A stretch of 64,000 nucleotides of DNA from Promethearchaeota archaeon (GTDB lineage: Archaea > Asgardarchaeota > Lokiarchaeia > Sigyniarchaeales > SOKP01), in the NCBI GenBank assembly GCA_016930515.1, contig JAFGGO010000027.1, positions 21,382 to 85,381 of the forward strand, in the 5' to 3' direction. The notes beneath the pieces are model-generated. The model had not been told where the DNA came from, ran no database searches, and saw only the letters and a program-made list of their open reading frames with translations. Made by a program: the position numbers and the translations under genes. The number at the start of each line of letters is the position of its first letter. The first letter of the stretch is position 1. Below are positions 1 through 64,000 of this stretch, in pieces.

Positions 1-841
1 TCGAATGGCAACAATAATTCGCTCAATAAATGACGGAAGGGCTTTTTTCATCTTACCAAGGGGCGATTTTACGCTTATAGGAACAACAGATACGGATTAT
101 AACGATGATTTAGCAAATCCATATTGTGCAAAAGAGGACGCAGATTATTTAATTGCTTCCGTGCAATATTACTTTCCAAAGGCGGAACTTGAATACAAAA
201 ACATTGTTTCGGCTTATGCTGGTATAAGGCCCTTGGTAATGCAAAAAGGTAAATCCGAAAGCGAAATATCTAGAAAACACTTGATCTTTTTTTCCGAAGA
301 CGGCTTGTTATCGATCACGGGAGGTAAACTCACGACTTTTAGGAAAATGGCAGAAGATTTATTCTTGGAATTAGAAAAAAAGAACATTTTTAAAGAAATT
401 TCGCGGAACGAAGGTTTTTCAAAGCAATTATATGTGTCATCTTTCGAGAGAGAGATATTTGATGAAAAAGTTAAAAAAATAGATCTTATTTTAGATCAAA
501 AAATAATTGATTTATTATATCAACAATACGGAAGAGGAGCGCTGGAAATCTTAGAGATTGCTTCAGAAAATCCCTCTTATATAGAACCATTAGAAAAAAA
601 CTCACAGTTCATCCCTGCAGAAATAATATATATCCTTCGAAATGAATTTGCACCCCACTTAATTGATGTACTTTGCCGTAGGACTGAAATATCTATTCTT
701 ATTCGGCACGACAAGCAAAAAGGGATTGCAAATAAGGTTGCGAGACTAATGGCATCTGAATATTTGTGGGATGAAAATAAAACCCAAAATGAAATTAGCA
801 TTTATTTAGAACATATTAAAAAATCCGTGGAATTTGTGTAA
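1..841 (+). CDS. glpA: FAD-dependent glycerol-3-phosphate dehydrogenase/oxidase, C-terminal part (runs off the 5' edge of the window)
   Basis: DGRxxFxLP, IGTTDTDY, SAYAGIRPLV, ISRKH, ITGGKLTTFRKMAE and LxDVLxRRT motifs of the GlpA/GlpD family; the N-terminal GxGxxG is absent, so the gene starts upstream of the window. Confidence 0.85.
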   Translation, partial: RMATIIRSINDGRAFFILPRGDFTLIGTTDTDYNDDLANPYCAKEDADYLIASVQYYFPKAELEYKNIVSAYAGIRPLVMQKGKSESEISRKHLIFFSEDGLLSITGGKLTTFRKMAEDLFLELEKKNIFKEISRNEGFSKQLYVSSFEREIFDEKVKKIDLILDQKIIDLLYQQYGRGALEILEIASENPSYIEPLEKNSQFIPAEIIYILRNEFAPHLIDVLCRRTEISILIRHDKQKGIANKVARLMASEYLWDENKTQNEISIYLEHIKKSVEFV

Positions 842-941
842 ACTTAAATTTAAAAAATTGGACTCCGTTAGAATTATATTTAAAACCAATGATAATTAAA
901 GTAACAATAATTCAAAAATTAAAATCTAAAGTGAAACATTC

Positions 942-1601
942 GTGATATTACAAAATGTAGGGGATATTCTCAGACCTGTTGCTGGATATGCTGGGCTGTT
1001 TATGGTGCTCCTTGGAGTTATGTGGCTAATCTTTGGGCTCTACGAAGGATATAGGCGGAAATCATTCAAGGATAGAAAGGTTGAGGATTGGAACTTCAAA
1101 ATCACTAAATTCTTGAAGGGCTTGACATTATTAGGCTTCCTCGTGGGGCTTCTATGCATTATTGTAGGTGTAGTCGGGTTGTTAAATAGGGATGTTCCTC
1201 CTAGTGTTGCTTATGGTGTAGTAGTTGGAGAGAAAATTAACTATTTCACATCCATACTCTTAGTTGTCCTTGGAGTGGTTACATTCATAAAACCTGCTAA
1301 CGACTTACCAATTGCCACGGTTCTAGCTCTTATTGCGGCTTCCGCTATTACTATCGTAGTCGCGCTTATCATACCTGAAAAGGGTTACGCTGTTGTAGAG
1401 GTACTTGAAATAAAATGGGTTCTTGTTGTGTTGTTTATCATCATCTTTGCTCTCTCTGCTATCGTAGTTAAATTCTTTTCGAAAGGCTTTATGACAGCTT
1501 CCAAGGCGATATCTTGGCCTCCTCTTGCGATAATTGTCGCGATCTTTTGCATGCTTCAAGGTTTGCTCGTGATGATAGGATATTCGATCGTTCCTTACTA
1601 A
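942..1601 (+). CDS. Hypothetical multi-pass membrane protein (~6 TM)
   Basis: 219 aa ORF of alternating hydrophobic segments; GTG start; T-rich tract after the stop. Confidence 0.7.
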   Translation: MILQNVGDILRPVAGYAGLFMVLLGVMWLIFGLYEGYRRKSFKDRKVEDWNFKITKFLKGLTLLGFLVGLLCIIVGVVGLLNRDVPPSVAYGVVVGEKINYFTSILLVVLGVVTFIKPANDLPIATVLALIAASAITIVVALIIPEKGYAVVEVLEIKWVLVVLFIIIFALSAIVVKFFSKGFMTASKAISWPPLAIIVAIFCMLQGLLVMIGYSIVPY

Positions 1602-1673
1602 TTAATTTTATTTTTTTTAACATGCTACTTATTTTAATTCATTAACCAATAGCTCTTTTTTTAAATAGTTATT

Positions 1674-2759
1674 TTAATGTGACACAATTCCCAAAATATC
1701 CTTTTTTAAATCTCTTCCACATTTTGGACATGTTTTATCGTTTTTAATATCAATTTTCGTAAACATGTATCCCCTCCTTCCCAGTAAAAGATGTCCACAA
1801 TTTGGACAATAGGTATTGCTTCCCTCTTCGTGATTTATGTTTCCCACATAAGGAAAATAAAGCCCTGCTTTTTTCGCGATATTGTATGCCATATTCAAGG
1901 TTTTCACAGGAGTTCTTTCGTCAGATGGAGCCTTGAAATCTGGGTGGTAGGCTGAAAAATGAGTTGGCGTGTTTTTACCAAGATTTTCAACCACCCAATT
2001 ACATAACAATTCCATATCTTCTTTTTTATCGTTCAAACCTGGGATTATTAAGTTCGTAATTTCTACGTGTATTCCTCCCTCTTTAAATCTCTTTGCAGTG
2101 TCTAATACGGGTTTTACGGACTTTACACCACAGATCTTTTTGTAAAAGTCGTCGCTCATCGCTTTTATATCTATATTAGCGGCGTCAATACCTGCGCTAA
2201 TCAATTCTTCACTTGCTTCGGGAGTGGAATACCCGTTTGTCACTAATATAGTTTTTATATGTTCTTTTTTCATCAACTGGGTGACATCTAAAACCCATTC
2301 GTGCCATATAAGTGGTTCGTTGTAAGTAAATGCGAGGGTTTGTGCCCCGCTCTTGAGAACTTTCTCAATCAACTCTTTTGGATTCATTTCAACGAGCTTC
2401 ATTTCCCGATTTTTGAGTTCTTCGATGTCGTAATACCCCGTTTTACCGTTATCCGAAGGACTTGCTTGGCTAATGGTCCAGTTTTGGCAATTCAAACATC
2501 GAAAAGAACACCCTATCGAAGCTATTGAATACGCAGTGGCTCCAGGCCAAAAATTATATAATGGTTTTTTCTCAATTGGGTCTAAACTACCTTTTGATAT
2601 CAATGAACCGTAAATCAAGGAATAAAAATCTCCACTTATATTTCTTCTCGTTCCACAAATCCCTGTTCTCCCTTCAACGACTATGCATTCGTTCGCGCAC
2701 ACTCGGCATCTCACTTTATTATCGTCAAGTGAATCCCATAATCTAGCTTTAATCTTCAA
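1674..2759 (-). CDS. AmmeMemoRadiSam-type radical SAM enzyme (PFL-activase-like family)
   Basis: N-terminal CxxCxxxC...GxCG, DPIEKKPLYNFWPG, radical SAM CxxxCxxC (CSFRCLNC), FTYNEP, C-terminal CPxCG ribbons. Confidence 0.9.
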   Translation of the reverse strand: MKIKARLWDSLDDNKVRCRVCANECIVVEGRTGICGTRRNISGDFYSLIYGSLISKGSLDPIEKKPLYNFWPGATAYSIASIGCSFRCLNCQNWTISQASPSDNGKTGYYDIEELKNREMKLVEMNPKELIEKVLKSGAQTLAFTYNEPLIWHEWVLDVTQLMKKEHIKTILVTNGYSTPEASEELISAGIDAANIDIKAMSDDFYKKICGVKSVKPVLDTAKRFKEGGIHVEITNLIIPGLNDKKEDMELLCNWVVENLGKNTPTHFSAYHPDFKAPSDERTPVKTLNMAYNIAKKAGLYFPYVGNINHEEGSNTYCPNCGHLLLGRRGYMFTKIDIKNDKTCPKCGRDLKKDILGIVSH

Positions 2760-2861
2760 CTTTTATTCTCACTTTATTTCACAATAGGAATTCCCAAAAG
2801 TAATTAGTCTAAGATTCTTAATATGTATTCCACTTAAAGAAGTAAAAAAGGATTGATCTAA

Positions 2862-3296
2862 ATGGAAGTAAACACAAATGAAATAGTATCTTGGTTTCAA
2901 AAAGGATTAAATTGCTCTCAGTTCGTTTTATCTCGGTTTGGACCACGATTTGGTATAAACGAGCAATGTAGTTTAAAGATAGCAGGTGGATTTGGAGGTG
3001 GAATGACGATGGGAAATACTTGTGGCTCAATTACTGCTGCATTTATGGTTATTGGACTCAAGTTTGAAAAGATCAATGAGGAAAACACAAGCCCACATGA
3101 AATCACTTACCAAAAGATAAGGGAGTTCGTAAATCAATTCACAAAACTCAATAAAACGATCATATGCAACCAATTAACTGGTGTGGATATGTCAACGCTC
3201 GAAGGAAGGGAAAAAGCAAGAAACGAGAATATTTTTCTAACAACCTGTCCTAAAGTAATTCAAGACTCTATAAACATTTTAGAATCCATTCTATAA
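2862..3296 (+). CDS. C_GCAxxG_C_C family putative redox protein
   Basis: NCSQ, GFGGGM, TCGSITAA, later C...C pattern. Confidence 0.85.
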   Translation: MEVNTNEIVSWFQKGLNCSQFVLSRFGPRFGINEQCSLKIAGGFGGGMTMGNTCGSITAAFMVIGLKFEKINEENTSPHEITYQKIREFVNQFTKLNKTIICNQLTGVDMSTLEGREKARNENIFLTTCPKVIQDSINILESIL

Positions 3297-3343
3297 CTTT
3301 AAACAATGTATATAGTACTAAATGATATGTAAAGGTCCAAAAT

Positions 3344-4279
3344 TTGCAAGTTAAAGAAGATATTAGCCTCACTAGAGAAGAAATTGATCAATTAATCAAG
3401 AAAAAATTAATTCTATTAAATGAGATTGATAGAAATCAAGGAAAAGGGTCCGAATATATTCGAATTCTAAGCGAGATCGCATTACTCAAGCTTGAGATTG
3501 AGGAATTCGAAGAATCTGAGAATTATTTTAAGACATGTCTGGCTTTTTTTGAAAAACAGAGCGATAATCTTGGAAAAGCTGCTGTTTTGGGTCTCTTAGG
3601 TGCCCTATTCTATAAGAAGGACCAATTTGAAGAATCTATCAATTATTATCGACAAGGAGATCTATTATACAAGGAACTCCTCCAGTTTAAAGAACAAACA
3701 ACATGCTTAATCGGAATTGGAAGCGCTTATCTGAAATTAAATAAGCTAGACGAAGCAAGCGATATATTTTTTAAATGTAGTGCAATTTGTGCTGACAACC
3801 ACGATGTCTACGGATTATTAGAATGCCTTCAAAATTTAATATTTATCTACGAAAAAGAAGAAAAATGGGATGTTGTCTTTGAATTGTACAAAAAAACCCT
3901 TAAAGCTTTCAAGGAATTAAAAGACCGACAAGGCATGATCGTATCGTATTTTAACTTGGGAATATTAAAAAAAAAAAAAAATTACGAGGAAGCGTTAATC
4001 TATTTCAAAAAAGGAACAAATGTGGCAATTGATTCAAACTATTCTGAATTAATAGTAAAAGGGCTAAGTTATATAGCCGAATGCTTGTTCTATACGGGTA
4101 AAATAAGAGATGCAACGAATCAATTGATAAAAAGCCTCCATTTAGCTGAAGAAATTAAAGCAAAAAACGCGATTATACAAATCTCAGTGTTGTTAAAATC
4201 GTTTGGGCTTAGTGAAACTGATATCCAAGAAAGCCTTAAAAAATATCGCGAAGATAGGAAAATAACGAAAAATAAATAA
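3344..4279 (+). CDS. Tetratricopeptide-repeat protein
   Basis: Repeated ~40-aa helical units (LGxLGAxFY...YxEA/S..Y). Confidence 0.8.
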   Translation: MQVKEDISLTREEIDQLIKKKLILLNEIDRNQGKGSEYIRILSEIALLKLEIEEFEESENYFKTCLAFFEKQSDNLGKAAVLGLLGALFYKKDQFEESINYYRQGDLLYKELLQFKEQTTCLIGIGSAYLKLNKLDEASDIFFKCSAICADNHDVYGLLECLQNLIFIYEKEEKWDVVFELYKKTLKAFKELKDRQGMIVSYFNLGILKKKKNYEEALIYFKKGTNVAIDSNYSELIVKGLSYIAECLFYTGKIRDATNQLIKSLHLAEEIKAKNAIIQISVLLKSFGLSETDIQESLKKYREDRKITKNK

Positions 4280-4326
4280 TTAAATTGACTTTACTTTAAT
4301 AGTAAATTATTTATTCTCTATTAAAG

Positions 4327-5745
4327 ATGAAAAATTGTCCATTTTGTAATCAAGAAGTGAGAGAAACCGATAAGTTTTGCATTCATTGCAAGAAACCACT
4401 TTTAACATTCATCTCGCAGAAGGAGGGTTCCTTAAACAAGAGCTTGCAACCATATAATTACTTACAGTACGAGGACGAGGATCAAGACGAGGAGTTCAAT
4501 ATTTCTGAAATCGATAGCGATGTCATTGACAGAAAAATAAGAAAAATAAGTGCCTCTTTAGAAGCAGCGCAAGCTTCGGGGATTACAACTGGGGATTTAT
4601 TGCTAAAAAAGGCTTCTTTATACTATCAAAAAAGAGATCTCGGAACTTCTGCAAAAATTGTTGAATTAGCTCTTAACTCTTTCGATTCCGAAAACGATCT
4701 GATGAATGTTGCTATATGCCATAACGAACTAGGTTTAATTCAAGAGGATATAGGCATTTACGATGAAGCTATCTATCAGTTTGATAGAGCGATTGACATT
4801 CTTAAAAATCTCGGAGATTCTCAAAAATTAATAAGAACATATAATAACATCGCAAATATTTACCATTTAATTAAAGATTTTGAGCATTCTTACGAATATT
4901 ATAAAAAAGCCATTGACCTAGCTCGAAAAGAAAATCTCGTCATGGAAGAAGTCAAATCGTCCTCAAATTTGGTTGATGTATTATTCTCCTTTAAAAATTA
5001 CGATTCGATCGAAAAAATTCTCGATAGAAACGCGTTTATTTTTAATCAAATCGGAGATATTAATGGTACAATTATTACTTTGATAAAATACGGGAAATTA
5101 AATTTCCACAAAGGACCAAATTACTTCGATAAAGCGCTTAAATTATTTACCGATGCCTTAGATCTTGTTGAAAAGATTAGCGAAAGAATTTCAATCTATT
5201 CAAAATCACAATTGGAATGGGAGTGCTATTTATACATTGGAAAAGTGTATTATAAGAGAAAAAATTACGAAAAAGCCGAAATTAATATTTTAAGAAGCCT
5301 TGAATCACTACGGACCCATGAAATTGAAGATAGTCTTAACCAAGCGTTAGTTTTGAAACTAATAGGTAAGATTTATTCTGCAAAAAATAATTTTATTAAA
5401 GCAGTGGAATATTTCGATTTATCTTCGATAACTTACGAAAAATTCGGGGCATTATATGACAAGGCGTTGGTTAAGATATTGGCTGCTCAAGATATCATGG
5501 AAAGCAACAATGACGATTCAAAAGCCTTAAATTATTATGAAGATGCATTAAATATATTTCAAGAGCAAGGATATGATAAAGAAGTGGCAGATACCTCTCA
5601 AACTTTAGGGGATATTTATATAAAGCTTAATTTGGAAGGAATAGCTCTTGAATATTTTGAAAAAGCTAAAGATACTTACCAAATTTTAAAAGATAAGTTT
5701 AATTCGCAACTCGTTAAGGAAAAAATACAATCCTTGAAAACTTAA
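4327..5745 (+). CDS. Zinc-ribbon plus TPR-repeat protein
   Basis: N-terminal CPFC...FCIHC ribbon followed by many TPR units (NELGLI, NNIANIY, YIGKVY, TLGDIY). Confidence 0.85.
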   Translation: MKNCPFCNQEVRETDKFCIHCKKPLLTFISQKEGSLNKSLQPYNYLQYEDEDQDEEFNISEIDSDVIDRKIRKISASLEAAQASGITTGDLLLKKASLYYQKRDLGTSAKIVELALNSFDSENDLMNVAICHNELGLIQEDIGIYDEAIYQFDRAIDILKNLGDSQKLIRTYNNIANIYHLIKDFEHSYEYYKKAIDLARKENLVMEEVKSSSNLVDVLFSFKNYDSIEKILDRNAFIFNQIGDINGTIITLIKYGKLNFHKGPNYFDKALKLFTDALDLVEKISERISIYSKSQLEWECYLYIGKVYYKRKNYEKAEINILRSLESLRTHEIEDSLNQALVLKLIGKIYSAKNNFIKAVEYFDLSSITYEKFGALYDKALVKILAAQDIMESNNDDSKALNYYEDALNIFQEQGYDKEVADTSQTLGDIYIKLNLEGIALEYFEKAKDTYQILKDKFNSQLVKEKIQSLKT

Positions 5746-6593
5746 GACACAAATGTTTCAATCCCCTCGGTAATTAATGGTAGAAAAGCTAGGCACAGAA
5801 CGATTTCGAATGTACAAAAAAGGATCCAAAACCATTTTACTTTATTAATAGGATATTTTTTATATTCAATAAAAACTAAAATTGGTACGGACCACCAAAA
5901 ATAGTGAGGAACTTGTAAAAAAATTAGCATATCGTTGTAAGATACAACATTTCCACCAACGCCCGAACTCGTGATGAAAGACATCAACACGATACCAAGC
6001 ACGAGAATTAATGCTGGAAAAATCTCTTTTCTGAGTTTTCGTTCGAAGTATAAATTAATTAAAAATAATATTCCGAACGCTATAATTGATGTTAACTTGT
6101 AAAAGGCGAGTAATAAAAAGAGAGGTGCAAACCATTTATCCTTATATTTCTGATACATGTAAAGAGAAAAAGTTATCCATATGTTTGTGTTAAAGAGCAT
6201 TGACCACCAAAAAACCATGAGAATATTACCATATAACCACCACTCCTGATACGAGTTTTTAACATTTTTTAAAATATAGAAAAACATGCCGAAGGTTATC
6301 ATTAAATGGATTGTAAAGCTTAAATACTCCGGTAATAGCATCCATACGCATAAGACGCAAAAGTAATTTAAATAAAGATATCCTTCTACCTCGTATATGT
6401 CTTGACCCATCCAAAAGCGATTCACTGCAATATAATAATAGCGAAAGTCGTGTCCAAAAGGGACTCCATTCACTAGGCGCACGACGCTCGTGATTATGCC
6501 GATGCAAAAAGAAATGAACATGATTGCTAAGAAGGAGTACAATACTTTTTGATTTATACTACTTTCAACGAGCTCATATCCTTCTTTAGACAT
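5742..6593 (-). CDS. Polytopic membrane protein, possibly GT-C fold (GT87/DUF2029-like) glycosyltransferase
   Basis: First TM followed by DFxYYY...G.DIY...YLY loop typical of GT87-like proteins; ~8 TM; shares TTAA stop overlap with the convergent TPR gene. Confidence 0.5.
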   Translation of the reverse strand: MSKEGYELVESSINQKVLYSFLAIMFISFCIGIITSVVRLVNGVPFGHDFRYYYIAVNRFWMGQDIYEVEGYLYLNYFCVLCVWMLLPEYLSFTIHLMITFGMFFYILKNVKNSYQEWWLYGNILMVFWWSMLFNTNIWITFSLYMYQKYKDKWFAPLFLLLAFYKLTSIIAFGILFLINLYFERKLRKEIFPALILVLGIVLMSFITSSGVGGNVVSYNDMLIFLQVPHYFWWSVPILVFIEYKKYPINKVKWFWILFCTFEIVLCLAFLPLITEGIETFVS

Positions 6594-6685
6594 AACTATC
6601 TTAATAATTAATATCTAAATAATATTATGGGAAAGTTACTCAAATAATGAATTAACAAAATGTCAAGATGTGAGGTTATTAACCT

Positions 6686-8290
6686 TCACGGAAGTAAACC
6701 AAGAGAATTTCGCATTTTTTTTTCTGTATCCGTGGTTAATAAGTCTAGGTAGCGTAAAGAGGATATTCCCTTCATCAAACGCTTTTTTATATTTGGATCT
6801 TTTGAAAGGTTCTTGTTCTCGCAGCAAAATTCAAAATTTGACCTTAAAATCATGTCGTCTTCGATTTTATTAACTAAAATTGCTTGAAAATCTTGTAAAG
6901 GGCTTGAAAATATTTCGTAAATCGAACTTGAATCTCCAATTCGTCCTGGAAATACAATACTAATTCGCTCTTCCATCATCTCCTCGTCTTCAATGAACAT
7001 TGCGTATAGTGGCATGTACATCCATCGAATAGGCATTGCAAAGAAATCGGACTTATTGTCGGGTATGGACCATTGTTTCAGTTCTTCGGCTTCTATTAGA
7101 CAAGTATTGTGTTTTTGAACGATTATTTCTGTAATTTGCTTGTACAACGCCTCTAAATCGTCTCTATACGATGTAATCTCTATGACTGCGCTTTCTTGTT
7201 CCTTTTCAATCGTGGTTATTTGGTGATTTCTATCCTGTAGGCGCGTCTGTAAATCTATCTCGTGTTCCTTCAGTTTTTGAGACGCCCTTTCGTCAACTGC
7301 TTTAGCTTTTTCTAAAATATCTTCATATTTTTGCGATAAATTATTTATACTTTCTAAAAGTCTCGTTCCTTGTTCTTTCAGATAATTAAAATGAACTAAA
7401 AATTTTGGTTGAAGATCTTCAAAGACTTTTGATTTGAGACTTTCGTCTCGAGTGAAAAATTTATTTTTTTTTATCATGTCTTCCAAGTTTCTTTCAACGG
7501 TTAAAAAAAGCGTCGAAACACTCTCAATGATTTTTTTCTTTTCTTCCACCCTCCAATTTTCGATCTCGTCCCCCTTATAATCCTTTTGAATTTCAACTTG
7601 TGAATCATCTATTAATGAGGATGTTTTCTTGAGTTGGGAACTAAATCTTTGTTTCACATCAGAAAGATTAACTTTTAAATCTAATAGTTTTTTGTCAACG
7701 AATTTACTGATTAATTCTATTTGATTTTTCCATCTTAGTGCGTTTCCTTTCATTTGTTCGAAGGTTTTTCTGTATTTTTCAGCAATGTCAATGGCCATTT
7801 CTGTTGATAACTTTACATTTAAAGGCATGTAATTCGAAACAGGTTCAATTTTAATAGTTGGGAGCATTTCAACGATTGTTTTAAGGAAATCAGGCGATAA
7901 CAAGCCCTCAATCTCGAGTGATTGGAACTCGGAATCTTCGGACTCGCTTATAATTTCGGCGTCAACATCTTTATATGTTATAATATTTATAATTTGCTGT
8001 AATTGGTCTTTTTCGGTTTTTGTTCCCGTATCGCGTAAAAGGTGTCCAATTAATGGTTGTCTGGGAGGATTAGACAATTTTCCTTTTTTTGACAAGATCG
8101 CTAGACCATCTAATAGTATATGAGTTGAAATAGTTCCCGGAACGCTAGCAAAAGGCCAGAGAAGTCTTGAAAAAGAGAGTATCTTTTCTCCATTCTTTAT
8201 ATCCCTCGTCAATAAATAATAAGCGATGGTTAATTCCTCGTCATCGCGTATGGGTGGCAAATTAGGATTCTTTCGTAAAAAAAAAGGCAA
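6686..8290 (-). CDS. Hypothetical protein with long central coiled coil
   Basis: 534 aa; globular-looking N and C ends flanking ~250 aa of K/E/Q-rich heptads. Confidence 0.75.
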   Translation of the reverse strand: MPFFLRKNPNLPPIRDDEELTIAYYLLTRDIKNGEKILSFSRLLWPFASVPGTISTHILLDGLAILSKKGKLSNPPRQPLIGHLLRDTGTKTEKDQLQQIINIITYKDVDAEIISESEDSEFQSLEIEGLLSPDFLKTIVEMLPTIKIEPVSNYMPLNVKLSTEMAIDIAEKYRKTFEQMKGNALRWKNQIELISKFVDKKLLDLKVNLSDVKQRFSSQLKKTSSLIDDSQVEIQKDYKGDEIENWRVEEKKKIIESVSTLFLTVERNLEDMIKKNKFFTRDESLKSKVFEDLQPKFLVHFNYLKEQGTRLLESINNLSQKYEDILEKAKAVDERASQKLKEHEIDLQTRLQDRNHQITTIEKEQESAVIEITSYRDDLEALYKQITEIIVQKHNTCLIEAEELKQWSIPDNKSDFFAMPIRWMYMPLYAMFIEDEEMMEERISIVFPGRIGDSSSIYEIFSSPLQDFQAILVNKIEDDMILRSNFEFCCENKNLSKDPNIKKRLMKGISSLRYLDLLTTDTEKKMRNSLGLLP

Positions 8291-8419
8291 GATGTTTTGA
8301 TTTCCGTGAATTGAAATGTGATATCCCCTTTAATATGTTTTACTTGATTACCTAATGGAAAACCTCTATTTTAAAATGAATCTTTTTTATAAAAATGTGA
8401 ATTTAAAAACTTAAAAAAA

Positions 8420-9295
8420 TTACTTGAGTTGCTCGACATTATTAGCTATTGCTAATATTAATAATGACGCAATAATGAGTAATGGGGGAATAGTTGCTTC
8501 CATATGAGGCCACCCCATTGTATCAAAAACACCTTGAAAGATTCTTCCAGCGAAATATAGCAAGAAACCAAGTCCATTAAGAGCGTATGATTTTCTTAAT
8601 ACTCCAAAAGTCTTCCATGCTAAGTAGAAAAACATTAATGGAATAAGAAATACTAATAAAGGAGAAAAAACGAAATTATTTAGAAACCTTCCACCTGGTG
8701 TTTTTCCTATTAAATACGCAGATTGATCATACCCCATTTGATAAGCTATATTATAATCAGGGTCTAAAAATAATTCATTATTAAGCAAGAGAACGGAAAT
8801 GCCAACAATAATAGGAATTAATATCAAAATTCCTCTCACGATTAACCTTCGCTTGTCGTTATTAAAAAAAACAACTAAATCTTGCTTAATTTTCGATTCT
8901 TCTTTGATTTCTCTCTCTTTATCAACAGGTGTGGGAAGCAACAAAATTCCTAATACTCCCATAGCAGAGGCAATTCCCATCCATGTGAAAAATGTGGCAA
9001 GTCTATAAACCGTTAACAAGAGTTCCCCGGTAACAGGCGATCCTATTGGATTTTCTACTGAAGCAGCTGGATCGGGAAGGAAAAAATAATAGAGCATGAA
9101 AAAGATCCTTCCTATAGCAAGAGCTAAAGTAACTCCCGCAAAATATATCCAATACATCTTTTTTGAAGTTCTAAACTTGAGTATAAAATAAAAAAACAAC
9201 AATATATAATACCCAATAACAATGAAATATAATCCTAATTCAATAGCGCCCCAATTTGTAAGTCCCATATCATAGCTAGGAATTGCATTTATCAT
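8420..9295 (-). CDS. Hypothetical ~7-TM membrane protein
   Basis: Seven hydrophobic segments and one charged internal loop. Confidence 0.7.
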   Translation of the reverse strand: MINAIPSYDMGLTNWGAIELGLYFIVIGYYILLFFYFILKFRTSKKMYWIYFAGVTLALAIGRIFFMLYYFFLPDPAASVENPIGSPVTGELLLTVYRLATFFTWMGIASAMGVLGILLLPTPVDKEREIKEESKIKQDLVVFFNNDKRRLIVRGILILIPIIVGISVLLLNNELFLDPDYNIAYQMGYDQSAYLIGKTPGGRFLNNFVFSPLLVFLIPLMFFYLAWKTFGVLRKSYALNGLGFLLYFAGRIFQGVFDTMGWPHMEATIPPLLIIASLLILAIANNVEQLK

Positions 9296-9430
9296 GTTTA
9301 AACACCATTAATAGATCTAATTTTTATAGTTATAATTTATTATAAAACAATCTTATTTAATTCTTTAGATATCTCAAAATACAAATATCATTATTAATTT
9401 TTCTACTTATTAAAAAATAATATCAAGCTC

Positions 9431-10921
9431 ATGATCGTTGAAGACAACATAGAAACGTTCAATTCCTTGATTAAGCGTCGAGGATTCATATGGGGGCCTT
9501 CCCCAGAGATATATGGTGGATTAGCTGGGTTTTATTCTTATGGTCCGGCTGGAATGGAATTAAAAAATAATGTCCTTTCGAAATTTCGAAGCGAACTGAG
9601 GGCATTGGGTTTTGGAGAAGTAGAATGTCCAACAATCATGCCCGAGATCGTATGGCAAGCTTCAGGACATTTAGAGCGATTTATAGATCCCGTTCTCAAA
9701 TGCGAAAAATGTAACACCTTGTATAGGGCAGATAAATACTTGCAGGAAATGCTCCCCGATACGATGATCGACGGGCTTTCGTTTGAAAAAATGGAAGAAT
9801 TGATCCAAAAAAATGAATTAAAATGTCCTAAATGCGATTCCGAATTCAATAAAATAGAAGAATACAATTTAATGCTCAAGACATCGGTTGGAAACGATAA
9901 GATCGCTTATTTACGCCCCGAAACGGCCACCACAACCTATTTATTGTTTAACCTTTTAAACCAAGATGCAAGGAGACAATATCCAATTAAAGTGTTCCAA
10001 TACGGTAAGGCATATCGAAATGAAATATCTCCGAGGCAATTGGTTCTCAGGATGAGAGCATTCGACCAATTCGAATTGCAGCTTTTTATAGGAAAAGATC
10101 AGGAAATGAATTTTGAAGATTACGAAGATATTAAAACGAGCAATATACCCCTAATCGATTGGAAAATGCAAGAAAAAAACATTGACATTCCTAAGATGAC
10201 TTCGCTCGAAGAAGCACTAGAGAAAAAAATCCTAAAAAAACCCGCATACGCATATTGTCTTAATCTGGGGTATAATTTAACGATGCAATTAGGATTTCCA
10301 GAAACCGTAGTGCGTTTTAGACAACACTCTCCGGACGAAAGAGCTCATTACGCAGATGACGCGTGGGATTTGGAGGTCAATACGACGCAATTTGGATGGG
10401 TTGAAATCTGCGGTATTCACGATAGAACCGATTACGACCTCAAGAGACATGGGGAATTTTCTGGGCAATCCTTTGAAATAAGCATGAATGAAGATCCTAA
10501 AGTTAAAGAGGTGCCTCAAATTCTCGAAATTGCGTTTGGTATTGATAGAATTATTTATACCCTGCTTGAAAATACATTCAACGTCGAAGAGGGGAGGATC
10601 AACCTCAAATTAAATTGTTCAATGGCACCTAATACCGTGGCCGTCTTTCCCTTGGTAAAAAATAAGTCCGATATCTTAAAACTCGCAAGAGATGTTCACT
10701 TGAACCTGCTTAAACATCGAATCAAATCGTTTTTCGATTCAGCGGGATCGATTGGAAAAAGGTATAGAAGACAAGATGAGTTAGGCACACCATTTTGCCT
10801 AACGATCGATTACCAGTCACTCGAAGATAACACGGTAACTTTTAGGGATCGCGATTCCATGCAACAAGTTAGGGTAAACATATCTGACCTTCCAGAACTC
10901 ATTAGGAAAAAATGCAATTAA
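9431..10921 (+). CDS. glyS: Glycyl-tRNA synthetase, alpha2 (archaeal/eukaryotic) type
   Basis: RRGF..S.EIYGGLAGFY.YGP, YLRPETA, GKAYRNEISPR, anticodon domain GSIGKRYRRQDELGTPFC. Confidence 0.97.
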   Translation: MIVEDNIETFNSLIKRRGFIWGPSPEIYGGLAGFYSYGPAGMELKNNVLSKFRSELRALGFGEVECPTIMPEIVWQASGHLERFIDPVLKCEKCNTLYRADKYLQEMLPDTMIDGLSFEKMEELIQKNELKCPKCDSEFNKIEEYNLMLKTSVGNDKIAYLRPETATTTYLLFNLLNQDARRQYPIKVFQYGKAYRNEISPRQLVLRMRAFDQFELQLFIGKDQEMNFEDYEDIKTSNIPLIDWKMQEKNIDIPKMTSLEEALEKKILKKPAYAYCLNLGYNLTMQLGFPETVVRFRQHSPDERAHYADDAWDLEVNTTQFGWVEICGIHDRTDYDLKRHGEFSGQSFEISMNEDPKVKEVPQILEIAFGIDRIIYTLLENTFNVEEGRINLKLNCSMAPNTVAVFPLVKNKSDILKLARDVHLNLLKHRIKSFFDSAGSIGKRYRRQDELGTPFCLTIDYQSLEDNTVTFRDRDSMQQVRVNISDLPELIRKKCN

Positions 10922-10997
10922 AAAAAAAACTTATTTAATCAAGAAATCTTTTCATACTAAATTAAATTGCATATATATACACTAAAAGTTAGCACCA

Positions 10998-13703
10998 ATG
11001 AGTCAATTCAGGTTTTATCCTTCTAAAAAGATAACGAGAATAAATTCTCGTTTTTTACAAAAGATGGCTGGTCTTACAGTTGCTCTAATCGTTTTCGCAA
11101 GCATTTTTGCAGCTTCTATTCCACGACCTATGAATAATACAATCTTAGATGAAGGTGTTGATGTCTACAAGCCACTCGATTTAGATACATCATTAATTCC
11201 CGCAAGTTATTTATTGTGTCCTTATACAACAAATATGAGCAAGGTGTACGATTTCTTCCAAGGGAACTTTAGAACTCCTCATTCAAATTTACTTTATTAT
11301 AGGTCAGGAAACGAAGATGGTACTTCCTTCTACGAAGATATCACTTATTCCCTCGATAACTTGCTCTTTTATAAGACGCTTCCCAAATACGATGAAGAAT
11401 ACGATGAGGCAGATGTTCTTAATGCTTATATAAATCTATTAACCACGAACTTAAAATATGATAGCGGAAATGTTTTTATTCATTCGATAAATGGAACTAC
11501 TGGTGAGATAGTTGATGGGGATCGATATTTGATGGATAACTTAATGCCCATCTTTTTATTGTTAGAAAATTACAATCCAAGCGTAAAAACATATATTGAA
11601 AACATAAACACCTTCCTCGGAACTGATCTTTGGGATGTAGGAAATTATGGGTATTATCACTCTAATTCCTCAACCTCGTCCAAGTTTGCGATAGACAATT
11701 TGTACGCTGTCTTAGCTAACTTGTTGATTTATCGATCCTATTCAAGCCTCTCGCTCGGAACAAATGCTTACGAATCAGCAAATAAAACAATAGATAAGTT
11801 AATGGCTAATATGTGGGATAATGATCCCGATGAAGAAGGATTTTTTATAGTTAATGACCAAGATTGGACCGATCTGGGGGGTTCTAACAACAATAAACAA
11901 CTCGATGTGAACGCAGTTGGGATAATGGCGCTCGTGGATTATTACATGACAACTAACAAGAGTACTTACTTGGACAACGCAACTCTCCTATATAATAGAA
12001 TTGATGCTAACTTATGGGTGTCGGGAGAAGGCTATTTAGATACTGCGGGAGCTGATTATTGGAATACACCTAGTAATATAACTATAAGTTCAGAATCAAA
12101 CGCTCTCATGATGCAAGCTTGCTTGAAGCTTTTTGAAGCCACGGGTAACATGACTTATTACGACAAGGCTTACGAGCTATTTCAATGCTTCGAAACCAAC
12201 TTTTACGACATTAATAACAACGCTTACGATTTTATTTCTCCCTACTATGGAGGGAGCACCAATAAGAATATTACATCAAACTTGAGGGTTATTGAGGCTA
12301 ACTTGAAAGCTTCTGATATTTATTACTCGTTCGACCTAGAAGCGAACTATGACGAAGATCTGGAAGGCGTTCCTAACTTTATTTTAGAGGAAGACGCAAT
12401 GAATATAACTTCTCGATTGAGCTATCAAGCATATCAGGGTAAGATCTATTACTCAAATATCCCTATAAATTATACTATTAGAGAATCTAATGATAATGGT
12501 ATTGGATGGACAGTAATAAACGAAACCAGCGGTATTACAAACGATTTAAATAAATCTCACGAATTATCATACGAAATTACCGAATCAATGCCCGTAAAAG
12601 AGAATTATTCCGTATTAATATATGTATACTCGGAAAAATATGTGCTTGAAACAACCGAGTTATTTTTTGATGTATCCTCTGGACTCGTGGTTGTTGGTTC
12701 AATAACTGGACTTGAGGAAATTCTCTATCAAGGACCAACCTTGAATGTGACGATTGCCATTAACAATACCAGGAGGAACGACATAATTTTAAATACTACG
12801 CTCAATAGTGTTAATATAGAAAATCAATCAATATCAAATATTTTATTCTCGACAAGTAATCTTACTTACATTTCTTTCAATCTCACAACTAACGACAACG
12901 CAGCTCTTGGAGACGATGATTTGATCTTCCAATTCAAAAAAGGTAGCGTTTTGTATTTTGAAAAACTCGTTCCTATTACAATTGGTGATTCGTTCAAATA
13001 TTCACCCTTAATTTACAGTATGAAGGTAGTAAATGGAGAATCGCTATATATAGCCTTTAACTTGATAAATTATTTACCGAAGGATCCTCAATCGATAAAT
13101 CTTAGTTTCTCGGGAAATTCCATCGATCCATTCCTTGAAGAAATTACTTTAACAGCGTTAGAATCAAAACCCATAAATGTACAATTAAATGTTACAGGTG
13201 CCGATACTGAATATATCGTGATGAACCTTTCGAAAAACGATGTAGTGTATTATACAGAGACACTCGAAATTAAAATCGTACCATTGATAGAAATCGTTTC
13301 ATGGTCTGCTCCAAGTTCAACACCCCAATGGGAGCATTCCCGAATAATTTTACGATTAGTATATAACGGAAATAATCCAGAACGATATTCACTATCACTT
13401 ATTGATCAAAATACAGATCAAGGAGTTGTAATCACCAAACTCCTTACCAAAGGAGAAAATAAGATCGAGGCGTCTATGGTGTCAACATTAAATCCTTACG
13501 AATATGGCGTGAAAAGTTATCGCTTCGAATTGAAAGATAGCGAAGGAAACATAATAACTTCCAATTTTTTCGAAGTTACCATTGAATTATCAATGACCGC
13601 GTTGTTCTTGTGTTATATATTACCTATCTCCATACCAATTGCGCTTATATTAATCTATAAGAATAAAGAATTAAAAAATAAACTATTAAGAAGATCAAAA
13701 TGA
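10998..13703 (+). CDS. Large surface protein: signal anchor, (alpha/alpha)6 toroid (GH76/AGE-like) domain, beta-sandwich domains, C-terminal TM
   Basis: N-terminal hydrophobic segment; helical repeats (LWD..N.GY, L.EATGN.TY.DKA); many N-x-S/T sequons; C-terminal TM plus basic tail. Confidence 0.6.
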   Translation: MSQFRFYPSKKITRINSRFLQKMAGLTVALIVFASIFAASIPRPMNNTILDEGVDVYKPLDLDTSLIPASYLLCPYTTNMSKVYDFFQGNFRTPHSNLLYYRSGNEDGTSFYEDITYSLDNLLFYKTLPKYDEEYDEADVLNAYINLLTTNLKYDSGNVFIHSINGTTGEIVDGDRYLMDNLMPIFLLLENYNPSVKTYIENINTFLGTDLWDVGNYGYYHSNSSTSSKFAIDNLYAVLANLLIYRSYSSLSLGTNAYESANKTIDKLMANMWDNDPDEEGFFIVNDQDWTDLGGSNNNKQLDVNAVGIMALVDYYMTTNKSTYLDNATLLYNRIDANLWVSGEGYLDTAGADYWNTPSNITISSESNALMMQACLKLFEATGNMTYYDKAYELFQCFETNFYDINNNAYDFISPYYGGSTNKNITSNLRVIEANLKASDIYYSFDLEANYDEDLEGVPNFILEEDAMNITSRLSYQAYQGKIYYSNIPINYTIRESNDNGIGWTVINETSGITNDLNKSHELSYEITESMPVKENYSVLIYVYSEKYVLETTELFFDVSSGLVVVGSITGLEEILYQGPTLNVTIAINNTRRNDIILNTTLNSVNIENQSISNILFSTSNLTYISFNLTTNDNAALGDDDLIFQFKKGSVLYFEKLVPITIGDSFKYSPLIYSMKVVNGESLYIAFNLINYLPKDPQSINLSFSGNSIDPFLEEITLTALESKPINVQLNVTGADTEYIVMNLSKNDVVYYTETLEIKIVPLIEIVSWSAPSSTPQWEHSRIILRLVYNGNNPERYSLSLIDQNTDQGVVITKLLTKGENKIEASMVSTLNPYEYGVKSYRFELKDSEGNIITSNFFEVTIELSMTALFLCYILPISIPIALILIYKNKELKNKLLRRSK

Positions 13704-15418
13704 CTAGAAACATCAAAATTCGCAGTTTAAGCCTAATTTTTATCCTGGTTTTTAGTTTCTCTTTGGTTTGCTCGGTTTTATCCGTAAATCAAGCGAACAA
13801 TGGATATAATAATAATGCACTTGGACGAGATCTTGATTTAAAAGCTTCTTTTGGCGCTTTAGATCCAACTGACATTGAGATCAACGGTTCCGCTATTTAC
13901 CGTCATTTCCAATGTTTAAACATTTCGGTAAACACGACATCTATATGGGGTGCGACAGTAGATAATGTTGACATGGAAATAAGCTTCAGCAATGGTACGG
14001 TTTCTATATTTTCAATGGATGATTTTATATCTGAAAATTATTATAGTGAGATATATTCTCCGGGAAGAAATGCTCCGCTTGGGATGCAAACGGTTCGCTT
14101 TTACGCAAAAAACGGTAGTATCATTCTGAATGATGACAATACGACTAAATCGTTTTGGATAAAACCAAATTGCGAAGTAACTCTTGATTCTCCAGAAGGA
14201 TATTACCTTGACGAGACCGTATCTGGACTTATCACGGCAATAAACGAGAGCATGTCAACTTACGATTGGAACTCGTGGAATGTGTCTATAATGGACGCTC
14301 AATTTTCAGAAAAATTTGCGTTGTCAGGTACGAGTCTAGAAGATTTTACTTTTCAAATTAATAATACTTATTTCACTGATTTTAACTCGTATTATTATGT
14401 TGCGGTTGAATTGAATAAAGACGACACCACTCAAAAAGCGATCTCGTATTTTACTTTCAAACTGCTTAATTACAATCCGGAAATAGATCCTTCAAGCATA
14501 TCTATACCGGCAGAAATCCTGAGATCCAACAGTGATAACGCTAAAATCATCGTAAATGTTTCTGATTACGAAGAAAATCCTATATATTTAAATGTCTCAG
14601 TTGCATTCCAGCACGATCTTTTTACATCCGATTTAATTCCACTCCTTAATAACAACGGAAGTGGCGTGTTTGAAGGTGAATTTTCAATAGAATATGATCT
14701 TCCGATTGGAGATTATGTAGTTAATATAACAGCTAGAGACAGCTATGGTGGTATTGGTTGTTATGTATATTCAAGTTATTTATCAGTTTTAAACAACCCT
14801 CCCATAATAGAAACTTACTACATTAACGGCGCTCCAGCTTCGAGCGGAATTTCAATTTATTATGGGACCGATATCGTATTCACGTTCAATATCTCTGATG
14901 TAGAAAGTGATCCTCTTTATGTGAAAGTTGCGTTAGTAGATCCACACAATCACTGGGTTAATTCAACCTCAGAATACGCCGAAAACATGAAAATAATCGT
15001 AAGAACCACCGATTTAGTAACTGGAATTTGGTATATATATATCTATGTAACGGATGCTGACGGAGCAGTTGTTAGTCTTACCGATGATTATGGAAATGCT
15101 CCTAGCTCTTTAACTATAGTTCCAGATTTATTAAGCGCAGTTTTGCCTTGGATTGCTTTAGTTGTTGGATTACTACTCGGTATTCTTGTTGGTTTTGGTA
15201 TCGGATATTATAAAATTAAGTCTAAAAACGGAGAACCAAGAGTTAAAGGTACTCTAAAGAAGAAATTGATTTCTCAAAAAAGTACTAAAGATGTTTCTTC
15301 TGAAGTAATAGATGCTCAAGAACCTAAAAAAGACGAAGAGACAAAAAAGACAAAAACCGAGCCCCAAGAACCAGAACAACGTAAAACTCAACAAAGAAAG
15401 ATAAAAAGAAAATTATAA
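13700..15418 (+). CDS. Type I membrane surface protein with Ig-like repeats and charged cytoplasmic tail
   Basis: Signal peptide, NxxP.I...VNVSD.E repeats, TM near residue 480-505, K/E-rich tail; ATGA overlap with the upstream gene. Confidence 0.7.
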   Translation: MTRNIKIRSLSLIFILVFSFSLVCSVLSVNQANNGYNNNALGRDLDLKASFGALDPTDIEINGSAIYRHFQCLNISVNTTSIWGATVDNVDMEISFSNGTVSIFSMDDFISENYYSEIYSPGRNAPLGMQTVRFYAKNGSIILNDDNTTKSFWIKPNCEVTLDSPEGYYLDETVSGLITAINESMSTYDWNSWNVSIMDAQFSEKFALSGTSLEDFTFQINNTYFTDFNSYYYVAVELNKDDTTQKAISYFTFKLLNYNPEIDPSSISIPAEILRSNSDNAKIIVNVSDYEENPIYLNVSVAFQHDLFTSDLIPLLNNNGSGVFEGEFSIEYDLPIGDYVVNITARDSYGGIGCYVYSSYLSVLNNPPIIETYYINGAPASSGISIYYGTDIVFTFNISDVESDPLYVKVALVDPHNHWVNSTSEYAENMKIIVRTTDLVTGIWYIYIYVTDADGAVVSLTDDYGNAPSSLTIVPDLLSAVLPWIALVVGLLLGILVGFGIGYYKIKSKNGEPRVKGTLKKKLISQKSTKDVSSEVIDAQEPKKDEETKKTKTEPQEPEQRKTQQRKIKRKL

Positions 15419-15454
15419 AAAAAAAATATCTTTACTTATTCTTTTTTTTAGCTT

Positions 15455-16369
15455 TTAACTTAATCCTAAGTCATGTAATTTATATTGGAACTTGCCCAAT
15501 TTTCCCCCATAATTACCAGCAGAGATTCTTCTTACACCAGGTACTTTAACTGCGGCTTCGATTCCAAGTTTCATTGCTTTTTTTATCACGTCTTCCGTAG
15601 CACCATCTAAAATAATCTCGTAGACGCATTCATCGCCTTCTTTTAGTAAAGAGTTTTCAATCTTGCTCTTTAATGTTGGACAAAGAGGATCGTTTGTGGA
15701 TGCCCCCAAGAAAGAGTATTGGGATCCAACTTTAGAACCAGAACGAGCAATTCCTCCTGGAAAAGGAGCTATCACATTTTCTAGGTCCTTAATGGCTTCG
15801 ATCGCCTTTTCGGCAGCTTCTAACCCAGAATCTTGGTCTTTTGATATAATAAGAAAATTACCTCCAGCAATTCCTTTCCCAGCTTTAGCAATGCTTTGTA
15901 TGATAAATTCTCCATCCATTACGGGGATTTTCCACGCCTCAAAAGGATAAACGCCTTCTAATTTTTCCTCGTACTTATCACCGAAATAACGCAAGTTTGC
16001 TCCTATCTTTGCTTCAAACTCTTTCTCTGGTTCTAAAGAACCTTTTAAAGCGTCAAAACACGCCGTGGTAGGGCATGTGAGAACGCATTGTCCCAAGCGA
16101 TTCATGAGGATAGTTCCAACTTGTTTTTTGTCTTGAATGAAGAACATTACGATAACTCCTGGTCTCTTATCTGGGGTCTTATCCGCTGGAACCATCACAT
16201 CAATGGCCGCTTCCGCATCGCAGTGGATTGTGGATGTACCATAACCAGTGGTTACCTGTGCCGCAATCCTTGCCCATTTTTCATTCTTGGCAGTGATTAA
16301 AATTCTAGCAAAAAATCCTCCAAAAGCCTCGCAATATGTATCTTCTATTTCTACTCCGTTTAATTCCAT
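15455..16369 (-). CDS. ftr: Formylmethanofuran:tetrahydromethanopterin formyltransferase
   Basis: MELNGVEIEDTYCEAF, GYGTSTIHCDAEA, RLGQCVLTCPTTA, GIAGGNF, ISAGNYGGKLG. Confidence 0.97.
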   Translation of the reverse strand: MELNGVEIEDTYCEAFGGFFARILITAKNEKWARIAAQVTTGYGTSTIHCDAEAAIDVMVPADKTPDKRPGVIVMFFIQDKKQVGTILMNRLGQCVLTCPTTACFDALKGSLEPEKEFEAKIGANLRYFGDKYEEKLEGVYPFEAWKIPVMDGEFIIQSIAKAGKGIAGGNFLIISKDQDSGLEAAEKAIEAIKDLENVIAPFPGGIARSGSKVGSQYSFLGASTNDPLCPTLKSKIENSLLKEGDECVYEIILDGATEDVIKKAMKLGIEAAVKVPGVRRISAGNYGGKLGKFQYKLHDLGLS

Positions 16370-16532
16370 TCTTACACACTTTTAATAATTGTTTATTGAC
16401 AATAAAATGTAATTTTATGTCATTTCTAAATTCTCCTCATTTAAAAATGATTCTGATTTTGAACATTCGGGTTATAAACCTTAAAAAGTTTCGAAAATTT
16501 AGGAAGTTAACGATATAAATTTGATATTTTAA

Positions 16533-17381
16533 TTGGTTAATATGAGCGAAGATAAAATTTTAAAAATCGGTATTTTAAAAAACGGAACTATCGGGTCATC
16601 CTTATTGCTCGCGTTTCTTTTGGATGAGAGGGCTGAAGGACAGCGTATAAGCGTCGTGGAAGTTACCTCGGGACCCAAGATGCACCCTCCAGAGGTTTGC
16701 ACGACAGTAATGGAAAAATTATTGGAAATGAAACCTGAGTTAATCATCATGTCAAGCCCAAATGCGGCTTTAAAGGGGCCTAAAGCATGTAGAGATATGG
16801 CCGGACACATACCAACAATAGTTATTTCTGATGCGCCAGCAAAAAAGGCGGTTGATGAGATAAAGGAAAAGGGAATGGGATACATATTGGTTGACGCAGA
16901 CTCGATGATTGGTGCCCGTCGTCCTTTCTTGGATCCTGTAGAAATGAGCATTTTTAATTCGGATTTGTTAAAAGTTCTAGCAATTTCGGGAGCTTTGAGT
17001 GTTATTGCATTTGAACTCAACAAGGTAATCATGGACATGCTCGAAGGTAAAACTCCAACGCTTCCAGAAATAATTATCGATTCCAAAACTGCAGTCAAGG
17101 CTGCAGGATTCTCAAATCCTTACGCCGAGGCAAAGGTTATTGCCGCATACGAATTGGCTTCCTCTGTATCTAAAGTTACTGGCAAAGCATGTTTTCAATT
17201 AAAAGAAAGAGAGGATTACATGCCATTGCTAGCAGCCGCACACGAAATGATGAAAACTGCTGCAGAACTATGCGTACAAGCGAGAGAAATTGAGAAAAGC
17301 AACGACACGGTCCTTAGGACGCCTCATCACGCGAAACAACACTTCCTCAAGAAGGTCAAGCTTCACGATAAAGAAGAGTGA
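16533..17381 (+). CDS. mtd: F420-dependent methylene-H4MPT dehydrogenase
   Basis: KIGILKxGxIG, LLDERAE, SGPKM, SPNAAL.GP, DSMIGARRPFLDPVEM, GFSNPYA, AREIEK.ND.V.RTPH. Confidence 0.95.
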   Translation: MVNMSEDKILKIGILKNGTIGSSLLLAFLLDERAEGQRISVVEVTSGPKMHPPEVCTTVMEKLLEMKPELIIMSSPNAALKGPKACRDMAGHIPTIVISDAPAKKAVDEIKEKGMGYILVDADSMIGARRPFLDPVEMSIFNSDLLKVLAISGALSVIAFELNKVIMDMLEGKTPTLPEIIIDSKTAVKAAGFSNPYAEAKVIAAYELASSVSKVTGKACFQLKEREDYMPLLAAAHEMMKTAAELCVQAREIEKSNDTVLRTPHHAKQHFLKKVKLHDKEE

Positions 17382-17492
17382 AATTGTAGTATTACACCTT
17401 CTTTTTTGTATTTTTTTTATTTTATTTTATTCAAAATATGATATATTAAACAATAATATAAAAAGGAAACAAGAATGATTAAGATATGAAAA

Positions 17493-18443
17493 TTAAATAG
17501 AGCTTCTCAAAAAGTCTTCAAGATTCTTGAGTTCTTCTCCATTCAAGGCGTTCATGACACCATTGAAAACTTCGGGTTTTTTATTTTTTGTAACGGCCAT
17601 GATTACTCCAACATCTTCGAGTTGTTTGATAAGCACATAAGAATCGTCAGATTCGTAAACGATAGTTGATAACGAAAGAGGTGATGGATTCGTGTTTACG
17701 AGCAGCATGACTTTTGAATAAATCTGATAAAGATTAGAGTCTAATGTTCCCATTTCCAATTTCATAAATTGTAGTGGTTTACTATCGAATTTTCCTATAG
17801 TTGAAGCGATGAGCAAGCCATCTGGCTGGTTGAATAACATGTATTCTGAGAGCGATTCTGATTTCAATTCGTTTAACAAATGTCTTATCTTTCCTAATCT
17901 TTGCATGGATAATGTGTTTTTTTGAATCTCGTAATCTAAAATTTCAATTAGTCTGTGTTGGGCGCTCCCTTCCTTTACGGATACGGGAGTAAAAACAATC
18001 TTTTCTTTAATTTCTTTTTCCAAGTCTTTTGATAGAATCTCGTAGTAATCGTCTTCCCTAGAATTGTCCAAGTCAATCTTGTTCAATAATACATATATCT
18101 TATCTACATGGGGGCTAAATTCCCATACATACGTGTGAAATTTATCGAAGATATCTTTTACATTAGCCTCTGGAGCAGCAGTATCCACCATAAATATTGC
18201 CGTGGTAATCTCTGAAAAGATCAACTCGCGTTGGGATTCAGAAAAATACCTTTCCATGTAGCGTTCTTGCCCTCCAGCGTCCCAAATGTTTAACTCCATG
18301 ATACCTCGAAAGATAAAATTTTCTCGAGAAACGCCTTTGGTCGGCTTGAGGTTTATGACTTTCATGAAATTATATCCGAGACAAGTTGTTCTCATCAAGC
18401 TTGTTTTTCCCGCGTTTTGAGGACCAAAAATGAGAATTTTCAC
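17493..18443 (-). CDS. Rag/Gtr1-like small GTPase with C-terminal roadblock-like domain
   Basis: G1 GPQNAGKTS, G2 PT, G3 WDAGGQ followed by Rag-type ERYMERYF..QRELIFS, G4 NKID; C-terminal DGLLIAST roadblock-like region; GTG start with GGAGGT SD. Confidence 0.85.
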   Translation of the reverse strand: MKILIFGPQNAGKTSLMRTTCLGYNFMKVINLKPTKGVSRENFIFRGIMELNIWDAGGQERYMERYFSESQRELIFSEITTAIFMVDTAAPEANVKDIFDKFHTYVWEFSPHVDKIYVLLNKIDLDNSREDDYYEILSKDLEKEIKEKIVFTPVSVKEGSAQHRLIEILDYEIQKNTLSMQRLGKIRHLLNELKSESLSEYMLFNQPDGLLIASTIGKFDSKPLQFMKLEMGTLDSNLYQIYSKVMLLVNTNPSPLSLSTIVYESDDSYVLIKQLEDVGVIMAVTKNKKPEVFNGVMNALNGEELKNLEDFLRSSI

Positions 18444-18808
18444 GATCTGATACCTCCTTGACTAATGGTTGTTTTAAAGGTCATTTTTTTTAAGTATTGT
18501 GCGTGATGGTTTATAAATTTCATAATCAAGCGTGAATTATGTTTTAATATTTTCAGAATTATATTCCTTTTTTTAAAATATTATACTAATTTTTGCTATT
18601 TAATATTTTTCTTTTTTTCGCCTTCTTTTCTTTTTATTTTATAAATACTCACTTGAATCGCATATGAAATCTCATTTAGAACTAGATAAACTCATTTTTC
18701 CCTCTAATTCTATCAATAGTTGAAATGTTTTAAGGATTGATAAAAACTCGAGGGACAAGAGCGATTGAAATAAATATAATTAAATATTTTGTTTTTTAAG
18801 TATTCAAA

Positions 18809-19366
18809 ATGCACGATAAAAAAACGAGAATGAGAAAAATGGATCTTTTAAAATACATACGCAATGTACCTAATTGGCCAAAAGAAGGAATTCAATTCAA
18901 GGATATAACGACATTATGCGTGGCACCCGAAGCTTTTAAAGAGGCTTGCGATCGATTAGTTACACATTACAAGGGAAAGGGAATCACTAAAGTTGCGGCG
19001 ATTGAAGCGAGAGGATATGTCTTTGGATCAGTCATCGCCTATTTAATAAACGCAGGTTTCGTACTTGTCAGAAAGCCAGGAAAACTGCCCGCCGACACAA
19101 TACAAGAAACTTACGAGCTTGAATATGGAACTGATACCATCGAGATGCACAAGGGCTCGATCAAAGAGGGTGAAAAAGTCCTCATTATAGACGACTTATT
19201 AGCAACTGGTGGAACCGCAAAAGCTGCAGCAAATTTGGTTGAAAAAGCTGGAGGTGTCGTTGCAGGAATCGGGTTCGTGATTGAGCTCACGGGGAGCTTA
19301 CGCGGGCGGGAAAAACTTGAAGGATACGAAATATTTTCGTTATTAGATATCTCTGTAGAAGAGTAA
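18809..19366 (+). CDS. apt: Adenine phosphoribosyltransferase
   Basis: P.WPKEGIQFKDIT, IEARGY, VRKPGKLP, YELEYGTD, PRPP-binding IIDDLLATGGT. Confidence 0.97.
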   Translation: MHDKKTRMRKMDLLKYIRNVPNWPKEGIQFKDITTLCVAPEAFKEACDRLVTHYKGKGITKVAAIEARGYVFGSVIAYLINAGFVLVRKPGKLPADTIQETYELEYGTDTIEMHKGSIKEGEKVLIIDDLLATGGTAKAAANLVEKAGGVVAGIGFVIELTGSLRGREKLEGYEIFSLLDISVEE

Positions 19367-19415
19367 TTTTTTTAATATCTGATTTTAAACTCTTTTTTAT
19401 TTTTTAACATTAGTT

Positions 19416-20294
19416 TTATAAAATAGCACCTTCTAATGAGTGGTGGCAGGAACAATCCTTATCCATATCAATATTTGGGATAACAGTTTTCAATAATTTA
19501 TTCAAATTTTCTGCGTTTTTAGCGATAGTCTCAAGGACCTCAGTCACATTTACTTCTAACTTGTTTATCGGGTTCCCGCATCTCTTGCATTTCAAAGCTT
19601 GTTCTACAATTCCACAATTTTGGCACTCTCCTGCCCATACATCCAAATCGGTCACCATCGCAACGCAACAATAACACATTTCCATTTCAGCAGCAAGAAC
19701 AACTTCTGGATATGTAGTCATTCCAACTACATCCGCCTCCCATTTGCGGAACAATTTAGATTCTGCTCTTGTAGAAAATCGTGGTCCCTCAATACAAACA
19801 TAAGTGCCACCTTTTTGTATCATCATTCCTTTATTATTTTTACCTGATTCAAAGAACAAGTCGTTTAAATAACTGCAATACGGTTCTGCTTGTCTAATGT
19901 GACAAACCTGACCTCCTTCGTAAAAACTATCTTTTCGATTTTTTGTTCTATCGATATATTGATCAACGAGAATAAATTTTCCTTTTTGGTGCTCGATCTT
20001 TAATGATCCTACGGCGGAAGGAGATATCACGAATTTAACGCCCATATTTTTAAGCGCCCACATATTAGCCCTGAAATTCAGCTTGTGTGGGGGGATATCG
20101 TGTCCCATTCCATGCCGAGTCAAAAATGCTATTTTTTTACCAGCAAATCTCCCAACTTTCAGATGGTCTGAAGTGCGACCATAAGGTGTATACGATTTGA
20201 TTTCTTCCATATCTTCAAGATAGAGCTCGGATCCTGTTCCTCCAATAATTCCAATAGCAACTTTGCTTTCTTCATATTTCATGGTTATACTCAA
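19416..20294 (-). CDS. mtnP: 5'-methylthioadenosine/purine nucleoside phosphorylase (MTAP family) with CxxC...CxxC insert
   Basis: IGIIGGTG, RHG.GH.IPPH.LNFRAN, AVGSL, EGPRFSTRAES, VGMT..PE, VTDLD, C-terminal CSC; start may be ATG at 20282. Confidence 0.9.
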   Translation of the reverse strand: MSITMKYEESKVAIGIIGGTGSELYLEDMEEIKSYTPYGRTSDHLKVGRFAGKKIAFLTRHGMGHDIPPHKLNFRANMWALKNMGVKFVISPSAVGSLKIEHQKGKFILVDQYIDRTKNRKDSFYEGGQVCHIRQAEPYCSYLNDLFFESGKNNKGMMIQKGGTYVCIEGPRFSTRAESKLFRKWEADVVGMTTYPEVVLAAEMEMCYCCVAMVTDLDVWAGECQNCGIVEQALKCKRCGNPINKLEVNVTEVLETIAKNAENLNKLLKTVIPNIDMDKDCSCHHSLEGAIL

Positions 20295-20339
20295 TATTCA
20301 ATTTGTTATATAATATTATATATAGTCTGACATATTATA

Positions 20340-20771
20340 CTACTCTATAATTATAATACCATTTAACTTGCATTGCTTCTTATAATAATTTAATAACCAT
20401 TCATTCAAAATATTTTTATTTTCATTTGGAAGATGGGAGTAATAAATTCATTTCTTTTTTAGAGTAATTTCAAAGGTTGATATGCAACGATATGGATTCT
20501 CAACCTTAGAAATAAAAGACAAATCCCATAGATTATTGTGAAAACTATGATGTTCATCAATCAATCCCCTATTTCCAGAAAAACTTGAAATATAAGAATA
20601 TTTCAACTCCATTACTGAAGAGAATCTTTCTTTTCCGATTGATTCAAGAATTATTGTTTCGAGAGAAGACTCGATAATTGTTGACTCGTTTTTACTATTC
20701 TTTTTTACTTGAATATCGTTTTTAATAAGCCTTTTAAAATAAAAGTATAGTGCATAAAATTTCTCCTCTAT
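20340..20771 (-). pseudogene. Tandem paralogue of the 20805-21224 hypothetical gene, with in-frame TGA and no ATG
   Basis: Hand translation gives IEEKFYALYFYF...FHNNLWDL...KKK*IYYSHLPNENKNILNEWLLNYYKKQCKLNGIII, aligning with MEEFQQIFDYF...FHNKLWIL...KDVGTYWSYSPDENAEILREWLDYCKERCRINGINI; TGA at 20448-20450; absent from the ORF track. Confidence 0.8.
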
Positions 20772-20804
20772 TATATTTTTTCTAATTTTTTTAAAAATTA
20801 AAAT

Positions 20805-21224
20805 TTAATCATCAATATTAATTCCATTTATTCTACATCGTTCTTTACAGTAATCTAACCATTCACGCAAGATCTCTGCATTTTCATCGGGAGAATAAGA
20901 CCAATAAGTCCCAACATCTTTTAGAATAATATTTTCAAATCCATGTGGAATGTTTTCCCAATCTTCTCCCCATAGAGGGACGTTAAGAATCCATAATTTA
21001 TTGTGAAATCTAGCTTGCTGCTCCTCATAGTGAGTTTTATATCTGTACACATTAACATTCGAATATTCCATATCCATTATTAAGCAAAAAGAATAAACCC
21101 CAATTATTTCAAAAATCGTTTGTCTTAAAGAAAAATTGGCATCATTAGTGTTTTTGTTATTATTTTCATCTTTCGATTTTAAAAACATATTAAAATAGTC
21201 AAATATTTGTTGAAATTCCTCCAT
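20805..21224 (-). CDS. Hypothetical protein (139 aa)
   Basis: AT-rich ORF; its reality is supported by the adjacent diverged paralogue. Confidence 0.75.
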   Translation of the reverse strand: MEEFQQIFDYFNMFLKSKDENNNKNTNDANFSLRQTIFEIIGVYSFCLIMDMEYSNVNVYRYKTHYEEQQARFHNKLWILNVPLWGEDWENIPHGFENIILKDVGTYWSYSPDENAEILREWLDYCKERCRINGINIDD

Positions 21225-21321
21225 TACATTTTAGTCATTTTATCAGCATTAATATTTTGTGTAAATTAACTAAAAAATAATTTATACCATTTTTAATTAT
21301 ATTTTCAAAAAAAACGATCTT

Positions 21322-22080
21322 GTGAATGAAATGGTTAAAATTGGAATAATTGGTGGTTCGGGACTCGATGATCCTGATATTTTAAAGGATGCAAAGGATA
21401 TAGAAGTAAATACAACTTATGGAAAACCTACCTCTCCTTTAAAAATGGGAAAGATTTATGATGTGGAAGTGGTCTTAATAGCTCGTCATGGTAGAGAACA
21501 CACTATTCCGCCAACGCAGGTTAATTATCGAGCTAACATACAAGCGTTAAGAGATCAAGGTTGTACTCATATTTTAGCCACTACTGCCTGTGGAAGTTTG
21601 AGAGAGAAAATTGTAAGAGGAGACTTCGTCATTCTCGATCAATTTATCGATTTCACCCGTTTAAGAAAGCTCAGCTTTTACGAAAAATTTCCTCCAGGAG
21701 ATGCAAAGCACACGGCAATGGCTCGCCCTTATTCGGAGGAATTAAGAATCTTTCTGATTGAAAGCGCTAAGGAATTAGGTCTTAAATATCACGAAAAGGG
21801 TACCGTTGTAACTATTGAAGGGCCAAGATTTTCTACAATTGCCGAATCTAAAATGTTTCGGTCATGGGGTGCTGATGTTATTAACATGAGCATTGCTACA
21901 GAAACAATGCTTGCTAACGAAGCGGGAATCCCTTACGCTGCAGTCGCTATGTCTACGGACTACGATTGTTGGAAGGAAGACGAGGCCCCGGTAACGTGGG
22001 AGGAAATACTCGAGGTTTTTGGAAAAAATGTGAGTAATGTCATAGCTTTATTAACTAATGTTATTAAGAAGATCAAGTAA
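21322..22080 (+). CDS. mtnP: S-methyl-5'-thioadenosine phosphorylase (second MTAP paralogue)
   Basis: KIGIIGGSGL, ARHGREHTIPP..VNYRAN, TACGSL, EGPRFST.AES, VINMS, STDYDCW. Confidence 0.93.
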   Translation: MNEMVKIGIIGGSGLDDPDILKDAKDIEVNTTYGKPTSPLKMGKIYDVEVVLIARHGREHTIPPTQVNYRANIQALRDQGCTHILATTACGSLREKIVRGDFVILDQFIDFTRLRKLSFYEKFPPGDAKHTAMARPYSEELRIFLIESAKELGLKYHEKGTVVTIEGPRFSTIAESKMFRSWGADVINMSIATETMLANEAGIPYAAVAMSTDYDCWKEDEAPVTWEEILEVFGKNVSNVIALLTNVIKKIK

Positions 22081-22224
22081 TAATTTTTCCTCAAATTTTT
22101 CTTTTTTACTTCATATATTAGAAAACTTCTTATGCAATAAAACACTTGTATTATCCAATAGAGATAAAATTGTAAGTAAATGCGAAAATTCTATTCGCGT
22201 TTCTGTTTTTAATTCTTTTTATTA

Positions 22225-23535
22225 GTGAAATTTAATATGGTAAAATTAACCTTTTTAGGTGGCTGTCGAGAGGTCGGCCGTTCTGGAATACTTTTGCAAT
22301 CTAAAAACGGTTCTAAGGTCGTTTTAGACTACGGAATTCGGTTTAAAGGTAAGGAACGCCTTCCTAGCGAGATAGATACTGAAAATCTAAGTGCGATAGC
22401 CGTCACGCACTGCCACGTGGATCATTCCGGCGGCATTCCATTGTTGTATAAATCATCAAACGCTCCATTGTATACAAATCCAATAACGCTTCGGATTTCT
22501 GAGATTTTAATTAAAGACATGCTAAATGTGTCTAAATTCGAATATCCTTTTGGAAAAGATGAATTAGATACCATGCGACAAAATGCAAAATTCTTAGATT
22601 TGGGCGTTCGCCAAAAAGTAAACGATGATATATATTTAACATTTTACGACGCAGGACATATTCCAGGAAGCGTTTCAATCTTGGCTGAGGTAGACGATAA
22701 ATGCATTTTCTATACGGGTGACATTAATAACCAGGAGACAAACCTTGTAAATATTGCCGATCCCACGTTCGTTCCGAATATCGATGTTTTAATCACTGAA
22801 AGCACTTATGCTTTAAGAGAACACCCTTCTCGAATAGAAGTAGAAAAACGATTCGTAGAAAATGTAATAAATGTAACGGATAATGGCGGGAAAGTGCTCA
22901 TTCCTGCCTTTGGAGTAGCACGATCTCAGGAAGCCTTACTCATCTTGGAGAAATATAATTACGATGGTAAAATCTATATCGACGGATTAGCCCGAAAAAT
23001 ATGTAATGTATATCAAGAATATCCTGAATATTTGAAGGATATCAATCGATTTGTAAAATCCTTGAAGCGAGCACGATTTATTACCGAAGAGAAATATAGA
23101 GACTCCGCCAAGCGTTCCAATGCGGCAATAATAGCACCAAGTGGTATGTTAAAAGGAGGTGCTTCGATGAATTTCGTTAAATCCTTCTTAGAAGACCCGA
23201 CATCGGCTATATATTTAGTTGGATATCAAGCAGAGGGCTCTCCGGGCCGGAAACTCCTCGATGAGGGTGTTTTTGAATACAAAGAAAGAATCCGAAGAAA
23301 GAAAATAAATGGTACTCTTGTTGCGAAGTGTGATAGGGAATATTTTAACTTTTCAAGCCACGCTGATGGGTTACACCTCCACGAATACATTAACGGATTA
23401 AAATTTCATAACAATTCGAAGGATATATTTTGTGTTCACGGAGATAATAAGTCGGCAACTTTCTTTGCAAAGGAGCTAGTCCAAAAGGGATTTAATGCCG
23501 TCGCTCCAGAACAAGACGAAACTTACACAATATGA
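22225..23535 (+). CDS. Beta-CASP metallo-beta-lactamase ribonuclease (aCPSF2-like, no KH domains)
   Basis: FLGGCREVGRS, LDYG, HCHVDH, AGHIPGS, YTGD, ESTY, PAFGVARSQE, VGYQAEGSPGR, FSSHAD, VHGD. Confidence 0.92.
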   Translation: MKFNMVKLTFLGGCREVGRSGILLQSKNGSKVVLDYGIRFKGKERLPSEIDTENLSAIAVTHCHVDHSGGIPLLYKSSNAPLYTNPITLRISEILIKDMLNVSKFEYPFGKDELDTMRQNAKFLDLGVRQKVNDDIYLTFYDAGHIPGSVSILAEVDDKCIFYTGDINNQETNLVNIADPTFVPNIDVLITESTYALREHPSRIEVEKRFVENVINVTDNGGKVLIPAFGVARSQEALLILEKYNYDGKIYIDGLARKICNVYQEYPEYLKDINRFVKSLKRARFITEEKYRDSAKRSNAAIIAPSGMLKGGASMNFVKSFLEDPTSAIYLVGYQAEGSPGRKLLDEGVFEYKERIRRKKINGTLVAKCDREYFNFSSHADGLHLHEYINGLKFHNNSKDIFCVHGDNKSATFFAKELVQKGFNAVAPEQDETYTI

Positions 23536-23611
23536 ATTATACTCCATTTTAAAGAAAGATTTCCATCTTTAGAGTTTTATATAGAATATAATAGGAATCG
23601 GTCTTTTGTGT

Positions 23612-25123
23612 TTATTTATTTTCTTTTATTTGTTCTCTGATCACACTATCTATATGAGTTAAGAATTCGTAAATTTTATCGAATGGAACTTTCGTTCCAG
23701 CAGCAGGGGGATGACCTCCTCCTAATGCGTTCAATCCCGTGAGTTCTAAGGCCTTTCTAATAGCCTCTGAGAGATTTACGCCTCGTTCAACGAGCGATTC
23801 ATGAGCCCTTCCAGAGATCTTGTAGACTTGTTCAGTTTCTCTAGTAGCTATTCCGAATATGGGTTTATTTGTATCGATCCTATCAAGATTGTCAAACACT
23901 AATATCGACGCAATAACTCCAATAACGCTTTCTGGTATTTTATCTTCCCCAAAATAATACTGAATGTTATCTTTAGATTGGATCTTGTTGTTTTCGTAAA
24001 TCCACGATATGCTACGGGAAATTAACGATTTATAATTCTTAAGTATTTCAATTGCTTGATCGTATGCTTCCTTTCTATCGCCCATGGCAACTGCGATACC
24101 AATTGATCCGTTATCAGAACGACCGGTTGAGTTTAATAAGTATGAAAACTCTCTAACATCGTGGAGTTCTAAGTATTTGCTTTCTTTTGGAAGAACATAC
24201 TTGTTAACTATTAATCTATCAATGACTTCGCTTGGTTCGATACCCAACTTGATCGTGGAATATTCGAGAATTGAAGTTGATATCTTTTGCTTTTGATCCT
24301 GATTTAGGTCGTGGAGAGTCTTTATCGTGCCGTCTGAATTTTCCATCAAGACTCCAGAAGTCTGTAAAAACTTCAAGGTTCTATTGGGATCGTTTGTCAA
24401 ACCCGGTAATTTAAAATCAGTTGAATATGCAATGGCTTCATTTAAGGGTTTTATAGATGAAAAGCTAAGATCGTGAACTATTTCGATGTATCTTCCCGAT
24501 ATAGCGTCGTTTAAGATCTCAAGGTTAGCTCCAGTAAACGATTTGTCTTTTTCTTGGTTTTGAACATCTCCCGTTGCACCTACGATCGCAATTGAAGAAA
24601 GATCGATGTTTTGGGAATTCAAACATTTAGCAAAAAGATAACACATGCCTGCTCCTGAGATTTCGCTGCTTCCGTTTACGCCAAAGAAATATGGGTTAAT
24701 GTGCCAAGGGCTTGTATTTTCCCTGATTTTCGAAATGAGGTCTACTTGTTCTATATCTGAAATTCCTTGAGGAAGATGATGATCTAAGATTATAAAATTT
24801 GGATCTTTTATGTTATTTGATAACTTTTCGTGGAGTTCTAAGAATTGACCACTTCCAAAATCAGAAAAAATTAATAAGTTGTGGGTATAATCAGACCATG
24901 ATGCAATTTTCTCGATCTCTTCCCTTTCTAACTGCTTTAATATCGTTATTTGGAATGGTATTTTTTCCCTGAATAGTGCCTTCCCGAGGATTGCTCCTGC
25001 AGAGAGCCCATCCGAGTCTATATGCGTGAAAATATGAATTGGTGATTCCAATTGTGATATCTTTGAAGAAAAATACTGCTTGGTTTTTTCCATTCCTTCG
25101 ATAAGTCTCATGAACATGCTCAT
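23612..25123 (-). CDS. DHH family RecJ-like exonuclease (GAN/Cdc45-related)
   Basis: HIDSDG, SDFGS, LDHH, INP..G..G..EISGAG, VGATGD, DHHA1 GGGHPPAAG. Confidence 0.9.
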   Translation of the reverse strand: MSMFMRLIEGMEKTKQYFSSKISQLESPIHIFTHIDSDGLSAGAILGKALFREKIPFQITILKQLEREEIEKIASWSDYTHNLLIFSDFGSGQFLELHEKLSNNIKDPNFIILDHHLPQGISDIEQVDLISKIRENTSPWHINPYFFGVNGSSEISGAGMCYLFAKCLNSQNIDLSSIAIVGATGDVQNQEKDKSFTGANLEILNDAISGRYIEIVHDLSFSSIKPLNEAIAYSTDFKLPGLTNDPNRTLKFLQTSGVLMENSDGTIKTLHDLNQDQKQKISTSILEYSTIKLGIEPSEVIDRLIVNKYVLPKESKYLELHDVREFSYLLNSTGRSDNGSIGIAVAMGDRKEAYDQAIEILKNYKSLISRSISWIYENNKIQSKDNIQYYFGEDKIPESVIGVIASILVFDNLDRIDTNKPIFGIATRETEQVYKISGRAHESLVERGVNLSEAIRKALELTGLNALGGGHPPAAGTKVPFDKIYEFLTHIDSVIREQIKENK

Positions 25124-25228
25124 TGATGTAATATAATCTGCATTGATTTCTCAAATCATAAAGGAGAATATTTATATAAATTTATCAAATTAAATATAAA
25201 TACTCATTAAAAATCAAAAAAATATTCA

Positions 25229-26227
25229 ATGTTGAAGAAAATGATGAATATAAACGATCTAACCTTAAAATTAGTTAACAAAATACTTGAAAACAAGGAC
25301 TTGCTCGGAGCAACGGTAGAAAAATTAAGCTCGGGTCAAACAGTAATCGATTTAACGAATGGTACCTGGGAAGCGGGAAGAATTCTTGGAGAAATATGCA
25401 TGGGTGGTTTGGGGTCAGTAAATTTTAACAGTTGTAATGTTGATGGTCATTTTTTTCCCGCCCTAGATGTTTGCACGAGCGAGCCAATTATATCTTGCAT
25501 GGCGTCTCAATTAGCGGGATGGAGTGTTAAGCTCAAAAAAGATGTTGAGAAAGACGGAATTGTAAAAAAAAAAGTAGTCTTTCAGTCCTTGGGTTCTGGT
25601 CCTGCTCGCGCCAAGGCTAGGGGAGAAACGCTTTTTGACGAAATTTCTTACACCGATGCATCTAACTGTGCCGTGATCGTATTTGAAACTCGCACTATGC
25701 CTGACGAAGAGGTAATGGCAATAGTTACGGAAAAATGCAAAGTACCTGCTGAAAAAACTTACGCTGTTTGTGCGCCAACGGCAAGTTTGGTGGGTTCAAT
25801 ACAGGTTGCAGCAAGAATTGTGGAAACAGGAATTCATAAATTGCACGAGATTCATTTTCCCTTGGATGCCTTAATGGACGGTTTTGGTAGCGTGCCCATC
25901 GCTCCCGTGGCAAAAGACGATTTTGCCGCTATGGGTCCCCCCAACGACGCAATGTTTGCCCTTGGTCAAACATTCTATACGATAAATGTTGATAAGGAAA
26001 AAGAAGTAGAACTATTTGAATTGCTTAAAAAAGCGCCAGCAAGCACTTCTTCTAGTTATGGAAAACCGTTTAATGTGATTTTCAAGGAAGCAGAATTCGA
26101 TTTTTACAAGATCGATCCTGGTTTGTTTGCACCCGCTCTTTATACCTTAAATAATATTAAAACGGGAAAAACAATGACTGTAGGGCGGTTAGATAACAAC
26201 TTGCTTAAGCAATCCTTTGGTCTTTAA
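25229..26227 (+). CDS. mch: Methenyl-H4MPT cyclohydrolase
   Basis: EICMGGLG, CMASQLAGW, LGSGPARA, APTASLVGSIQVAARIVETG, SSSYGKPF, FDFYKIDPGLFAPA. Confidence 0.95.
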   Translation: MLKKMMNINDLTLKLVNKILENKDLLGATVEKLSSGQTVIDLTNGTWEAGRILGEICMGGLGSVNFNSCNVDGHFFPALDVCTSEPIISCMASQLAGWSVKLKKDVEKDGIVKKKVVFQSLGSGPARAKARGETLFDEISYTDASNCAVIVFETRTMPDEEVMAIVTEKCKVPAEKTYAVCAPTASLVGSIQVAARIVETGIHKLHEIHFPLDALMDGFGSVPIAPVAKDDFAAMGPPNDAMFALGQTFYTINVDKEKEVELFELLKKAPASTSSSYGKPFNVIFKEAEFDFYKIDPGLFAPALYTLNNIKTGKTMTVGRLDNNLLKQSFGL

Positions 26228-26308
26228 AAATTCTTATCTTAATAATTTTTTCTTTATTTGTATTTAAAAATTGTAAAAAAATAACAAATCAAGAAAAGTA
26301 ATAATTTT

Positions 26309-27622
26309 CTAAATATTCGTAAGTTCTTCTTGATATTTCATCACTTCGGTCATGTCAATATCGCGATCGAATGTGATTTTTTGGTCTATACCCAAGTATG
26401 TGCAGGCAAGTTGGGCGGAAGCAGCGATTTCCGCTTTCTTAAGCGAGATTTGGTATACATCCTCGGGATCGGTCATTTTTGCCTTGAGTGTGCTTATATT
26501 TTCCAAGACCTTTCGCTTGTTCTTGTCTAAATCTGCTTTCTCCATTCTTAGGGTCTGGATTTCCTTATCGATTTTAATGGATGGTTTTAACTGCTGTTCT
26601 CTTCTCAGGTCGTTGATCCTGTCAATGATTTTAACTCTTTGTTCGTCGATGGTTTCCTTGTGATTAAACTCGGCCTCGTATTGGCTCTGATGCGTCACTT
26701 GATAGTTGGTTGTTCTCTCGTTTTTCATCTTGTAAAGCAAAGAACCCATTTTATCGGCAACGATAAATGGTAATTGATTACTTACGATCAAGCGTGTTAT
26801 GTTGTTGAGATCGAAAAAGTTCAGGTTATCGTATTTTGATTGCAAGTAATTCTTCAAATTTTCCGAATTGTGCTCGCACTCGATCTCGGTCCAGTCGTGG
26901 ATGGCTAGTCTTCTCCTGAAAAAGATGAGTTCCCAATCTATGCCAAGCTCTTTCAATAGTTCTAAAAGCTTATCGTCGTTCGGTTTAAAGGTTTCGATTA
27001 TCAAGTACAATTGAAGTCCGTAGTATTTGTGTTCTTCTTGTAAGTAATAACCTCTTTGTTGCATTGATGCAAGAATTTTCAGCTTGATTGATGTATTGCT
27101 CGATATGTTTTTCTTACCACAGTTCAAATAGATGACGTTACCCTCTTCGCTCACGTATTCAGCATCAAGAAATCCCAATATGCTCTCTTGGTTTTCTCTT
27201 ATAAAATCCATGAGGCCTGTAAGAGTGGGTTTTACGTTAAACCTGATGAGATCACCTTGACTAATAGTCACGTAATCGCTTGGGTTTCCTCCAACCGCAA
27301 GTTTGATGGAATAGAGCAGTAGATCCTCTTCAGTACCGTATACTTCTTTTATTGCTTCGTTAATAGGAAATACTTCGTTATCTAAAATTTTGATATCCGC
27401 TAAAGAGCTTTCATACGGTTCGGGATCACTAAGAATCTTGTTAAGAACTGGAGCTTCTGAAGCGTCCACCTCGATTTCGTAATTTCTTGCTAAGTCCTTT
27501 CGAATCACGCAAAATGATTTGTCTTTTTTTCCTTCCTTGTTGAACATGGATAGTGATGTGTGTTCATCAATTACCGCGCGAAACTTTTCGGTGAATCTAT
27601 TCTCCGTGTTATCGTTCTTCAT
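26309..27622 (-). CDS. Hypothetical protein with C-terminal coiled coil
   Basis: 437 aa ORF, AGGAG SD upstream; no motif recognised. Confidence 0.75.
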   Translation of the reverse strand: MKNDNTENRFTEKFRAVIDEHTSLSMFNKEGKKDKSFCVIRKDLARNYEIEVDASEAPVLNKILSDPEPYESSLADIKILDNEVFPINEAIKEVYGTEEDLLLYSIKLAVGGNPSDYVTISQGDLIRFNVKPTLTGLMDFIRENQESILGFLDAEYVSEEGNVIYLNCGKKNISSNTSIKLKILASMQQRGYYLQEEHKYYGLQLYLIIETFKPNDDKLLELLKELGIDWELIFFRRRLAIHDWTEIECEHNSENLKNYLQSKYDNLNFFDLNNITRLIVSNQLPFIVADKMGSLLYKMKNERTTNYQVTHQSQYEAEFNHKETIDEQRVKIIDRINDLRREQQLKPSIKIDKEIQTLRMEKADLDKNKRKVLENISTLKAKMTDPEDVYQISLKKAEIAASAQLACTYLGIDQKITFDRDIDMTEVMKYQEELTNI

Positions 27623-27787
27623 TCTTCTCCTTTGAATATTTCATCATCAACTTTTATGACTTCTTTGTTCTCTATTAAAATAAAACGAATTTAGTCTTAA
27701 ATTCTTATCGCTAACAATTTAAAAATTTCTTGTAGATCGTTTATATTAAGGAAAGAACTCATTTTACGAATTAAAAAAAAAATATGC

Positions 27788-27973
27788 TTATTTCAGCTCA
27801 TCTTCGAGATAATAATGAGTACCTTTCTTATAGTATACGATGGTAGAGCTAAAATTGTTCCGGATGGTGTATTTATCTCCGTCAACATCTTCCACTTCAA
27901 AGGAATAAGGTAATCTTCTCTGCTTTATAATGTCCGCAATGATAGAATGTTCGTCTTCGGGTTTCATGATCAT
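27788..27973 (-). CDS. Small hypothetical protein
   Basis: 61 aa ORF with protein-like composition in its own intergenic slot. Confidence 0.55.
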   Translation of the reverse strand: MIMKPEDEHSIIADIIKQRRLPYSFEVEDVDGDKYTIRNNFSSTIVYYKKGTHYYLEDELK

Positions 27974-28117
27974 TCAACTTTTTTTAAGATTTATATAATT
28001 AAAACAAACAAGACAAAAAAAATTTTTGGTTTAGTAAATCAATATTATTATAAAAAAAAAGTTAAAAAACTTCCAATATTAAAAAAATCATATTATATTA
28101 CATTATGAGTCTTTACA

Positions 28118-29089
28118 ATGAAAGCTTTAATTACGGGAATTACTGGTTTTGTAGGAAGTCATTTGGCAGAATACTTGTTAGGCAAGGGAGACACGGTGTT
28201 TGGAACGTACAGGTGGAGGAGCCCTCGGGATAATATAGAACATATCAAGCATAAAATAACTCTTGTAAATTGCGAGTTATTAGACGCCATGTCTGTGAAA
28301 AATTGCATATCGACCGCTAAGCCAGATGTGATTTTTCATTTAGCGGCACAATCATATGTTCCATCGAGTTTTGACGAGCCTGCTGCAACTTTGCAAACAA
28401 ACATCATCGGTACTCTCAACCTCCTCGAAGCAGTAAGGCAGATCGGAATAGACCCCATCATACACATCTGTTCGTCCTCCGAAGTGTATGGTCAAGTTAA
28501 AAAAGAAGAGGTTCCCATCCTCGAAACGAATGTTTTTCGACCAGCCTCTCCATATGCCGTTAGTAAGGTTGGAGAAGACATGATCTCTCTCCAATATTTC
28601 TTAAGTTATGGCATTAAAACAATAAGATCTCGAATGTTTACTCATACGGGTCCAAGAAGAGGAGAAGTATTTGTTGTTTCAGCGTTTGCAAAGCAAGTGG
28701 CAATGATTGAGGCGGGTCTTCAAGAACCAGTTTTGAGAGTAGGAAATCTCGATTCAGTCAGAACATTTCTCGATGTGAGAGATGCTGTTAGAGCTTACTA
28801 TTTGCTCGTTCAAAAATGTATTCCTGGAGAGGTTTATAACATCGGAGGTAATACTACAATGACTATAAGGCAAATGCTTAATCTATTATTGAATCAATCG
28901 TCAATGAAAGACGAGATAAAGGTTGAAGTAAATCCAAAACTTCTCCGTCCTTCAGATGTCACGCTTCAAGTACCAAATATTGATAAGTTTGTCAGTGCAA
29001 CGGGATGGAAGGCTGATATTCCGCTTGAAAAAACACTTCTCGATACTTTAAACTATTGGAGAGCGCGACTTAAGGTTCACGCACCCTGA
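28118..29089 (+). CDS. GDP-mannose 4,6-dehydratase / Rmd-like extended SDR
   Basis: LITGITGFVG, HLAAQS.V..SF, SSSEVYG, YAVSK, VGNLDSVRTFLDVRD, LLRPSDV. Confidence 0.88.
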   Translation: MKALITGITGFVGSHLAEYLLGKGDTVFGTYRWRSPRDNIEHIKHKITLVNCELLDAMSVKNCISTAKPDVIFHLAAQSYVPSSFDEPAATLQTNIIGTLNLLEAVRQIGIDPIIHICSSSEVYGQVKKEEVPILETNVFRPASPYAVSKVGEDMISLQYFLSYGIKTIRSRMFTHTGPRRGEVFVVSAFAKQVAMIEAGLQEPVLRVGNLDSVRTFLDVRDAVRAYYLLVQKCIPGEVYNIGGNTTMTIRQMLNLLLNQSSMKDEIKVEVNPKLLRPSDVTLQVPNIDKFVSATGWKADIPLEKTLLDTLNYWRARLKVHAP

Positions 29090-29287
29090 TAATTTCTCTC
29101 TTTTTAAAACTTTCACAGGTTATAATCAATTACTATTAAAATCTTTAAAGTAAAACACTTTAATTCGTGTAAATAGTATTAAAAATGCTTTAAATTTTTA
29201 ATAAAACGATTAGTTTTTTAACCAAAAGACCATTTTAATAAATAATTATTTCAATTAACTTTTTTTAGATCAACAGGGATCATTAAT

Positions 29288-30535
29288 ATGGTAAAGCAGA
29301 AACTCGATATCGGTTTATTCAGTTGCATGTATAGTCAAACAAATGGAACGGCTCATTCTGTACGGTTCCTCTCGGAGGCACTAGCCTCAACGGGACACAA
29401 CATTCATGTGTTTGCTCCAAGGATAGAAGATGGTCATAAAAAACCTGTTAACCTTCATTTTCACGATTTAGGTGGAGCGCGCATATCGAAAAAAACAGGT
29501 TTCGTGCTAAGCCTTCCCTTTCATAAATACTTTTTTTGCCAGGAAGATTACCTCGATATTGCTCATATACACACGCACGCAACGATAGGGAGTATGGCGG
29601 TAAATTGGGCCAAATTCTTAGGCATTCCAATGATCGGCTCTCACGGAAGTCCGCTTCAATTCTACGCGGCTCAATATGTTCCAATAGTCGGGAAATTATT
29701 AACTAAATTTGATTTGACATGGCGATACGAACGACATATCTTTGACAAATACGACCTAATTCATGTTCCAGGAAAATCAAAAAAAGAACAACTAAGAGAT
29801 ATGAGGTTCAAGGAACCCATTGTTTGCTTGACGAATGGAATATCTGATTATTATTATAAGAACATTAATAAAAACGGTATTAGAGATAAATATAACATAG
29901 AAGGAAAAAAAGTGCTTTTATACGCTTCTCGCTTTTCTCCCGAAAAACACATGCTTAGCGTGATTAAAAAATTCCGTGAGATACGCAAGGAGGTGCCTGA
30001 TGCTCATCTCTTGTGCGTGGGAAGTGATGGACCTTCCAAGGATCCATGTGCCAGATATGTAAAGAGGCATTACATGTCAGATTATGTGTCAGTTGTTGGT
30101 CATGTTCCATTTGAGGATTTACTCCGATTGTACAATACTGCGGATATCTCATGCCTATGGTCGTGGATAGAAGCAGAAGGATTGGTCCTTCTCGAAGCGA
30201 TGGCCCAAGGAACACCTTCAGTAGGCGCAAACGGTTGTGGTATTCGTGATGTCATTAAACACGGAAAAACAGGTTATCTTGCCAATAATTTAGATGAATT
30301 CAAGGAAAGAGTCGTAAAACTAATGAAAGATGACGATTTAAGAGCGGAATTCAGTAAAAATTGTAAGGAAATATCTCAAAATTTCAAGCATAGCAAGATA
30401 GCACAAACTTGGATTAAAATGTACAAGTTCACGATCAATGAACTTTATCCCTTGAAATATTACGGTAAGGAACGCAAGGAAAGAGTTGAATTATTAAAAG
30501 AATTCATCAAAAAAGAGCCTTCTTTAACATTTTAA
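29288..30535 (+). CDS. GT4 family glycosyltransferase
   Basis: NGTAHSV, HIHT, SRFSPEK, EAEGLVLLEAMAQGTP. Confidence 0.9.
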   Translation: MVKQKLDIGLFSCMYSQTNGTAHSVRFLSEALASTGHNIHVFAPRIEDGHKKPVNLHFHDLGGARISKKTGFVLSLPFHKYFFCQEDYLDIAHIHTHATIGSMAVNWAKFLGIPMIGSHGSPLQFYAAQYVPIVGKLLTKFDLTWRYERHIFDKYDLIHVPGKSKKEQLRDMRFKEPIVCLTNGISDYYYKNINKNGIRDKYNIEGKKVLLYASRFSPEKHMLSVIKKFREIRKEVPDAHLLCVGSDGPSKDPCARYVKRHYMSDYVSVVGHVPFEDLLRLYNTADISCLWSWIEAEGLVLLEAMAQGTPSVGANGCGIRDVIKHGKTGYLANNLDEFKERVVKLMKDDDLRAEFSKNCKEISQNFKHSKIAQTWIKMYKFTINELYPLKYYGKERKERVELLKEFIKKEPSLTF

Positions 30536-30542
30536 AGTACTT

Positions 30543-31298
30543 TTAGAAATTATAAATATTCCTTAATTTTTCGAGCTTTTTTTGACATTTTATGCACAAG
30601 CCCGTGTATTTAAAGTCTATCTCCTCAACCGTTTGACAAAACTTCATCACGCATAATCTATTTTCGCAGTGGTCGAGACCCAAGACGAGATGCCCTATCT
30701 CGTGTAAGACTTCTTTTTGTATTCTCAAATTGTATAACCCTCGGTTTCTTTTTCTCTTATAAAATTGCTCTTTTAATGTTAAAGAAGATATAACGCAAGT
30801 TTTGTGATCCAAGTTGGCTTCACCAAACAAGAAATTAATATCTTTAGAGCTACTCGAATAGATGGGGAGGTTCGTTAAAGCCATTATCATGTCGAGGTTA
30901 TTTTCGATTCTCTTATCGATTAGGACTTGATAGAACTTATTTGTGGGGTGGAGTCGTACCTTTTCTAGAATTTGAACACTGGCACCTTCATACTTCTCTT
31001 TCTTGATCCCTTTTGACATCATTTTTTTTGAGAAGCGATATCGCCCAAGATCGATGATATTAAAAAAAAAAGATTCGAAAACCAATTCGATTCTACTAGC
31101 AATTTTATTAAAATATTTTCTTAAGAATGCACCACAGAACAAGATGCCCAGGTTACAGGGAAAAACAACTTCGTTCATTTGAGGGTCTACTAATTGGAAT
31201 TGAAAAGGTGTCAGAATGCCCCAGCGTTGGACTAATTTAATTATTTTTTCTTTTGACCTGGCAATTCTTCGTTCAAATCGTTTTATTCTAGAACTCAT
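30543..31298 (-). CDS. Archaemetzincin (peptidase M54)-like zinc metalloprotease
   Basis: FLFGEA, KEVLHEIGH..LGLDHC...CVM.F...EID.K...LC.KC. Confidence 0.85.
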   Translation of the reverse strand: MSSRIKRFERRIARSKEKIIKLVQRWGILTPFQFQLVDPQMNEVVFPCNLGILFCGAFLRKYFNKIASRIELVFESFFFNIIDLGRYRFSKKMMSKGIKKEKYEGASVQILEKVRLHPTNKFYQVLIDKRIENNLDMIMALTNLPIYSSSSKDINFLFGEANLDHKTCVISSLTLKEQFYKRKRNRGLYNLRIQKEVLHEIGHLVLGLDHCENRLCVMKFCQTVEEIDFKYTGLCIKCQKKLEKLRNIYNF

Positions 31299-31481
31299 TT
31301 GAATAAACCCTTATGTCTTTAATAGATAAAACCTCTAGCCTTTTAAAATCTATGTCTTTTGTGAAAGTTGTTAAATATAAATAAGTAATATTAGCATTAT
31401 GGCTTTTTAGAATTTAAAAGGTTATAAAGAATCCATCACATTCTATAGTAAAATAGATTTAATTTTACCTCATGAATTTAA

Positions 31482-32525
31482 ATGTCAAACGCTGACCATA
31501 ATTCTAATGAACAAGAAGATAAATCCCTTGAGAATGACGCAGGTGTACCAACTGAAGCTTCGATCGAACAGATCGATAAAAATACCATCCCTCACTTCTT
31601 TCCAACCTTTAGGATAACAAGGAAATATTACTCACTTCCAATAATATTGGTTGTTATATTTGCTGGATTTTTATCTTATATAACATACATCGAAGCGGGT
31701 ATCCAAATTGATCAAGGATACATACCTGGTGGACGCTCCGATCCTTTCATTGGTTTGCTAAATGGACTCATATTCATAGCAACCGCCGTAATCTCCGCCT
31801 TTATAATGATCTATTTTGCAAAGAAGAAAGGCATTGGAGTCTTGAAATATGTGTTCGCCTTCAGTTTTTGCTTATTGGGATTTACCTTGACATATTTTTT
31901 TAGTTCGGTTATTGCTTATCTTCTTATCCTAGATCTCCCTCAGTTATACCCTATTTATAATGTTGTTGATATTGAATTGCTTGTTCTTTCAGGGATCTTT
32001 GCTTTATACATTGTATATCAATACCTTAAATCAGAATCCGTGTTTACAAAGAACTTCGTGGTTCTTTACATTGGATTGTTGACTGGAGCGATTTTAGCAA
32101 TAATAATGCCCTTGTGGACGAATCTTGCTATATTAATCGGAATATCGCTTTGGGACATTTTTGCCGTGCTTTATAAAAAGGGCCCTATCAAGGAAATGAT
32201 AGATCTCGTCTCCCAAAGAGAAATCAACGAAGAAGTTGATTTAATCGAGCGGGAAAGAATTAAAGCTGGAGAAGCAGAATACAAGGCAGAAAAGCTAGAG
32301 ATAGGAATCGGCGATCTGGCATTTTATAGCATGCTTACTTCAAGCGCGCTCTTATTTACTGGTGAACTAATTGTAATGATCTTGACAGCAATAGCTGTAT
32401 TGATAGGTACTGGAATTACGATTTCAGGATTAAAAAAAAATAGAATCCTTCCAGGGCTCCCGATATCAATCTTTTTAGGGCTTGCCACCATGTTAATATC
32501 TTGGGGCGTTTTAATTTTAGTTTAA
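31482..32525 (+). CDS. Presenilin-family GxGD intramembrane aspartyl protease
   Basis: SLWDIFAVL..KGP (YD-equivalent), GIGDLAFYS, PGLPIS (PALP-equivalent), ~9 TM. Confidence 0.92.
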   Translation: MSNADHNSNEQEDKSLENDAGVPTEASIEQIDKNTIPHFFPTFRITRKYYSLPIILVVIFAGFLSYITYIEAGIQIDQGYIPGGRSDPFIGLLNGLIFIATAVISAFIMIYFAKKKGIGVLKYVFAFSFCLLGFTLTYFFSSVIAYLLILDLPQLYPIYNVVDIELLVLSGIFALYIVYQYLKSESVFTKNFVVLYIGLLTGAILAIIMPLWTNLAILIGISLWDIFAVLYKKGPIKEMIDLVSQREINEEVDLIERERIKAGEAEYKAEKLEIGIGDLAFYSMLTSSALLFTGELIVMILTAIAVLIGTGITISGLKKNRILPGLPISIFLGLATMLISWGVLILV

Positions 32526-32628
32526 ACAATTTCAGATGATTAATATTAATTTTTGGTAAAAAAACCCCTCTTTAAACTTTTTATCTTTCTTAACAAAATT
32601 TTTAAAATATGTAAGGTAAAAAGTATTT

Positions 32629-33816
32629 ATGGTTAACATTGATAATGTAAAAACAATTACGGTACTTGGAGCGGGCGTCATGGGCCGCGAAATAGCTCAA
32701 GTCGCGCTCATGGGTGGTTTTGAAAAAGTGTTCCTTTATAGCAGGTCTGAGGAAACGATTAATAAAGCTCGAAAATTCATCGCAAGTGGTTTGGAAAAGC
32801 TTCACTCAAAAAATAGTTTAAAAGAAGGATTTACGCCAGAATTATTGATGGAAAGACTTCATACGGTAAGGGACGTGAGTGAGGCAGTTAAATCAACAGA
32901 CTTCGTCATAGAATCCGTACCTGAAATAATGTCTTTAAAACAAAATATCTTCAAACAACTCGGAGAATTGAGTCCAGAACATACGATATTGACGACGAAC
33001 ACCTCTACAATGAGCATCACGCAGATTGCAGAACATTCTGGTAGACCCGATAAAGTCGTGGGAATGCATTTTTTCACACCTATTCCCTTGCTACGATTGA
33101 TTGAAATAATAAAAGGAGAGAAAACTTCAGACGAGGCAGTTGATATCACATTAGAGGTTGGTAAAAGGCTTCCTGCAATGAAAGGAAAACGATTCCTTCC
33201 CGTGATTCAAAAAGATAGACCCGGATTCATCGTTAATCGACTCACGATTGCAACTAACTTGTATTTAAGCTGGTTGTTGGACTACGCAATGGACAAAAAT
33301 GTACCAATAGAACAATTAGATGCCGATCTTGGTGGTATCACTTATTTAGGACCATACGCAAAATGGGATTATTTTGGTATTGACACGGTTTATAATGTGA
33401 TGAAATACTTTTCTGAGGTTCTCTCTCCTGAGTTTGCTCCGGGAAAAACGCTTAATAAATTACTCAAGGAAGGTAAATTGGGAAAAAAGACGGGAAAAGG
33501 ACTTTTCGAGTGGGTAGACGGTAAGCTTGAGCTAGATAAATCTAAAAAGGCAGGGCTTTTCAATTACGATCTTTACATGGCTTTACAACTAAACGAGGGA
33601 TGTCGTCTATTAGAAGAAGGAGTGGTTAGGAACTATTCTGACATAGATGAAACAATGGTTGCAGGAATGGACATGCCGGGGCCTTTCGAATTAGGTAAGG
33701 ACAAGTATAAGGAATGGGTCAAATTACTGGAAGACTTCGTGGAACGATCGGGTAAACAATATGCAAAACCGTGCGAAACTCTGAAATCAGGGAAATTCCT
33801 CGAAATGGAAAAGTAA
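32629..33816 (+). CDS. 3-hydroxyacyl-CoA dehydrogenase
   Basis: VLGAGVMG..IA, VIESVPE, TNTST, GMHFF, PGFIVNR, GKLGKKTGKG; duplicated C-terminal domain. Confidence 0.92.
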   Translation: MVNIDNVKTITVLGAGVMGREIAQVALMGGFEKVFLYSRSEETINKARKFIASGLEKLHSKNSLKEGFTPELLMERLHTVRDVSEAVKSTDFVIESVPEIMSLKQNIFKQLGELSPEHTILTTNTSTMSITQIAEHSGRPDKVVGMHFFTPIPLLRLIEIIKGEKTSDEAVDITLEVGKRLPAMKGKRFLPVIQKDRPGFIVNRLTIATNLYLSWLLDYAMDKNVPIEQLDADLGGITYLGPYAKWDYFGIDTVYNVMKYFSEVLSPEFAPGKTLNKLLKEGKLGKKTGKGLFEWVDGKLELDKSKKAGLFNYDLYMALQLNEGCRLLEEGVVRNYSDIDETMVAGMDMPGPFELGKDKYKEWVKLLEDFVERSGKQYAKPCETLKSGKFLEMEK

Positions 33817-33918
33817 ATTTCTCCTCTTATTTTCATTTTTCTTTATTTAAAAAAATTATAAATACAAGCTCTTAGATAATAATACTAATTACTTTTTAAA
33901 AAACACGGTAAGATTAAA

Positions 33919-34734
33919 ATGAGTAAAATTACGGATTTAATCAAAAAACATTTGAGCTTTATAATAGTATTATGTGTCATCATCGTTATAGACACATTAA
34001 TTGCCATTGCTTATATTACGGATCCTGGATTTTATTTACCTGGAATTCCTGAATTAAATCCAGAAATGAGTTCCATAAATTTCGCAGTTTTTGGGCTTTC
34101 TGTTCAAACCATCATATTCCTTTATGTTATTGGGTTTTATTTGATGGGAAGGTGGATAAAAACAGGAAAGAAGAACGCATCGACTCTATTGTGGTCGTTA
34201 GCGTTCCTCTTATATGGGATTGTTTTTGTTGGGATCTTATTAAGCAGTTTTGGTGTTGAATGGGCTAATATGAGAGATCCTCAGATCTTTTTTATTTGGA
34301 GGAATTTCCAAATCTTATGGGTGGCATTGATGTATGTTGGTATTGCAAAAATTCTTACGGAATCTAAGGCATTACAATATCTCCCTGCTGTTATCTTTCT
34401 CGCTTTAGGATATCTTATTTTCTCGATAGGATTATTAATTATAGGAGAAATAAATCAAACCTTTGCTTTATTTCTCTACTCTTTCTGGTGTCCTTTATGC
34501 TCCATTATCGCATATAGTTTCTTCTTGTACGGAAGAAAAATGAAGATTACCAGCGCAAAAATCATATCAATTGGATTTACATTATTAGGAATTACTTATA
34601 TGGCATGGGCGCCGTGGTATAAGCCTGAAGTGATAGAATTATATTTCTTTTGGTTCTTTCTATTCAACGTGTCATTATCCTTTATTCTTCTTGGATATGT
34701 GGTCATGCCATACGAAATAAAAGCAAAAAGTTAA
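33919..34734 (+). CDS. Hypothetical 7-8 TM membrane protein
   Basis: Continuous TM segments with W/F/Y-rich helices. Confidence 0.7.
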   Translation: MSKITDLIKKHLSFIIVLCVIIVIDTLIAIAYITDPGFYLPGIPELNPEMSSINFAVFGLSVQTIIFLYVIGFYLMGRWIKTGKKNASTLLWSLAFLLYGIVFVGILLSSFGVEWANMRDPQIFFIWRNFQILWVALMYVGIAKILTESKALQYLPAVIFLALGYLIFSIGLLIIGEINQTFALFLYSFWCPLCSIIAYSFFLYGRKMKITSAKIISIGFTLLGITYMAWAPWYKPEVIELYFFWFFLFNVSLSFILLGYVVMPYEIKAKS

Positions 34735-34756
34735 TGAAATCTGAGGGTGGGAATTC

Positions 34757-35173
34757 GTGATAAACGCAGTCTTCATTATTAGAAAAGGAATATGCATTTT
34801 TTCTCGACAATATGGAGAAAAAAATATTGAAAGCGACCGATTTTCGGCTCTGATTGAAGGTCTCAATAGGTTTGCTGAAAATATATCGGGAGGTGTCTTG
34901 CAACAAGTAATTCTTGGCAAGGACACTTATTATCTTTCCGTCATAAACGATATTCTATTCGTCTATCAACACGACGAATTGAAAAGCTCGAAACTCGAAA
35001 AAATTTCAAAAACATTTAGTGATAAATTTTTTGAACTCTTTCATGTGGACTTGATTAAAACAGAAAACAACCCTTCCGTGTATGTGAAATTTGAAACGGA
35101 AGCAGATGACATTCTAAAAATGAAGGGAAAGCCATTCCATAAAAAGATGCACGATTTCGCTTCAAAGTTTTAA
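34757..35173 (+). CDS. Longin-like domain protein
   Basis: MI.AVFII..GICIFSRQY N-terminal hairpin, FSALIEGL..FA helix, later beta strands and helices as in Asgard longins. Confidence 0.7.
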   Translation: MINAVFIIRKGICIFSRQYGEKNIESDRFSALIEGLNRFAENISGGVLQQVILGKDTYYLSVINDILFVYQHDELKSSKLEKISKTFSDKFFELFHVDLIKTENNPSVYVKFETEADDILKMKGKPFHKKMHDFASKF

Positions 35174-35299
35174 ATCTTTCCTTATTTTTTCTCTTTCTTT
35201 TCTTAACTTGTTATACTAGTTTATAGGATTATTTACCTAATTATATAGATTTATATAATTTCATGACAAACTATAAAATCATACTCTTAATTAATTATA

Positions 35300-35953
35300 T
35301 TGTTCACCATGATTAATCACCCCAATCCTCAGAAATTTCACGGACTTCTAACGGCGCTTACGGATTGTTTAAAAAAACTCGTTAGCAACAATGCGGATGT
35401 GATTGGCGCCGCAATCGTCTCGCTTGAAGGAATGCCCATTGCCTCTACTTTTTCTAAAGACATAGACGATGCCTTGTTGGGCGCCATGATGGCCGCCGTG
35501 CAATCCTTTGCGGAACGCTCGGTCCGACAACTTTCGCGTGGTGCACTCAAGAGCGTTTTGATAGAAGCAAACGAAGGAAATATCTTGATATCAAAGGCTG
35601 AAAACGGTACGATTCTTTGCGTGCTTACCAAACCTGAACCTAGCTTGGGCATGATCTTGCTAAATGTTCAATCAACATGCAACGAAGTATCAAAAATGTA
35701 TGCAAGGGAGTTGTCAACGGAAGAGATTGAGCGTGCCTATAGGAAGATACTATTAATCATGAAAGAAAATAACACCTCGCGATTGTCGCTAGAACGGACC
35801 CGTCTTCCAGAATTCTTCGAATCTAACCTTTTAACGAATAATCAAGATGGGTTACCCTCTTTCAAGCTCGAAGTCGATTTGTACTTGAAAGAAAACCAAG
35901 TGAATGTGTTCTATGACAAGCAAAAAGTTTCAATTCAAAAATTTGACAATTAA
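35300..35953 (+). CDS. Roadblock/LC7 domain protein with C-terminal extension
   Basis: GAAIVSLEGMPIAS, LLGAMMAA...AER...L.RG, VLIEANEG, LGMILL. Confidence 0.88.
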   Translation: MFTMINHPNPQKFHGLLTALTDCLKKLVSNNADVIGAAIVSLEGMPIASTFSKDIDDALLGAMMAAVQSFAERSVRQLSRGALKSVLIEANEGNILISKAENGTILCVLTKPEPSLGMILLNVQSTCNEVSKMYARELSTEEIERAYRKILLIMKENNTSRLSLERTRLPEFFESNLLTNNQDGLPSFKLEVDLYLKENQVNVFYDKQKVSIQKFDN

Positions 35954-35996
35954 TTTTCGCTCTTTAAGATCCCCGTGATAATGATTTTCAAATGAA

Positions 35997-36284
35997 GTGA
36001 TAAAAACGACAGATACTAAAAATGGAGATGAGGCCCCTAAGACGGGTGTTGAGAAAATAATTGATTTCTTTAACTCCCTTGAAACAAATAAACCCCTCGC
36101 TATCGCGGAAATCGTGGAAAAAACGGGATTGTCCTGGACTTTCGTGAGAAAAACTCTTGAACAACTGAAAGAAGACTTTATTGGTCTGAATTTTGAAAAA
36201 TCGGGGAATACGTGGATTGCTTGGAAGGATAGGGACAGGATTGCCAAGAAAATGGACGACACGTGCGGACATCTCTTAAAATGA
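35997..36284 (+). CDS. Small winged-HTH protein
   Basis: LAIAEIVEKTGLSWTFVRKTLEQL helix-turn-helix plus wing (EKSGNTWIAW). Confidence 0.75.
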   Translation: MIKTTDTKNGDEAPKTGVEKIIDFFNSLETNKPLAIAEIVEKTGLSWTFVRKTLEQLKEDFIGLNFEKSGNTWIAWKDRDRIAKKMDDTCGHLLK

Positions 36285-36382
36285 TTTTTAAGCCTCTATT
36301 CTTGAAAGATTCCGATCGTTTAATTATCAAGAATTTTAAAGTAAAAAAGGATGTTTATTGAATATAGAATTAACCGAAAAAA

Positions 36383-36901
36383 GTGAAAAAAATGAATGAA
36401 ATGGAAGAAAAAGTTTTAGAAAAAGCGTTTGAACTTGGACAAAAATACGAAAAAAAAAATACTGGCTGCGCACAAAGCGTTATTGCCGCACTCTTTGACG
36501 CTTTAGATATATGGAACGAAGATATTTTTAAATCTGCTAGCGGTCTGGCCGACGGATTGGGATTAACGGGAGATGGGTCTTGTGGAGCTCTCGTTGGGGC
36601 TTCCATGGTAATTGGATTCTTGTTTGGACGAGAACGGAAGGATTTTGGAGACATTCAAAAACCAATAAAATCCTACATGCTCGTTAAACAACTTCACGAC
36701 CAATACATTCAAGAATACGGGTCCTGTCGCTGCCACGATGTCCAAAAGACTTTTACAGGAAAAACATGGAACATGTGGAACCCCGAAGATTTAAAAAATG
36801 CAATGGAACCTGGAGGCTTGTTAGATCATTGCCCTCAACTTGTTGGGAATGTAGCCCGATTAGCGTGTAAAATCATATTAGATAATGGATTCACTTTTTA
36901 G
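36383..36901 (+). CDS. C_GCAxxG_C_C family putative redox protein
   Basis: GCAQ, GLADGLG, SCGALVG, CRC, HCP. Confidence 0.88.
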   Translation: MKKMNEMEEKVLEKAFELGQKYEKKNTGCAQSVIAALFDALDIWNEDIFKSASGLADGLGLTGDGSCGALVGASMVIGFLFGRERKDFGDIQKPIKSYMLVKQLHDQYIQEYGSCRCHDVQKTFTGKTWNMWNPEDLKNAMEPGGLLDHCPQLVGNVARLACKIILDNGFTF

Positions 36902-37152
36902 TAATTTTTCAAAACTTTGTTTTACTTTTCTTTTGCTTGTTTTTTATTGGATTATTAATTTTTTTACTTTGAACTTCGCTAACGCTGTACTCTTTTAGTT
37001 TACAATGAAATTTTTCTTATTTCAAGATTTTATTGCAAAAAGTATTACCTCTCTTTCTAAATAAAAATGGAAGATTTTAGAAACCTATAATAACTGTCAA
37101 GTTGAATTATTAGATATAGGATTATTTACATGATTAGGGATGTGAATATAAA

Positions 37153-39033
37153 ATTAGAAGTAAAAAATTAAAAAAAATCACTTTTGTTTTATTCCTCTTT
37201 CCATTTCTATTTCTTGGTTTTTGGTGTTTAAACGCTCCAACCAACGGAGCAAGTGGTTTTAAAATAGAAGATATAGAGAACCCAAGAACCTCGCTCAGTA
37301 TCTCCTGGACACCTAACGGCACGGTCGTTTGCAACGCACAAAATATTCAATCAAGTGTTGAAATGATTGAAGACGGTAATGGTGGCGCTTTTATTTTATG
37401 GGAGGACACGAGAAACGGGATAACTAATATAGATCTTTATATCCAACGAATAGACCAAAATGGTGAAGCACTATGGGAAAACAACGGTACGATTGTCAGC
37501 AACGAAATGCAATATCAACAACGCGCTTCTCTTATCTCGGACGGTGATGACGGAATAATCGTGGTATGGCAAGACAATAGGGATGGTTCTGATGAAGACG
37601 ATATTTACGCACAGAAATTTAACGCATCAGGAAATCCTCAATGGGAGCTTAACGGTACGATCGTTTGCAACTCACCAGATGTTCAAGGAAGCCTTGAAAT
37701 GATAAGCGATGGTGTAGGGGGCGTAATCGTGGTTTGGCAAGACGAAAGAGATGATTCTGGAGATATCTATACCCAAAGGATAAATGATAATGGCGTTCCC
37801 CAGTGGAATGATAATGGCACGGTAATTTGTAATTATACTGGCACGCAAAGTAATCCCAAAATAATAAGTGATGGCGCTCAAGGCGCGATAATTGTATGGG
37901 TGGATGGGAGAGTCGGTACGGATATCTACGCCCAAAAAGTAGATGCTAACGGGATTTCTCAATGGACTCTTAACGGTATTGTAGTTTGTAACCAAACAGC
38001 AAGTGAATTATATCCTGAAATAGTGAGTGATGACAATGGTGGAGCCTTTGTAGCGTGGGTTCAACCAAAGCCAGGAAGTCGTAATAGAGATCTATACATT
38101 CAAAGAATCGATACCAATAGCGTTAGACAATGGGGTTCTGAAGGCAAAATCGTGAGTAATACTGATGGTGATCATTTTTTTCATCAAATAACTGCCGATG
38201 CAATCGAGGGCGTTATCGTCTCGTGGTGCGACAGTACAAACGGTGATTACGATGTCTACGCTCAGAAGTTTGACAACGATGGATCTTCACAATGGACACC
38301 TAATGGAACCGTAATTTGTAACGAAACGGGTGAACAACAATTCGTTAATATTGTTGATGACGGTATTGGAGGTGCTATTATTTCTTGGATTGATTCTCGG
38401 TCGGGAAATAATGATCTTTACATCCAGCGCGTAAATTCTGAGGGAATTTCACAATTGGCTGCAAATGGTACGGCTGTATGTAACGAATCGCACAATCAAC
38501 AGGATCTTCGGATGATAAAGGCCGATATTGACTCAATTATCATTGCGTGGCAAGACTGGAGGATAGATCGCGATATTTACGCTCAAAGAATAGAATTTTC
38601 TCAAGAACCAGAAGAACCAGAATATAATTTCGCTCCAAATGCAAACCATCCCGAAGATATTCTAACCTCTACTTCAGGAACGGAAACCATCAATTGGATA
38701 TTAACTGACGACACGGGAACTGGACAATATAGGGTACTCGTTAACGACACTTCAAATAGTTATCGTGCGTGGGTGGATTGGACTTCGTGGACGAACAATA
38801 CAAATCTTCTCGTACCCATCAATCGCACGGAATTAGGTCTTTTCAATTATTCCATTGAATATTTCGACGATCAAGGCATGTTCGGCGTGGTTGATACGGT
38901 ATTGGTATATGTGTACTCTAATACCCAGTCTAATAATATATTTGGGTTTGATGTGTTGATCACCATTGGAATTACGATGATTTCACTGTTATCCGTTGCT
39001 TTGTTTCTTAAAAAAAGGCAAAATATAAGTTAA
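37153..39033 (+). CDS. Secreted 8-repeat beta-propeller surface protein with Ig-like domain and Loki-CTERM-like anchor
   Basis: Eight ~55-aa repeats W..NGT.VCN...IISDG.GG.IIVW.D.R...DIYAQ; frame is open upstream of the tracked ATG (37363) through repeat 1 and a signal peptide (RSKKLKKITFVLFLFPFLFLGFWCL); C-terminal IFGFD-TM-KKR. Confidence 0.8.
   Translation: MRSKKLKKITFVLFLFPFLFLGFWCLNAPTNGASGFKIEDIENPRTSLSISWTPNGTVVCNAQNIQSSVEMIEDGNGGAFILWEDTRNGITNIDLYIQRIDQNGEALWENNGTIVSNEMQYQQRASLISDGDDGIIVVWQDNRDGSDEDDIYAQKFNASGNPQWELNGTIVCNSPDVQGSLEMISDGVGGVIVVWQDERDDSGDIYTQRINDNGVPQWNDNGTVICNYTGTQSNPKIISDGAQGAIIVWVDGRVGTDIYAQKVDANGISQWTLNGIVVCNQTASELYPEIVSDDNGGAFVAWVQPKPGSRNRDLYIQRIDTNSVRQWGSEGKIVSNTDGDHFFHQITADAIEGVIVSWCDSTNGDYDVYAQKFDNDGSSQWTPNGTVICNETGEQQFVNIVDDGIGGAIISWIDSRSGNNDLYIQRVNSEGISQLAANGTAVCNESHNQQDLRMIKADIDSIIIAWQDWRIDRDIYAQRIEFSQEPEEPEYNFAPNANHPEDILTSTSGTETINWILTDDTGTGQYRVLVNDTSNSYRAWVDWTSWTNNTNLLVPINRTELGLFNYSIEYFDDQGMFGVVDTVLVYVYSNTQSNNIFGFDVLITIGITMISLLSVALFLKKRQNIS
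37306..38600 (+). repeat. Intragenic tandem protein repeats (8 x ~165 bp, diverged)
   Basis: Recurrent DNA such as tggacacctaacggcacggtcgtttgcaac / tggacacctaatggaaccgtaatttgtaac and gatatttacgc(a/t)ca. Confidence 0.8.
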
Positions 39034-39101
39034 TAAAATTAATTTCTTTCTTTTTTCTTTTTTCATGTCCAATTTATTTATTTCGGTACTTCACTACTAA
39101 A

Positions 39102-39680
39102 TCAAGTGATATTGTTCAAGGTAGTACAAATTTCCTTCCAATCACGGACCCTTATTACATTGCCTTCACACGAACTTTCCTTATTCCAAGGTTGATCGTA
39201 CAATAATAAATATTTCTCTTTCATGATTTTGATTGGTTCTACCAAATTAGGATTATCGTCGATGTATATGTCAAAATCGTAAGCGAGTTTTAAGTCCCAT
39301 GGCCTTTCCTTCACGATGATAAAATCCTTATAGTGAATGCCTTCCTTAATTTCGTGAAACCTTAATTTCTTTACAAGATCGGAACGAAAACGAGGTTGTC
39401 CGGCAGAAAGGATGGATACATCGCTTTTTCCGTGTATTCTTTTCAAGTATTCGGGTGCATTATCGTCGATAAACGGGATTTCCATCATTTTTTCGTATGC
39501 TGTATAAAAAAGATTGAAAAATTCTCTTTCTGAAAGGTCCCAATCCAAATAGAAATCCCAACGAGTTATGTCGCTCTTTTTTCGGTTCGTCTTGTAAACT
39601 TCGTTAAATTCCTCGATAAATCTTTCAATCGCATCGAGCAAGACGCCGACAATGTCAACGGCTATTGCTTTTTTTGTCAT
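39102..39680 (-). CDS. HAD-superfamily 5'(3')-deoxyribonucleotidase (NT5C)-like protein
   Basis: IAVDIVGVL (motif I), IYIDDNP (motif IV), LLYDQPWN...RV.DW.EI. Confidence 0.8.
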   Translation of the reverse strand: MTKKAIAVDIVGVLLDAIERFIEEFNEVYKTNRKKSDITRWDFYLDWDLSEREFFNLFYTAYEKMMEIPFIDDNAPEYLKRIHGKSDVSILSAGQPRFRSDLVKKLRFHEIKEGIHYKDFIIVKERPWDLKLAYDFDIYIDDNPNLVEPIKIMKEKYLLLYDQPWNKESSCEGNVIRVRDWKEICTTLNNIT

Positions 39681-39819
39681 TCTAATTGAAATAATAATCT
39701 TTAAATTTTTGATAATTTAATTTCTTATCTCTAAAAATATAGCCTTAAATTTGAGATTTTTGTTAATAAGAAATGTGATACAAATTGGTGTTGTGAGTCG
39801 TTCTCTATTGATCAAATCA

Positions 39820-39839
39820 TAGTGTGAAACTTCACACTA
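39820..39839. promoter_or_regulatory. Perfect palindrome TAGTGTGAA-AC-TTCACACTA, candidate transcription-factor operator
   Basis: 9-bp inverted repeat with 2-nt spacer in the divergent intergenic region, 67 bp upstream of the frhB-like ATG. Confidence 0.55.
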
Positions 39840-39906
39840 ACTTTTATTTGCAATCGTTAATTTTTCCACGCAATACTAAACATTATTAATACACATTGAA
39901 AAAATC

Positions 39907-40842
39907 ATGAAAGTAGAAAAATCTAGTCAAGATCTCGAAAACGAGGTAATATACGCAGGTCTTTGCATTCATTGTGGAAGCTGCAACGCTTTTTGCCCCC
40001 ACATGGACTTTAATCAGACAACTGGAGAAGCATTTGTCGTCGATGAATGCGCTGAGACCGTGGGTTTGTGCTATAATTCCTGTCCGAGGAGTTTTCTTCC
40101 CATTAAAGAAATCGAACAAAAACTCTTTGGTGAAAGCAGGATTGATTTAGGAGTGGGCGTTTACAAGGATATTATCCAAGTAAAAGCGAAAAACGATGAC
40201 ATTCTACACGCTCTCGTCGAAGCCGCCTTTAAAGAAGGCGTTATCGAGTGCTTGGTTTTAGGGGAGCCAAACGGAGCAAAACCTGCCGTATCTTTTCCAA
40301 AAATTGTCTATAATGCCAAGGACGCCAAGAAACTCATCCCGCAAAAGACTATGGACAACGCTGGTCCTTTAGTAACTGGTATTGGTCAAGCTTACAAGGA
40401 ATACAAGAAAAATATTGGAATTATCGCCAATCCGTGTCACCTACAAGGCTTAGCAAAAATTCTCGTTTCTGATTTTAACACGGGTGCCGAAAAGACATCC
40501 TTAAAGATCGCTTTTGCGTGTTCTTCTGGTGGCATGGCGGGATGCAAGTACTGCACGGACTTTTCGGGCGAATTTTCGGACATCTCGTATTCCCCTTGGG
40601 GCGCTCCCAAGCCAGAAGCCCTCTTGATCATCAGAACCGCCGTTGGTCAAAAAGTAGTGGACGCTGCGAAAAAAATGAAACTCATCGAAGTAACCAACCC
40701 GAATCCGGACTTGTCCGAGATGAAAAAGTTCCTCAACAAGAAGCGCAAGAAGAACTTCAAGACGCTCTTAGGAAAGTCGCTCGTAAGAGCCAAATACTTG
40801 GATTTCAGCTACGACGAGCTCAAGGACATCCTCGAAGAATAA
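39907..40842 (+). CDS. Coenzyme F420 hydrogenase/dehydrogenase beta-subunit (FrhB/FdhB) family protein
   Basis: N-terminal ferredoxin CIHCGSCNAFCP...C..CP, ANPCH, C..GCKYCTDFSGEFSDIS, IIRT..G. Confidence 0.85.
   Translation: MKVEKSSQDLENEVIYAGLCIHCGSCNAFCPHMDFNQTTGEAFVVDECAETVGLCYNSCPRSFLPIKEIEQKLFGESRIDLGVGVYKDIIQVKAKNDDILHALVEAAFKEGVIECLVLGEPNGAKPAVSFPKIVYNAKDAKKLIPQKTMDNAGPLVTGIGQAYKEYKKNIGIIANPCHLQGLAKILVSDFNTGAEKTSLKIAFACSSGGMAGCKYCTDFSGEFSDISYSPWGAPKPEALLIIRTAVGQKVVDAAKKMKLIEVTNPNPDLSEMKKFLNKKRKKNFKTLLGKSLVRAKYLDFSYDELKDILEE
40789..40842 (+). repeat. Direct repeat copy 1 (current 3' end of the frhB-like gene)
   Basis: gccaaatacttggatttcagctacgacgagctcaaggacatcctcgaagaataa; 46/54 identical to 44558-44611 with a 20-bp exact core at 40795-40814. 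Confidence 0.92.
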
Positions 40843-40873
40843 TTCTTTAATTTTCTTTCTTTTAACTTTTTTT
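40843..40873 (+). terminator. T-rich archaeal terminator-like tract after the frhB-like gene
   Basis: ttctttaattttctttcttttaactttttttc directly after the stop; a similar tract follows the second repeat copy (44612-44640). Confidence 0.5.
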
Positions 40874-41101
40874 CACAATCTCCATCAATTTAAAATGAAA
40901 TTTTTAAAGTGTAGATTTTAATGACAATTTCCTAATTTTTGTCGACTCCGGGTTCCTAAATAAATCAACGATTCCTCAGCAATTTTTGGCCCTCTCGCAA
41001 AATTTAAATAGTATTTTATAACATATAATACCAAGGATTCAAATTAGGCTTCGATTTTTCCTTTAAACATGGAAAAAAATAGTCATCGTGCGAGACAACT
41101 C

Positions 41102-42619
41102 ATGAGAATTTTAATAGACACGAACATCCTCATTGCGAGAGAGAACCATCACATAATTGAACAAGAACTTCAAACGCTTTTAAGGGTCGTTCAAGAATTA
41201 AAACACGAAACGCTCGTCCATCCAAAATCTATTGAAGATGTTAGAAGAGATCCAAACGAAATCCGAAGAAACATTACCCTCTCAAAACTCAACACTTATC
41301 AAATTTTAGAACACGCTCCAAGACCGTCCACAGATCCAAGCTATATCGAGAAAATAGGAAATCCAAAAAATATCAACGACGAAATAGACGATTCCTTATT
41401 ATTTGCTGTCCACAAGAACGCCGTTAATTTTCTCATCACGGAAGATCTTGGCATTCAGAAGAAAGCAAGGAAGCTTAACATCTCTGATAGGGTTCTGAAA
41501 ATCGTTGAGGCATTAGACCTTTTCAAGAGAGATATCCCCAGGGCGATCAAATTACCTCCTTCACTACAAGGTACTACAATGGCTAATTTAGACATCGAAG
41601 ATTCCATATTCGAATCTCTTCGAGAAGATTATCCGGATTTCAATATATGGTACACAGATAAAGCAAGAGAAGGAAGAAATTGTTGGATATATCGCAGGAA
41701 CGACGGATCCTTAGGTGCTGTTTTAATTTATAAAATGGAAGACGAAGCAAACGAAAACGCCAGACCTCCATTAGAAAAGAAAAGGCGCCTCAAAATCGCA
41801 ACTATGAAGGTCACCTATGTTGGTTACAAAATCGGCGAGTTATTGCTAAAATTGTCTTTTGAATACGCCATTAAAAACAATATTTCAGAAATATATTTAA
41901 CGCATTTTACCCGAAAAGACGATTATTTAGTTGATTTAATCGAGCAATATGGGTTTAACAAAGTATCAACCATTCATCGAGATTGGACGGAACAACCCGA
42001 AGATGTTTATATTAAAAAGATTTTTATTGAGAAAAAAGACATTCGCGATCTTACACCGTTAGATATCTCGAAGAATTTTTATCCTAATTTTTACGATGGC
42101 ATAAAAATTAACAAATTTATCGTTCCAATTCAACCAGAGTATTTTAGACTTCTATTTACTGATTTTCCCATAAGACAAACAACGATAAGCGAGTTTGCTG
42201 GAGATTTTATCATAGAAGGAAATACCATTAAGAAAGCATATTTAAGCCATTCTGCATCGAAAAAAATGAATCCAGGTGATATTCTTTTGTTTTATCGGTC
42301 TGGAGATTTTAAAGGCGTATTATCTCTAGGAGTAATTGAAAATGTGGAATACGATATGCAAGATCCAAATGAAATTTTTTCGATAGTTGGAAAGCGCACC
42401 GTTTATTCGTTCGCTGAAATTGAAAAAATTTCCCAAGAAAAAACAACGGTAATTATTTTTTCCCATCACTTCCATTTTAAAACTATTGTGGAATATGACA
42501 AACTATTAAAAGAAAAAATCCTTACTGGTCCATCTCAATCAATAACAGAGATCGACCAAGAAAAATATCTAAAAATAAAAAAATTAGGTGGTATCGACGA
42601 ACGTTTTGCTTTCGATTAA
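41102..42619 (+). CDS. PIN-GNAT-PUA/EVE-like three-domain fusion
   Basis: PIN: ILIDTNILI...SIED...NDEIDD...LITED; GNAT: LKIATMKV..VGYKIGELLL...IYLT...LIEQYGF; C-terminal IKKAYLS...MNPGDILLFYRS; MRILID start at 41102 preferred to 41069. Confidence 0.85.
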   Translation: MRILIDTNILIARENHHIIEQELQTLLRVVQELKHETLVHPKSIEDVRRDPNEIRRNITLSKLNTYQILEHAPRPSTDPSYIEKIGNPKNINDEIDDSLLFAVHKNAVNFLITEDLGIQKKARKLNISDRVLKIVEALDLFKRDIPRAIKLPPSLQGTTMANLDIEDSIFESLREDYPDFNIWYTDKAREGRNCWIYRRNDGSLGAVLIYKMEDEANENARPPLEKKRRLKIATMKVTYVGYKIGELLLKLSFEYAIKNNISEIYLTHFTRKDDYLVDLIEQYGFNKVSTIHRDWTEQPEDVYIKKIFIEKKDIRDLTPLDISKNFYPNFYDGIKINKFIVPIQPEYFRLLFTDFPIRQTTISEFAGDFIIEGNTIKKAYLSHSASKKMNPGDILLFYRSGDFKGVLSLGVIENVEYDMQDPNEIFSIVGKRTVYSFAEIEKISQEKTTVIIFSHHFHFKTIVEYDKLLKEKILTGPSQSITEIDQEKYLKIKKLGGIDERFAFD

Positions 42620-43028
42620 ACCCAAATATGTCGAAGAGATAAAAAAAGGAAATAAAAAATACGAGTTTCGAAAGTCCCTCTGTTCTGAAGATAATTTGAG
42701 CAAGCTCAATAAGATTTTCATTTATAGTAGCGCCCCAGTAAAAAAAATCGTTGCAAGATTTGTCGTCCAAGAAATATTGAGAGATCATCCAAGAAAGTTA
42801 TGGGATAAATGCAAGGAAAACTCAGGAATCGAAGAAATGGCCTTTTTTAACTATTTTCAGAATAAAATGAGTGGTTTGGCCATTAAAATCTCTGAATTAA
42901 AATTCTTTTCTATCCCACTCAATCCAAACGATTACATTCCCAATTTTAGTCCCCCACAATCCTTTTGTTACATAGACGATATCGAGCAGACAAAAAAAAT
43001 CACCGATTTTTCGAAAAGAAAGGATTAA
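42588..43028 (+). CDS. ASCH/PUA-like domain protein
   Basis: LLSIKPKYVEEI..G.KKYEFRK (GxKxxExR), IYSSAPVKKIV, PPQSFCY; overlaps the upstream gene. Confidence 0.88.
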   Translation: MVSTNVLLSIKPKYVEEIKKGNKKYEFRKSLCSEDNLSKLNKIFIYSSAPVKKIVARFVVQEILRDHPRKLWDKCKENSGIEEMAFFNYFQNKMSGLAIKISELKFFSIPLNPNDYIPNFSPPQSFCYIDDIEQTKKITDFSKRKD

Positions 43029-43089
43029 TTATCTACTCATAGAAAACATCCTTCTCTCTATTTGTCAATTTCTCAATCTTTCAAGATTA

Positions 43090-43260
43090 AAGAAAATTGT
43101 ATTGAATGGGGATGGAGGAAAATGTGTTAAGCATGGGAAAAAAGTAGACCTCCAAAACGATCACGGTATTCCAATTAGTAAGGGCGGAAATAACAGGTCT
43201 GAAAACATTCCGCTCCTATACTCTGATTGTAATCTCAAAAAAAATGATAGAATACAATAG
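43090..43260 (+). pseudogene. Degenerate HNH endonuclease fragment
   Basis: KKIVLNGDGGKCVKHGKKVDLQNDHGIPISKGGNNRSENIPLLYSDCNLKKNDRIQ*; matches RDGGKCxxCG...DHIIPxSKGGxN...NxQLLCxxCNxxK with two Zn Cys changed to H and Y; not in the ORF track. Confidence 0.8.
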
Positions 43261-43346
43261 AGACTTATAATGGAATATTTTTATTTTAGAAATAGATGTT
43301 GCAATATTACTTCCAACTAAATTAGATTTAAAAATATTAAATAGAT

Positions 43347-44510
43347 ATGGTTTATATATTATTTTACTTGGAATCATTGATAAAAATGAATTTTCTCTCT
43401 CTTGAAAAAAAAGATGCAGAGGCTTTATGGGATAATTTATGGGATCATCAAAAAGATGCTCTTGAAAATATGAATAAATATATAACTTCAGATGGTAAAC
43501 ACCCGCTTAAGATATCAGATACTTGTCTGGATGTAAAGGACGATGCATTCAAATTAAAAGCAAATGGTAAAAATTTTAAAGTGAATATTAAATTCGATAT
43601 TAATAAATATAAATTAACTTGTACTGAATTGGATGAATATTATGATATTTCTTCAGGATTGGTTATTGAAGAAACATTTACAAAATATTTTAACAGAACG
43701 CAATCATTTAGAATTCTCCCAGAGAATACAGATGTAATATATTTCAGGGGCCAATTTTATAGCCCTAAATTGAAGATAGGGAAGTATTTTGATCCAAATA
43801 CCTATTATCTTGGACAATGTTTTGAAGTTGATAACGAAATAGGCAATTGTAAATCTGAAAAAGGGAATACTGCATATTACAAGGAAAATGATGATAAATG
43901 GGATTCAAATTCTCTCTTTGGCATCATTTTTAATAGAAGTACATCAGATACAAAGTTAGAGTTATTCGGATCACCAAATATTATTGTATGCGATGATATG
44001 AATTATGAAATTGCTGATTTCATCTTATGCGAAACCGAACCAAAAAATGAACGAGTAATATTCGTGCACGCTAAAGCCTACCGCGGAACAAAAAATAGTA
44101 CTTGTGCGACAGGTCAATTGCATGAAGTTTGTGCACAAGCTATAAAGAATTTAGGATATTTAACGAGATTTAACAATAATGAACCAAAGAATTTGAATTT
44201 ATGGGATGGATCCTGGGAATCAAACAAAAAAACAGGCAAGCGAATGGTAAAAAAACGAATCCATAGTAGAGACGCTACTGATGATGCAGAAAAAACTTGG
44301 AATAAAATCAAAAATGTCATTAATAATCCTCAATCAAACAAGGAAGTATGGTTATTTTTAGGAAATATCATCTCAAAACAATATTTTGAAAGTCAATTAA
44401 AAAATGAAGATCCACAAGCAAATGTTATTCAAGCAGCATATTTAGTCCAAGCGACTATTTCAGATATTTCATCAGTTGGGGCAAAACCACGGATATTTTG
44501 TAAAGAGTGA
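43347..44510 (+). CDS. Putative PD-(D/E)xK-like nuclease domain of an SF2 helicase-nuclease, helicase core missing
   Basis: N-terminal Q-motif-like LWDHQKDAL with no Walker A or DExH after it; C-terminal IVCDDMNYEIADF...IFVHAKA...LHEVCAQAIKNL. Confidence 0.55.
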   Translation: MVYILFYLESLIKMNFLSLEKKDAEALWDNLWDHQKDALENMNKYITSDGKHPLKISDTCLDVKDDAFKLKANGKNFKVNIKFDINKYKLTCTELDEYYDISSGLVIEETFTKYFNRTQSFRILPENTDVIYFRGQFYSPKLKIGKYFDPNTYYLGQCFEVDNEIGNCKSEKGNTAYYKENDDKWDSNSLFGIIFNRSTSDTKLELFGSPNIIVCDDMNYEIADFILCETEPKNERVIFVHAKAYRGTKNSTCATGQLHEVCAQAIKNLGYLTRFNNNEPKNLNLWDGSWESNKKTGKRMVKKRIHSRDATDDAEKTWNKIKNVINNPQSNKEVWLFLGNIISKQYFESQLKNEDPQANVIQAAYLVQATISDISSVGAKPRIFCKE

Positions 44511-44557
44511 TTAATTTAAATCTTTAAATGTATTAAAGCTAATTAAATACTCTAAAA

Positions 44558-44611
44558 GCCAAGTACTTGGATTTCAGCTACGAGGAATTAAAGGACATTC
44601 TTGAGGAATAA
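44558..44611 (+). repeat. Direct repeat copy 2 (orphan 3' end of the frhB-like gene, AKYLDFSYEELKDILEE*)
   Basis: gccaagtacttggatttcagctacgaggaattaaaggacattcttgaggaataa; exact core at 44564-44583. Confidence 0.92.
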
Positions 44612-44851
44612 AATTTTACTTCTTTTCTATTCTTTTTTTATTCAATTCTTTTTCAAAATTCTTGAGTATATTTTCCTTTTTTAATTCTAGATCAAGTGCA
44701 TTATCCCTATAAATTAAAACATAATATAATACTGAAAAAAGTCCCCCTATAGATTTAAAAAGAGTGATAAGTATAATGATCCCAAACCAAATCCAAAATG
44801 AAACATGAATATCAATAAAATCTAATTGATCCTGTAAGGTGAATTATTTTA

Positions 44852-45931
44852 ATGGAACAAGAGAATTTAGAATTATATAGAAAATTGCAGCAACACATGA
44901 ATGAGCAACCCGTAGGTTTTCCTCCTACATCGTCCGGATCTGATATTCGCTTGCTGAAATATTATTTTGATCCTGAAGAGGCTTCTATTGCTCTTGCCTT
45001 AAATTATAAAAATCAATCTTTAAGTCAAATCCACGACTCTTTTAACAAGCAATATCCCGAAAAGGACGATTTAGAGCGAATTCTCCAGAGAATGACGCAA
45101 AAGGGAATTATTAGGTGGAAATTAATTGATGGTTTAAGTCACTACCACATTTTGCCGTTAGTTGTCGGCTTGGACGAATCTCAAAATTACAATCGCTCCT
45201 TAGAATATATTCATTTGATCGTTGAATACATGATGGAAACTAGATTTCCTTTTAAACTTGTTTCGAGTCCTGTTACTCAAATGAGGACGATTCCCGTGGA
45301 AAAAAGCATTGAAGTAGAACATCTGGTTAGTAATTACGACAATATCAACTCGATCGTACAAAATATTCGAGAACCAATCGTATTACTCGATTGTATATGT
45401 CGAAAAACTCAGAACCTGCTAGGAAATAGGTGTAAGCAAACATCTCGCTTGGAAACATGTATGGCTTTTGATAATCTCGCAAAACAATGGCTTCGAAGAG
45501 GTCAAGGAAAATCAATTACCAAACAAGAGGCTCTTGAAGTTTTGAAGCAGAACCAAGAAGATGGATTGGTTTTACAACCTTCGAATTCAAAAGATCCAGA
45601 ATTTATCTGTTCTTGTTGCGGTTGTTGTTGTGGAATATTAACAGCTCAAAAATACTTGCCAAATCCCGCCAAATTCTGGGCAAGTAATTACTCCGTTGAA
45701 CTAGACGAATCCTCATGTAAGGTTTGTAAAACTTGCTTGGATTTTTGCCAGTTTGATGCCTTAAAATTTCTCGAGAAAAAGAATAAGCTAAAAATAAACT
45801 TGAAACGATGCGTTGGGTGCGGAAATTGCGTTGTATCCTGTCCAAATAATGCCCTTCGATTGATTCAAAAAGCCGAATCCTCATATACTCCAAAGGATAC
45901 AGAAGAGCTTTATGAATTAGCCAAACAATGA
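44852..45931 (+). CDS. 4Fe-4S dicluster-binding protein with N-terminal wHTH-like region
   Basis: PVGFP...LL...F.PEEA, CICR, ETC, ICSCCGCCCG, CKVCKTCLDFC and CVGCGNCVVSCP. Confidence 0.85.
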   Translation: MEQENLELYRKLQQHMNEQPVGFPPTSSGSDIRLLKYYFDPEEASIALALNYKNQSLSQIHDSFNKQYPEKDDLERILQRMTQKGIIRWKLIDGLSHYHILPLVVGLDESQNYNRSLEYIHLIVEYMMETRFPFKLVSSPVTQMRTIPVEKSIEVEHLVSNYDNINSIVQNIREPIVLLDCICRKTQNLLGNRCKQTSRLETCMAFDNLAKQWLRRGQGKSITKQEALEVLKQNQEDGLVLQPSNSKDPEFICSCCGCCCGILTAQKYLPNPAKFWASNYSVELDESSCKVCKTCLDFCQFDALKFLEKKNKLKINLKRCVGCGNCVVSCPNNALRLIQKAESSYTPKDTEELYELAKQ

Positions 45932-46017
45932 ATTAGGGATCATTTAATCCATATTCATTAAAATAATGATGAAACTATAATAAAGTGAGTCTGGAAATAT
46001 TACATTAAGTAAAAGTA

Positions 46018-46566
46018 CTATTTCAAAATTCGATACGACTTCAAGATCTCGGTGGTAAGCTCTTCGAAAATCTTCTTGTTGTTTTCTCCCGATAGTGAAG
46101 AAGTTTCAAAAAACTTGTGGATAGAGTGTTCTTTTTGAAATTGTTCACCATCGCTTGATGGGACTTTCCTCTGGTCCTCTAAATCTGTTTTTGTTCCAAC
46201 GAGGACGTAAATAGGTTCGGTGGCATTTTCGTCCACGATCTTGAACCATTCGCTCAAATCGTCTAAACTCGTGTAACGCGTTATGTCGTAGCATAAAATT
46301 GCTCCTTGGGCTCCCCGCGCATAGCGGGGAAGGAAGAAGCGGAAACGCTGCTCTCCTGCAAAATCCCATAGCTGTAAAGTGATATTATATGAATTTCCGT
46401 CCTGATCGTCGATTTCAAGCCGATAACTCGCGAGATCGGTGCCAATCGTGATTTTCTGGGACAGGAACTTGCCGGTTAGAAGTCTTTGGATCATGGTGCT
46501 CTTTCCCACGCCGCCGTTTCCAACAACCACGACCTTGAACATGAACTTCTCGCGCCCCAACGACAT
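46018..46566 (-). CDS. Rab-like small GTPase
   Basis: FKVVVVGNGGVGKST, TIGTD, LQLWDFAGEQRFR, Y.RGA.GA, GTKTDL, FFETSS; no C-terminal prenylation Cys. Confidence 0.92.
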   Translation of the reverse strand: MSLGREKFMFKVVVVGNGGVGKSTMIQRLLTGKFLSQKITIGTDLASYRLEIDDQDGNSYNITLQLWDFAGEQRFRFFLPRYARGAQGAILCYDITRYTSLDDLSEWFKIVDENATEPIYVLVGTKTDLEDQRKVPSSDGEQFQKEHSIHKFFETSSLSGENNKKIFEELTTEILKSYRILK

Positions 46567-46697
46567 CCTCTCGAGTTTTAATTCGCATATGATTTTTTAA
46601 TACTATTTCTTACTTATTTAACTTCTTATAAACATGTAAGATTTTGGCATTATTTTTACAAAACAATAATACTATCATAGACTATATTTTTATAAAT

Positions 46698-47588
46698 TTA
46701 TATGTCTATATCGTACGATTTGTTTTGGATGGATTGAATTTCACGCTTGATTTCTTCGCGAAAGGAGTCTGGTAAGGACGATAAAACCTTGTCGAGTACT
46801 TTATCCTTAAGCATTTTAATGTCTTTATAAATCGAGATTAAAAATATTATTGCTGCAGCAGGAGAAACGATCAAACAAATAATCGTGCTATAAGGGATTA
46901 TTATGGAACCTGAAACGCCTGCTACGGTGCCTGGAAGTGATGTTTTAATGCCAAGTTGATTTTTCCCTCCCAATGATGCCAATAAAAACATGAGGTTCAA
47001 GAAGTTTAAAAGGAACAATATAAGAAGGCTTCCAAGTGAGACGGATTTAAATTTCTTTACTTTAAGCGCTCTAAGAACGGTCTCTACATCCTTACCGTCT
47101 TCTTTAAAGGAGATGTTGAGATTATTTTGAAATGATTTTCTTGTAACAACGGCAATTTTCCCGTGTTTCCATAAATCAAGAAATATCCAATAAAAACCAA
47201 AACTATAAGCAAAACTAAAAGCACCTGTAAAAACAAGCGAAAAAGAATCTAACAATTGGGGGCGATACAAGCTTTCGGCACCGATCCAAAAGAGTAGAAT
47301 TAGTTGAATTATTGTGCAATAAAACAAGCGACTTGCGTGTTTGATTTCCGAACCAAAAGGAGAATATGTGATTGCAAAATCGACTGTTTTACTTAATTTC
47401 CACTTATTCGAACCGACAAACCTGAAAAACAACGATATCGTGAATGTAATGAGGGGAAAGACGACCAATATAATGTCTTGCCATTCTTGCGATAAAATCA
47501 AAAAGAATAACAAGGAAAAGAGTGCGAGATCTTTTAACAAGCTCTCATTGAAGAACTTTCGTAGTGGAATATAATTATCGTCGGTCAT
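46698..47588 (-). CDS. Hypothetical membrane protein (~6 TM)
   Basis: Hydrophobic segments; GAES.YxP loop motif. Confidence 0.7.
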   Translation of the reverse strand: MTDDNYIPLRKFFNESLLKDLALFSLLFFLILSQEWQDIILVVFPLITFTISLFFRFVGSNKWKLSKTVDFAITYSPFGSEIKHASRLFYCTIIQLILLFWIGAESLYRPQLLDSFSLVFTGAFSFAYSFGFYWIFLDLWKHGKIAVVTRKSFQNNLNISFKEDGKDVETVLRALKVKKFKSVSLGSLLILFLLNFLNLMFLLASLGGKNQLGIKTSLPGTVAGVSGSIIIPYSTIICLIVSPAAAIIFLISIYKDIKMLKDKVLDKVLSSLPDSFREEIKREIQSIQNKSYDIDI

Positions 47589-47699
47589 TTTCTTAAGAAA
47601 GCTTGCTTAATAAATAAATTTTTATACTCTTTATCAATTTAAAAGGTGACACACTTTATCTAATACATGCATTCAATGCAATTGACATGGTGAACGCAA

Positions 47700-49667
47700 A
47701 TAAATTACGCCGACTTTTTTCCATACGATAGTTTTCGAGAGTCTCAAGAGAATATCATAAAAACGATCGAAAAATCAGCGAGAGAACGAAATAATATCAT
47801 GTTAGTTGCACCCAATGGTACTGGAAAGACGGTTATTGCTTTGAGCGCCCTTCTTCCTGTTGCTTACGAGAAAAATCTAAGAATTATTTACATGTGTAGG
47901 ACTCACTCCCAGAACGCTAGGGTGATAAAAGAACTCAATAAAATTTCTGATGTCTTATCAAATAACAACAAGAACATCAAGATCAGGGGGATATCGATAC
48001 GAGGAAGAAACGAGATGTGCCTTCACGAGACTCTTCTATCCCTGAAATTAAGCCCGCGGGAGTCAATGTCGCTCTGCAAGGACCTGCGAAATAATCGAAA
48101 TTGTCCTTATTTCTTGAATTTATTAAAAAAGAAGAATGAATTAAACAATCCTGTTCTCATCTCTCCTGAAACCTTTGACAAGCCCATAGAAGCCGAAGAA
48201 CTCATTGATCTATGTCGCGACAAGAAATTATGTCCTTATTTTTTAAGCAAATTCTTGCTTGAGGAAATGAAGGTCGTGATATGCAATTATCAATGGATAT
48301 TCAATCCAGACATTCGTGAAACTTTCATGAAATTCATTGGCAGCGAAATCGAAAATTGTCTTCTCATTATCGACGAATGTCATAACATCATTGATGTTGC
48401 AACGGATGTGAACTCCCAGAGGATATCGCCCTATTCGCTAAAAACGTGCCTAAAGGACTTGGAAATGTATCAAGCACCCATTAAAATGCAGGGGCTCGTA
48501 AATATCCTCCTTGATCACCTCAATAACAAGAAAAGATCCATTAAAACGGAAGAAAAGGCCATAAAACCGCATTTATTCCTCGAGCTCTTGTACAAAAAGT
48601 TAGGATACACTGACTTAAACGGGTTTAAAAATTTAATACACGAAATCCACGATTATAGCGTCTCTATTCACGAAGAAAAGATCGCAAACGGAGAAGTATC
48701 TCGGGATTTCGTGGGCGGTTTGGCCGATTTTTGGTTAAAATGGATTGATGTCTACGAGAAGGAAAACTTTTTCTTCTGCTATAGCACGAAAGAGGTTAAC
48801 GAAAAACGATCCATTGCCTTAGAAATCGTGGCTCTAGACCCAAGAGAAATTGCAACTCCTCTCTTAAAAAATTGTAACGCATCCTTAAACTTATCTGGAA
48901 CAGTAAATCCGTATGTTTTTAATAACTTAATGGGTTTGAATAGTAGTGGAAAGAGTTATAAAGCTATTATTGCCGATACTCCATTTAAAAGAAAGAACAT
49001 CAAGGCGCTTATCGTGGAAGGCGTTGACACGAGAAGAGAAAATAGGACCTCGAACATGTATAAGAAATATATCGAGAAGATCTCTGAGGTAATTTATAGC
49101 ACCCCCGCAAATATCGGGGTATTTTGCGCTTCGTATAAGATTTTAAAGGGACTCATATCGAATGGGATCGAATTGGCAGCACGGAATAATCGAAAGAAAA
49201 TATTTATAGAAGAAATAGGCCAATCCGCTTCGGAAAATAGCTTTATGCTTGAAGATTTCAAGTCGATGGCTTCGAATGGGGGCGCCGTTCTTCTTGGCGT
49301 GTGTGGGGGAAGAAATTCCGAAGGAGAAGATTATCCAGGAGATTACATGAATTCCGTGATCATTGCAGGCTTTCCTTATCACTTGCCAACGCCGAGAATC
49401 GAAGCAAAGATCAAATATTACGATAAGGTATTCGATAAACAGGGATGGAACTTCGCATATCTTTATCCCGCAATTCAGAGAGCAAACCAAGCTTCTGGTC
49501 GTCCGATAAGAAAAGTTACCGACAAGGGGGCACTGGTATTCATGGATTCTCGCTTTAAATCCAAGCTTAATTGGATATCAAGTTGGGTAAAAAAAGAAAT
49601 GGAAATCGTTCCAGACAAGAAAAACGCCATTACGCAGAGTCTTTACCCGTTTTGGAACGGACAATAA
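47700..49667 (+). CDS. xpd: XPD/Rad3-family Fe-S DNA helicase
   Basis: APNGTGKT, four Fe-S Cys (MCL..LCK..CPY..LCPY), IIDECHN, LSGT, GRNSEGEDY, QASGRPIR; Q-motif region FFPYDSFRESQ lies in frame upstream of the tracked ATG 47799. Confidence 0.9.
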   Translation: MNYADFFPYDSFRESQENIIKTIEKSARERNNIMLVAPNGTGKTVIALSALLPVAYEKNLRIIYMCRTHSQNARVIKELNKISDVLSNNNKNIKIRGISIRGRNEMCLHETLLSLKLSPRESMSLCKDLRNNRNCPYFLNLLKKKNELNNPVLISPETFDKPIEAEELIDLCRDKKLCPYFLSKFLLEEMKVVICNYQWIFNPDIRETFMKFIGSEIENCLLIIDECHNIIDVATDVNSQRISPYSLKTCLKDLEMYQAPIKMQGLVNILLDHLNNKKRSIKTEEKAIKPHLFLELLYKKLGYTDLNGFKNLIHEIHDYSVSIHEEKIANGEVSRDFVGGLADFWLKWIDVYEKENFFFCYSTKEVNEKRSIALEIVALDPREIATPLLKNCNASLNLSGTVNPYVFNNLMGLNSSGKSYKAIIADTPFKRKNIKALIVEGVDTRRENRTSNMYKKYIEKISEVIYSTPANIGVFCASYKILKGLISNGIELAARNNRKKIFIEEIGQSASENSFMLEDFKSMASNGGAVLLGVCGGRNSEGEDYPGDYMNSVIIAGFPYHLPTPRIEAKIKYYDKVFDKQGWNFAYLYPAIQRANQASGRPIRKVTDKGALVFMDSRFKSKLNWISSWVKKEMEIVPDKKNAITQSLYPFWNGQ

Positions 49668-49676
49668 ACCAATTGA

Positions 49677-51473
49677 TTACATTTGACTGAAATGAAGCTT
49701 TTTAGCTTTTTGATACAAAGTTATTAATTTTGCCGTGACTGAACTCCACCTGAATTGTGAGTTAATCCTCTTGAAACAATTTTCTCGTATGGTTTCGTAA
49801 TATTTCTTGTTAATCAGTACTTGAGATTTCATTATAGCGTCTGAAATGAGATTGATGGTCTGAAAGCTTTCGAGCTCTTTTTCTGGTCCAAACTTGCTAA
49901 CTTCGCACAGTCTCAAGAAATCAATTAATGAAGTGGCAAATTGAGAGGGATCGTCCTTTTCTATTAAAATCCCCGTACCGTTTGCGGGATTTTGCCTGAT
50001 ATCGAGTATTGACTCTTGAAAGCCGCCCACCTTAGTGGCAATAACCGGTAATTTGGATGCCATGGCTTCCAATGCTATAATTCCAAATGGTTCCCACCTC
50101 GACAACGCAGCGTACACGTCCGCAGCAAGATAGGCAATGTAAAGCAACTGTTCAGAGGAACCAAAAATAATTCTAATGTTATTTGGATATTTTAACGCAC
50201 TCGTTGCGTAATTTTTGATATCATTAATGCTGTGTTCAGTTGGCATGAGTAGAAAGAGAAATTTAGCGTTTGGAATTGCGGATATGACCTCTGGAACAGC
50301 GTCTAGAGCAATATCGAATCCTTTTTGTGGGGTTATTCTTCCAGACATTAAAACAAGCGGTCCAGAATCGGTAAATGGTAAAATATTGCCAGTGTTAATG
50401 TATGGATTGCTTAACGATATCTCTTCGAGAACTTGGTTTATAATTGGGGAATTAATCGTTAGATCGTTACTAAGATTCGACATTTTACGCGTTAAGAGGT
50501 ATCTTTTTATTATATCACGAGAAATGGCTCTTTCTTCCGTTAATCCCAGCATTGATCTCATTTCTCCTCCAAAATAATAATTAACGTATTCGAAGATATT
50601 AGAATAGTCCCAATCGCATCCGTTCCAAACAAAATCCGTTTTAAACCTAAATCTTTCCAATCCAAGGCTTGGAAGGAGGTGAGATTCTAAATACGACTTG
50701 CTAACGGTCGTTACGATATCGCAAACATGCGCACCAATCGTTTCTACTTTTGGAGGTATCAGGTTTCCGCTTACATCCCGCTGTTGAAATAAGGAGAAAA
50801 TCTCGTTAAAACTCATTGTCGTAAAACCATTATCCGTTAAAATACGTAAGGGTGTTTCGTCAATACCGCAGGCTTTATAAAAATTTAAGTCGAAAGTCAC
50901 TCCCATTAACAAGTGAACTGTGATAAGTGAGGCAACATCCAATCCGTTCTTAGCAAGTTCTTGTTTCATTCCAATGAAAGGGATGATCGCGTGGTAATCG
51001 TGCAGGTGCACGATGTGCGGGAGTTTCGTTCTATCTTCCTGAGCGTAAAAATCGAGCACATATCTCATTCCTATACAATAAAGGCAGAGTTTTACGGCAA
51101 ATGTATCTGGATTATAAACCAAATTATCATCCAAATACTTGTTCGTGAATTCATTTTCTCCAGAAAGCAATACGAGATTTACGTTACCCTGTTTGAGCTT
51201 GTAATATGCAATCGCGTAACTGCTTTCAGTGTCAGCAATTCCAAAAGCACGAGGATCCAATTCTCCAACGCAAACAAAAGGTAATCTCTGAATCTCTGCC
51301 TTTTTTTGCAGCCGCTCGAGTTGACCGTGCGATGGGATAAAAACAGAGACATTATACTGATTTGCTAAATATCTTGCTTGATTAGCGGGGACTTCTCCCA
51401 GACCGCCAACTTTTATAATTCCTGCGTATTCAAATGTTAAAATCCACGCGTTCTCTCTATTTATCGTTGCCAT
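49677..51473 (-). CDS. glgA: Glycogen synthase (GT5/GT-B)
   Basis: KVGGLG ADP/UDP-glucose motif, HLHDYH, TTVSKSY, GRITPQKGFD, SRWEPFGIIALEAMA. Confidence 0.88.
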   Translation of the reverse strand: MATINRENAWILTFEYAGIIKVGGLGEVPANQARYLANQYNVSVFIPSHGQLERLQKKAEIQRLPFVCVGELDPRAFGIADTESSYAIAYYKLKQGNVNLVLLSGENEFTNKYLDDNLVYNPDTFAVKLCLYCIGMRYVLDFYAQEDRTKLPHIVHLHDYHAIIPFIGMKQELAKNGLDVASLITVHLLMGVTFDLNFYKACGIDETPLRILTDNGFTTMSFNEIFSLFQQRDVSGNLIPPKVETIGAHVCDIVTTVSKSYLESHLLPSLGLERFRFKTDFVWNGCDWDYSNIFEYVNYYFGGEMRSMLGLTEERAISRDIIKRYLLTRKMSNLSNDLTINSPIINQVLEEISLSNPYINTGNILPFTDSGPLVLMSGRITPQKGFDIALDAVPEVISAIPNAKFLFLLMPTEHSINDIKNYATSALKYPNNIRIIFGSSEQLLYIAYLAADVYAALSRWEPFGIIALEAMASKLPVIATKVGGFQESILDIRQNPANGTGILIEKDDPSQFATSLIDFLRLCEVSKFGPEKELESFQTINLISDAIMKSQVLINKKYYETIRENCFKRINSQFRWSSVTAKLITLYQKAKKLHFSQM

Positions 51474-51673
51474 ACTGCCAAAAAATATTCTTTAATAAAG
51501 TTGTATCAACCTCATTCTATAAAAATTTAACACCTTTAGATAAAAGTTATGTATATTTTTAATGTGCTTCCTTAGGTAACAATTAATTTCACAAAAAGTA
51601 ACCTATTTAGATTAGAATGTCTTTATAACACAAAAACGAATTTTAAACTAACATAATAAAAAAGTTTTTACAA

Positions 51674-52051
51674 ATGGTCGATAGACAATACATCAACCCG
51701 GGCACTCCCGTGGCCGGTCCTTATACTCCCGCCGTGATTGCGGGAGATTTGATATTTGTTTCAGGACAAATACCTTCTCACGATTGCTTAGGAATTCGTG
51801 ATCAAACCACGAGCGCACTCGAGAAAATAAAATTCTTACTAGAATCGTGCGGATCGAAGGTTGAAAACATCGTAAAAACAACGATTTACCTTAAAAATCT
51901 AGAAAATTTCAAGGATATGAACGAATCGTACAAATATTTTTTCCTACAAAATGGTGTGAGCGAAAATTTTCCTGCTAGGTCTACCGTTCAAGCTATTCCT
52001 CCCGTTATTAGCGTAGATATAGAGATAGAGGCAATCGCCGTTTTAAACTAA
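51674..52051 (+). CDS. ridA: RidA/YjgF family enamine deaminase
   Basis: GPYTPAV, FVSGQIP, VKTTIYL, F..MNE.Y, FPARS.V, IEIEAIA. Confidence 0.92.
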   Translation: MVDRQYINPGTPVAGPYTPAVIAGDLIFVSGQIPSHDCLGIRDQTTSALEKIKFLLESCGSKVENIVKTTIYLKNLENFKDMNESYKYFFLQNGVSENFPARSTVQAIPPVISVDIEIEAIAVLN

Positions 52052-52118
52052 TCATTAATATTTTTCCACAATCGTGACTTCATTCAATACAATACATTAA
52101 AGATTAAAAAAAAAACAA

Positions 52119-52868
52119 TTAGTTTAATATGTAGTATGTTGTTGCTGGTTGCAATAAAAAACCAATTACAAGAACAATCAAAATCAGTATACAACAACAG
52201 GAGAAAGTGTTTTTTGCTTCTCCATATTTCTTTTTTTCGCATTTATAAAATAAATAGGTAATACATATCATACAAGTAATTAAAGTTAAGAAAAGAACGA
52301 GATGAAGAAGGGAAATAAAATATTGTTCTACTTGAATTGGTTGTTTGCTTAAATTTGAAATGATCGGATAGAAGAAATTAAAAAATCCAAAACCAACTAA
52401 AAAAGAAACTATATTTGCTAATATAATCGTCCCAAACATCTTTTGCTTGGTGAATCTCCCTTCTACAACAGAGTTCGTTTCCTGCTTGAAAATTACATAT
52501 TCAATAAGGATCACGAGAGTCTCAATGATAAAGTATTTCCAAAGATCCGTTAATAGATACAAGTTGTTAAGATACGCAATCCATTGCGTTATTGGAACCG
52601 TGATTAAATTGATGAATAAGGCTGTCACTAAAAGAAACCTGAAATTATTCATTATTTTTAACATTGAACAACAATACACAATGAATTCGATTAAAGAGGT
52701 TATTAAAAATGTCAATGGTATGACAACAAGAAATAAAAATCCATAACCTAAATTGATGAAGTATTCATAACTTACAAAGACGGGATTTGCTCGCACTGTT
52801 GGGATTAATATACAAATAGTTAAAAATTCTAAAAAGAGAAGTACTTCTAATTTGTGTTTAGAATTCAT
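52119..52868 (-). CDS. Membrane protein with signal peptide (VRA|NPV), paralogue of 52874-53656
   Basis: Start reassigned to MNSKHKLEV (ATG at 52868) by comparison with the paralogue; IEFIVY, INLITVPITQ, ANIVSFLVG. Confidence 0.75.
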   Translation of the reverse strand: MNSKHKLEVLLFLEFLTICILIPTVRANPVFVSYEYFINLGYGFLFLVVIPLTFLITSLIEFIVYCCSMLKIMNNFRFLLVTALFINLITVPITQWIAYLNNLYLLTDLWKYFIIETLVILIEYVIFKQETNSVVEGRFTKQKMFGTIILANIVSFLVGFGFFNFFYPIISNLSKQPIQVEQYFISLLHLVLFLTLITCMICITYLFYKCEKKKYGEAKNTFSCCCILILIVLVIGFLLQPATTYYILN

Positions 52869-52873
52869 GTTGG

Positions 52874-53656
52874 TTACCCGTTTAATGTTGTGTAAAATAA
52901 ACTCGATTTTTGCATGATTATTACTGGAAATACGAATGAAGATATTAGTATGAAGATAAATATCAAACAACAATAACAGGAGTAAGTAAATTCAGTTTTT
53001 TGCCCATATTTTGCCATTTCGTAACGCTTGTAATAATAACCAATTCCAACAAAACAAGCAGCAATGATGCTGTGTAATATAATGCTGTAAAATGCTGTAA
53101 ATATTCCATCGATAAAAAATTGATTTAAGTTAGAAAAAACATTAAACAAAAAACTAAAAAATAATATACCCACTAAAAAAGAGATTAGATTTGCCACGAA
53201 TACCATTAAAGCCGATTTGTTTTTGTTTAACTCTATTTTCATAATTTCTCCTATCTCGTCTCTAAAAACAATTAATTCTATATAAAACACAAAAAATTCA
53301 ACAATGATATAAGTCCAGATACTCATGAAAAACAAATTAGTGAAATAAATCACCATTTGAGTAATGGGAACGGTCACAAAATTTACAAAAGCCACTAATT
53401 TGAATAATTTCTTTTTTTTTTTAGAATTTGATTTTCGAAAAAAAGCGTAATATACTACAAATTCAATTAAGATAGTAAAAATATATGTGAGAGGAATAAT
53501 AACCCAAATAAGGAATAAGGAGCCTTTTTGTAGGAGGTTTCCAATGGGTCCTATTGGTAGAATAACGGGATTAGCACGCACTTGTGGAAGGGATAACACG
53601 AAAATAAAAATAAAAATAAAAAAAAAATAAAACCCTGATTTTTGTCTTAATTTCAT
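52874..53656 (-). CDS. Membrane protein with signal peptide (VRA|NPV)
   Basis: IEFVVY, VNFVTVPITQ, ANLISFLVG, KYG...T.SC.CC shared with the neighbour. Confidence 0.75.
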   Translation of the reverse strand: MKLRQKSGFYFFFIFIFIFVLSLPQVRANPVILPIGPIGNLLQKGSLFLIWVIIPLTYIFTILIEFVVYYAFFRKSNSKKKKKLFKLVAFVNFVTVPITQMVIYFTNLFFMSIWTYIIVEFFVFYIELIVFRDEIGEIMKIELNKNKSALMVFVANLISFLVGILFFSFLFNVFSNLNQFFIDGIFTAFYSIILHSIIAACFVGIGYYYKRYEMAKYGQKTEFTYSCYCCLIFIFILISSFVFPVIIMQKSSLFYTTLNG

Positions 53657-53818
53657 AATTTTAATATCGTTCAGCGATATATTTAAATCAATTTGACAGT
53701 GATTTCGAGTTCAATAACATAGTTCTTGTATCTAAAGACAGGAATATTGTCTTTCGTGGGTTTCAACTTTAACCATAATACGAAAGGAATTAAATTGTTT
53801 GAAATCTAATACTTATTT

Positions 53819-55018
53819 GTGTGTGATACGCTTGTTGCTTTAGGAAATTCGACTCGAAACGGAAGCGTGATTTTTGGTAAGAACTCGGATAGACCTTCAA
53901 ACGAGGTTCAACTCGTAACTCATTCGCCTTCGAAAAGTTACTCCAAGCAAGAAAGAGTGAGGTGCACATACATAACGATTCCTCAAGCACGGAAAACTTC
54001 GGAAATATTTTTAAGCCAACCTTGGTGGATGTGGGGGGCTGAGATGGGAGCGAACGAACATGGTGTAGTGATAGGAAACGAGGCTGTATACAGTCAAGAG
54101 GAATTGAATGAAACGGGATTGCTTGGTATGGATCTATTGAGGTTAGGGCTTGAAAGAGGTACATCTGCTCAAGAAGCGCTAAAAATCATTTGCGAATTAT
54201 TAAGCGCCCATGGTCAAGGAGGAGGGTGTGCATACGACGATCCGAACTGGACATATCACAACTCTTTTATTATTGCAGATGCAAAGGAAGCATTCGTGTT
54301 AGAAACCGCGGGAAGATGGTGGGTCGCCGAAATAGTCAAGACCGTGCGATCAATATCCAATAATCTTTCGATAAGGGGAAAAGGAGATTTTCGAAGCGAA
54401 GGAATTATTCAACACGCCATAAATAAAGGATATTGTAAAGATGACGAGGATTTTGACTTTGCACTCACATTTACAGGACGATCGTATTTAAACGATCGAT
54501 CGCCATTTTCGAGAGGTGGAAAATCAAGACAATTACTTGAAGTCAACAAGAGTTCTATAACGCAAAGCAAGATGATGAGCTTTTTGCGAGACCATAATGC
54601 AGGAATTTGCATGCATGGTGCTTTCGAATCGACTGGATCGCAAGTTTCAGAGATCAATCTAAAAAATACTCATATTCACTGGTTTACGGGAAGCACGCTT
54701 CCGTGCTTGAGCAATTTCAAGCCATATATATTTCCAAATGATAATAAAAATGTTTTAAAGCCTGGACCCTATAAAAATATCAATCGTCAATGGTTTTGGA
54801 GCAAACATGACGCTAAGATAAATCGATTCAAGGAAAATTCCACAAATTTAGTAGCATACATGAATAAACTCAACAAGATAGAAAAAGAAACAATTCAACA
54901 GGTTGATGCGATCTTATCCCTTGATTTAGTTAATAATTCTAATAAGATCCAAGTGCTCCTAAATAAGATTAATTCTAGTGTCTGGAAAGCATCCGAAGAA
55001 TTGATCGAAATGTTATGA
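53819..55018 (+). CDS. Secernin-like peptidase C69 (Ntn hydrolase)
   Basis: N-terminal nucleophile MCDT, FGKNSDRP.NE.Q, WMWGAEMGANEHGVVIGNEAV, LLGMDLLRLGLERG, ICMH. Confidence 0.92.
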   Translation: MCDTLVALGNSTRNGSVIFGKNSDRPSNEVQLVTHSPSKSYSKQERVRCTYITIPQARKTSEIFLSQPWWMWGAEMGANEHGVVIGNEAVYSQEELNETGLLGMDLLRLGLERGTSAQEALKIICELLSAHGQGGGCAYDDPNWTYHNSFIIADAKEAFVLETAGRWWVAEIVKTVRSISNNLSIRGKGDFRSEGIIQHAINKGYCKDDEDFDFALTFTGRSYLNDRSPFSRGGKSRQLLEVNKSSITQSKMMSFLRDHNAGICMHGAFESTGSQVSEINLKNTHIHWFTGSTLPCLSNFKPYIFPNDNKNVLKPGPYKNINRQWFWSKHDAKINRFKENSTNLVAYMNKLNKIEKETIQQVDAILSLDLVNNSNKIQVLLNKINSSVWKASEELIEML

Positions 55019-55095
55019 AAAGATAAAATTCTTATTTTACAAAATATTATCCTCCTCAATTAAACATCAAGTTAAATAACATCAAGGTTTTAATC

Positions 55096-55380
55096 GTGTC
55101 AACACAAGTAATAGGAAAAGAAGGCGTAATTTCTAACTATCGGCGAGGTCGCCACACGGTCCATCAAAAACAATGCATCGTGGTGTTTCCAGATGTGAAA
55201 ACGAGAAGAGAAGCGAATATGCTAGCGGGCAAGATCGTTGTTTGGACAACTTCATCAGGGAGAGATATGAGGGGCGTCATCACCCGAGCCCACGGAAATA
55301 ATGGCGCTGTTAGGGTGTTATTTAAAAAAGCAGGGGTTCCTGGACAAGCTCTTGGCACGAAGATTAGAATTATTAAGTAA
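55096..55380 (+). CDS. rpl35ae: Ribosomal protein L35Ae (eL33)
   Basis: GVISNYRRG, GK.V.W, GVITRAHGNNGAVRV.F...PGQALG. Confidence 0.93.
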   Translation: MSTQVIGKEGVISNYRRGRHTVHQKQCIVVFPDVKTRREANMLAGKIVVWTTSSGRDMRGVITRAHGNNGAVRVLFKKAGVPGQALGTKIRIIK

Positions 55381-55542
55381 ATTTATATAACTTTTAATGC
55401 TCTTGCATTTTTTCGAGATATCTTGTTAGATTCACACTCGGAGCTTTCCTTATTAGAACCAGTATAAACCATTTTTTTGCATAATTTTATAAATAAATTC
55501 TTGTTACTAATATTTATCATAGTGATTTAAAAGTGCGTAAAA

Positions 55543-55923
55543 TTGAATTCCATCGTTATTGAAAACGAAGAAATAGGACAAGCAAAAGCAACTCTTCTTG
55601 TTGATAAGAACCCAAATACTTGCAAGGCGATTTACGAGGCTTTACCACTAGAACTCAACTCGAAGAGATGGGGTGACTGTCTTTACTCGTATACTCCGCT
55701 CCATCTCGAAGCAGAAAATACCCAAATCGAGGTTGAGATAGGTGATATTGGTTATTGGATGGATGGTGATGCTTTCGTCATCTTTTTTGGCCCAACGCCT
55801 CATAGCACGGACTCAACTCCCCGAGCAGCATCTCTAATTAACATATTTGCAAAAATCGATGGCAATCCCGAAATATTTCGAAAGTTCGAAAATTTCAGTG
55901 CTGTAGTTAGAAAAGGAGATTAA
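55543..55923 (+). CDS. Cyclophilin-like fold protein (DUF369/TM1367-like)
   Basis: PNTCKAIYEALP, RWGD.LY, VEIGDIGYW..G.AF.IFFGPTP. Confidence 0.85.
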   Translation: MNSIVIENEEIGQAKATLLVDKNPNTCKAIYEALPLELNSKRWGDCLYSYTPLHLEAENTQIEVEIGDIGYWMDGDAFVIFFGPTPHSTDSTPRAASLINIFAKIDGNPEIFRKFENFSAVVRKGD

Positions 55924-56174
55924 AAATTATACTCCAAGAATATGCGGCTTTAATTCTCTATTATGGATATCTTGAAGTTTTCTTTTTAAAAAATATCCTA
56001 TTCATAAAAAACCTTAAGAGGGAAAATTTAAGATAAAAACACATCGCTCTGCCCTTTATTTTTCATAACATTACGATAATACATGTATCATATATTCCTT
56101 TTTGAACTCTCGACATTGTATCATCTATTGATAGCAAGTTAATTAACGACTAGTTCGATAAGGTTTGCATAGTA

Positions 56175-58085
56175 ATGTCAGAGACAATCAATCTTCAGTT
56201 ATGTCGATTCTGCGAGAAAACCACCAAGCTCACCTATTATTGCGAGACGTGTGGGTCATCGTGTTGTTCCGACTGTTTGTTTGAAAAACAGGTAGAATAT
56301 TACACGTGTTATAATTGTAAAAAGGAAGTTCAAGTTGAAAAAAAAGAAGACAAGCTGGTATGTAAGGAATGCGGAAAGGAACAAATAAGCGTAGGTATCA
56401 AATACAAGAAAGCTTGTCCCAAGTGTAAATCTCATACCATTATTAATATCTACGAAAAAAAGGAAGAATTAGAACAACATTTTTTAAAATACATTAAGGA
56501 TGTTCGCAAGTTTGCTCAGCCGTTTTTAGAATTAAAAAGAAGGTTGGAAGACTCCAGAGAACACATTAAAAAAGCGAGAGATCCCCCAATCATGTGTTTT
56601 CACTATCCCACGATGGAAAGCGAAATGGTAATGTTGTTTAAAATGTTTAACGATGTTATTAACTCGCTTTTGGATCGAATCAACATGCACCTTCACCACT
56701 TTTCGCTAAACCAAGATTATTTTTTCGATATTTATTCGCAACCGAACTCTAGCTTGAGAGTGATACAAGACATTCTAAACAATCTAGAAAGAAGTTATAA
56801 GGGGATTGAAGAATATATTTCCAGCAACGAAAAGGAGATAACAAAGAAACTAGACAAAATAGATAAGGATTTAAAAATTGCAGATTATGTTACGAAATAT
56901 TTCCTTTATTTCGCAAAAGATTTAAAATTAGCAAGGGAAGAGAGACCCGTTTATGCCATTGCGGCTAAATTGGATAATGGATACAACCCTCAACCACTTT
57001 CACGACCTACTAGAGGTTACCTATTCATAACAAACCTCGATATATCGTTCGTTCACACGCATAAAATTGGGAAGAAAAGAACGAAACTAATTTTAAAAAT
57101 TCCAATAAAGGATCTACAGGACATTAAACCAACCGTTGCAAAGTTTAAGAAAAGAAAGATTTATTTAGAATTTACTTATGGAAAATACGAATTCTTAGTA
57201 AGGAATGAAGCCATACCTAAATTAATAGAATGTATTATCTTAGCTCCTCAATTTGGAGAAAATATAAAGCTTAACAAGGAAGCTGCCGATAAACTGCAAA
57301 GAATGGTACTTGATGTTAATAATATCGTAAATTTCATCGAAGAAGCCATTAATTCGTTCTTTAGTTTGAAATGTCGCTACAACCAGAAAGTGGGGGAAAG
57401 AGTGTCGCTAAATTTTGAAAAAAATCCTTTTAATTCAATTCAAAACCCTAATTTTCAGCCAAATAGCCAGCAAATGATTAATAATTCACCTTCTTCAATG
57501 TATTCTTGTTCTCAAAATCAACAAATACATCAAGCACCTGTTGCGGAAAATCAATTCATCTTTAATAATCAAAGACCTCAATATTCTGGGTTTGGGACCT
57601 ATTCTCCGAATATAGATGAAGATAAGAGCGTACTTATACGGCAATTAGGTAGGCAGCAAGGAAATCCTCAGACGCATCAATCCTCTCCCATAAATCCTAG
57701 ATATACTAACGGTTTTTATCCCTCCGAAACTTTTGAGGATTTTCCTTACAATACAGAATGGTTTCATAAGGCAGGATTGAATCGCAGCCCAAAACCAAAT
57801 GATGCTCCGTTTATACACCCTACTTACGAAAATTATAACAAGTATCACCTTTCAGATTATTTTGTTCCAAATCCTCGGGGTGAAGATATAGGAAAAAGAA
57901 TGAGGGTTTTAAAAAAAGAGCAATTCAATCTTAATAATACTCTTAATAAATTGGAAGCAAGATTTGAACAAGGATTACTGGCAGAGGATGAATATTTCAA
58001 TATCTATGGAAATATTCAAAAACGGATTGCTTCCATTGAGAAAAAAATCGAATTACTCAAAAACGACTTGCACGAAGAAATATAA
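56175..58085 (+). CDS. Multi-domain protein: Cys-rich Zn fingers, coiled coil, PH/GRAM-like domain, N/Q/P/S-rich linker, C-terminal helical hairpin
   Basis: CRFC..YYCETC...CCSDC plus three more CxxC; heptads; GYLFITNLDISF...IPIKDL; low-complexity stretch; LEARFEQGLLAEDEY. Confidence 0.7.
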   Translation: MSETINLQLCRFCEKTTKLTYYCETCGSSCCSDCLFEKQVEYYTCYNCKKEVQVEKKEDKLVCKECGKEQISVGIKYKKACPKCKSHTIINIYEKKEELEQHFLKYIKDVRKFAQPFLELKRRLEDSREHIKKARDPPIMCFHYPTMESEMVMLFKMFNDVINSLLDRINMHLHHFSLNQDYFFDIYSQPNSSLRVIQDILNNLERSYKGIEEYISSNEKEITKKLDKIDKDLKIADYVTKYFLYFAKDLKLAREERPVYAIAAKLDNGYNPQPLSRPTRGYLFITNLDISFVHTHKIGKKRTKLILKIPIKDLQDIKPTVAKFKKRKIYLEFTYGKYEFLVRNEAIPKLIECIILAPQFGENIKLNKEAADKLQRMVLDVNNIVNFIEEAINSFFSLKCRYNQKVGERVSLNFEKNPFNSIQNPNFQPNSQQMINNSPSSMYSCSQNQQIHQAPVAENQFIFNNQRPQYSGFGTYSPNIDEDKSVLIRQLGRQQGNPQTHQSSPINPRYTNGFYPSETFEDFPYNTEWFHKAGLNRSPKPNDAPFIHPTYENYNKYHLSDYFVPNPRGEDIGKRMRVLKKEQFNLNNTLNKLEARFEQGLLAEDEYFNIYGNIQKRIASIEKKIELLKNDLHEEI

Positions 58086-58124
58086 AATTAAAAATCATTA
58101 ATATATGGGATCTATCAGAAAAGA

Positions 58125-58997
58125 ATGACTGTGAGTCAGAGGAGTAGTAATATGAATAGATCTGAAAAAATCGTGGAATTATGTAGAAAAAATTTGGATA
58201 TATACATTGCAAAACGGTCGAAACGAAAAATATTAAGTGCCTTCAATAGGCTAAAGTTTAATATGGACCGAAAAAGAAATTACGAACACTTTCCATTAAG
58301 CTTGTTTTCAAATCTTATCGTTTACGCGTTTAAGAAAGATCCCTCGTATTTTATGAAGGAAATATATTCAAGTCTGAGATATTTTTTAGAAATTAAATTT
58401 AGTTCAAAATCTTTAAAGGATATCGAAATTTACATTCTAAAAAATGCTTGTTTTTACGATGACGAAAAACTTGTTTTTGAATTTGATGGGCGGTTTACAA
58501 CCAGGATAGAGAAAAGCGGTTCCACATTGATTTTCGACAATTCAAATGTTTACATTACAAACCGAAGAATTATCATACAATCAAATAGGATTAAAGTAGG
58601 GCTCGTTGACACCGGGTTGATATCTTATGGTACAGACCCATTTTTTCTTAAATACTATAAAAATATGGTAATAAACCAAAATTATAAAAAGAACAAAAAA
58701 AATACATGTTATGGACATGAATTTTCTCTGTACGACCTTAAAGATATAAGAAACGATGCCTTTCGCGTTTCCTATCATTATTACGATAATGGAAAGAAAA
58801 AAGACTGCGAATTTATTCCCAAACAAAACCATTTGACAAGTTCTATAAAACAAGTGCTTCAAAAACTCAATACAGATCCTCCTTTAATTGGAATGATAAG
58901 ATCTTATTGTGAGAAATGTGGCGCTCTCATTAAAATCGATAGCACTGTTTGTAAGAATTGCCAAACACCCATTAATGTGAACCTAAAACATTTGTAA
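58125..58997 (+). CDS. PH/GRAM-like domain plus C-terminal double-CxxC zinc ribbon protein
   Basis: DDEKLV...VYITNRRII; YCEKCG...CKNC; paralogue of the next gene. Confidence 0.7.
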   Translation: MTVSQRSSNMNRSEKIVELCRKNLDIYIAKRSKRKILSAFNRLKFNMDRKRNYEHFPLSLFSNLIVYAFKKDPSYFMKEIYSSLRYFLEIKFSSKSLKDIEIYILKNACFYDDEKLVFEFDGRFTTRIEKSGSTLIFDNSNVYITNRRIIIQSNRIKVGLVDTGLISYGTDPFFLKYYKNMVINQNYKKNKKNTCYGHEFSLYDLKDIRNDAFRVSYHYYDNGKKKDCEFIPKQNHLTSSIKQVLQKLNTDPPLIGMIRSYCEKCGALIKIDSTVCKNCQTPINVNLKHL

Positions 58998-59168
58998 ATA
59001 AAAATCTATTAAAATAAAAAATAATCATAATTTTCTATATAAAAACTATATAAAAAGGATTTAAATAATAAGAAATTACAACAATTGCGGACTCCCACCA
59101 TTTTTTATCATTAATAAACTTTAAAATATGGGAATCAGATATTAAAAACCATTAAAGGTGGTAAAATC

Positions 59169-59999
59169 GTGACTAAATCAAGCGCAATTATTAAAATGGC
59201 TAAAGAGAAATTAGATTATTATTCGAATAAAAAATCTAATAAAAAACTCATTTCCGTGTTTTCAGATTTAAAGTCAAAAATTGAAAAGAAAAAAGATTAT
59301 CGAGATTTTCCAATTTCTTTGTTTTCAAATTTAATCGTTCATTCGTTCCATAAGAATCCCTATTATTTCATGAAAACCATCTATCCTGATTTAAGAAGCT
59401 CCCTCAAGAAACAATTTGAAGAAAAGAAATTTTATAAAATGGAAAAATACATCCTCAAGAATTTTTGCTTTTTAGAAGACGAAAAGAAAATATTCGTGAT
59501 TGATGGGTCGTTTGTTACTCGTATGGAGAAGACTGGAGGCAAGATCGTTTTTGACAAGGCAAGAATTTACCTTACAAATAAAAGAATCATCGTCCATAGC
59601 AGCGATATGAAAATGGGTGCCGTAGACTTATCCGTGAATTTAAATATGGGAGATGATTATATGCTGAATTATTACAAGACAATGATATTCAGGAGAAATT
59701 TTAGCCGAAACGATGGAGAGAATCCATGTTATGGGTACGAATTTCCAATCTTTGAATTAGAAGACGTCTCATCGGATAATAAAAAAGTTAAATATAGCTT
59801 CAACGAGGGAGGAAAAAAACATTTTTGCGAAATCTATCCCGAACAAAATTATATGGCCAAACCAATCGAAGAAATGCTGAAAAAATTAAGCCTTGAAGCT
59901 CCCATTGTTGGCCAAATAAGAAAACACTGCGAATATTGCGGGGCACTCGTGAAGGCTAATCGTTTAACTTGTAATAAATGTAAAAAAATAATATTATGA
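59169..59999 (+). CDS. PH/GRAM-like domain plus C-terminal double-CxxC zinc ribbon protein
   Basis: EDEKKI...IYLTNKRII; HCEYCG...CNKC; shares FPxSLFSNLIV, YFMK and CYGxEF with the previous gene. Confidence 0.7.
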   Translation: MTKSSAIIKMAKEKLDYYSNKKSNKKLISVFSDLKSKIEKKKDYRDFPISLFSNLIVHSFHKNPYYFMKTIYPDLRSSLKKQFEEKKFYKMEKYILKNFCFLEDEKKIFVIDGSFVTRMEKTGGKIVFDKARIYLTNKRIIVHSSDMKMGAVDLSVNLNMGDDYMLNYYKTMIFRRNFSRNDGENPCYGYEFPIFELEDVSSDNKKVKYSFNEGGKKHFCEIYPEQNYMAKPIEEMLKKLSLEAPIVGQIRKHCEYCGALVKANRLTCNKCKKIIL

Positions 60000-60091
60000 T
60001 TATTAATAACTTTTTCTAACATAAAACATTAACAATTTGTAAAAGACCATTAATTTTAACAAAATACATATTATAATATAATAAATTAGAT

Positions 60092-61123
60092 GTGTTTTTT
60101 TATATGAAGAAATCTGGATTTTTTTCTACTGTTGTAGGGAGTCTTCCTCTCGAAAACACTCCTTCAAATATGAGTTCTGCCTTTGAAGACTTGATAAAAA
60201 TTGGTATTGATTATCCTTGTTATCCGCAACTCGAATCCATGATCTCTTCATTCCTTGATCCTTTATCAGAATTGTTACCTTCCATGAAGAAGGTTGGAAA
60301 AAAATACTTCGTGAATCAAGATTTTTCCGTTCCTAATAAACCAATAGCTATGAGGTTCGGGCAATTTGTTGTTGATTTTTTCGAAAAACATCCAAACCTT
60401 AAAAATAATATTAAAGGTACGAAGGCCTGCTTGACAGGTCCTTTTACTTTGGCAAGTGAGATAATTATTAGCGAGAATTTATCTTCTGGCATAAAACCCT
60501 TAATATATCAAGAACCTCGAGCCATATTAGTACCTGAACTGGTAGATAAAATTGCCGATATAATGAAAAAAACGGGTGAAGAGTATCATAAGATGGGTTT
60601 TGAAATAATTTCTATGGACGAACCCATATTGAGCTTACTAGTTGGAAAAAAAACCATGTTTCACGACGCAGACTACATTATAAAAACTTTAAATAAAGCT
60701 GTATCTGGAATAAAAAATGTCTCCTCAATTCATGTATGTGGATGTATAAGCCCCCTTTTAAAAGATCTCCTTTTAAATACAGATATTAACATATTGGATC
60801 ACGAATTTAGGACCGAAATAACTAATTTTGAAATATATTCGAAAAAAGATTTTGAAAGTAACGATAAGTTTATTGCTATGGGGGTAGTTGAAACTAAAAT
60901 TGGTAAAACAAAAGGTGAAAGTATCGAAAATTACATCGATAATATTAGCTTTTTAAAAAATTATATCAAGCGAGGCATTAAACAATTTGGAAAGGATAAT
61001 TTGATAATTAAACCGGATTGTGGATTTGGTCCCCTAAAAGATGTCTTTGGGCAAAAAATGGGATATAAAATCGCTATTGGAAATCTGAAGAACATGGTTG
61101 AAGCAATGAAAGAGATAGTTTAA
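60092..61123 (+). CDS. Cobalamin-independent methionine synthase catalytic-domain (core MetE/UroD superfamily) protein
   Basis: TVVGSLP, CLTGPFTLA, ISMDEP, Zn ligands HVCG, E, PDCGF. Confidence 0.82.
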   Translation: MFFYMKKSGFFSTVVGSLPLENTPSNMSSAFEDLIKIGIDYPCYPQLESMISSFLDPLSELLPSMKKVGKKYFVNQDFSVPNKPIAMRFGQFVVDFFEKHPNLKNNIKGTKACLTGPFTLASEIIISENLSSGIKPLIYQEPRAILVPELVDKIADIMKKTGEEYHKMGFEIISMDEPILSLLVGKKTMFHDADYIIKTLNKAVSGIKNVSSIHVCGCISPLLKDLLLNTDINILDHEFRTEITNFEIYSKKDFESNDKFIAMGVVETKIGKTKGESIENYIDNISFLKNYIKRGIKQFGKDNLIIKPDCGFGPLKDVFGQKMGYKIAIGNLKNMVEAMKEIV

Positions 61124-61126
61124 GAT

Positions 61127-61543
61127 TTAGTTGAATATTTCACTATCAATTGAATTAATTATTCTGTCTATTTTATTATGGAGTCCTTTAACATCTTTTA
61201 AAGCATTAGTATTTTTAAGATCATGTTTTGTTTCGATATAAATGGCGCTCCTGAGTTTTCTAATAAGGTCGTAATCAATGTCTCCTTTTGTAAGAAATAC
61301 GAAATATATAACTTTTTCAATTCCAAATAATTCCTGCGTGATCACCACAATATTTTTCTTCTTAGCGCTATTTCCATAAGCGATATTTGCAATTTCCTCC
61401 TTGAATAACACTTTCCCTAATGAACCGATCGCAGAAATCAATCCAGAAAGTAGAACAGGATCCATTGTTTGAAATTTCTCGTTGACATTTTTGGAATAAA
61501 ATGCGTATCCCGCAGAATCACAAATGAGCATTGCTTTGATCAT
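61127..61543 (-). CDS. Longin-like domain protein
   Basis: MIKAMLICDSAGYAFYSK, DPVLLSGLISAIGS.G..LF (Asgard longin pattern). Confidence 0.7.
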   Translation of the reverse strand: MIKAMLICDSAGYAFYSKNVNEKFQTMDPVLLSGLISAIGSLGKVLFKEEIANIAYGNSAKKKNIVVITQELFGIEKVIYFVFLTKGDIDYDLIRKLRSAIYIETKHDLKNTNALKDVKGLHNKIDRIINSIDSEIFN

Positions 61544-61584
61544 TTTTTCTCAATTTATGATAGTAATGGGAATGAAAAAAAGTT

Positions 61585-62235
61585 TTAGCTATTTAATTCC
61601 TTCTTGAGTTTTTCTATCTCTGCCTGTACTTTCTCCTTTGAAACCGTACCAACGTCTTCAAGAGGCATGTCTTCCTCTGGGATGTATTGGAGATCGTCTT
61701 CGGGAATGGCTGGCATTGCTCCGCCTTGATCAAGAAGCATTTCGGTTTCTAATTGATTTAATTCCGCAGTGACATCGATTCCGAGGTCGATTTCAAGGTC
61801 TCCCCCTAAAATTTCCGCAGACTCTTCTATTTCTGAAACATAAGCGTCAGCATCCTCTGAAATCTCTGCGATTCTAACAGGAGACGCCTTGGTTGCGATT
61901 TCCTTGAGTTCGTCTCTAATGCCGCCCATTAAATTACCAGTAGTCAAGATCAACTTGCCTTCTTGTATGGCGTCCAACTGCCTTTCTATCTTTATTCGCA
62001 TGTTATTAGCTCGATCAACCTTCATCGAATATTGTTTGTATTGAATGAGATAATTCTTTGCCCTATCTTTTTCTCCTCTCTTTAAAGCAATTTTTGCGTT
62101 TTTTCGACTAATTTCCGCTTTTCGGGAATAACTCTTATTGATCAAGCTTAATTGTTGAATGTGGCTCTTCGCCTGAGTTATCATCTTATCTTGTTCTTCC
62201 CCTTTTCTTGGAAATAACTTTTTTTTTAGCCCCAT
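61585..62235 (-). CDS. ESCRT-III Snf7-family protein (Vps20/32/60-like)
   Basis: Basic N-terminal hairpin (AKIALKRGEKDRAKNYL..YK.Y), acidic C-half (AELNQLE), MPAIP Pro motif, terminal amphipathic helix. Confidence 0.85.
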   Translation of the reverse strand: MGLKKKLFPRKGEEQDKMITQAKSHIQQLSLINKSYSRKAEISRKNAKIALKRGEKDRAKNYLIQYKQYSMKVDRANNMRIKIERQLDAIQEGKLILTTGNLMGGIRDELKEIATKASPVRIAEISEDADAYVSEIEESAEILGGDLEIDLGIDVTAELNQLETEMLLDQGGAMPAIPEDDLQYIPEEDMPLEDVGTVSKEKVQAEIEKLKKELNS

Positions 62236-62407
62236 TTTATTCAGTCTCCTTGAAAGGATGTAATTGATAATTCTTCGTTAGTATTTATTATTATAATGAT
62301 TTTTTTACCTTAAAAATTTATTTTAGAAAGATAAAGAATTTAATCTAATGTATTCTTAAAGAAGTTATAAGTATTAATATCTATCATAGTCCAAACTTTG
62401 ATTCGTA

Positions 62408-63523
62408 ATGAAGAAAATAATTCTCGATTTTGAGAGAAAAACTGAGGATTTTAAAGAACTTGTACAAGAAGCTTTTAACAAGGACATATTGAACTTCTTG
62501 ATATCATCAGAAACTTTAGCTGAATTTGAAAAGATCGAAAGAATTAACCGTTATTCTAAAAATCTTGACACGCTTTATAAAATTTTTACCGATAAAGATG
62601 AATTGTTAAAAGACTTGGAAACCAAGGACTTGAGGAACTCGCCTCAACGAATTGGGTATTATAAGATATTAACATCGAAAAACGATGAAACGGAGATCAA
62701 AGAGCTTTCAAGAAGTGGAAGCCTAGACTTCATAATCGTTTCTGCGAAAGACTGGAAGATAATCCCATTTGAAAACCTAATTGCTTTCATGCATACTAAA
62801 GATACCGAGCTTATCGCTCAAGTCGAGGACGTTAAGGAAGCAGAGCTAATGCTCAAAACTCTTGAAATGGGAGTTGATGGGGTTCTCATGAAGCCTAAAA
62901 ATGCAAATGACATTGTTGATTTAAAAAAACTCTTACATTTATCATTTACGCTTGATTTGGTGAAGGCAAAAGTTCTTTCCATCCAATCAATTCCCGAAAG
63001 CGAGCGCGTGTGCGTTGATACCACATCCTTACTTCGACCAGGTGAAGGAATGCTCGTTGGTAGTACTGCCATGGGATTTGCTCTTGTTCACGCGGAAGTG
63101 TTTGAAACCCAATTTGTAGCTTCGAGACCGTTTCGAGTCAATGCTGGAGACGTTTCTGCTTATATTTTAGTTCCAAGCGACGATCCCGATACCCTCTATA
63201 GAACGAATTACTTGAGCGAACTTAAAGGTGGGGATAAAGTTATAGTTGTTAACGAGAAAGGGAGCGGAAGAGTTGTATCGGTTGGACGAGTGAAGATAGA
63301 GACGCGACCAATGTTGCGATTCGAGCTGGAGGCTACAAGAAATGACAAGAAAATTCCCATAAATTGCATCTGCCAGAACGCAGAAACAATACGACTGGTA
63401 GCTGCAGATGGAAAAGCAAAATCCGTTGTTGATATTATGGTGGGAGACGATATTCTCGTACACATCGGACCAGGTGCTACTCATTTTGGAACGGCAATCA
63501 AGGAGACAATCATTGAGAAATAA
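62408..63523 (+). CDS. 3-dehydroquinate synthase II (archaeal AroB')
   Basis: DWKIIPFENLIA, LEMGVDGV, ERVCVDTTSLL.PGEGMLVGS, SRPFRVNAG, YLSELK.GD, GRVKIETRP, QNAETIRLV, HFG..IKETIIEK. Confidence 0.95.
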   Translation: MKKIILDFERKTEDFKELVQEAFNKDILNFLISSETLAEFEKIERINRYSKNLDTLYKIFTDKDELLKDLETKDLRNSPQRIGYYKILTSKNDETEIKELSRSGSLDFIIVSAKDWKIIPFENLIAFMHTKDTELIAQVEDVKEAELMLKTLEMGVDGVLMKPKNANDIVDLKKLLHLSFTLDLVKAKVLSIQSIPESERVCVDTTSLLRPGEGMLVGSTAMGFALVHAEVFETQFVASRPFRVNAGDVSAYILVPSDDPDTLYRTNYLSELKGGDKVIVVNEKGSGRVVSVGRVKIETRPMLRFELEATRNDKKIPINCICQNAETIRLVAADGKAKSVVDIMVGDDILVHIGPGATHFGTAIKETIIEK

Positions 63524-63607
63524 AAAACGGCCATATTATCTTAATATTTACCAATTAGAACTTTTAATATAAATCAATAATAAATAGATAATATTAATTC
63601 TGATGAT

Positions 63608-63958
63608 ATGGATATGGTGGTTTTATTAAGATTTGCGTGCATGGTAAAAGCTAATAATTTTACATATATTGAAGATTGGGAAGAGATTTTCAAGAAATTC
63701 CCTCATTCATTTAAAATGTTTCAAGGATTGAATTCAAAATTTAAAATTGAGTGGTATTTATGGCAATGTAATGAGAATCTATTGAAGATTCTTCAAGCTA
63801 TTTTAGAGGATCCAAATTATAACGAAATAAAAAAGAATCAAGAAAAGGAATGGAATAAAATATTTACATTGGTAAAAGAAGCAGTTAGCAGAAAAGGTCC
63901 AAGGAAATCTCTAAAACAAATGATTAAAGAAGAGGGTAGAGAAGAGGATGATTGGTAA
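63608..63958 (+). CDS. Hypothetical protein
   Basis: 116 aa AT-rich ORF; a further ORF appears to start at ATG 63948 and run off the window. Confidence 0.5.
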   Translation: MDMVVLLRFACMVKANNFTYIEDWEEIFKKFPHSFKMFQGLNSKFKIEWYLWQCNENLLKILQAILEDPNYNEIKKNQEKEWNKIFTLVKEAVSRKGPRKSLKQMIKEEGREEDDW

Positions 63959-64000
63959 AATATTGAATGATCCACATTATTCTGACATAAGAGAAGGTCA

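Follow-up and report, generated by a model that had tools for sequence, protein, structure and literature searches.

CIMEs are integrase-less, att-flanked islets that originate from integrative elements, such as the Streptococcus thermophilus islet located at the fda 3' end, and they have att sites in common with known ICEs, which supply the integrase. Defence genes are also inserted as restriction-modification (R-M) gene units without mobility genes, and the accompanying target duplications are long and variable (Nobusato et al., 2000; Furuta, Abe and Kobayashi, 2010, PMC2853133). The published cases of this kind are bacterial, and no archaeal case passed the underlying screen, for which an insert had to measure <20 kb, lack mobility genes and be flanked by a repeat of >30 bp matching a relative's empty site a single time (PMC2853133). 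Displaced orphan 3' regions are found behind Rhs, CDI and T6SS effector genes, and a model of homology-facilitated illegitimate recombination (HFIR) has been proposed for them (PMC5361080). Asgard archaea harbour integrated elements, defence islands (PMC11529989) and aloposons (PMC8813620); the elements described there encode tyrosine integrases or transposases, and their att motifs are short (e.g. 11 bp).

The locus described here lies in a window of 64,000 nucleotides, by which we mean the whole stretch of DNA that was analysed, from a Promethearchaeota archaeon (GCA_016930515.1, JAFGGO010000027.1:21382-85381). The source is a MAG that is 94% complete with 5.3% contamination, and the junctions are known from the assembly alone. 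The host is a Lokiarchaeia-type (Asgard) archaeon, in which a conserved redox gene precedes a 3.8-kb packet of candidate antiviral genes, arranged as follows:

39907-40842, + strand: frhB-like gene with a 4Fe-4S domain and an FrhB_FdhB_C domain, intact, left anchor (Pfam PF04432, E 9.6e-14)
40784-40875, + strand: repeat copy 1, last 19 codons, stop and T-rich tract (repeat search of the window, genome-wide self-BLAST)
41102-42619, + strand: PDC-M11A, a PIN - GNAT - EVE/PUA-like fusion, intact (PADLOC PDLC04422, E 5e-158)
42588-43028, + strand: PDC-M11B, small partner gene overlapping the end of M11A (PADLOC PDLC04424, E 1e-45)
43102-43260, + strand: HNH endonuclease remnant of 52 aa (Pfam PF01844, E 1.3e-8)
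43386-44510, + strand: PDC-S71-like gene with an in-frame internal deletion of ~665 aa (PADLOC PDC-S71, profile positions 277-589 only)
44553-44644, + strand: repeat copy 2 at the right edge of the island, orphan and untranslatable frhB 3' end with T-rich tract (repeat search, self-BLAST)
44852-45931, + strand: ferredoxin-like gene, right flank, directly behind frhB at the empty sites of relatives (Pfam Fer4 families)
46018-46566, - strand: small GTPase gene, convergent neighbour of frhB in most relatives (tblastn of loci)

The wording frhB-like is correct for the left anchor, because only the Pfam C-terminal domain passes, while the score for the NCBIfam frhB equivalog TIGR03289 (53 bits) stays under the cut-off of 331.5. 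The initial annotation had reported that the end of this gene recurs 3769 bp downstream, which is confirmed for its last 17 codons and stop. Copy 1 (40789-40842) is the end of the open reading frame 39907-40842 (+) and reads AKYLDFSYDELKDILEE followed by the stop, and copy 2 (44558-44611) reads AKYLDFSYEELKDILEE followed by the stop. The count of eight mismatches in 54 nt likewise stands, seven of them silent and one changing D to E, and the exact 20-nt core is placed at 40795-40814 in copy 1 and 44564-44583 in copy 2. The repeat is longer than first noted, namely ~92 nt (40784-40875 versus 44553-44644, 75% identity ungapped; 90 nt at 80% identity by BLAST), and extends beyond the 54 nt by two more similar codons (V-R versus L-K) and by a T-rich tract past the stop. 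Each copy was said to have its own terminator-like tract: T7 runs are present at 40867-40873 and 44633-44639, but no hairpin terminators were found, and the window has no tRNA or Rfam RNA. In archaea, oligo-T is the usual signal for transcription termination. The 5' edge of the orphan copy is sharp, with no frhB similarity 5' of 44553 (≤40% identity, i.e., background), and the sharp loss of homology at 44552/44553 fits a breakpoint rather than gradual decay. The reading frame of the orphan has a TAA at 44540 and no start codon, and the repeat search detected no terminal inverted repeats of the island.

The pattern of mismatches between the copies is silent-biased and not due to chance, as the probability that eight substitutions placed at random in the 51 coding nt would create no stop and alter no more than one amino acid is P = 1.5e-5. 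At silent sites the copies are as divergent as orthologues from different species, with pS 0.73 and pN 0.047 between the copies versus pS 0.71 and pN 0.05 for the whole frhB-like gene of G000 and of the closest relative (G003). This bears out the earlier proposal that both copies diverged under coding selection, pN/pS being ~0.06, as for the whole gene between species. Judged from their sequences, the two copies are evidently different alleles and not a fresh duplication, because an identity of 80-85% goes together with saturated silent-site divergence. The orphan copy has K294 and E303, like the live allele P0121 of a second sister strain (~96% aa identity in frhB), and copy 1 has R and D at these positions; in its amino-acid reading the orphan equals the C-terminus of P0121. 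When the copies were compared with the alleles of relatives, as the initial annotation had advised, the silent states of G003 were found to match both in alternation, hence either copy could be the resident one. Between G000 and P0121, 5 of 12 differences fall in the last 38 residues, which is suggestive, yet this count is post hoc and the region lies in a variable linker. Sliding-window identity places the first 225 nt of frhB nearer to G002 than to G003, therefore the gene recombines between species, and the same analysis reveals no discordance at the 3' end of frhB.

Orthologues of the frhB-like gene are present in 36 of 41 related genomes. An empty site, which the initial annotation had suggested looking for in relatives, is found in G003 (frhB 92% aa identity), where a homologue of the ferredoxin-like gene begins 161 nt after frhB. 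The DNA of G003 aligns to window positions 39814-40862 and resumes at 44555-44642 and 44816-45472, and its empty site aligns to both repeat copies; the stretch between the copies, 3769 bp, is thus an inserted island. The site is probably also empty in the sister strain with P0121, judging solely by the matching size of the two NCBI contigs that carry P0121 and the full-length ferredoxin homologue P0123 (3373 nt each), since 3373 nt is too short to hold the island. No duplicated frhB end occurs at the 19 orthologous loci of relatives, and degenerate pattern scans for the 17-codon end returned no match in JGI metagenome contigs, none in viral contigs and only G003's own gene in genome contigs. 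The idea of an Asgard defence hotspot is unproven: what lies between frhB and the GTPase gene differs from relative to relative, but only in this genome is defence cargo seen at that place.

The intact part of the cargo is the PDC-M11 candidate system, of which A and B are both present and adjacent. M11A has weak Pfam matches to PIN_3 and EVE, while its homologues bear PF13470, PF00583 and PF01878, and the called product begins at residue 12 of the open reading frame. Adjacent M11A and M11B genes also exist in four other genomes (G004, G015, G026, G030), but the island itself is on no other contig, and the best non-self match of M11A is 67%. PDC-M11 is a PADLOC candidate system, for which we found mentions in system counts and no functional study. 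The other genes are decayed: two of the four expected zinc-binding Cys positions of the HNH remnant are substituted, and the PDC-S71-like protein is not full-length, as its homologues have ~1000 aa. Residues 16-57 of the latter align to residues 1-42 of the homologue P0364, and residues 54-385 to residues 709-1040; P0364 bears ResIII/DEAD domains, and this helicase core is gone from the island gene. The earlier description of all cargo as nuclease or toxin type therefore holds for the PIN and HNH nucleases, but not for the GNAT, EVE and ASCH-like parts or for the helicase-less remnant of a defence gene.

With an insert of 3769 bp, a repeat of ~92 nt and the empty site of G003, the island has the properties by which the R-M gene units were recognized, and its repeat overlaps the 3' end of a host gene as theirs do (PMC2853133). 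It differs in its cargo (PDC-M11, an HNH remnant and a PDC-S71 remnant instead of R and M genes), in its repeats, which are 80-85% identical with pS 0.73 instead of near-identical (e.g. 44/46), and in its host, an Asgard archaeon instead of a bacterium. The order of a full gene, cargo and a 5'-truncated, allelically different gene end with an abrupt homology edge is shared with the orphans behind effector genes, as is the use of the conserved upstream part as the recombination anchor; there, however, the 3' end is the variable tip of a toxin and the cargo an immunity gene, whereas the frhB tail is conserved and unlinked to the cargo (PMC5361080). Like the described Asgard elements, the island is a variable, strain-specific chromosomal block with defence genes, but it is without integrase, transposase or short att motif (PMC11529989; PMC8813620). 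The position at the 3' end of a protein-coding gene, the direct repeats of that end and the missing integrase are reminiscent of CIMEs, yet neither a partner element nor a recombinase was found for the frhB island.

The same integrase-free anatomy recurs at at least five other loci of this genome. Like loci are those of uS11 (with VapBC-like cargo), of a methyltransferase (with hemerythrin) and on contig C101, and mirror-image 5' orphans are found on C149 (with TumE-like cargo) and C189. In genome G026, a full MIT gene and a 5'-truncated one flank the M11 pair. The three inserts compared (frhB, uS11 and methyltransferase) have no end motif in common, and no empty site is assignable at the uS11 locus, where downstream synteny is not conserved.

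We favour, with a probability of about 0.55, a homology-assisted and recombinase-independent acquisition of the island behind the frhB-like gene, in which homology in frhB served as the anchor, either by HFIR or by a Campbell-type crossover; this corresponds to the second of two alternatives in the initial annotation, in which a foreign allele and its cargo were taken up with the help of homology. Both the route of recombination and which copy was resident are matters that we infer. DNA of a related species would already have had the island behind its own frhB allele, and the incoming DNA would have paired with the resident frhB. The other end of this DNA may then have been joined illegitimately within the resident gene, 59 nt before the stop (HFIR), or, alternatively, a circularised fragment may have popped in by a single Campbell-type crossover. 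The working gene would thereby retain a complete tail, and the right edge would carry the tail and terminator of the other allele as a dead orphan. The combination of decayed island genes with an almost undecayed orphan fits the transfer of an island that was already old. Against this reading, the donor configuration was not found, and the homologous segment is short (~92 nt, 80-85% identity, 20-nt exact core), so that recombination would be inefficient. The right joint has no clear microhomology, only a possible CTC with a 1-nt offset.

A decayed or cis-mobilisable site-specific element, inserted by an integrase at the 3' end of frhB through an attP with a replacement gene end, is an unlikely source of the island. 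Such an integrase would since have been lost or would have acted in trans from a virus or plasmid. In an attL/attR-like topology with a 20-nt exact core, the target gene's end is duplicated and restored by the direct repeats, a replacement end borne on attP would naturally differ from the host allele, and, given the decay of island genes, an integrase may likewise have been deleted. The island is indeed integrase-less, as initially annotated: its open reading frames match defence and nuclease families only and no recombinase, and a genome-wide search for PF00589 (tyrosine recombinase) gave a single match in the MAG, on another contig (C90). A dedicated element targeting the frhB gene, the first alternative of the initial annotation, is disfavoured by these results, as no larger, recombinase-bearing version was found among 40 relatives and scans of viral and JGI metagenome contigs did not detect the gene end. 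Reuse of the att core by related elements at the same target was not seen at the 19 orthologous loci or in the pattern scans of viral, JGI and genome contigs. K294 and E303 flank the core and are both in copy 2 as in P0121, unlike what a crossover in the core would leave. The recurrence of the anatomy at different, unrelated genes with unrelated cargo, without recombinase or shared end motif, also argues against frhB-specific targeting.

An order of events in two steps is quite improbable: the island would first have inserted while a long stretch of the recipient's own target was duplicated in situ (Nobusato/Furuta type), and the working frhB would later have been overwritten by homologous recombination with a diverged allele, so that the orphan keeps the old one. 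Defence genes inserted with a long target duplication are on record (PMC2853133), the similarity of frhB is a mosaic across congeners and the orphan reads like the sister-strain allele, but two rare events are required, and in the time between them the orphan must have escaped decay, with neither indel nor stop and with one non-allelic change at most. A chimeric contig, assembled from two co-occurring strains and with a duplicated end that is not real, is very improbable, even though the source is a MAG with contamination and a sister allele with the reading of copy 2 exists. No shared k-mer coincides with the joint at 44552/44553, upstream of which there is no similarity, and a join at the 20-nt core would not put the island between the copies. 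Furthermore, the ferredoxin gene that follows copy 2 shares only 81% identity with P0123, therefore the DNA behind copy 2 is not that of the sister strain, and a simple assembly chimera was rejected on these grounds. The least probable origin of copy 2 is a tandem frhB paralogue that underwent decay at this position and of which copy 2 would be the final trace, a challenge raised in the initial annotation itself. It would account for a 5'-truncated gene copy downstream of a full gene, yet neither a tandem paralogue nor a duplicated end was seen within 1.5 kb in any relative, homology stops abruptly without fading, and the silent-site bias speaks against long neutral decay; this origin was likewise rejected.

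It is doubtful that Lokiarchaeial genomes have a dedicated, still unrecognised way to install small accessory or defence cassettes at gene ends with no recombinase encoded by the cassette. In such a system 46-165 nt of the flanking gene could be duplicated, and the machinery could be trans-acting or driven by nucleases or repair. If this were true, at least six products of such a system would be present in this genome, the frhB island among them, and the PDC-M11 pair of G026 would add another.

The homology-assisted acquisition favoured above makes the island, in our best reading, a further, archaeal case of a known kind and not a new kind of mobile element. It provides a well-delimited example, complete with an empty site, of an Asgard archaeon that gains defence genes without the machinery of mobile elements, and the scar records a different, though related, species as the source of the incoming or the displaced DNA. 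The occurrence of an intact PDC-M11 (PIN-GNAT-EVE and partner) in a clearly mobile context supports its candidate role in defence. Together with the other loci of this genome, the island suggests that homology-assisted insertion with a long duplication of the flank is part of the routine flow of accessory genes in Lokiarchaeia.

The frhB-like gene is followed 3769 bp downstream by a second, untranslatable copy of its own 3' end (copy 2, or the orphan), and the two copies enclose an island:

39907-40842, plus strand: frhB-like ORF, ending with AKYLDFSYDELKDILEE and a stop codon (copy 1)
44558-44611: copy 2 of the frhB end, 54 nt, reading AKYLDFSYEELKDILEE and a stop codon

The duplicated, synonymously diverged gene end described in the initial annotation was confirmed, as the 54-nt copies differ at eight positions, of which seven are silent and one exchanges D for E, and an exact 20-nt core is present at 40795-40814 (copy 1) and 44564-44583 (copy 2). 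However, the repeat is longer than the 54 nt stated there: a repeat search and genome-wide self-BLAST extend it to about 92 nt with 75-80% identity (40784-40875 versus 44553-44644), adding two more similar codons and a T-rich tract after the stop, with a T7 run in each copy (40867-40873 and 44633-44639). No frhB similarity was found 5' of 44553, where identity (≤40%) is at background level, and the orphan frame has an upstream stop at 44540 and no start codon. If eight substitutions were placed at random, the chance of no stop and no more than one amino-acid replacement would be P = 1.5e-5.

The window belongs to contig C76 of a 4.0 Mb MAG (G000), and frhB orthologues were identified in 36 of 41 related genomes. 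The empty site that the initial annotation proposed to look for in Lokiarchaeia is present in the closest relative, G003 (Promethearchaeota archaeon DZ2M.159, contig JBHLMB010000492.1), whose frhB shares 92% amino-acid identity and is followed after 161 nt by a homologue of the ferredoxin-like gene at 44852-45931. The G003 DNA matches window positions 39814-40862 and then again 44555-44642 and 44816-45472; judged from this alignment, the stretch between the copies is an insertion. A closer frhB allele, P0121 from a sister strain (about 96% identical, same 90% cluster), is encoded on a 3373-nt NCBI contig, and a full-length homologue of the ferredoxin-like gene (P0123; 81%) likewise lies on a 3373-nt NCBI contig. 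Since 3373 nt cannot accommodate the island as well as frhB and the ferredoxin gene, we infer from the equal contig sizes a second empty site in the P0121 strain. In other congeners, frhB faces a small GTPase gene across a gap of 56 nt or an unrelated 237-aa gene. The frhB-GTPase interval varies among relatives, with defence genes seen there in G000 only, and the duplicated frhB end was not found at any of 19 orthologous loci examined in relatives. The 237-aa gene is conserved between frhB and the GTPase gene in G002 (L010:1619-2332), G005 (L013:2473-3186) and G004 (L011:665-1207), where it is truncated, while the ferredoxin-like gene occupies that position in G000 and G003. On the other side of frhB, a 3.5-kb stretch (36282-39814) encoding a 556-aa secreted repeat protein and an NT5C-like 5'-nucleotidase is absent from G003, so that frhB is bracketed by two strain-specific blocks; no repeat was found flanking this stretch.

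The island carries the following cargo:

41102-42619: PDC-M11A, a PIN-GNAT-EVE/PUA fusion (PADLOC E 5e-158)
42588-43028: PDC-M11B (PADLOC E 1e-45)
43102-43260: HNH remnant, 52 aa, with a degenerate zinc-finger pattern
43386-44510: internally deleted PDC-S71-like gene (PADLOC match to the C-terminal part of PDC-S71 only)

PDC-M11A has PIN_3 and EVE matches in Pfam, both weak, and its homologues bear PF13470, PF00583 and PF01878; M11A and M11B are adjacent at unrelated loci in four other genomes. Homologues of the PDC-S71-like product are proteins of about 1000 aa, and because its residues 16-57 align with the N-terminus of one of them (P0364, which contains a ResIII/DEAD helicase core) and residues 54-385 with positions 709-1040, an in-frame deletion has removed about 665 residues from the interior of the gene. 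No recombinase was found among the island ORFs; the only tyrosine recombinase (PF00589) gene of the whole MAG lies on contig C90, and no tRNA or Rfam RNA was detected within the 64-kb window.

The copies differ from each other (pS 0.73, pN 0.047) much as the whole frhB gene differs between G000 and G003 (pS 0.71, pN 0.05), hence their divergence is species-level and selection-filtered. At residues 294 and 303, the orphan shares K and E with P0121, a live allele, against R and D in copy 1 and K and D in G003. Divergence and residue states mark the copies as different alleles. Silent states of G003 alternate between matching copy 1 and copy 2. Long neutral drift would have filled the orphan with replacements and indels, so copy 2 must have worked as a gene end until recently. 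Unlike the orphan, genes within the island show partial decay, which suggests that an already old island moved as one block. Within frhB, the 5' part (39907-40131, about 225 nt) matches G002 at 87-88% and G003 at 79-83%, the remainder being closest to G003, a sign of between-species recombination.

Genome-wide self-BLAST of G000, with support from Pfam, identified further integrase-free inserts with duplicated gene ends; a comparable PDC-M11 locus lies in a genome of another family (G026):

G000:C159:5995-7339 (L038:2496-3840), minus strand: uS11 gene, insert and 3' orphan
G000:C7:310-2267 (L039), minus strand: SAM-methyltransferase gene, insert and 3' orphan
G000:C101:38118-39746 (L047): 3' orphan behind a DUF6985 gene, integrase-less insert
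G000:C149:2375-6127 (L048): mirror-image 5' orphan upstream of an old-yellow-enzyme-like gene, TumE-toxin-like cassette between
G000:C189:18530-20477 (L049): mirror-image 5' orphan of a Ras-like GTPase gene, esterase gene between
G026:C213 (L036), 1780-4449: PDC-M11 pair between a full and a 5'-truncated MIT-domain gene

The 0.9-kb uS11 insert contains an AbrB/MazE-like ORF and a short PIN-like ORF, and its orphan (46 nt, 98% identical; not found in any relative searched) differs in the coding frame by GGT/GGC and TAG/TAA, both silent. The 1.1-kb methyltransferase insert carries a hemerythrin gene, and its 89-nt orphan is 89% identical with several replacements. In G026, the M11 pair occupies 2167-4084 on the minus strand, between the full MIT-domain gene (1780-2082) and the truncated copy, which is still open (about 4176-4449, 89% nucleotide identity); a third paralogue lies at 6986-7318. 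Elsewhere in G000 (C66:10373-30740), a sequence of about 190 nt recurs in some ten copies (80-89% identical) over 20 kb, each matching 5' sequence of the gene at 17637-19676; this resembles either a leader or promoter element present in many copies or an array of genes from one family.

Homology-facilitated acquisition of the island is favoured. The interpretation in the initial annotation, which left this uptake beside an element targeting the frhB end, is partly supported, as no support was found for the element. Site-specific integration calls for a recombinase, which the island lacks, and K294 and E303 flank the core on opposite sides yet are both in copy 2, unlike the product of a crossover in the core. 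The same integrase-free anatomy also recurs at other G000 genes with other cargo, and the three inserts compared (frhB, uS11, methyltransferase) have no common end motif, making such an element unlikely. Differences in target, gene end, repeat length and cargo favour a general process assisted by homology over an frhB-specific integrase. A two-step history, in which the target was duplicated in situ and frhB then underwent allelic replacement, could draw on the mosaic of frhB between congeners, but we consider it unlikely. For homology-facilitated acquisition, two routes are compatible with the data. In homology-facilitated illegitimate recombination (HFIR), homology within frhB would serve as the anchor, with the illegitimate joint falling within the resident gene, at 44552/44553; alternatively, a circularised donor fragment would enter by a Campbell-type single crossover.

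The closest described phenomenon is the "insertion with long target duplication" reported for restriction-modification units, in which defence genes are inserted without mobility genes and repeats of 46 to over 400 bp, sometimes across a gene 3' end, align once with the empty site (PMC2853133). According to its authors, their screen left no archaeal case (PMC2853133), and the frhB island differs in host, cargo and its hetero-allelic repeats. A similar anatomy is seen at Rhs and T6SS effector genes, which are trailed by orphaned 3' regions; an HFIR model was proposed for these (PMC5361080). In Asgard archaea, the integrated elements reported to date encode integrases or transposases (PMC11529989). 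The frhB island adds an archaeal case to the known integrase-free insertions of defence genes.

Follow-up and report, generated by a model that had tools for sequence, protein, structure and literature searches.

What does an archaeon gain from a gene that joins a PIN domain, a GNAT-like domain and a PUA-like domain in one chain, overlapped by a second gene for a small ASCH protein, and is such a pair new? The two genes, A and B, lie in a 64,000-nt stretch of a Promethearchaeota genome, which is referred to here as the window.

Identity and family of the gene pair

Both genes are read from the same strand (Table 1), and the span that an earlier note on this DNA had assigned to them, 41102–43028, is exact. 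The open reading frame of A extends from 41069 to 42619. The start supported by homologues is the ATG at 41102 (MRILIDTN...), as every homologue aligns from residue 1; the in-frame ATG at 41069 adds 11 residues that have no homologue support. The database gene call for A (P0003) likewise comprises 505 aa. The overlap of A and B suggests translational coupling, and the two genes overlap or abut in relatives too.

Table 1. Features of the insert and of the gene pair (window coordinates)
Feature	Position	Strand	Description
Left direct repeat	40784..40875	+	3' end of the frhB-like gene (19 codons and the stop codon) and a further 33 nt
Gene A	41102..42619	+	505 aa; PIN / GNAT-like / PUA-like (EVE/ASCH-fold) fusion; PDC-M11A
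PIN domain of A	41102..41530	+	about aa 1–143; from acidic residues and predicted secondary structure
GNAT-like domain of A	41564..42049	+	about aa 155–316; variant motif A V240-G-Y-K-I-G245-E246
C-terminal PUA-like domain of A	42107..42616	+	about aa 336–505; ASCH/EVE fold
A/B overlap	42588..42619	+	32 nt; stop region of A with start of B, read from the sequence
Gene B	42588..43028	+	146 aa; GTG (42588) to TAA (43028); ASCH protein; PDC-M11B
HNH endonuclease stub	43102..43260	+	52 aa; Pfam HNH, E = 1e-8; inside the insert
PDC-S71 copy	43347..44510	+	5'-truncated; single-gene defence candidate, by profile match
Right direct repeat	44553..44644	+	second, displaced copy of the frhB 3' end, with synonymous divergence; border of the insert on the right

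The PADLOC search that had been proposed as a check placed both genes in PDC-M11. The 516-aa open reading frame of A matches PDC-M11A (PDLC04422, E = 5.1e-158) over its residues 12–514 and profile positions 1–499 of 501, and B matches the ASCH component PDC-M11B (PDLC04424, E = 1e-45). Given E values of 5e-158 and 1e-45, the family match is no chance finding. Both HMMs match end to end, and the domains of A follow one another in the order PIN, GNAT-like, PUA-like, as in the (PIN)-GNAT-EVE + ASCH operon. A/B is an intact, ordinary further member of the (PIN)-GNAT-EVE + ASCH family, that is, of PADLOC PDC-M11. This family is catalogued in PADLOC-DB v2 as a phage defence candidate, and PADLOC PDCs are described as unvalidated candidates.

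The operons were described by Bell, Wolf and Koonin in 2020 (PMC7641849), who credit Iyer et al. 2013; according to later citing papers, the description by Iyer et al. was a computational one. The groups PIN_15 and PIN_17 of Matelska et al. 2017 (PMC5499597) are the same family as PDC-M11. Described by computation in 2013, 2017 and 2020, and catalogued, the module is already known, and the novelty implied by the earlier note was overrated. An experimental report on any member of PDC-M11, or of the (PIN)-GNAT-EVE + ASCH operons, was not found in the searchable literature. The window copy has in common with the published operon the three-domain A, the small ASCH partner, the tight coupling and the sporadic spread. 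[quoted passage not shown] Its setting is an Asgard genome, where an insert lacking an integrase carries it at the 3' end of an frhB-like gene; nothing essential separates it from the family.

Insert, spread and neighbourhoods

The pair sits in a 3.8-kb insert that carries no integrase and is bounded by a duplicated 3' end of frhB. The two direct repeats (92 nt) are 75% identical; over their 57-nt coding part, the right copy differs from the frhB end of the relative at 6 positions and the left copy at 9. The insert is absent at the corresponding site in the closest relative, and in a congener (G168) a different contig carries the module. The claim that the pair is the only undamaged cargo holds for the most part. 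Of a type II REase model, the HNH stub covers just the final 43 positions, and the PDC-S71 copy covers only profile positions 241/277–589 of 589, with positions 1–240 missing; a sample of 150 other Asgard genomes yielded no PDC-S71. What the window copy adds is an Asgard case in which the module travels in a small insert without an integrase; structurally, it offers nothing new.

The family is large and extends across archaea, bacteria, plasmids and viruses. At E ≤ 1e-3 it counts 1858 cluster representatives, whose length is conserved at about 500 aa, and 383 related loci were found in species-representative genomes of many archaeal and bacterial phyla; this search used a 16-sequence alignment, a 79-sequence alignment being too diverse. 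Pairing is obligate, B following A in 77/77 of the related loci with room downstream. Full-length copies are present in about 8 of the 201 genomes of the Asgard sample (about 4%). In alpha-proteobacteria, the partner proteins are fusions of a HigA/HipB-like HTH to an ASCH domain. At two related loci (L096 and L104), B fusions considered as HsdS-ASCH fusions in the sense of Bell et al. turned out to be ASCH-GNAT-EVE fusions.

Family members repeatedly lie embedded in RM operons, and the enrichment of defence genes around homologues that the earlier note had asked about was borne out. By our own HMM counts by distance, RM-like genes make up 30/359 genes (8–9%) within 3 kb of the module and 3/449 (0.7%) beyond 3 kb. 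These counts replaced a tally of the PADLOC model families matched close to the module and at a distance from it (204 vs 25), which was inflated by many redundant RM models.

The virus-borne homologues include ORFD/ORF5 of psiM100 and a lambdoid pair beside cI that is annotated as GevT toxin and GevA antitoxin (Escherichia phage PhiR47_2, PV340567.1). Identity is 35% between B and GevA (E = 1e-29) and 29% between residues 147–502 of A and GevT, and PADLOC assigns GevT and GevA to PDC-M11A and PDC-M11B. GevT is prophage cargo and lacks a PIN domain, which A has in addition. A search of the literature found no paper behind the names, and the toxin and antitoxin roles come from one GenBank annotation.

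Domains of A and the cleft of B

The fusion and its stand-alone, overlapping ASCH partner, as read at first from the letters of the DNA, withstood profile and structure searches. In A, the Pfam matches to EVE, PIN_3 and GNAT are all sub-threshold. AlphaFold2 models A with high confidence (pLDDT 95.7); in Foldseek searches the middle domain of the model resembles GNAT acetyltransferases, and its C-terminal domain resembles ZmASCH and THYN1-EVE. JGI names homologues of A 'rRNA-processing protein FCF1'.

The acidic residues of the PIN domain, D6, E14, D96 and D115, are all present in A and are conserved in 79/79, 74/79, 78/79 and 78/79 diverse homologues, respectively; they were assigned to the PIN active site by motif and not by structural superposition. 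Pfam PIN_3 scores 17.8 bits, below the cut-off of 27, no PIN structure is among the Foldseek matches listed for the A model, and the family profile weakly matches the PDB chain 3ix7_A (TTHA0540, 'uncharacterized protein', E = 0.69). The C-terminal domain matches Pfam EVE below threshold (E = 4e-4), ZmASCH by Foldseek (TMt 0.8) and, weakly in a profile–profile comparison, B. It lacks the K-E-R octapeptide of ASCH proteins; the corresponding stretch, placed according to strand order, is G373-N-T-I-K-K-A-Y380.

The GNAT fold of the middle domain is matched with Foldseek probability 1.0 to PaiA, Naa60, NatC and others; Naa50 is also matched, and the family profile aligns with Naa50 (E = 4.8e-7) over a region that spans motif A. 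The canonical motif A for acetyl-CoA pyrophosphate binding, R/Q-x-x-G-x-G/A, is not kept, since A has V240-G-Y-K243-I-G245. The consensus among 79 homologues is x-G-x-[K/R]-x-G-E, with K/R instead of G at position 4 in 73/79 and R/Q at position 1 in 32/79. Conservation of this variant loop is strong in its own right (G241 77/79, G245 78/79, E246 78/79) and speaks for a functional site for a cofactor or ligand. The positions aligned with Tyr73 and His112, which we take to be the catalytic residues of human Naa50, are K231 (78/79) and T267 (72/79) in the A family. In agreement with the non-canonical motif A, Matelska et al. 2017 (PMC5499597) called the GNAT domain degenerate and predicted loss of activity.

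A and B resemble TacAT, AtaRT and KacAT in that a GNAT-fold protein is co-translated with a small partner. In those GNAT toxin-antitoxin systems the antitoxin is an RHH/DUF1778 protein, whereas B is an ASCH protein; the GNAT-like domain of A is moreover fused to PIN and PUA-like domains and has a non-canonical motif A. We rejected A as a TacT-type GNAT toxin, as its partner is an ASCH protein and the likeness of fold is only generic (Foldseek rank 22).

The closest solved relative of B is ZmASCH of Zymomonas mobilis (PDB 5GUQ/5GUS; PMC5615036), matched by the B family profile at E = 4e-25 and by Foldseek with a TM of about 0.8. The ASCH part of the HTH-ASCH partner of a Rhizobium PIN-GNAT-EVE protein matches ZmASCH equally well, and by sequence ZmASCH is placed in the partner family. 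In the PDB the ZmASCH molecule bears the name 'helix-turn-helix domain-containing protein'; B, in contrast, is a stand-alone ASCH protein. B keeps the octapeptide G-x-K-x-x-E-x-R of the GKER type, as defined in a 2026 preprint, with G21 in 47/51 sequences and K23, E26 and R28 in 51/51 each. Cleft residues of ZmASCH whose roles were given by Kim et al. 2017 (PMC5615036), Tyr47, Lys53 and Ser128, correspond to Y46 (51/51), K52 (41/51) and S125 (49/51) of B. The invariant cleft residues of B are S9, K23, E26, R28, Y46, W72, Y89 and P123.

B resembles the YqfB-type ac4C amidohydrolases in its ASCH fold, and hydrolysis of an N4-acylated cytosine amide would fit an eraser. The YqfB type, however, has about 103 aa and GK[T/S]R, against 146 aa and GKER in B. 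YqfB ranks 28–29 in the Foldseek list for B (E about 0.02), and a YqfB-type assignment was rejected, Glu26 standing in 51/51 sequences where the YqfB type has Thr24. According to the 2026 preprint, all 19 ASCH proteins tested, ZmASCH among them, deacetylate tRNA ac4C in vitro, with the K and E of the GKER motif essential; ZmASCH did not hydrolyse free ac4C, and its over-expression did not lower cellular ac4C. An earlier study, as cited in that preprint, had GKER proteins inactive. ZmASCH is also reported to be a Mg-dependent RNase on ssRNA in vitro (Kim et al. 2017, PMC5615036), so that B could itself be an effector. Both of these activities, the second being tRNA ac4C removal in vitro only, are known for ZmASCH outside the context of a GNAT partner.

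Proposed working and rival readings

On balance, A/B is probably a horizontally mobile conflict module of the toxin–antidote type, most likely serving virus defence or the stabilisation of mobile elements. The PDC-M11 match, the mobile insert, the RM-associated relatives and the phage pair annotated as toxin and antitoxin back this reading, which bears out the defence reading of the earlier note. A is most likely the effector and B the antidote. The C-terminal PUA-like domain, devoid of the ASCH catalytic octapeptide, would dock A on nucleic acid; the probable target is a modified RNA, for instance tRNA, which the PIN nuclease and the GNAT-like domain may damage or mark. B, whose overlapping gene would be translated in a coupled manner, has an intact nucleic-acid cleft and K23/E26/R28; it would counter A at the level of their common substrate, either taking the mark off or itself filling the site. 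Once infection or loss of the module tipped the balance, B would no longer restrain A. The patchy Asgard spread, the defence-gene remnants in the same insert and the HTH-fused ASCH partners were also counted for a conflict module, as were the breadth of the family, the obligate pairing, the conserved PIN acidic residues of A and cleft residues of B, and the agreement of the earlier descriptions. Counted against it were the non-canonical GNAT motif A, the single GenBank annotation behind the toxin/antitoxin label, the RNase activity reported for ZmASCH and the lack of RM genes beside the window copy.

In a strict writer/eraser scheme, the one put forward in the earlier note, the GNAT-like domain would acylate the exocyclic amine of an RNA base, as in ac4C, the PUA-like domain would read the mark, the PIN domain would cut and the ASCH protein would hydrolyse the acyl group, a logic like that of DarT/DarG. 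We consider this possible but unlikely. To our knowledge, no acetylated product of the PDC-M11 or (PIN)-GNAT-EVE + ASCH module is known, and K231 and T267 occupy the places of the presumed catalytic residues of Naa50. The strongly conserved variant loop in A is consistent with a writer, whereas its departure from motif A and the loss of activity predicted by Matelska et al. speak against one. On the side of the eraser, the GKER octapeptide with its invariant K23, E26 and R28, the nearness of ZmASCH and the removal of tRNA ac4C by 19/19 ASCH proteins in vitro, dependent on K and E, have to be set against the failure of ZmASCH on free ac4C and in cells, the inactivity of GKER proteins in the earlier study as the preprint cites it, and the distance of B from the YqfB type. 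That the ASCH partner is an enzymatic antidote, hydrolysing an acyl mark that the variant GNAT of A sets on an RNA (or DNA) base, is a tentative proposal. If true, the pair would be a writer–eraser immune module of the toxin–antidote type acting through nucleic-acid acetylation, with a PUA-like reader and a PIN executioner, and ZmASCH would be the first structurally solved antidote of the family.

A DNA-directed role, in which the PUA-like and ASCH domains would read modified bases and the module would mark or discriminate DNA together with type I RM enzymes, appears quite unlikely. PIN domains are typically RNases. Some relatives are co-directionally embedded between hsdM and hsdS/hsdR, yet of the 64 related loci with flanks, 19 have type I RM genes and the other 45/64 (about 70%), the window locus included, have none nearby; phage-borne copies, moreover, sit in moron positions without RM. 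Bell et al. (PMC7641849) took HTH-ASCH and HsdS-ASCH fusions as an argument for binding of modified DNA by the ASCH partner, and the structures of the TRIP4 ASCH and THYN1 EVE domains are DNA complexes. Such a reading goes back to the idea of base acetylation in DNA from Iyer et al. 2013, as cited in later papers.

That the pair is purely a selfish addiction module or a passenger in decay, and plays no part in the defence of this archaeon, is very unlikely. Toxin-antitoxin modules often only stabilise mobile DNA, and here the insert has no integrase and its remaining genes are broken; however, neither A nor B is truncated, both retain every conserved residue, and the adjacency to defence genes is strong across relatives.

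A housekeeping pair for RNA modification or turnover is scarcely credible and was rejected: PUA, ASCH and GNAT domains do occur in translation-related enzymes, and the JGI name of the homologues points the same way, but full-length copies are confined to the small fraction of sampled Asgard genomes given above, the closest relative lacks the pair at the corresponding site, and the neighbourhoods of related loci are variable, with no conserved synteny with translation genes seen across them and with family members carried on viruses and plasmids.

Family identity of the gene pair

The earlier note had placed an intact, overlapping two-gene pair at 41102-43028, and these coordinates proved exact. 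The fusion protein A (PIN, GNAT-like and PUA-like domains) and its ASCH partner B are encoded on the same strand with a 32-nt overlap, and the start of A is supported by homologues and by the database gene call. In Pfam, the EVE, PIN_3, GNAT and ASCH signals of the two proteins are all below threshold, while the NCBIfam search returned no match for A and one far sub-threshold match for B. The PADLOC models, to which the earlier note had looked as a check, identify both genes as the phage-defence candidate PDC-M11: component M11A matches A end to end (E 5e-158), and M11B does the same for B (E 1e-45). The PDC systems of PADLOC are described as unpublished or unvalidated candidates, and in the literature we found PDC-M11 mentioned as an annotation only.

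Iyer et al. 2013, as cited in Bell et al. 2020 (PMC7641849) and Matelska et al. 2017 (PMC5499597), described the PIN-GNAT-EVE architecture with an ASCH partner. Matelska et al. include this family in their PIN_15/PIN_17 groups. Bell et al. state that no such module has been characterised and propose toxin-antitoxin roles. The pair is an ordinary intact addition to a known, catalogued family.

Features of the pair, the insert that carries it and the flanking region
Feature	Position	Strand	Remarks
Left direct repeat	40784-40875		holds last 19 codons of upstream frhB-like gene
Insert, 3.77 kb	40843-44611		bounded by imperfect 92-nt direct repeat
Candidate archaeal TATA box	41003-41010		TTTAAATA; about 95 nt upstream of A start
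A, open reading frame	41069-42619	+	as read from the window
A, 505 aa	41102-42619	+	ATG start; MRILIDTN...
B, 146 aa	42588-43028	+	GTG start to stop; second ORF
HNH endonuclease stub, 52 aa	43102-43260		aligns just to final 43 positions of type II restriction-enzyme model
PDC-S71 copy, 5'-truncated	43347-44510		single-gene defence candidate; profile positions 241-589 present, 1-240 missing
Right direct repeat	44553-44644		duplicates last 19 codons of upstream frhB-like gene
Fer4-domain gene	44852-45931		between insert and Ras-like GTPase gene
XPD-type helicase gene	47799-49667		

Domains and conserved residues

The AlphaFold2 model of A, built from 79 diverse homologues (pLDDT 95.7), contains three domains. 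The acidic residues of the PIN part are intact, as the earlier note had read them: D6, E14, D96 and D115 are present, each kept in 74-79 of the 79 homologues. In Foldseek comparisons, the middle domain groups with PaiA, Naa50/60, NatC and other GNAT acetyltransferases, and Naa50 is also matched at the sequence level by the A family profile (E 5e-7). Alignment with Naa50 places motif A at V240-G-Y-K-I-G245. The middle Gly of the canonical R/Q-x-x-G-x-G/A is replaced by K/R in 73 of the 79 homologues, and the first position is R/Q in just 32. Matelska et al. (PMC5499597) considered motif A missing from this GNAT-like domain and predicted a loss of activity. The variant loop is strongly conserved, G241, K243, G245 and E246 being nearly invariant among the 79 homologues, and we infer from this conservation a working, possibly altered, ligand site.

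The C-terminal domain of A groups with ZmASCH and THYN1-EVE (Foldseek). At the place of the ASCH octapeptide, which was assigned by strand order, it has G-N-T-I-K-K-A-Y. Because K, E and R are missing there, the domain resembles a reader more than an enzyme.

The model of B is also confident (pLDDT 92.6). Its nearest solved relative by sequence profile is ZmASCH (5GUQ, E 4e-25), all other solved ASCH proteins having E>0.006, and ZmASCH likewise ranks first by fold (TM about 0.8), with YqfB just at rank 28 (Foldseek). B carries the 'GKER' form of the octapeptide, in which K23, E26 and R28 are invariant across 51 sequences, and its Y46, K52 and S125 are equivalent to Tyr47, Lys53 and Ser128 of ZmASCH. 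ZmASCH is a Mg-dependent ssRNA endonuclease in vitro (Kim et al. 2017, PMC5615036). In a 2026 preprint, 19 of the 19 ASCH proteins tested stripped ac4C from E. coli tRNA in vitro, the Lys and Glu of the octapeptide being essential; ZmASCH left free ac4C intact and did not reduce ac4C levels in cells. An earlier study, as cited in that preprint, found GKER proteins inactive.

Partners, neighbours and probable mode of action

The A family comprises 1858 cluster representatives at E<=1e-3 (586 at E<=1e-30) and 383 loci in species-representative genomes. Most members are about 500 aa long, and some PIN-less forms about 350 aa. The best 80 of the 383 loci are spread over Asgard archaea, Methanosarcinales, Methanomicrobiales, Thermoplasmatales, Halobacteria, DPANN lineages and several bacterial phyla, at just 43-66% identity. 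Full-length A occurs in about 8 of 201 Asgard genomes sampled; within the window's own family, a match was found in 4 of 40.

The B gene adjoins A in all 77 loci having room downstream, mostly overlapping it. The arrangement is convergent in two loci (L101:11509-11955, Woesearchaeota; L107:11504-11950, Thermoplasmatales), where the opposite-strand ASCH partners are more divergent (34-37% identical). In two others, from MAGs of ANME-3 (Candidatus Methanovorans) and Methanolobus, the PIN-GNAT-EVE gene is followed by a 565-aa ASCH-GNAT-EVE fusion (L096:2348-4048; L104:11505-13202), whose GNAT domain is above the Pfam threshold.

Homologues also occur on viruses and plasmids. At 3501-5346 of the Methanothermobacter prophage psiM100 (AF301375.1), ORFD is a full-length PDC-M11A that shares 42% identity with A, and the ASCH gene ORF5 (PDC-M11B) lies just downstream. 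ORFD is almost wholly inside that record's 'inserted fragment IFa', whose end falls within ORFD. In lambdoid E. coli phages, a PIN-less pair sits beside cI and is annotated in one record as GevT toxin and GevA antitoxin; GevA is 35% identical to B, and our literature search found no experimental paper on GevTA. Plasmids account for 33 records of homologues. A Rhizobium plasmid encodes an HTH-ASCH partner, the HTH of which resembles HigA/HipB antitoxins and the ASCH part of which matches ZmASCH.

Apart from A and B, neighbourhood composition differs between loci. Recurrent neighbours are hsdM, hsdS, hsdR, MmeI-like methylase-nucleases, DUF1016/YhcG nucleases, Schlafen/AlbA_2 proteins and Fic. 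HMMs built from recurrent neighbour clusters detected type I restriction-modification (RM) genes in 19 of the 64 loci flanked by 3 kb or more, mostly co-directional and <=3 kb away. Of 359 genes lying within 3 kb, 30 are RM-like, compared with 3 of 449 genes farther out. The association reproduces that reported by Bell et al. (PMC7641849).

The pair is most likely a toxin-antidote-type conflict module, in which A would act as effector and B as antidote. B may oppose A on the substrate itself, where it would either erase a mark or compete for the site; this is favoured over simple sequestration because the nucleic-acid cleft and K-E-R motif of B are invariant. The earlier observation is confirmed, and its interpretation, that the GNAT marks RNA, the PUA domain reads it, PIN cuts and ASCH erases or blocks, is supported in part. 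A strict acetyl writer/eraser scheme is unlikely: motif A is non-canonical, and whether GKER ASCH proteins are active is contested. Three other readings rank lower still. An action on DNA alongside RM systems is disfavoured because PIN domains are typically RNases, because 45 of the 64 flanked loci, the window's among them, have no type I RM gene close by, and because phage-borne copies occur away from RM genes. Against a purely selfish module stand the full length and intact conserved residues of both genes and the strong adjacency to defence genes in relatives. A housekeeping function fits poorly with the patchy Asgard distribution, the absence of the pair from this site in the closest relative, the variable neighbourhood and the carriage by viruses and plasmids.

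The insert and its surroundings

The 3.77-kb insert contains no integrase. The upstream frhB-like gene is core, being present in 37 of 40 family genomes, and 15 relatives have a Ras-like GTPase gene, an unknown gene and then XPD after it. G206, the closest relative (frhB 92% identical), lacks the insert; across an uninterrupted junction, 165 nt after its frhB, lies the same Fer4 gene that follows the right repeat in the window. In the congener G168, the module is on another, short contig, and its own frhB site lacks the insert. The G+C content of the insert is 0.29-0.32, compared with 0.42 for frhB. Compared over 57 nt with the frhB end of G206, the right repeat has 6 differences and the left 9; the slightly closer match of the right copy fits an insertion that may have supplied a replacement frhB 3' end. 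The HNH stub is probably a remnant, and a sample of 150 other Asgard genomes yielded no PDC-S71.

The Fer4-domain gene is variable, having been found only in the window genome and G206; in 15 other relatives frhB is directly followed by the GTPase gene. The XPD-type helicase matches the PADLOC type IV CRISPR DinG model (E 3e-82), and its synteny is kept in all relatives examined; it appears to be a housekeeping gene picked up by a defence model.
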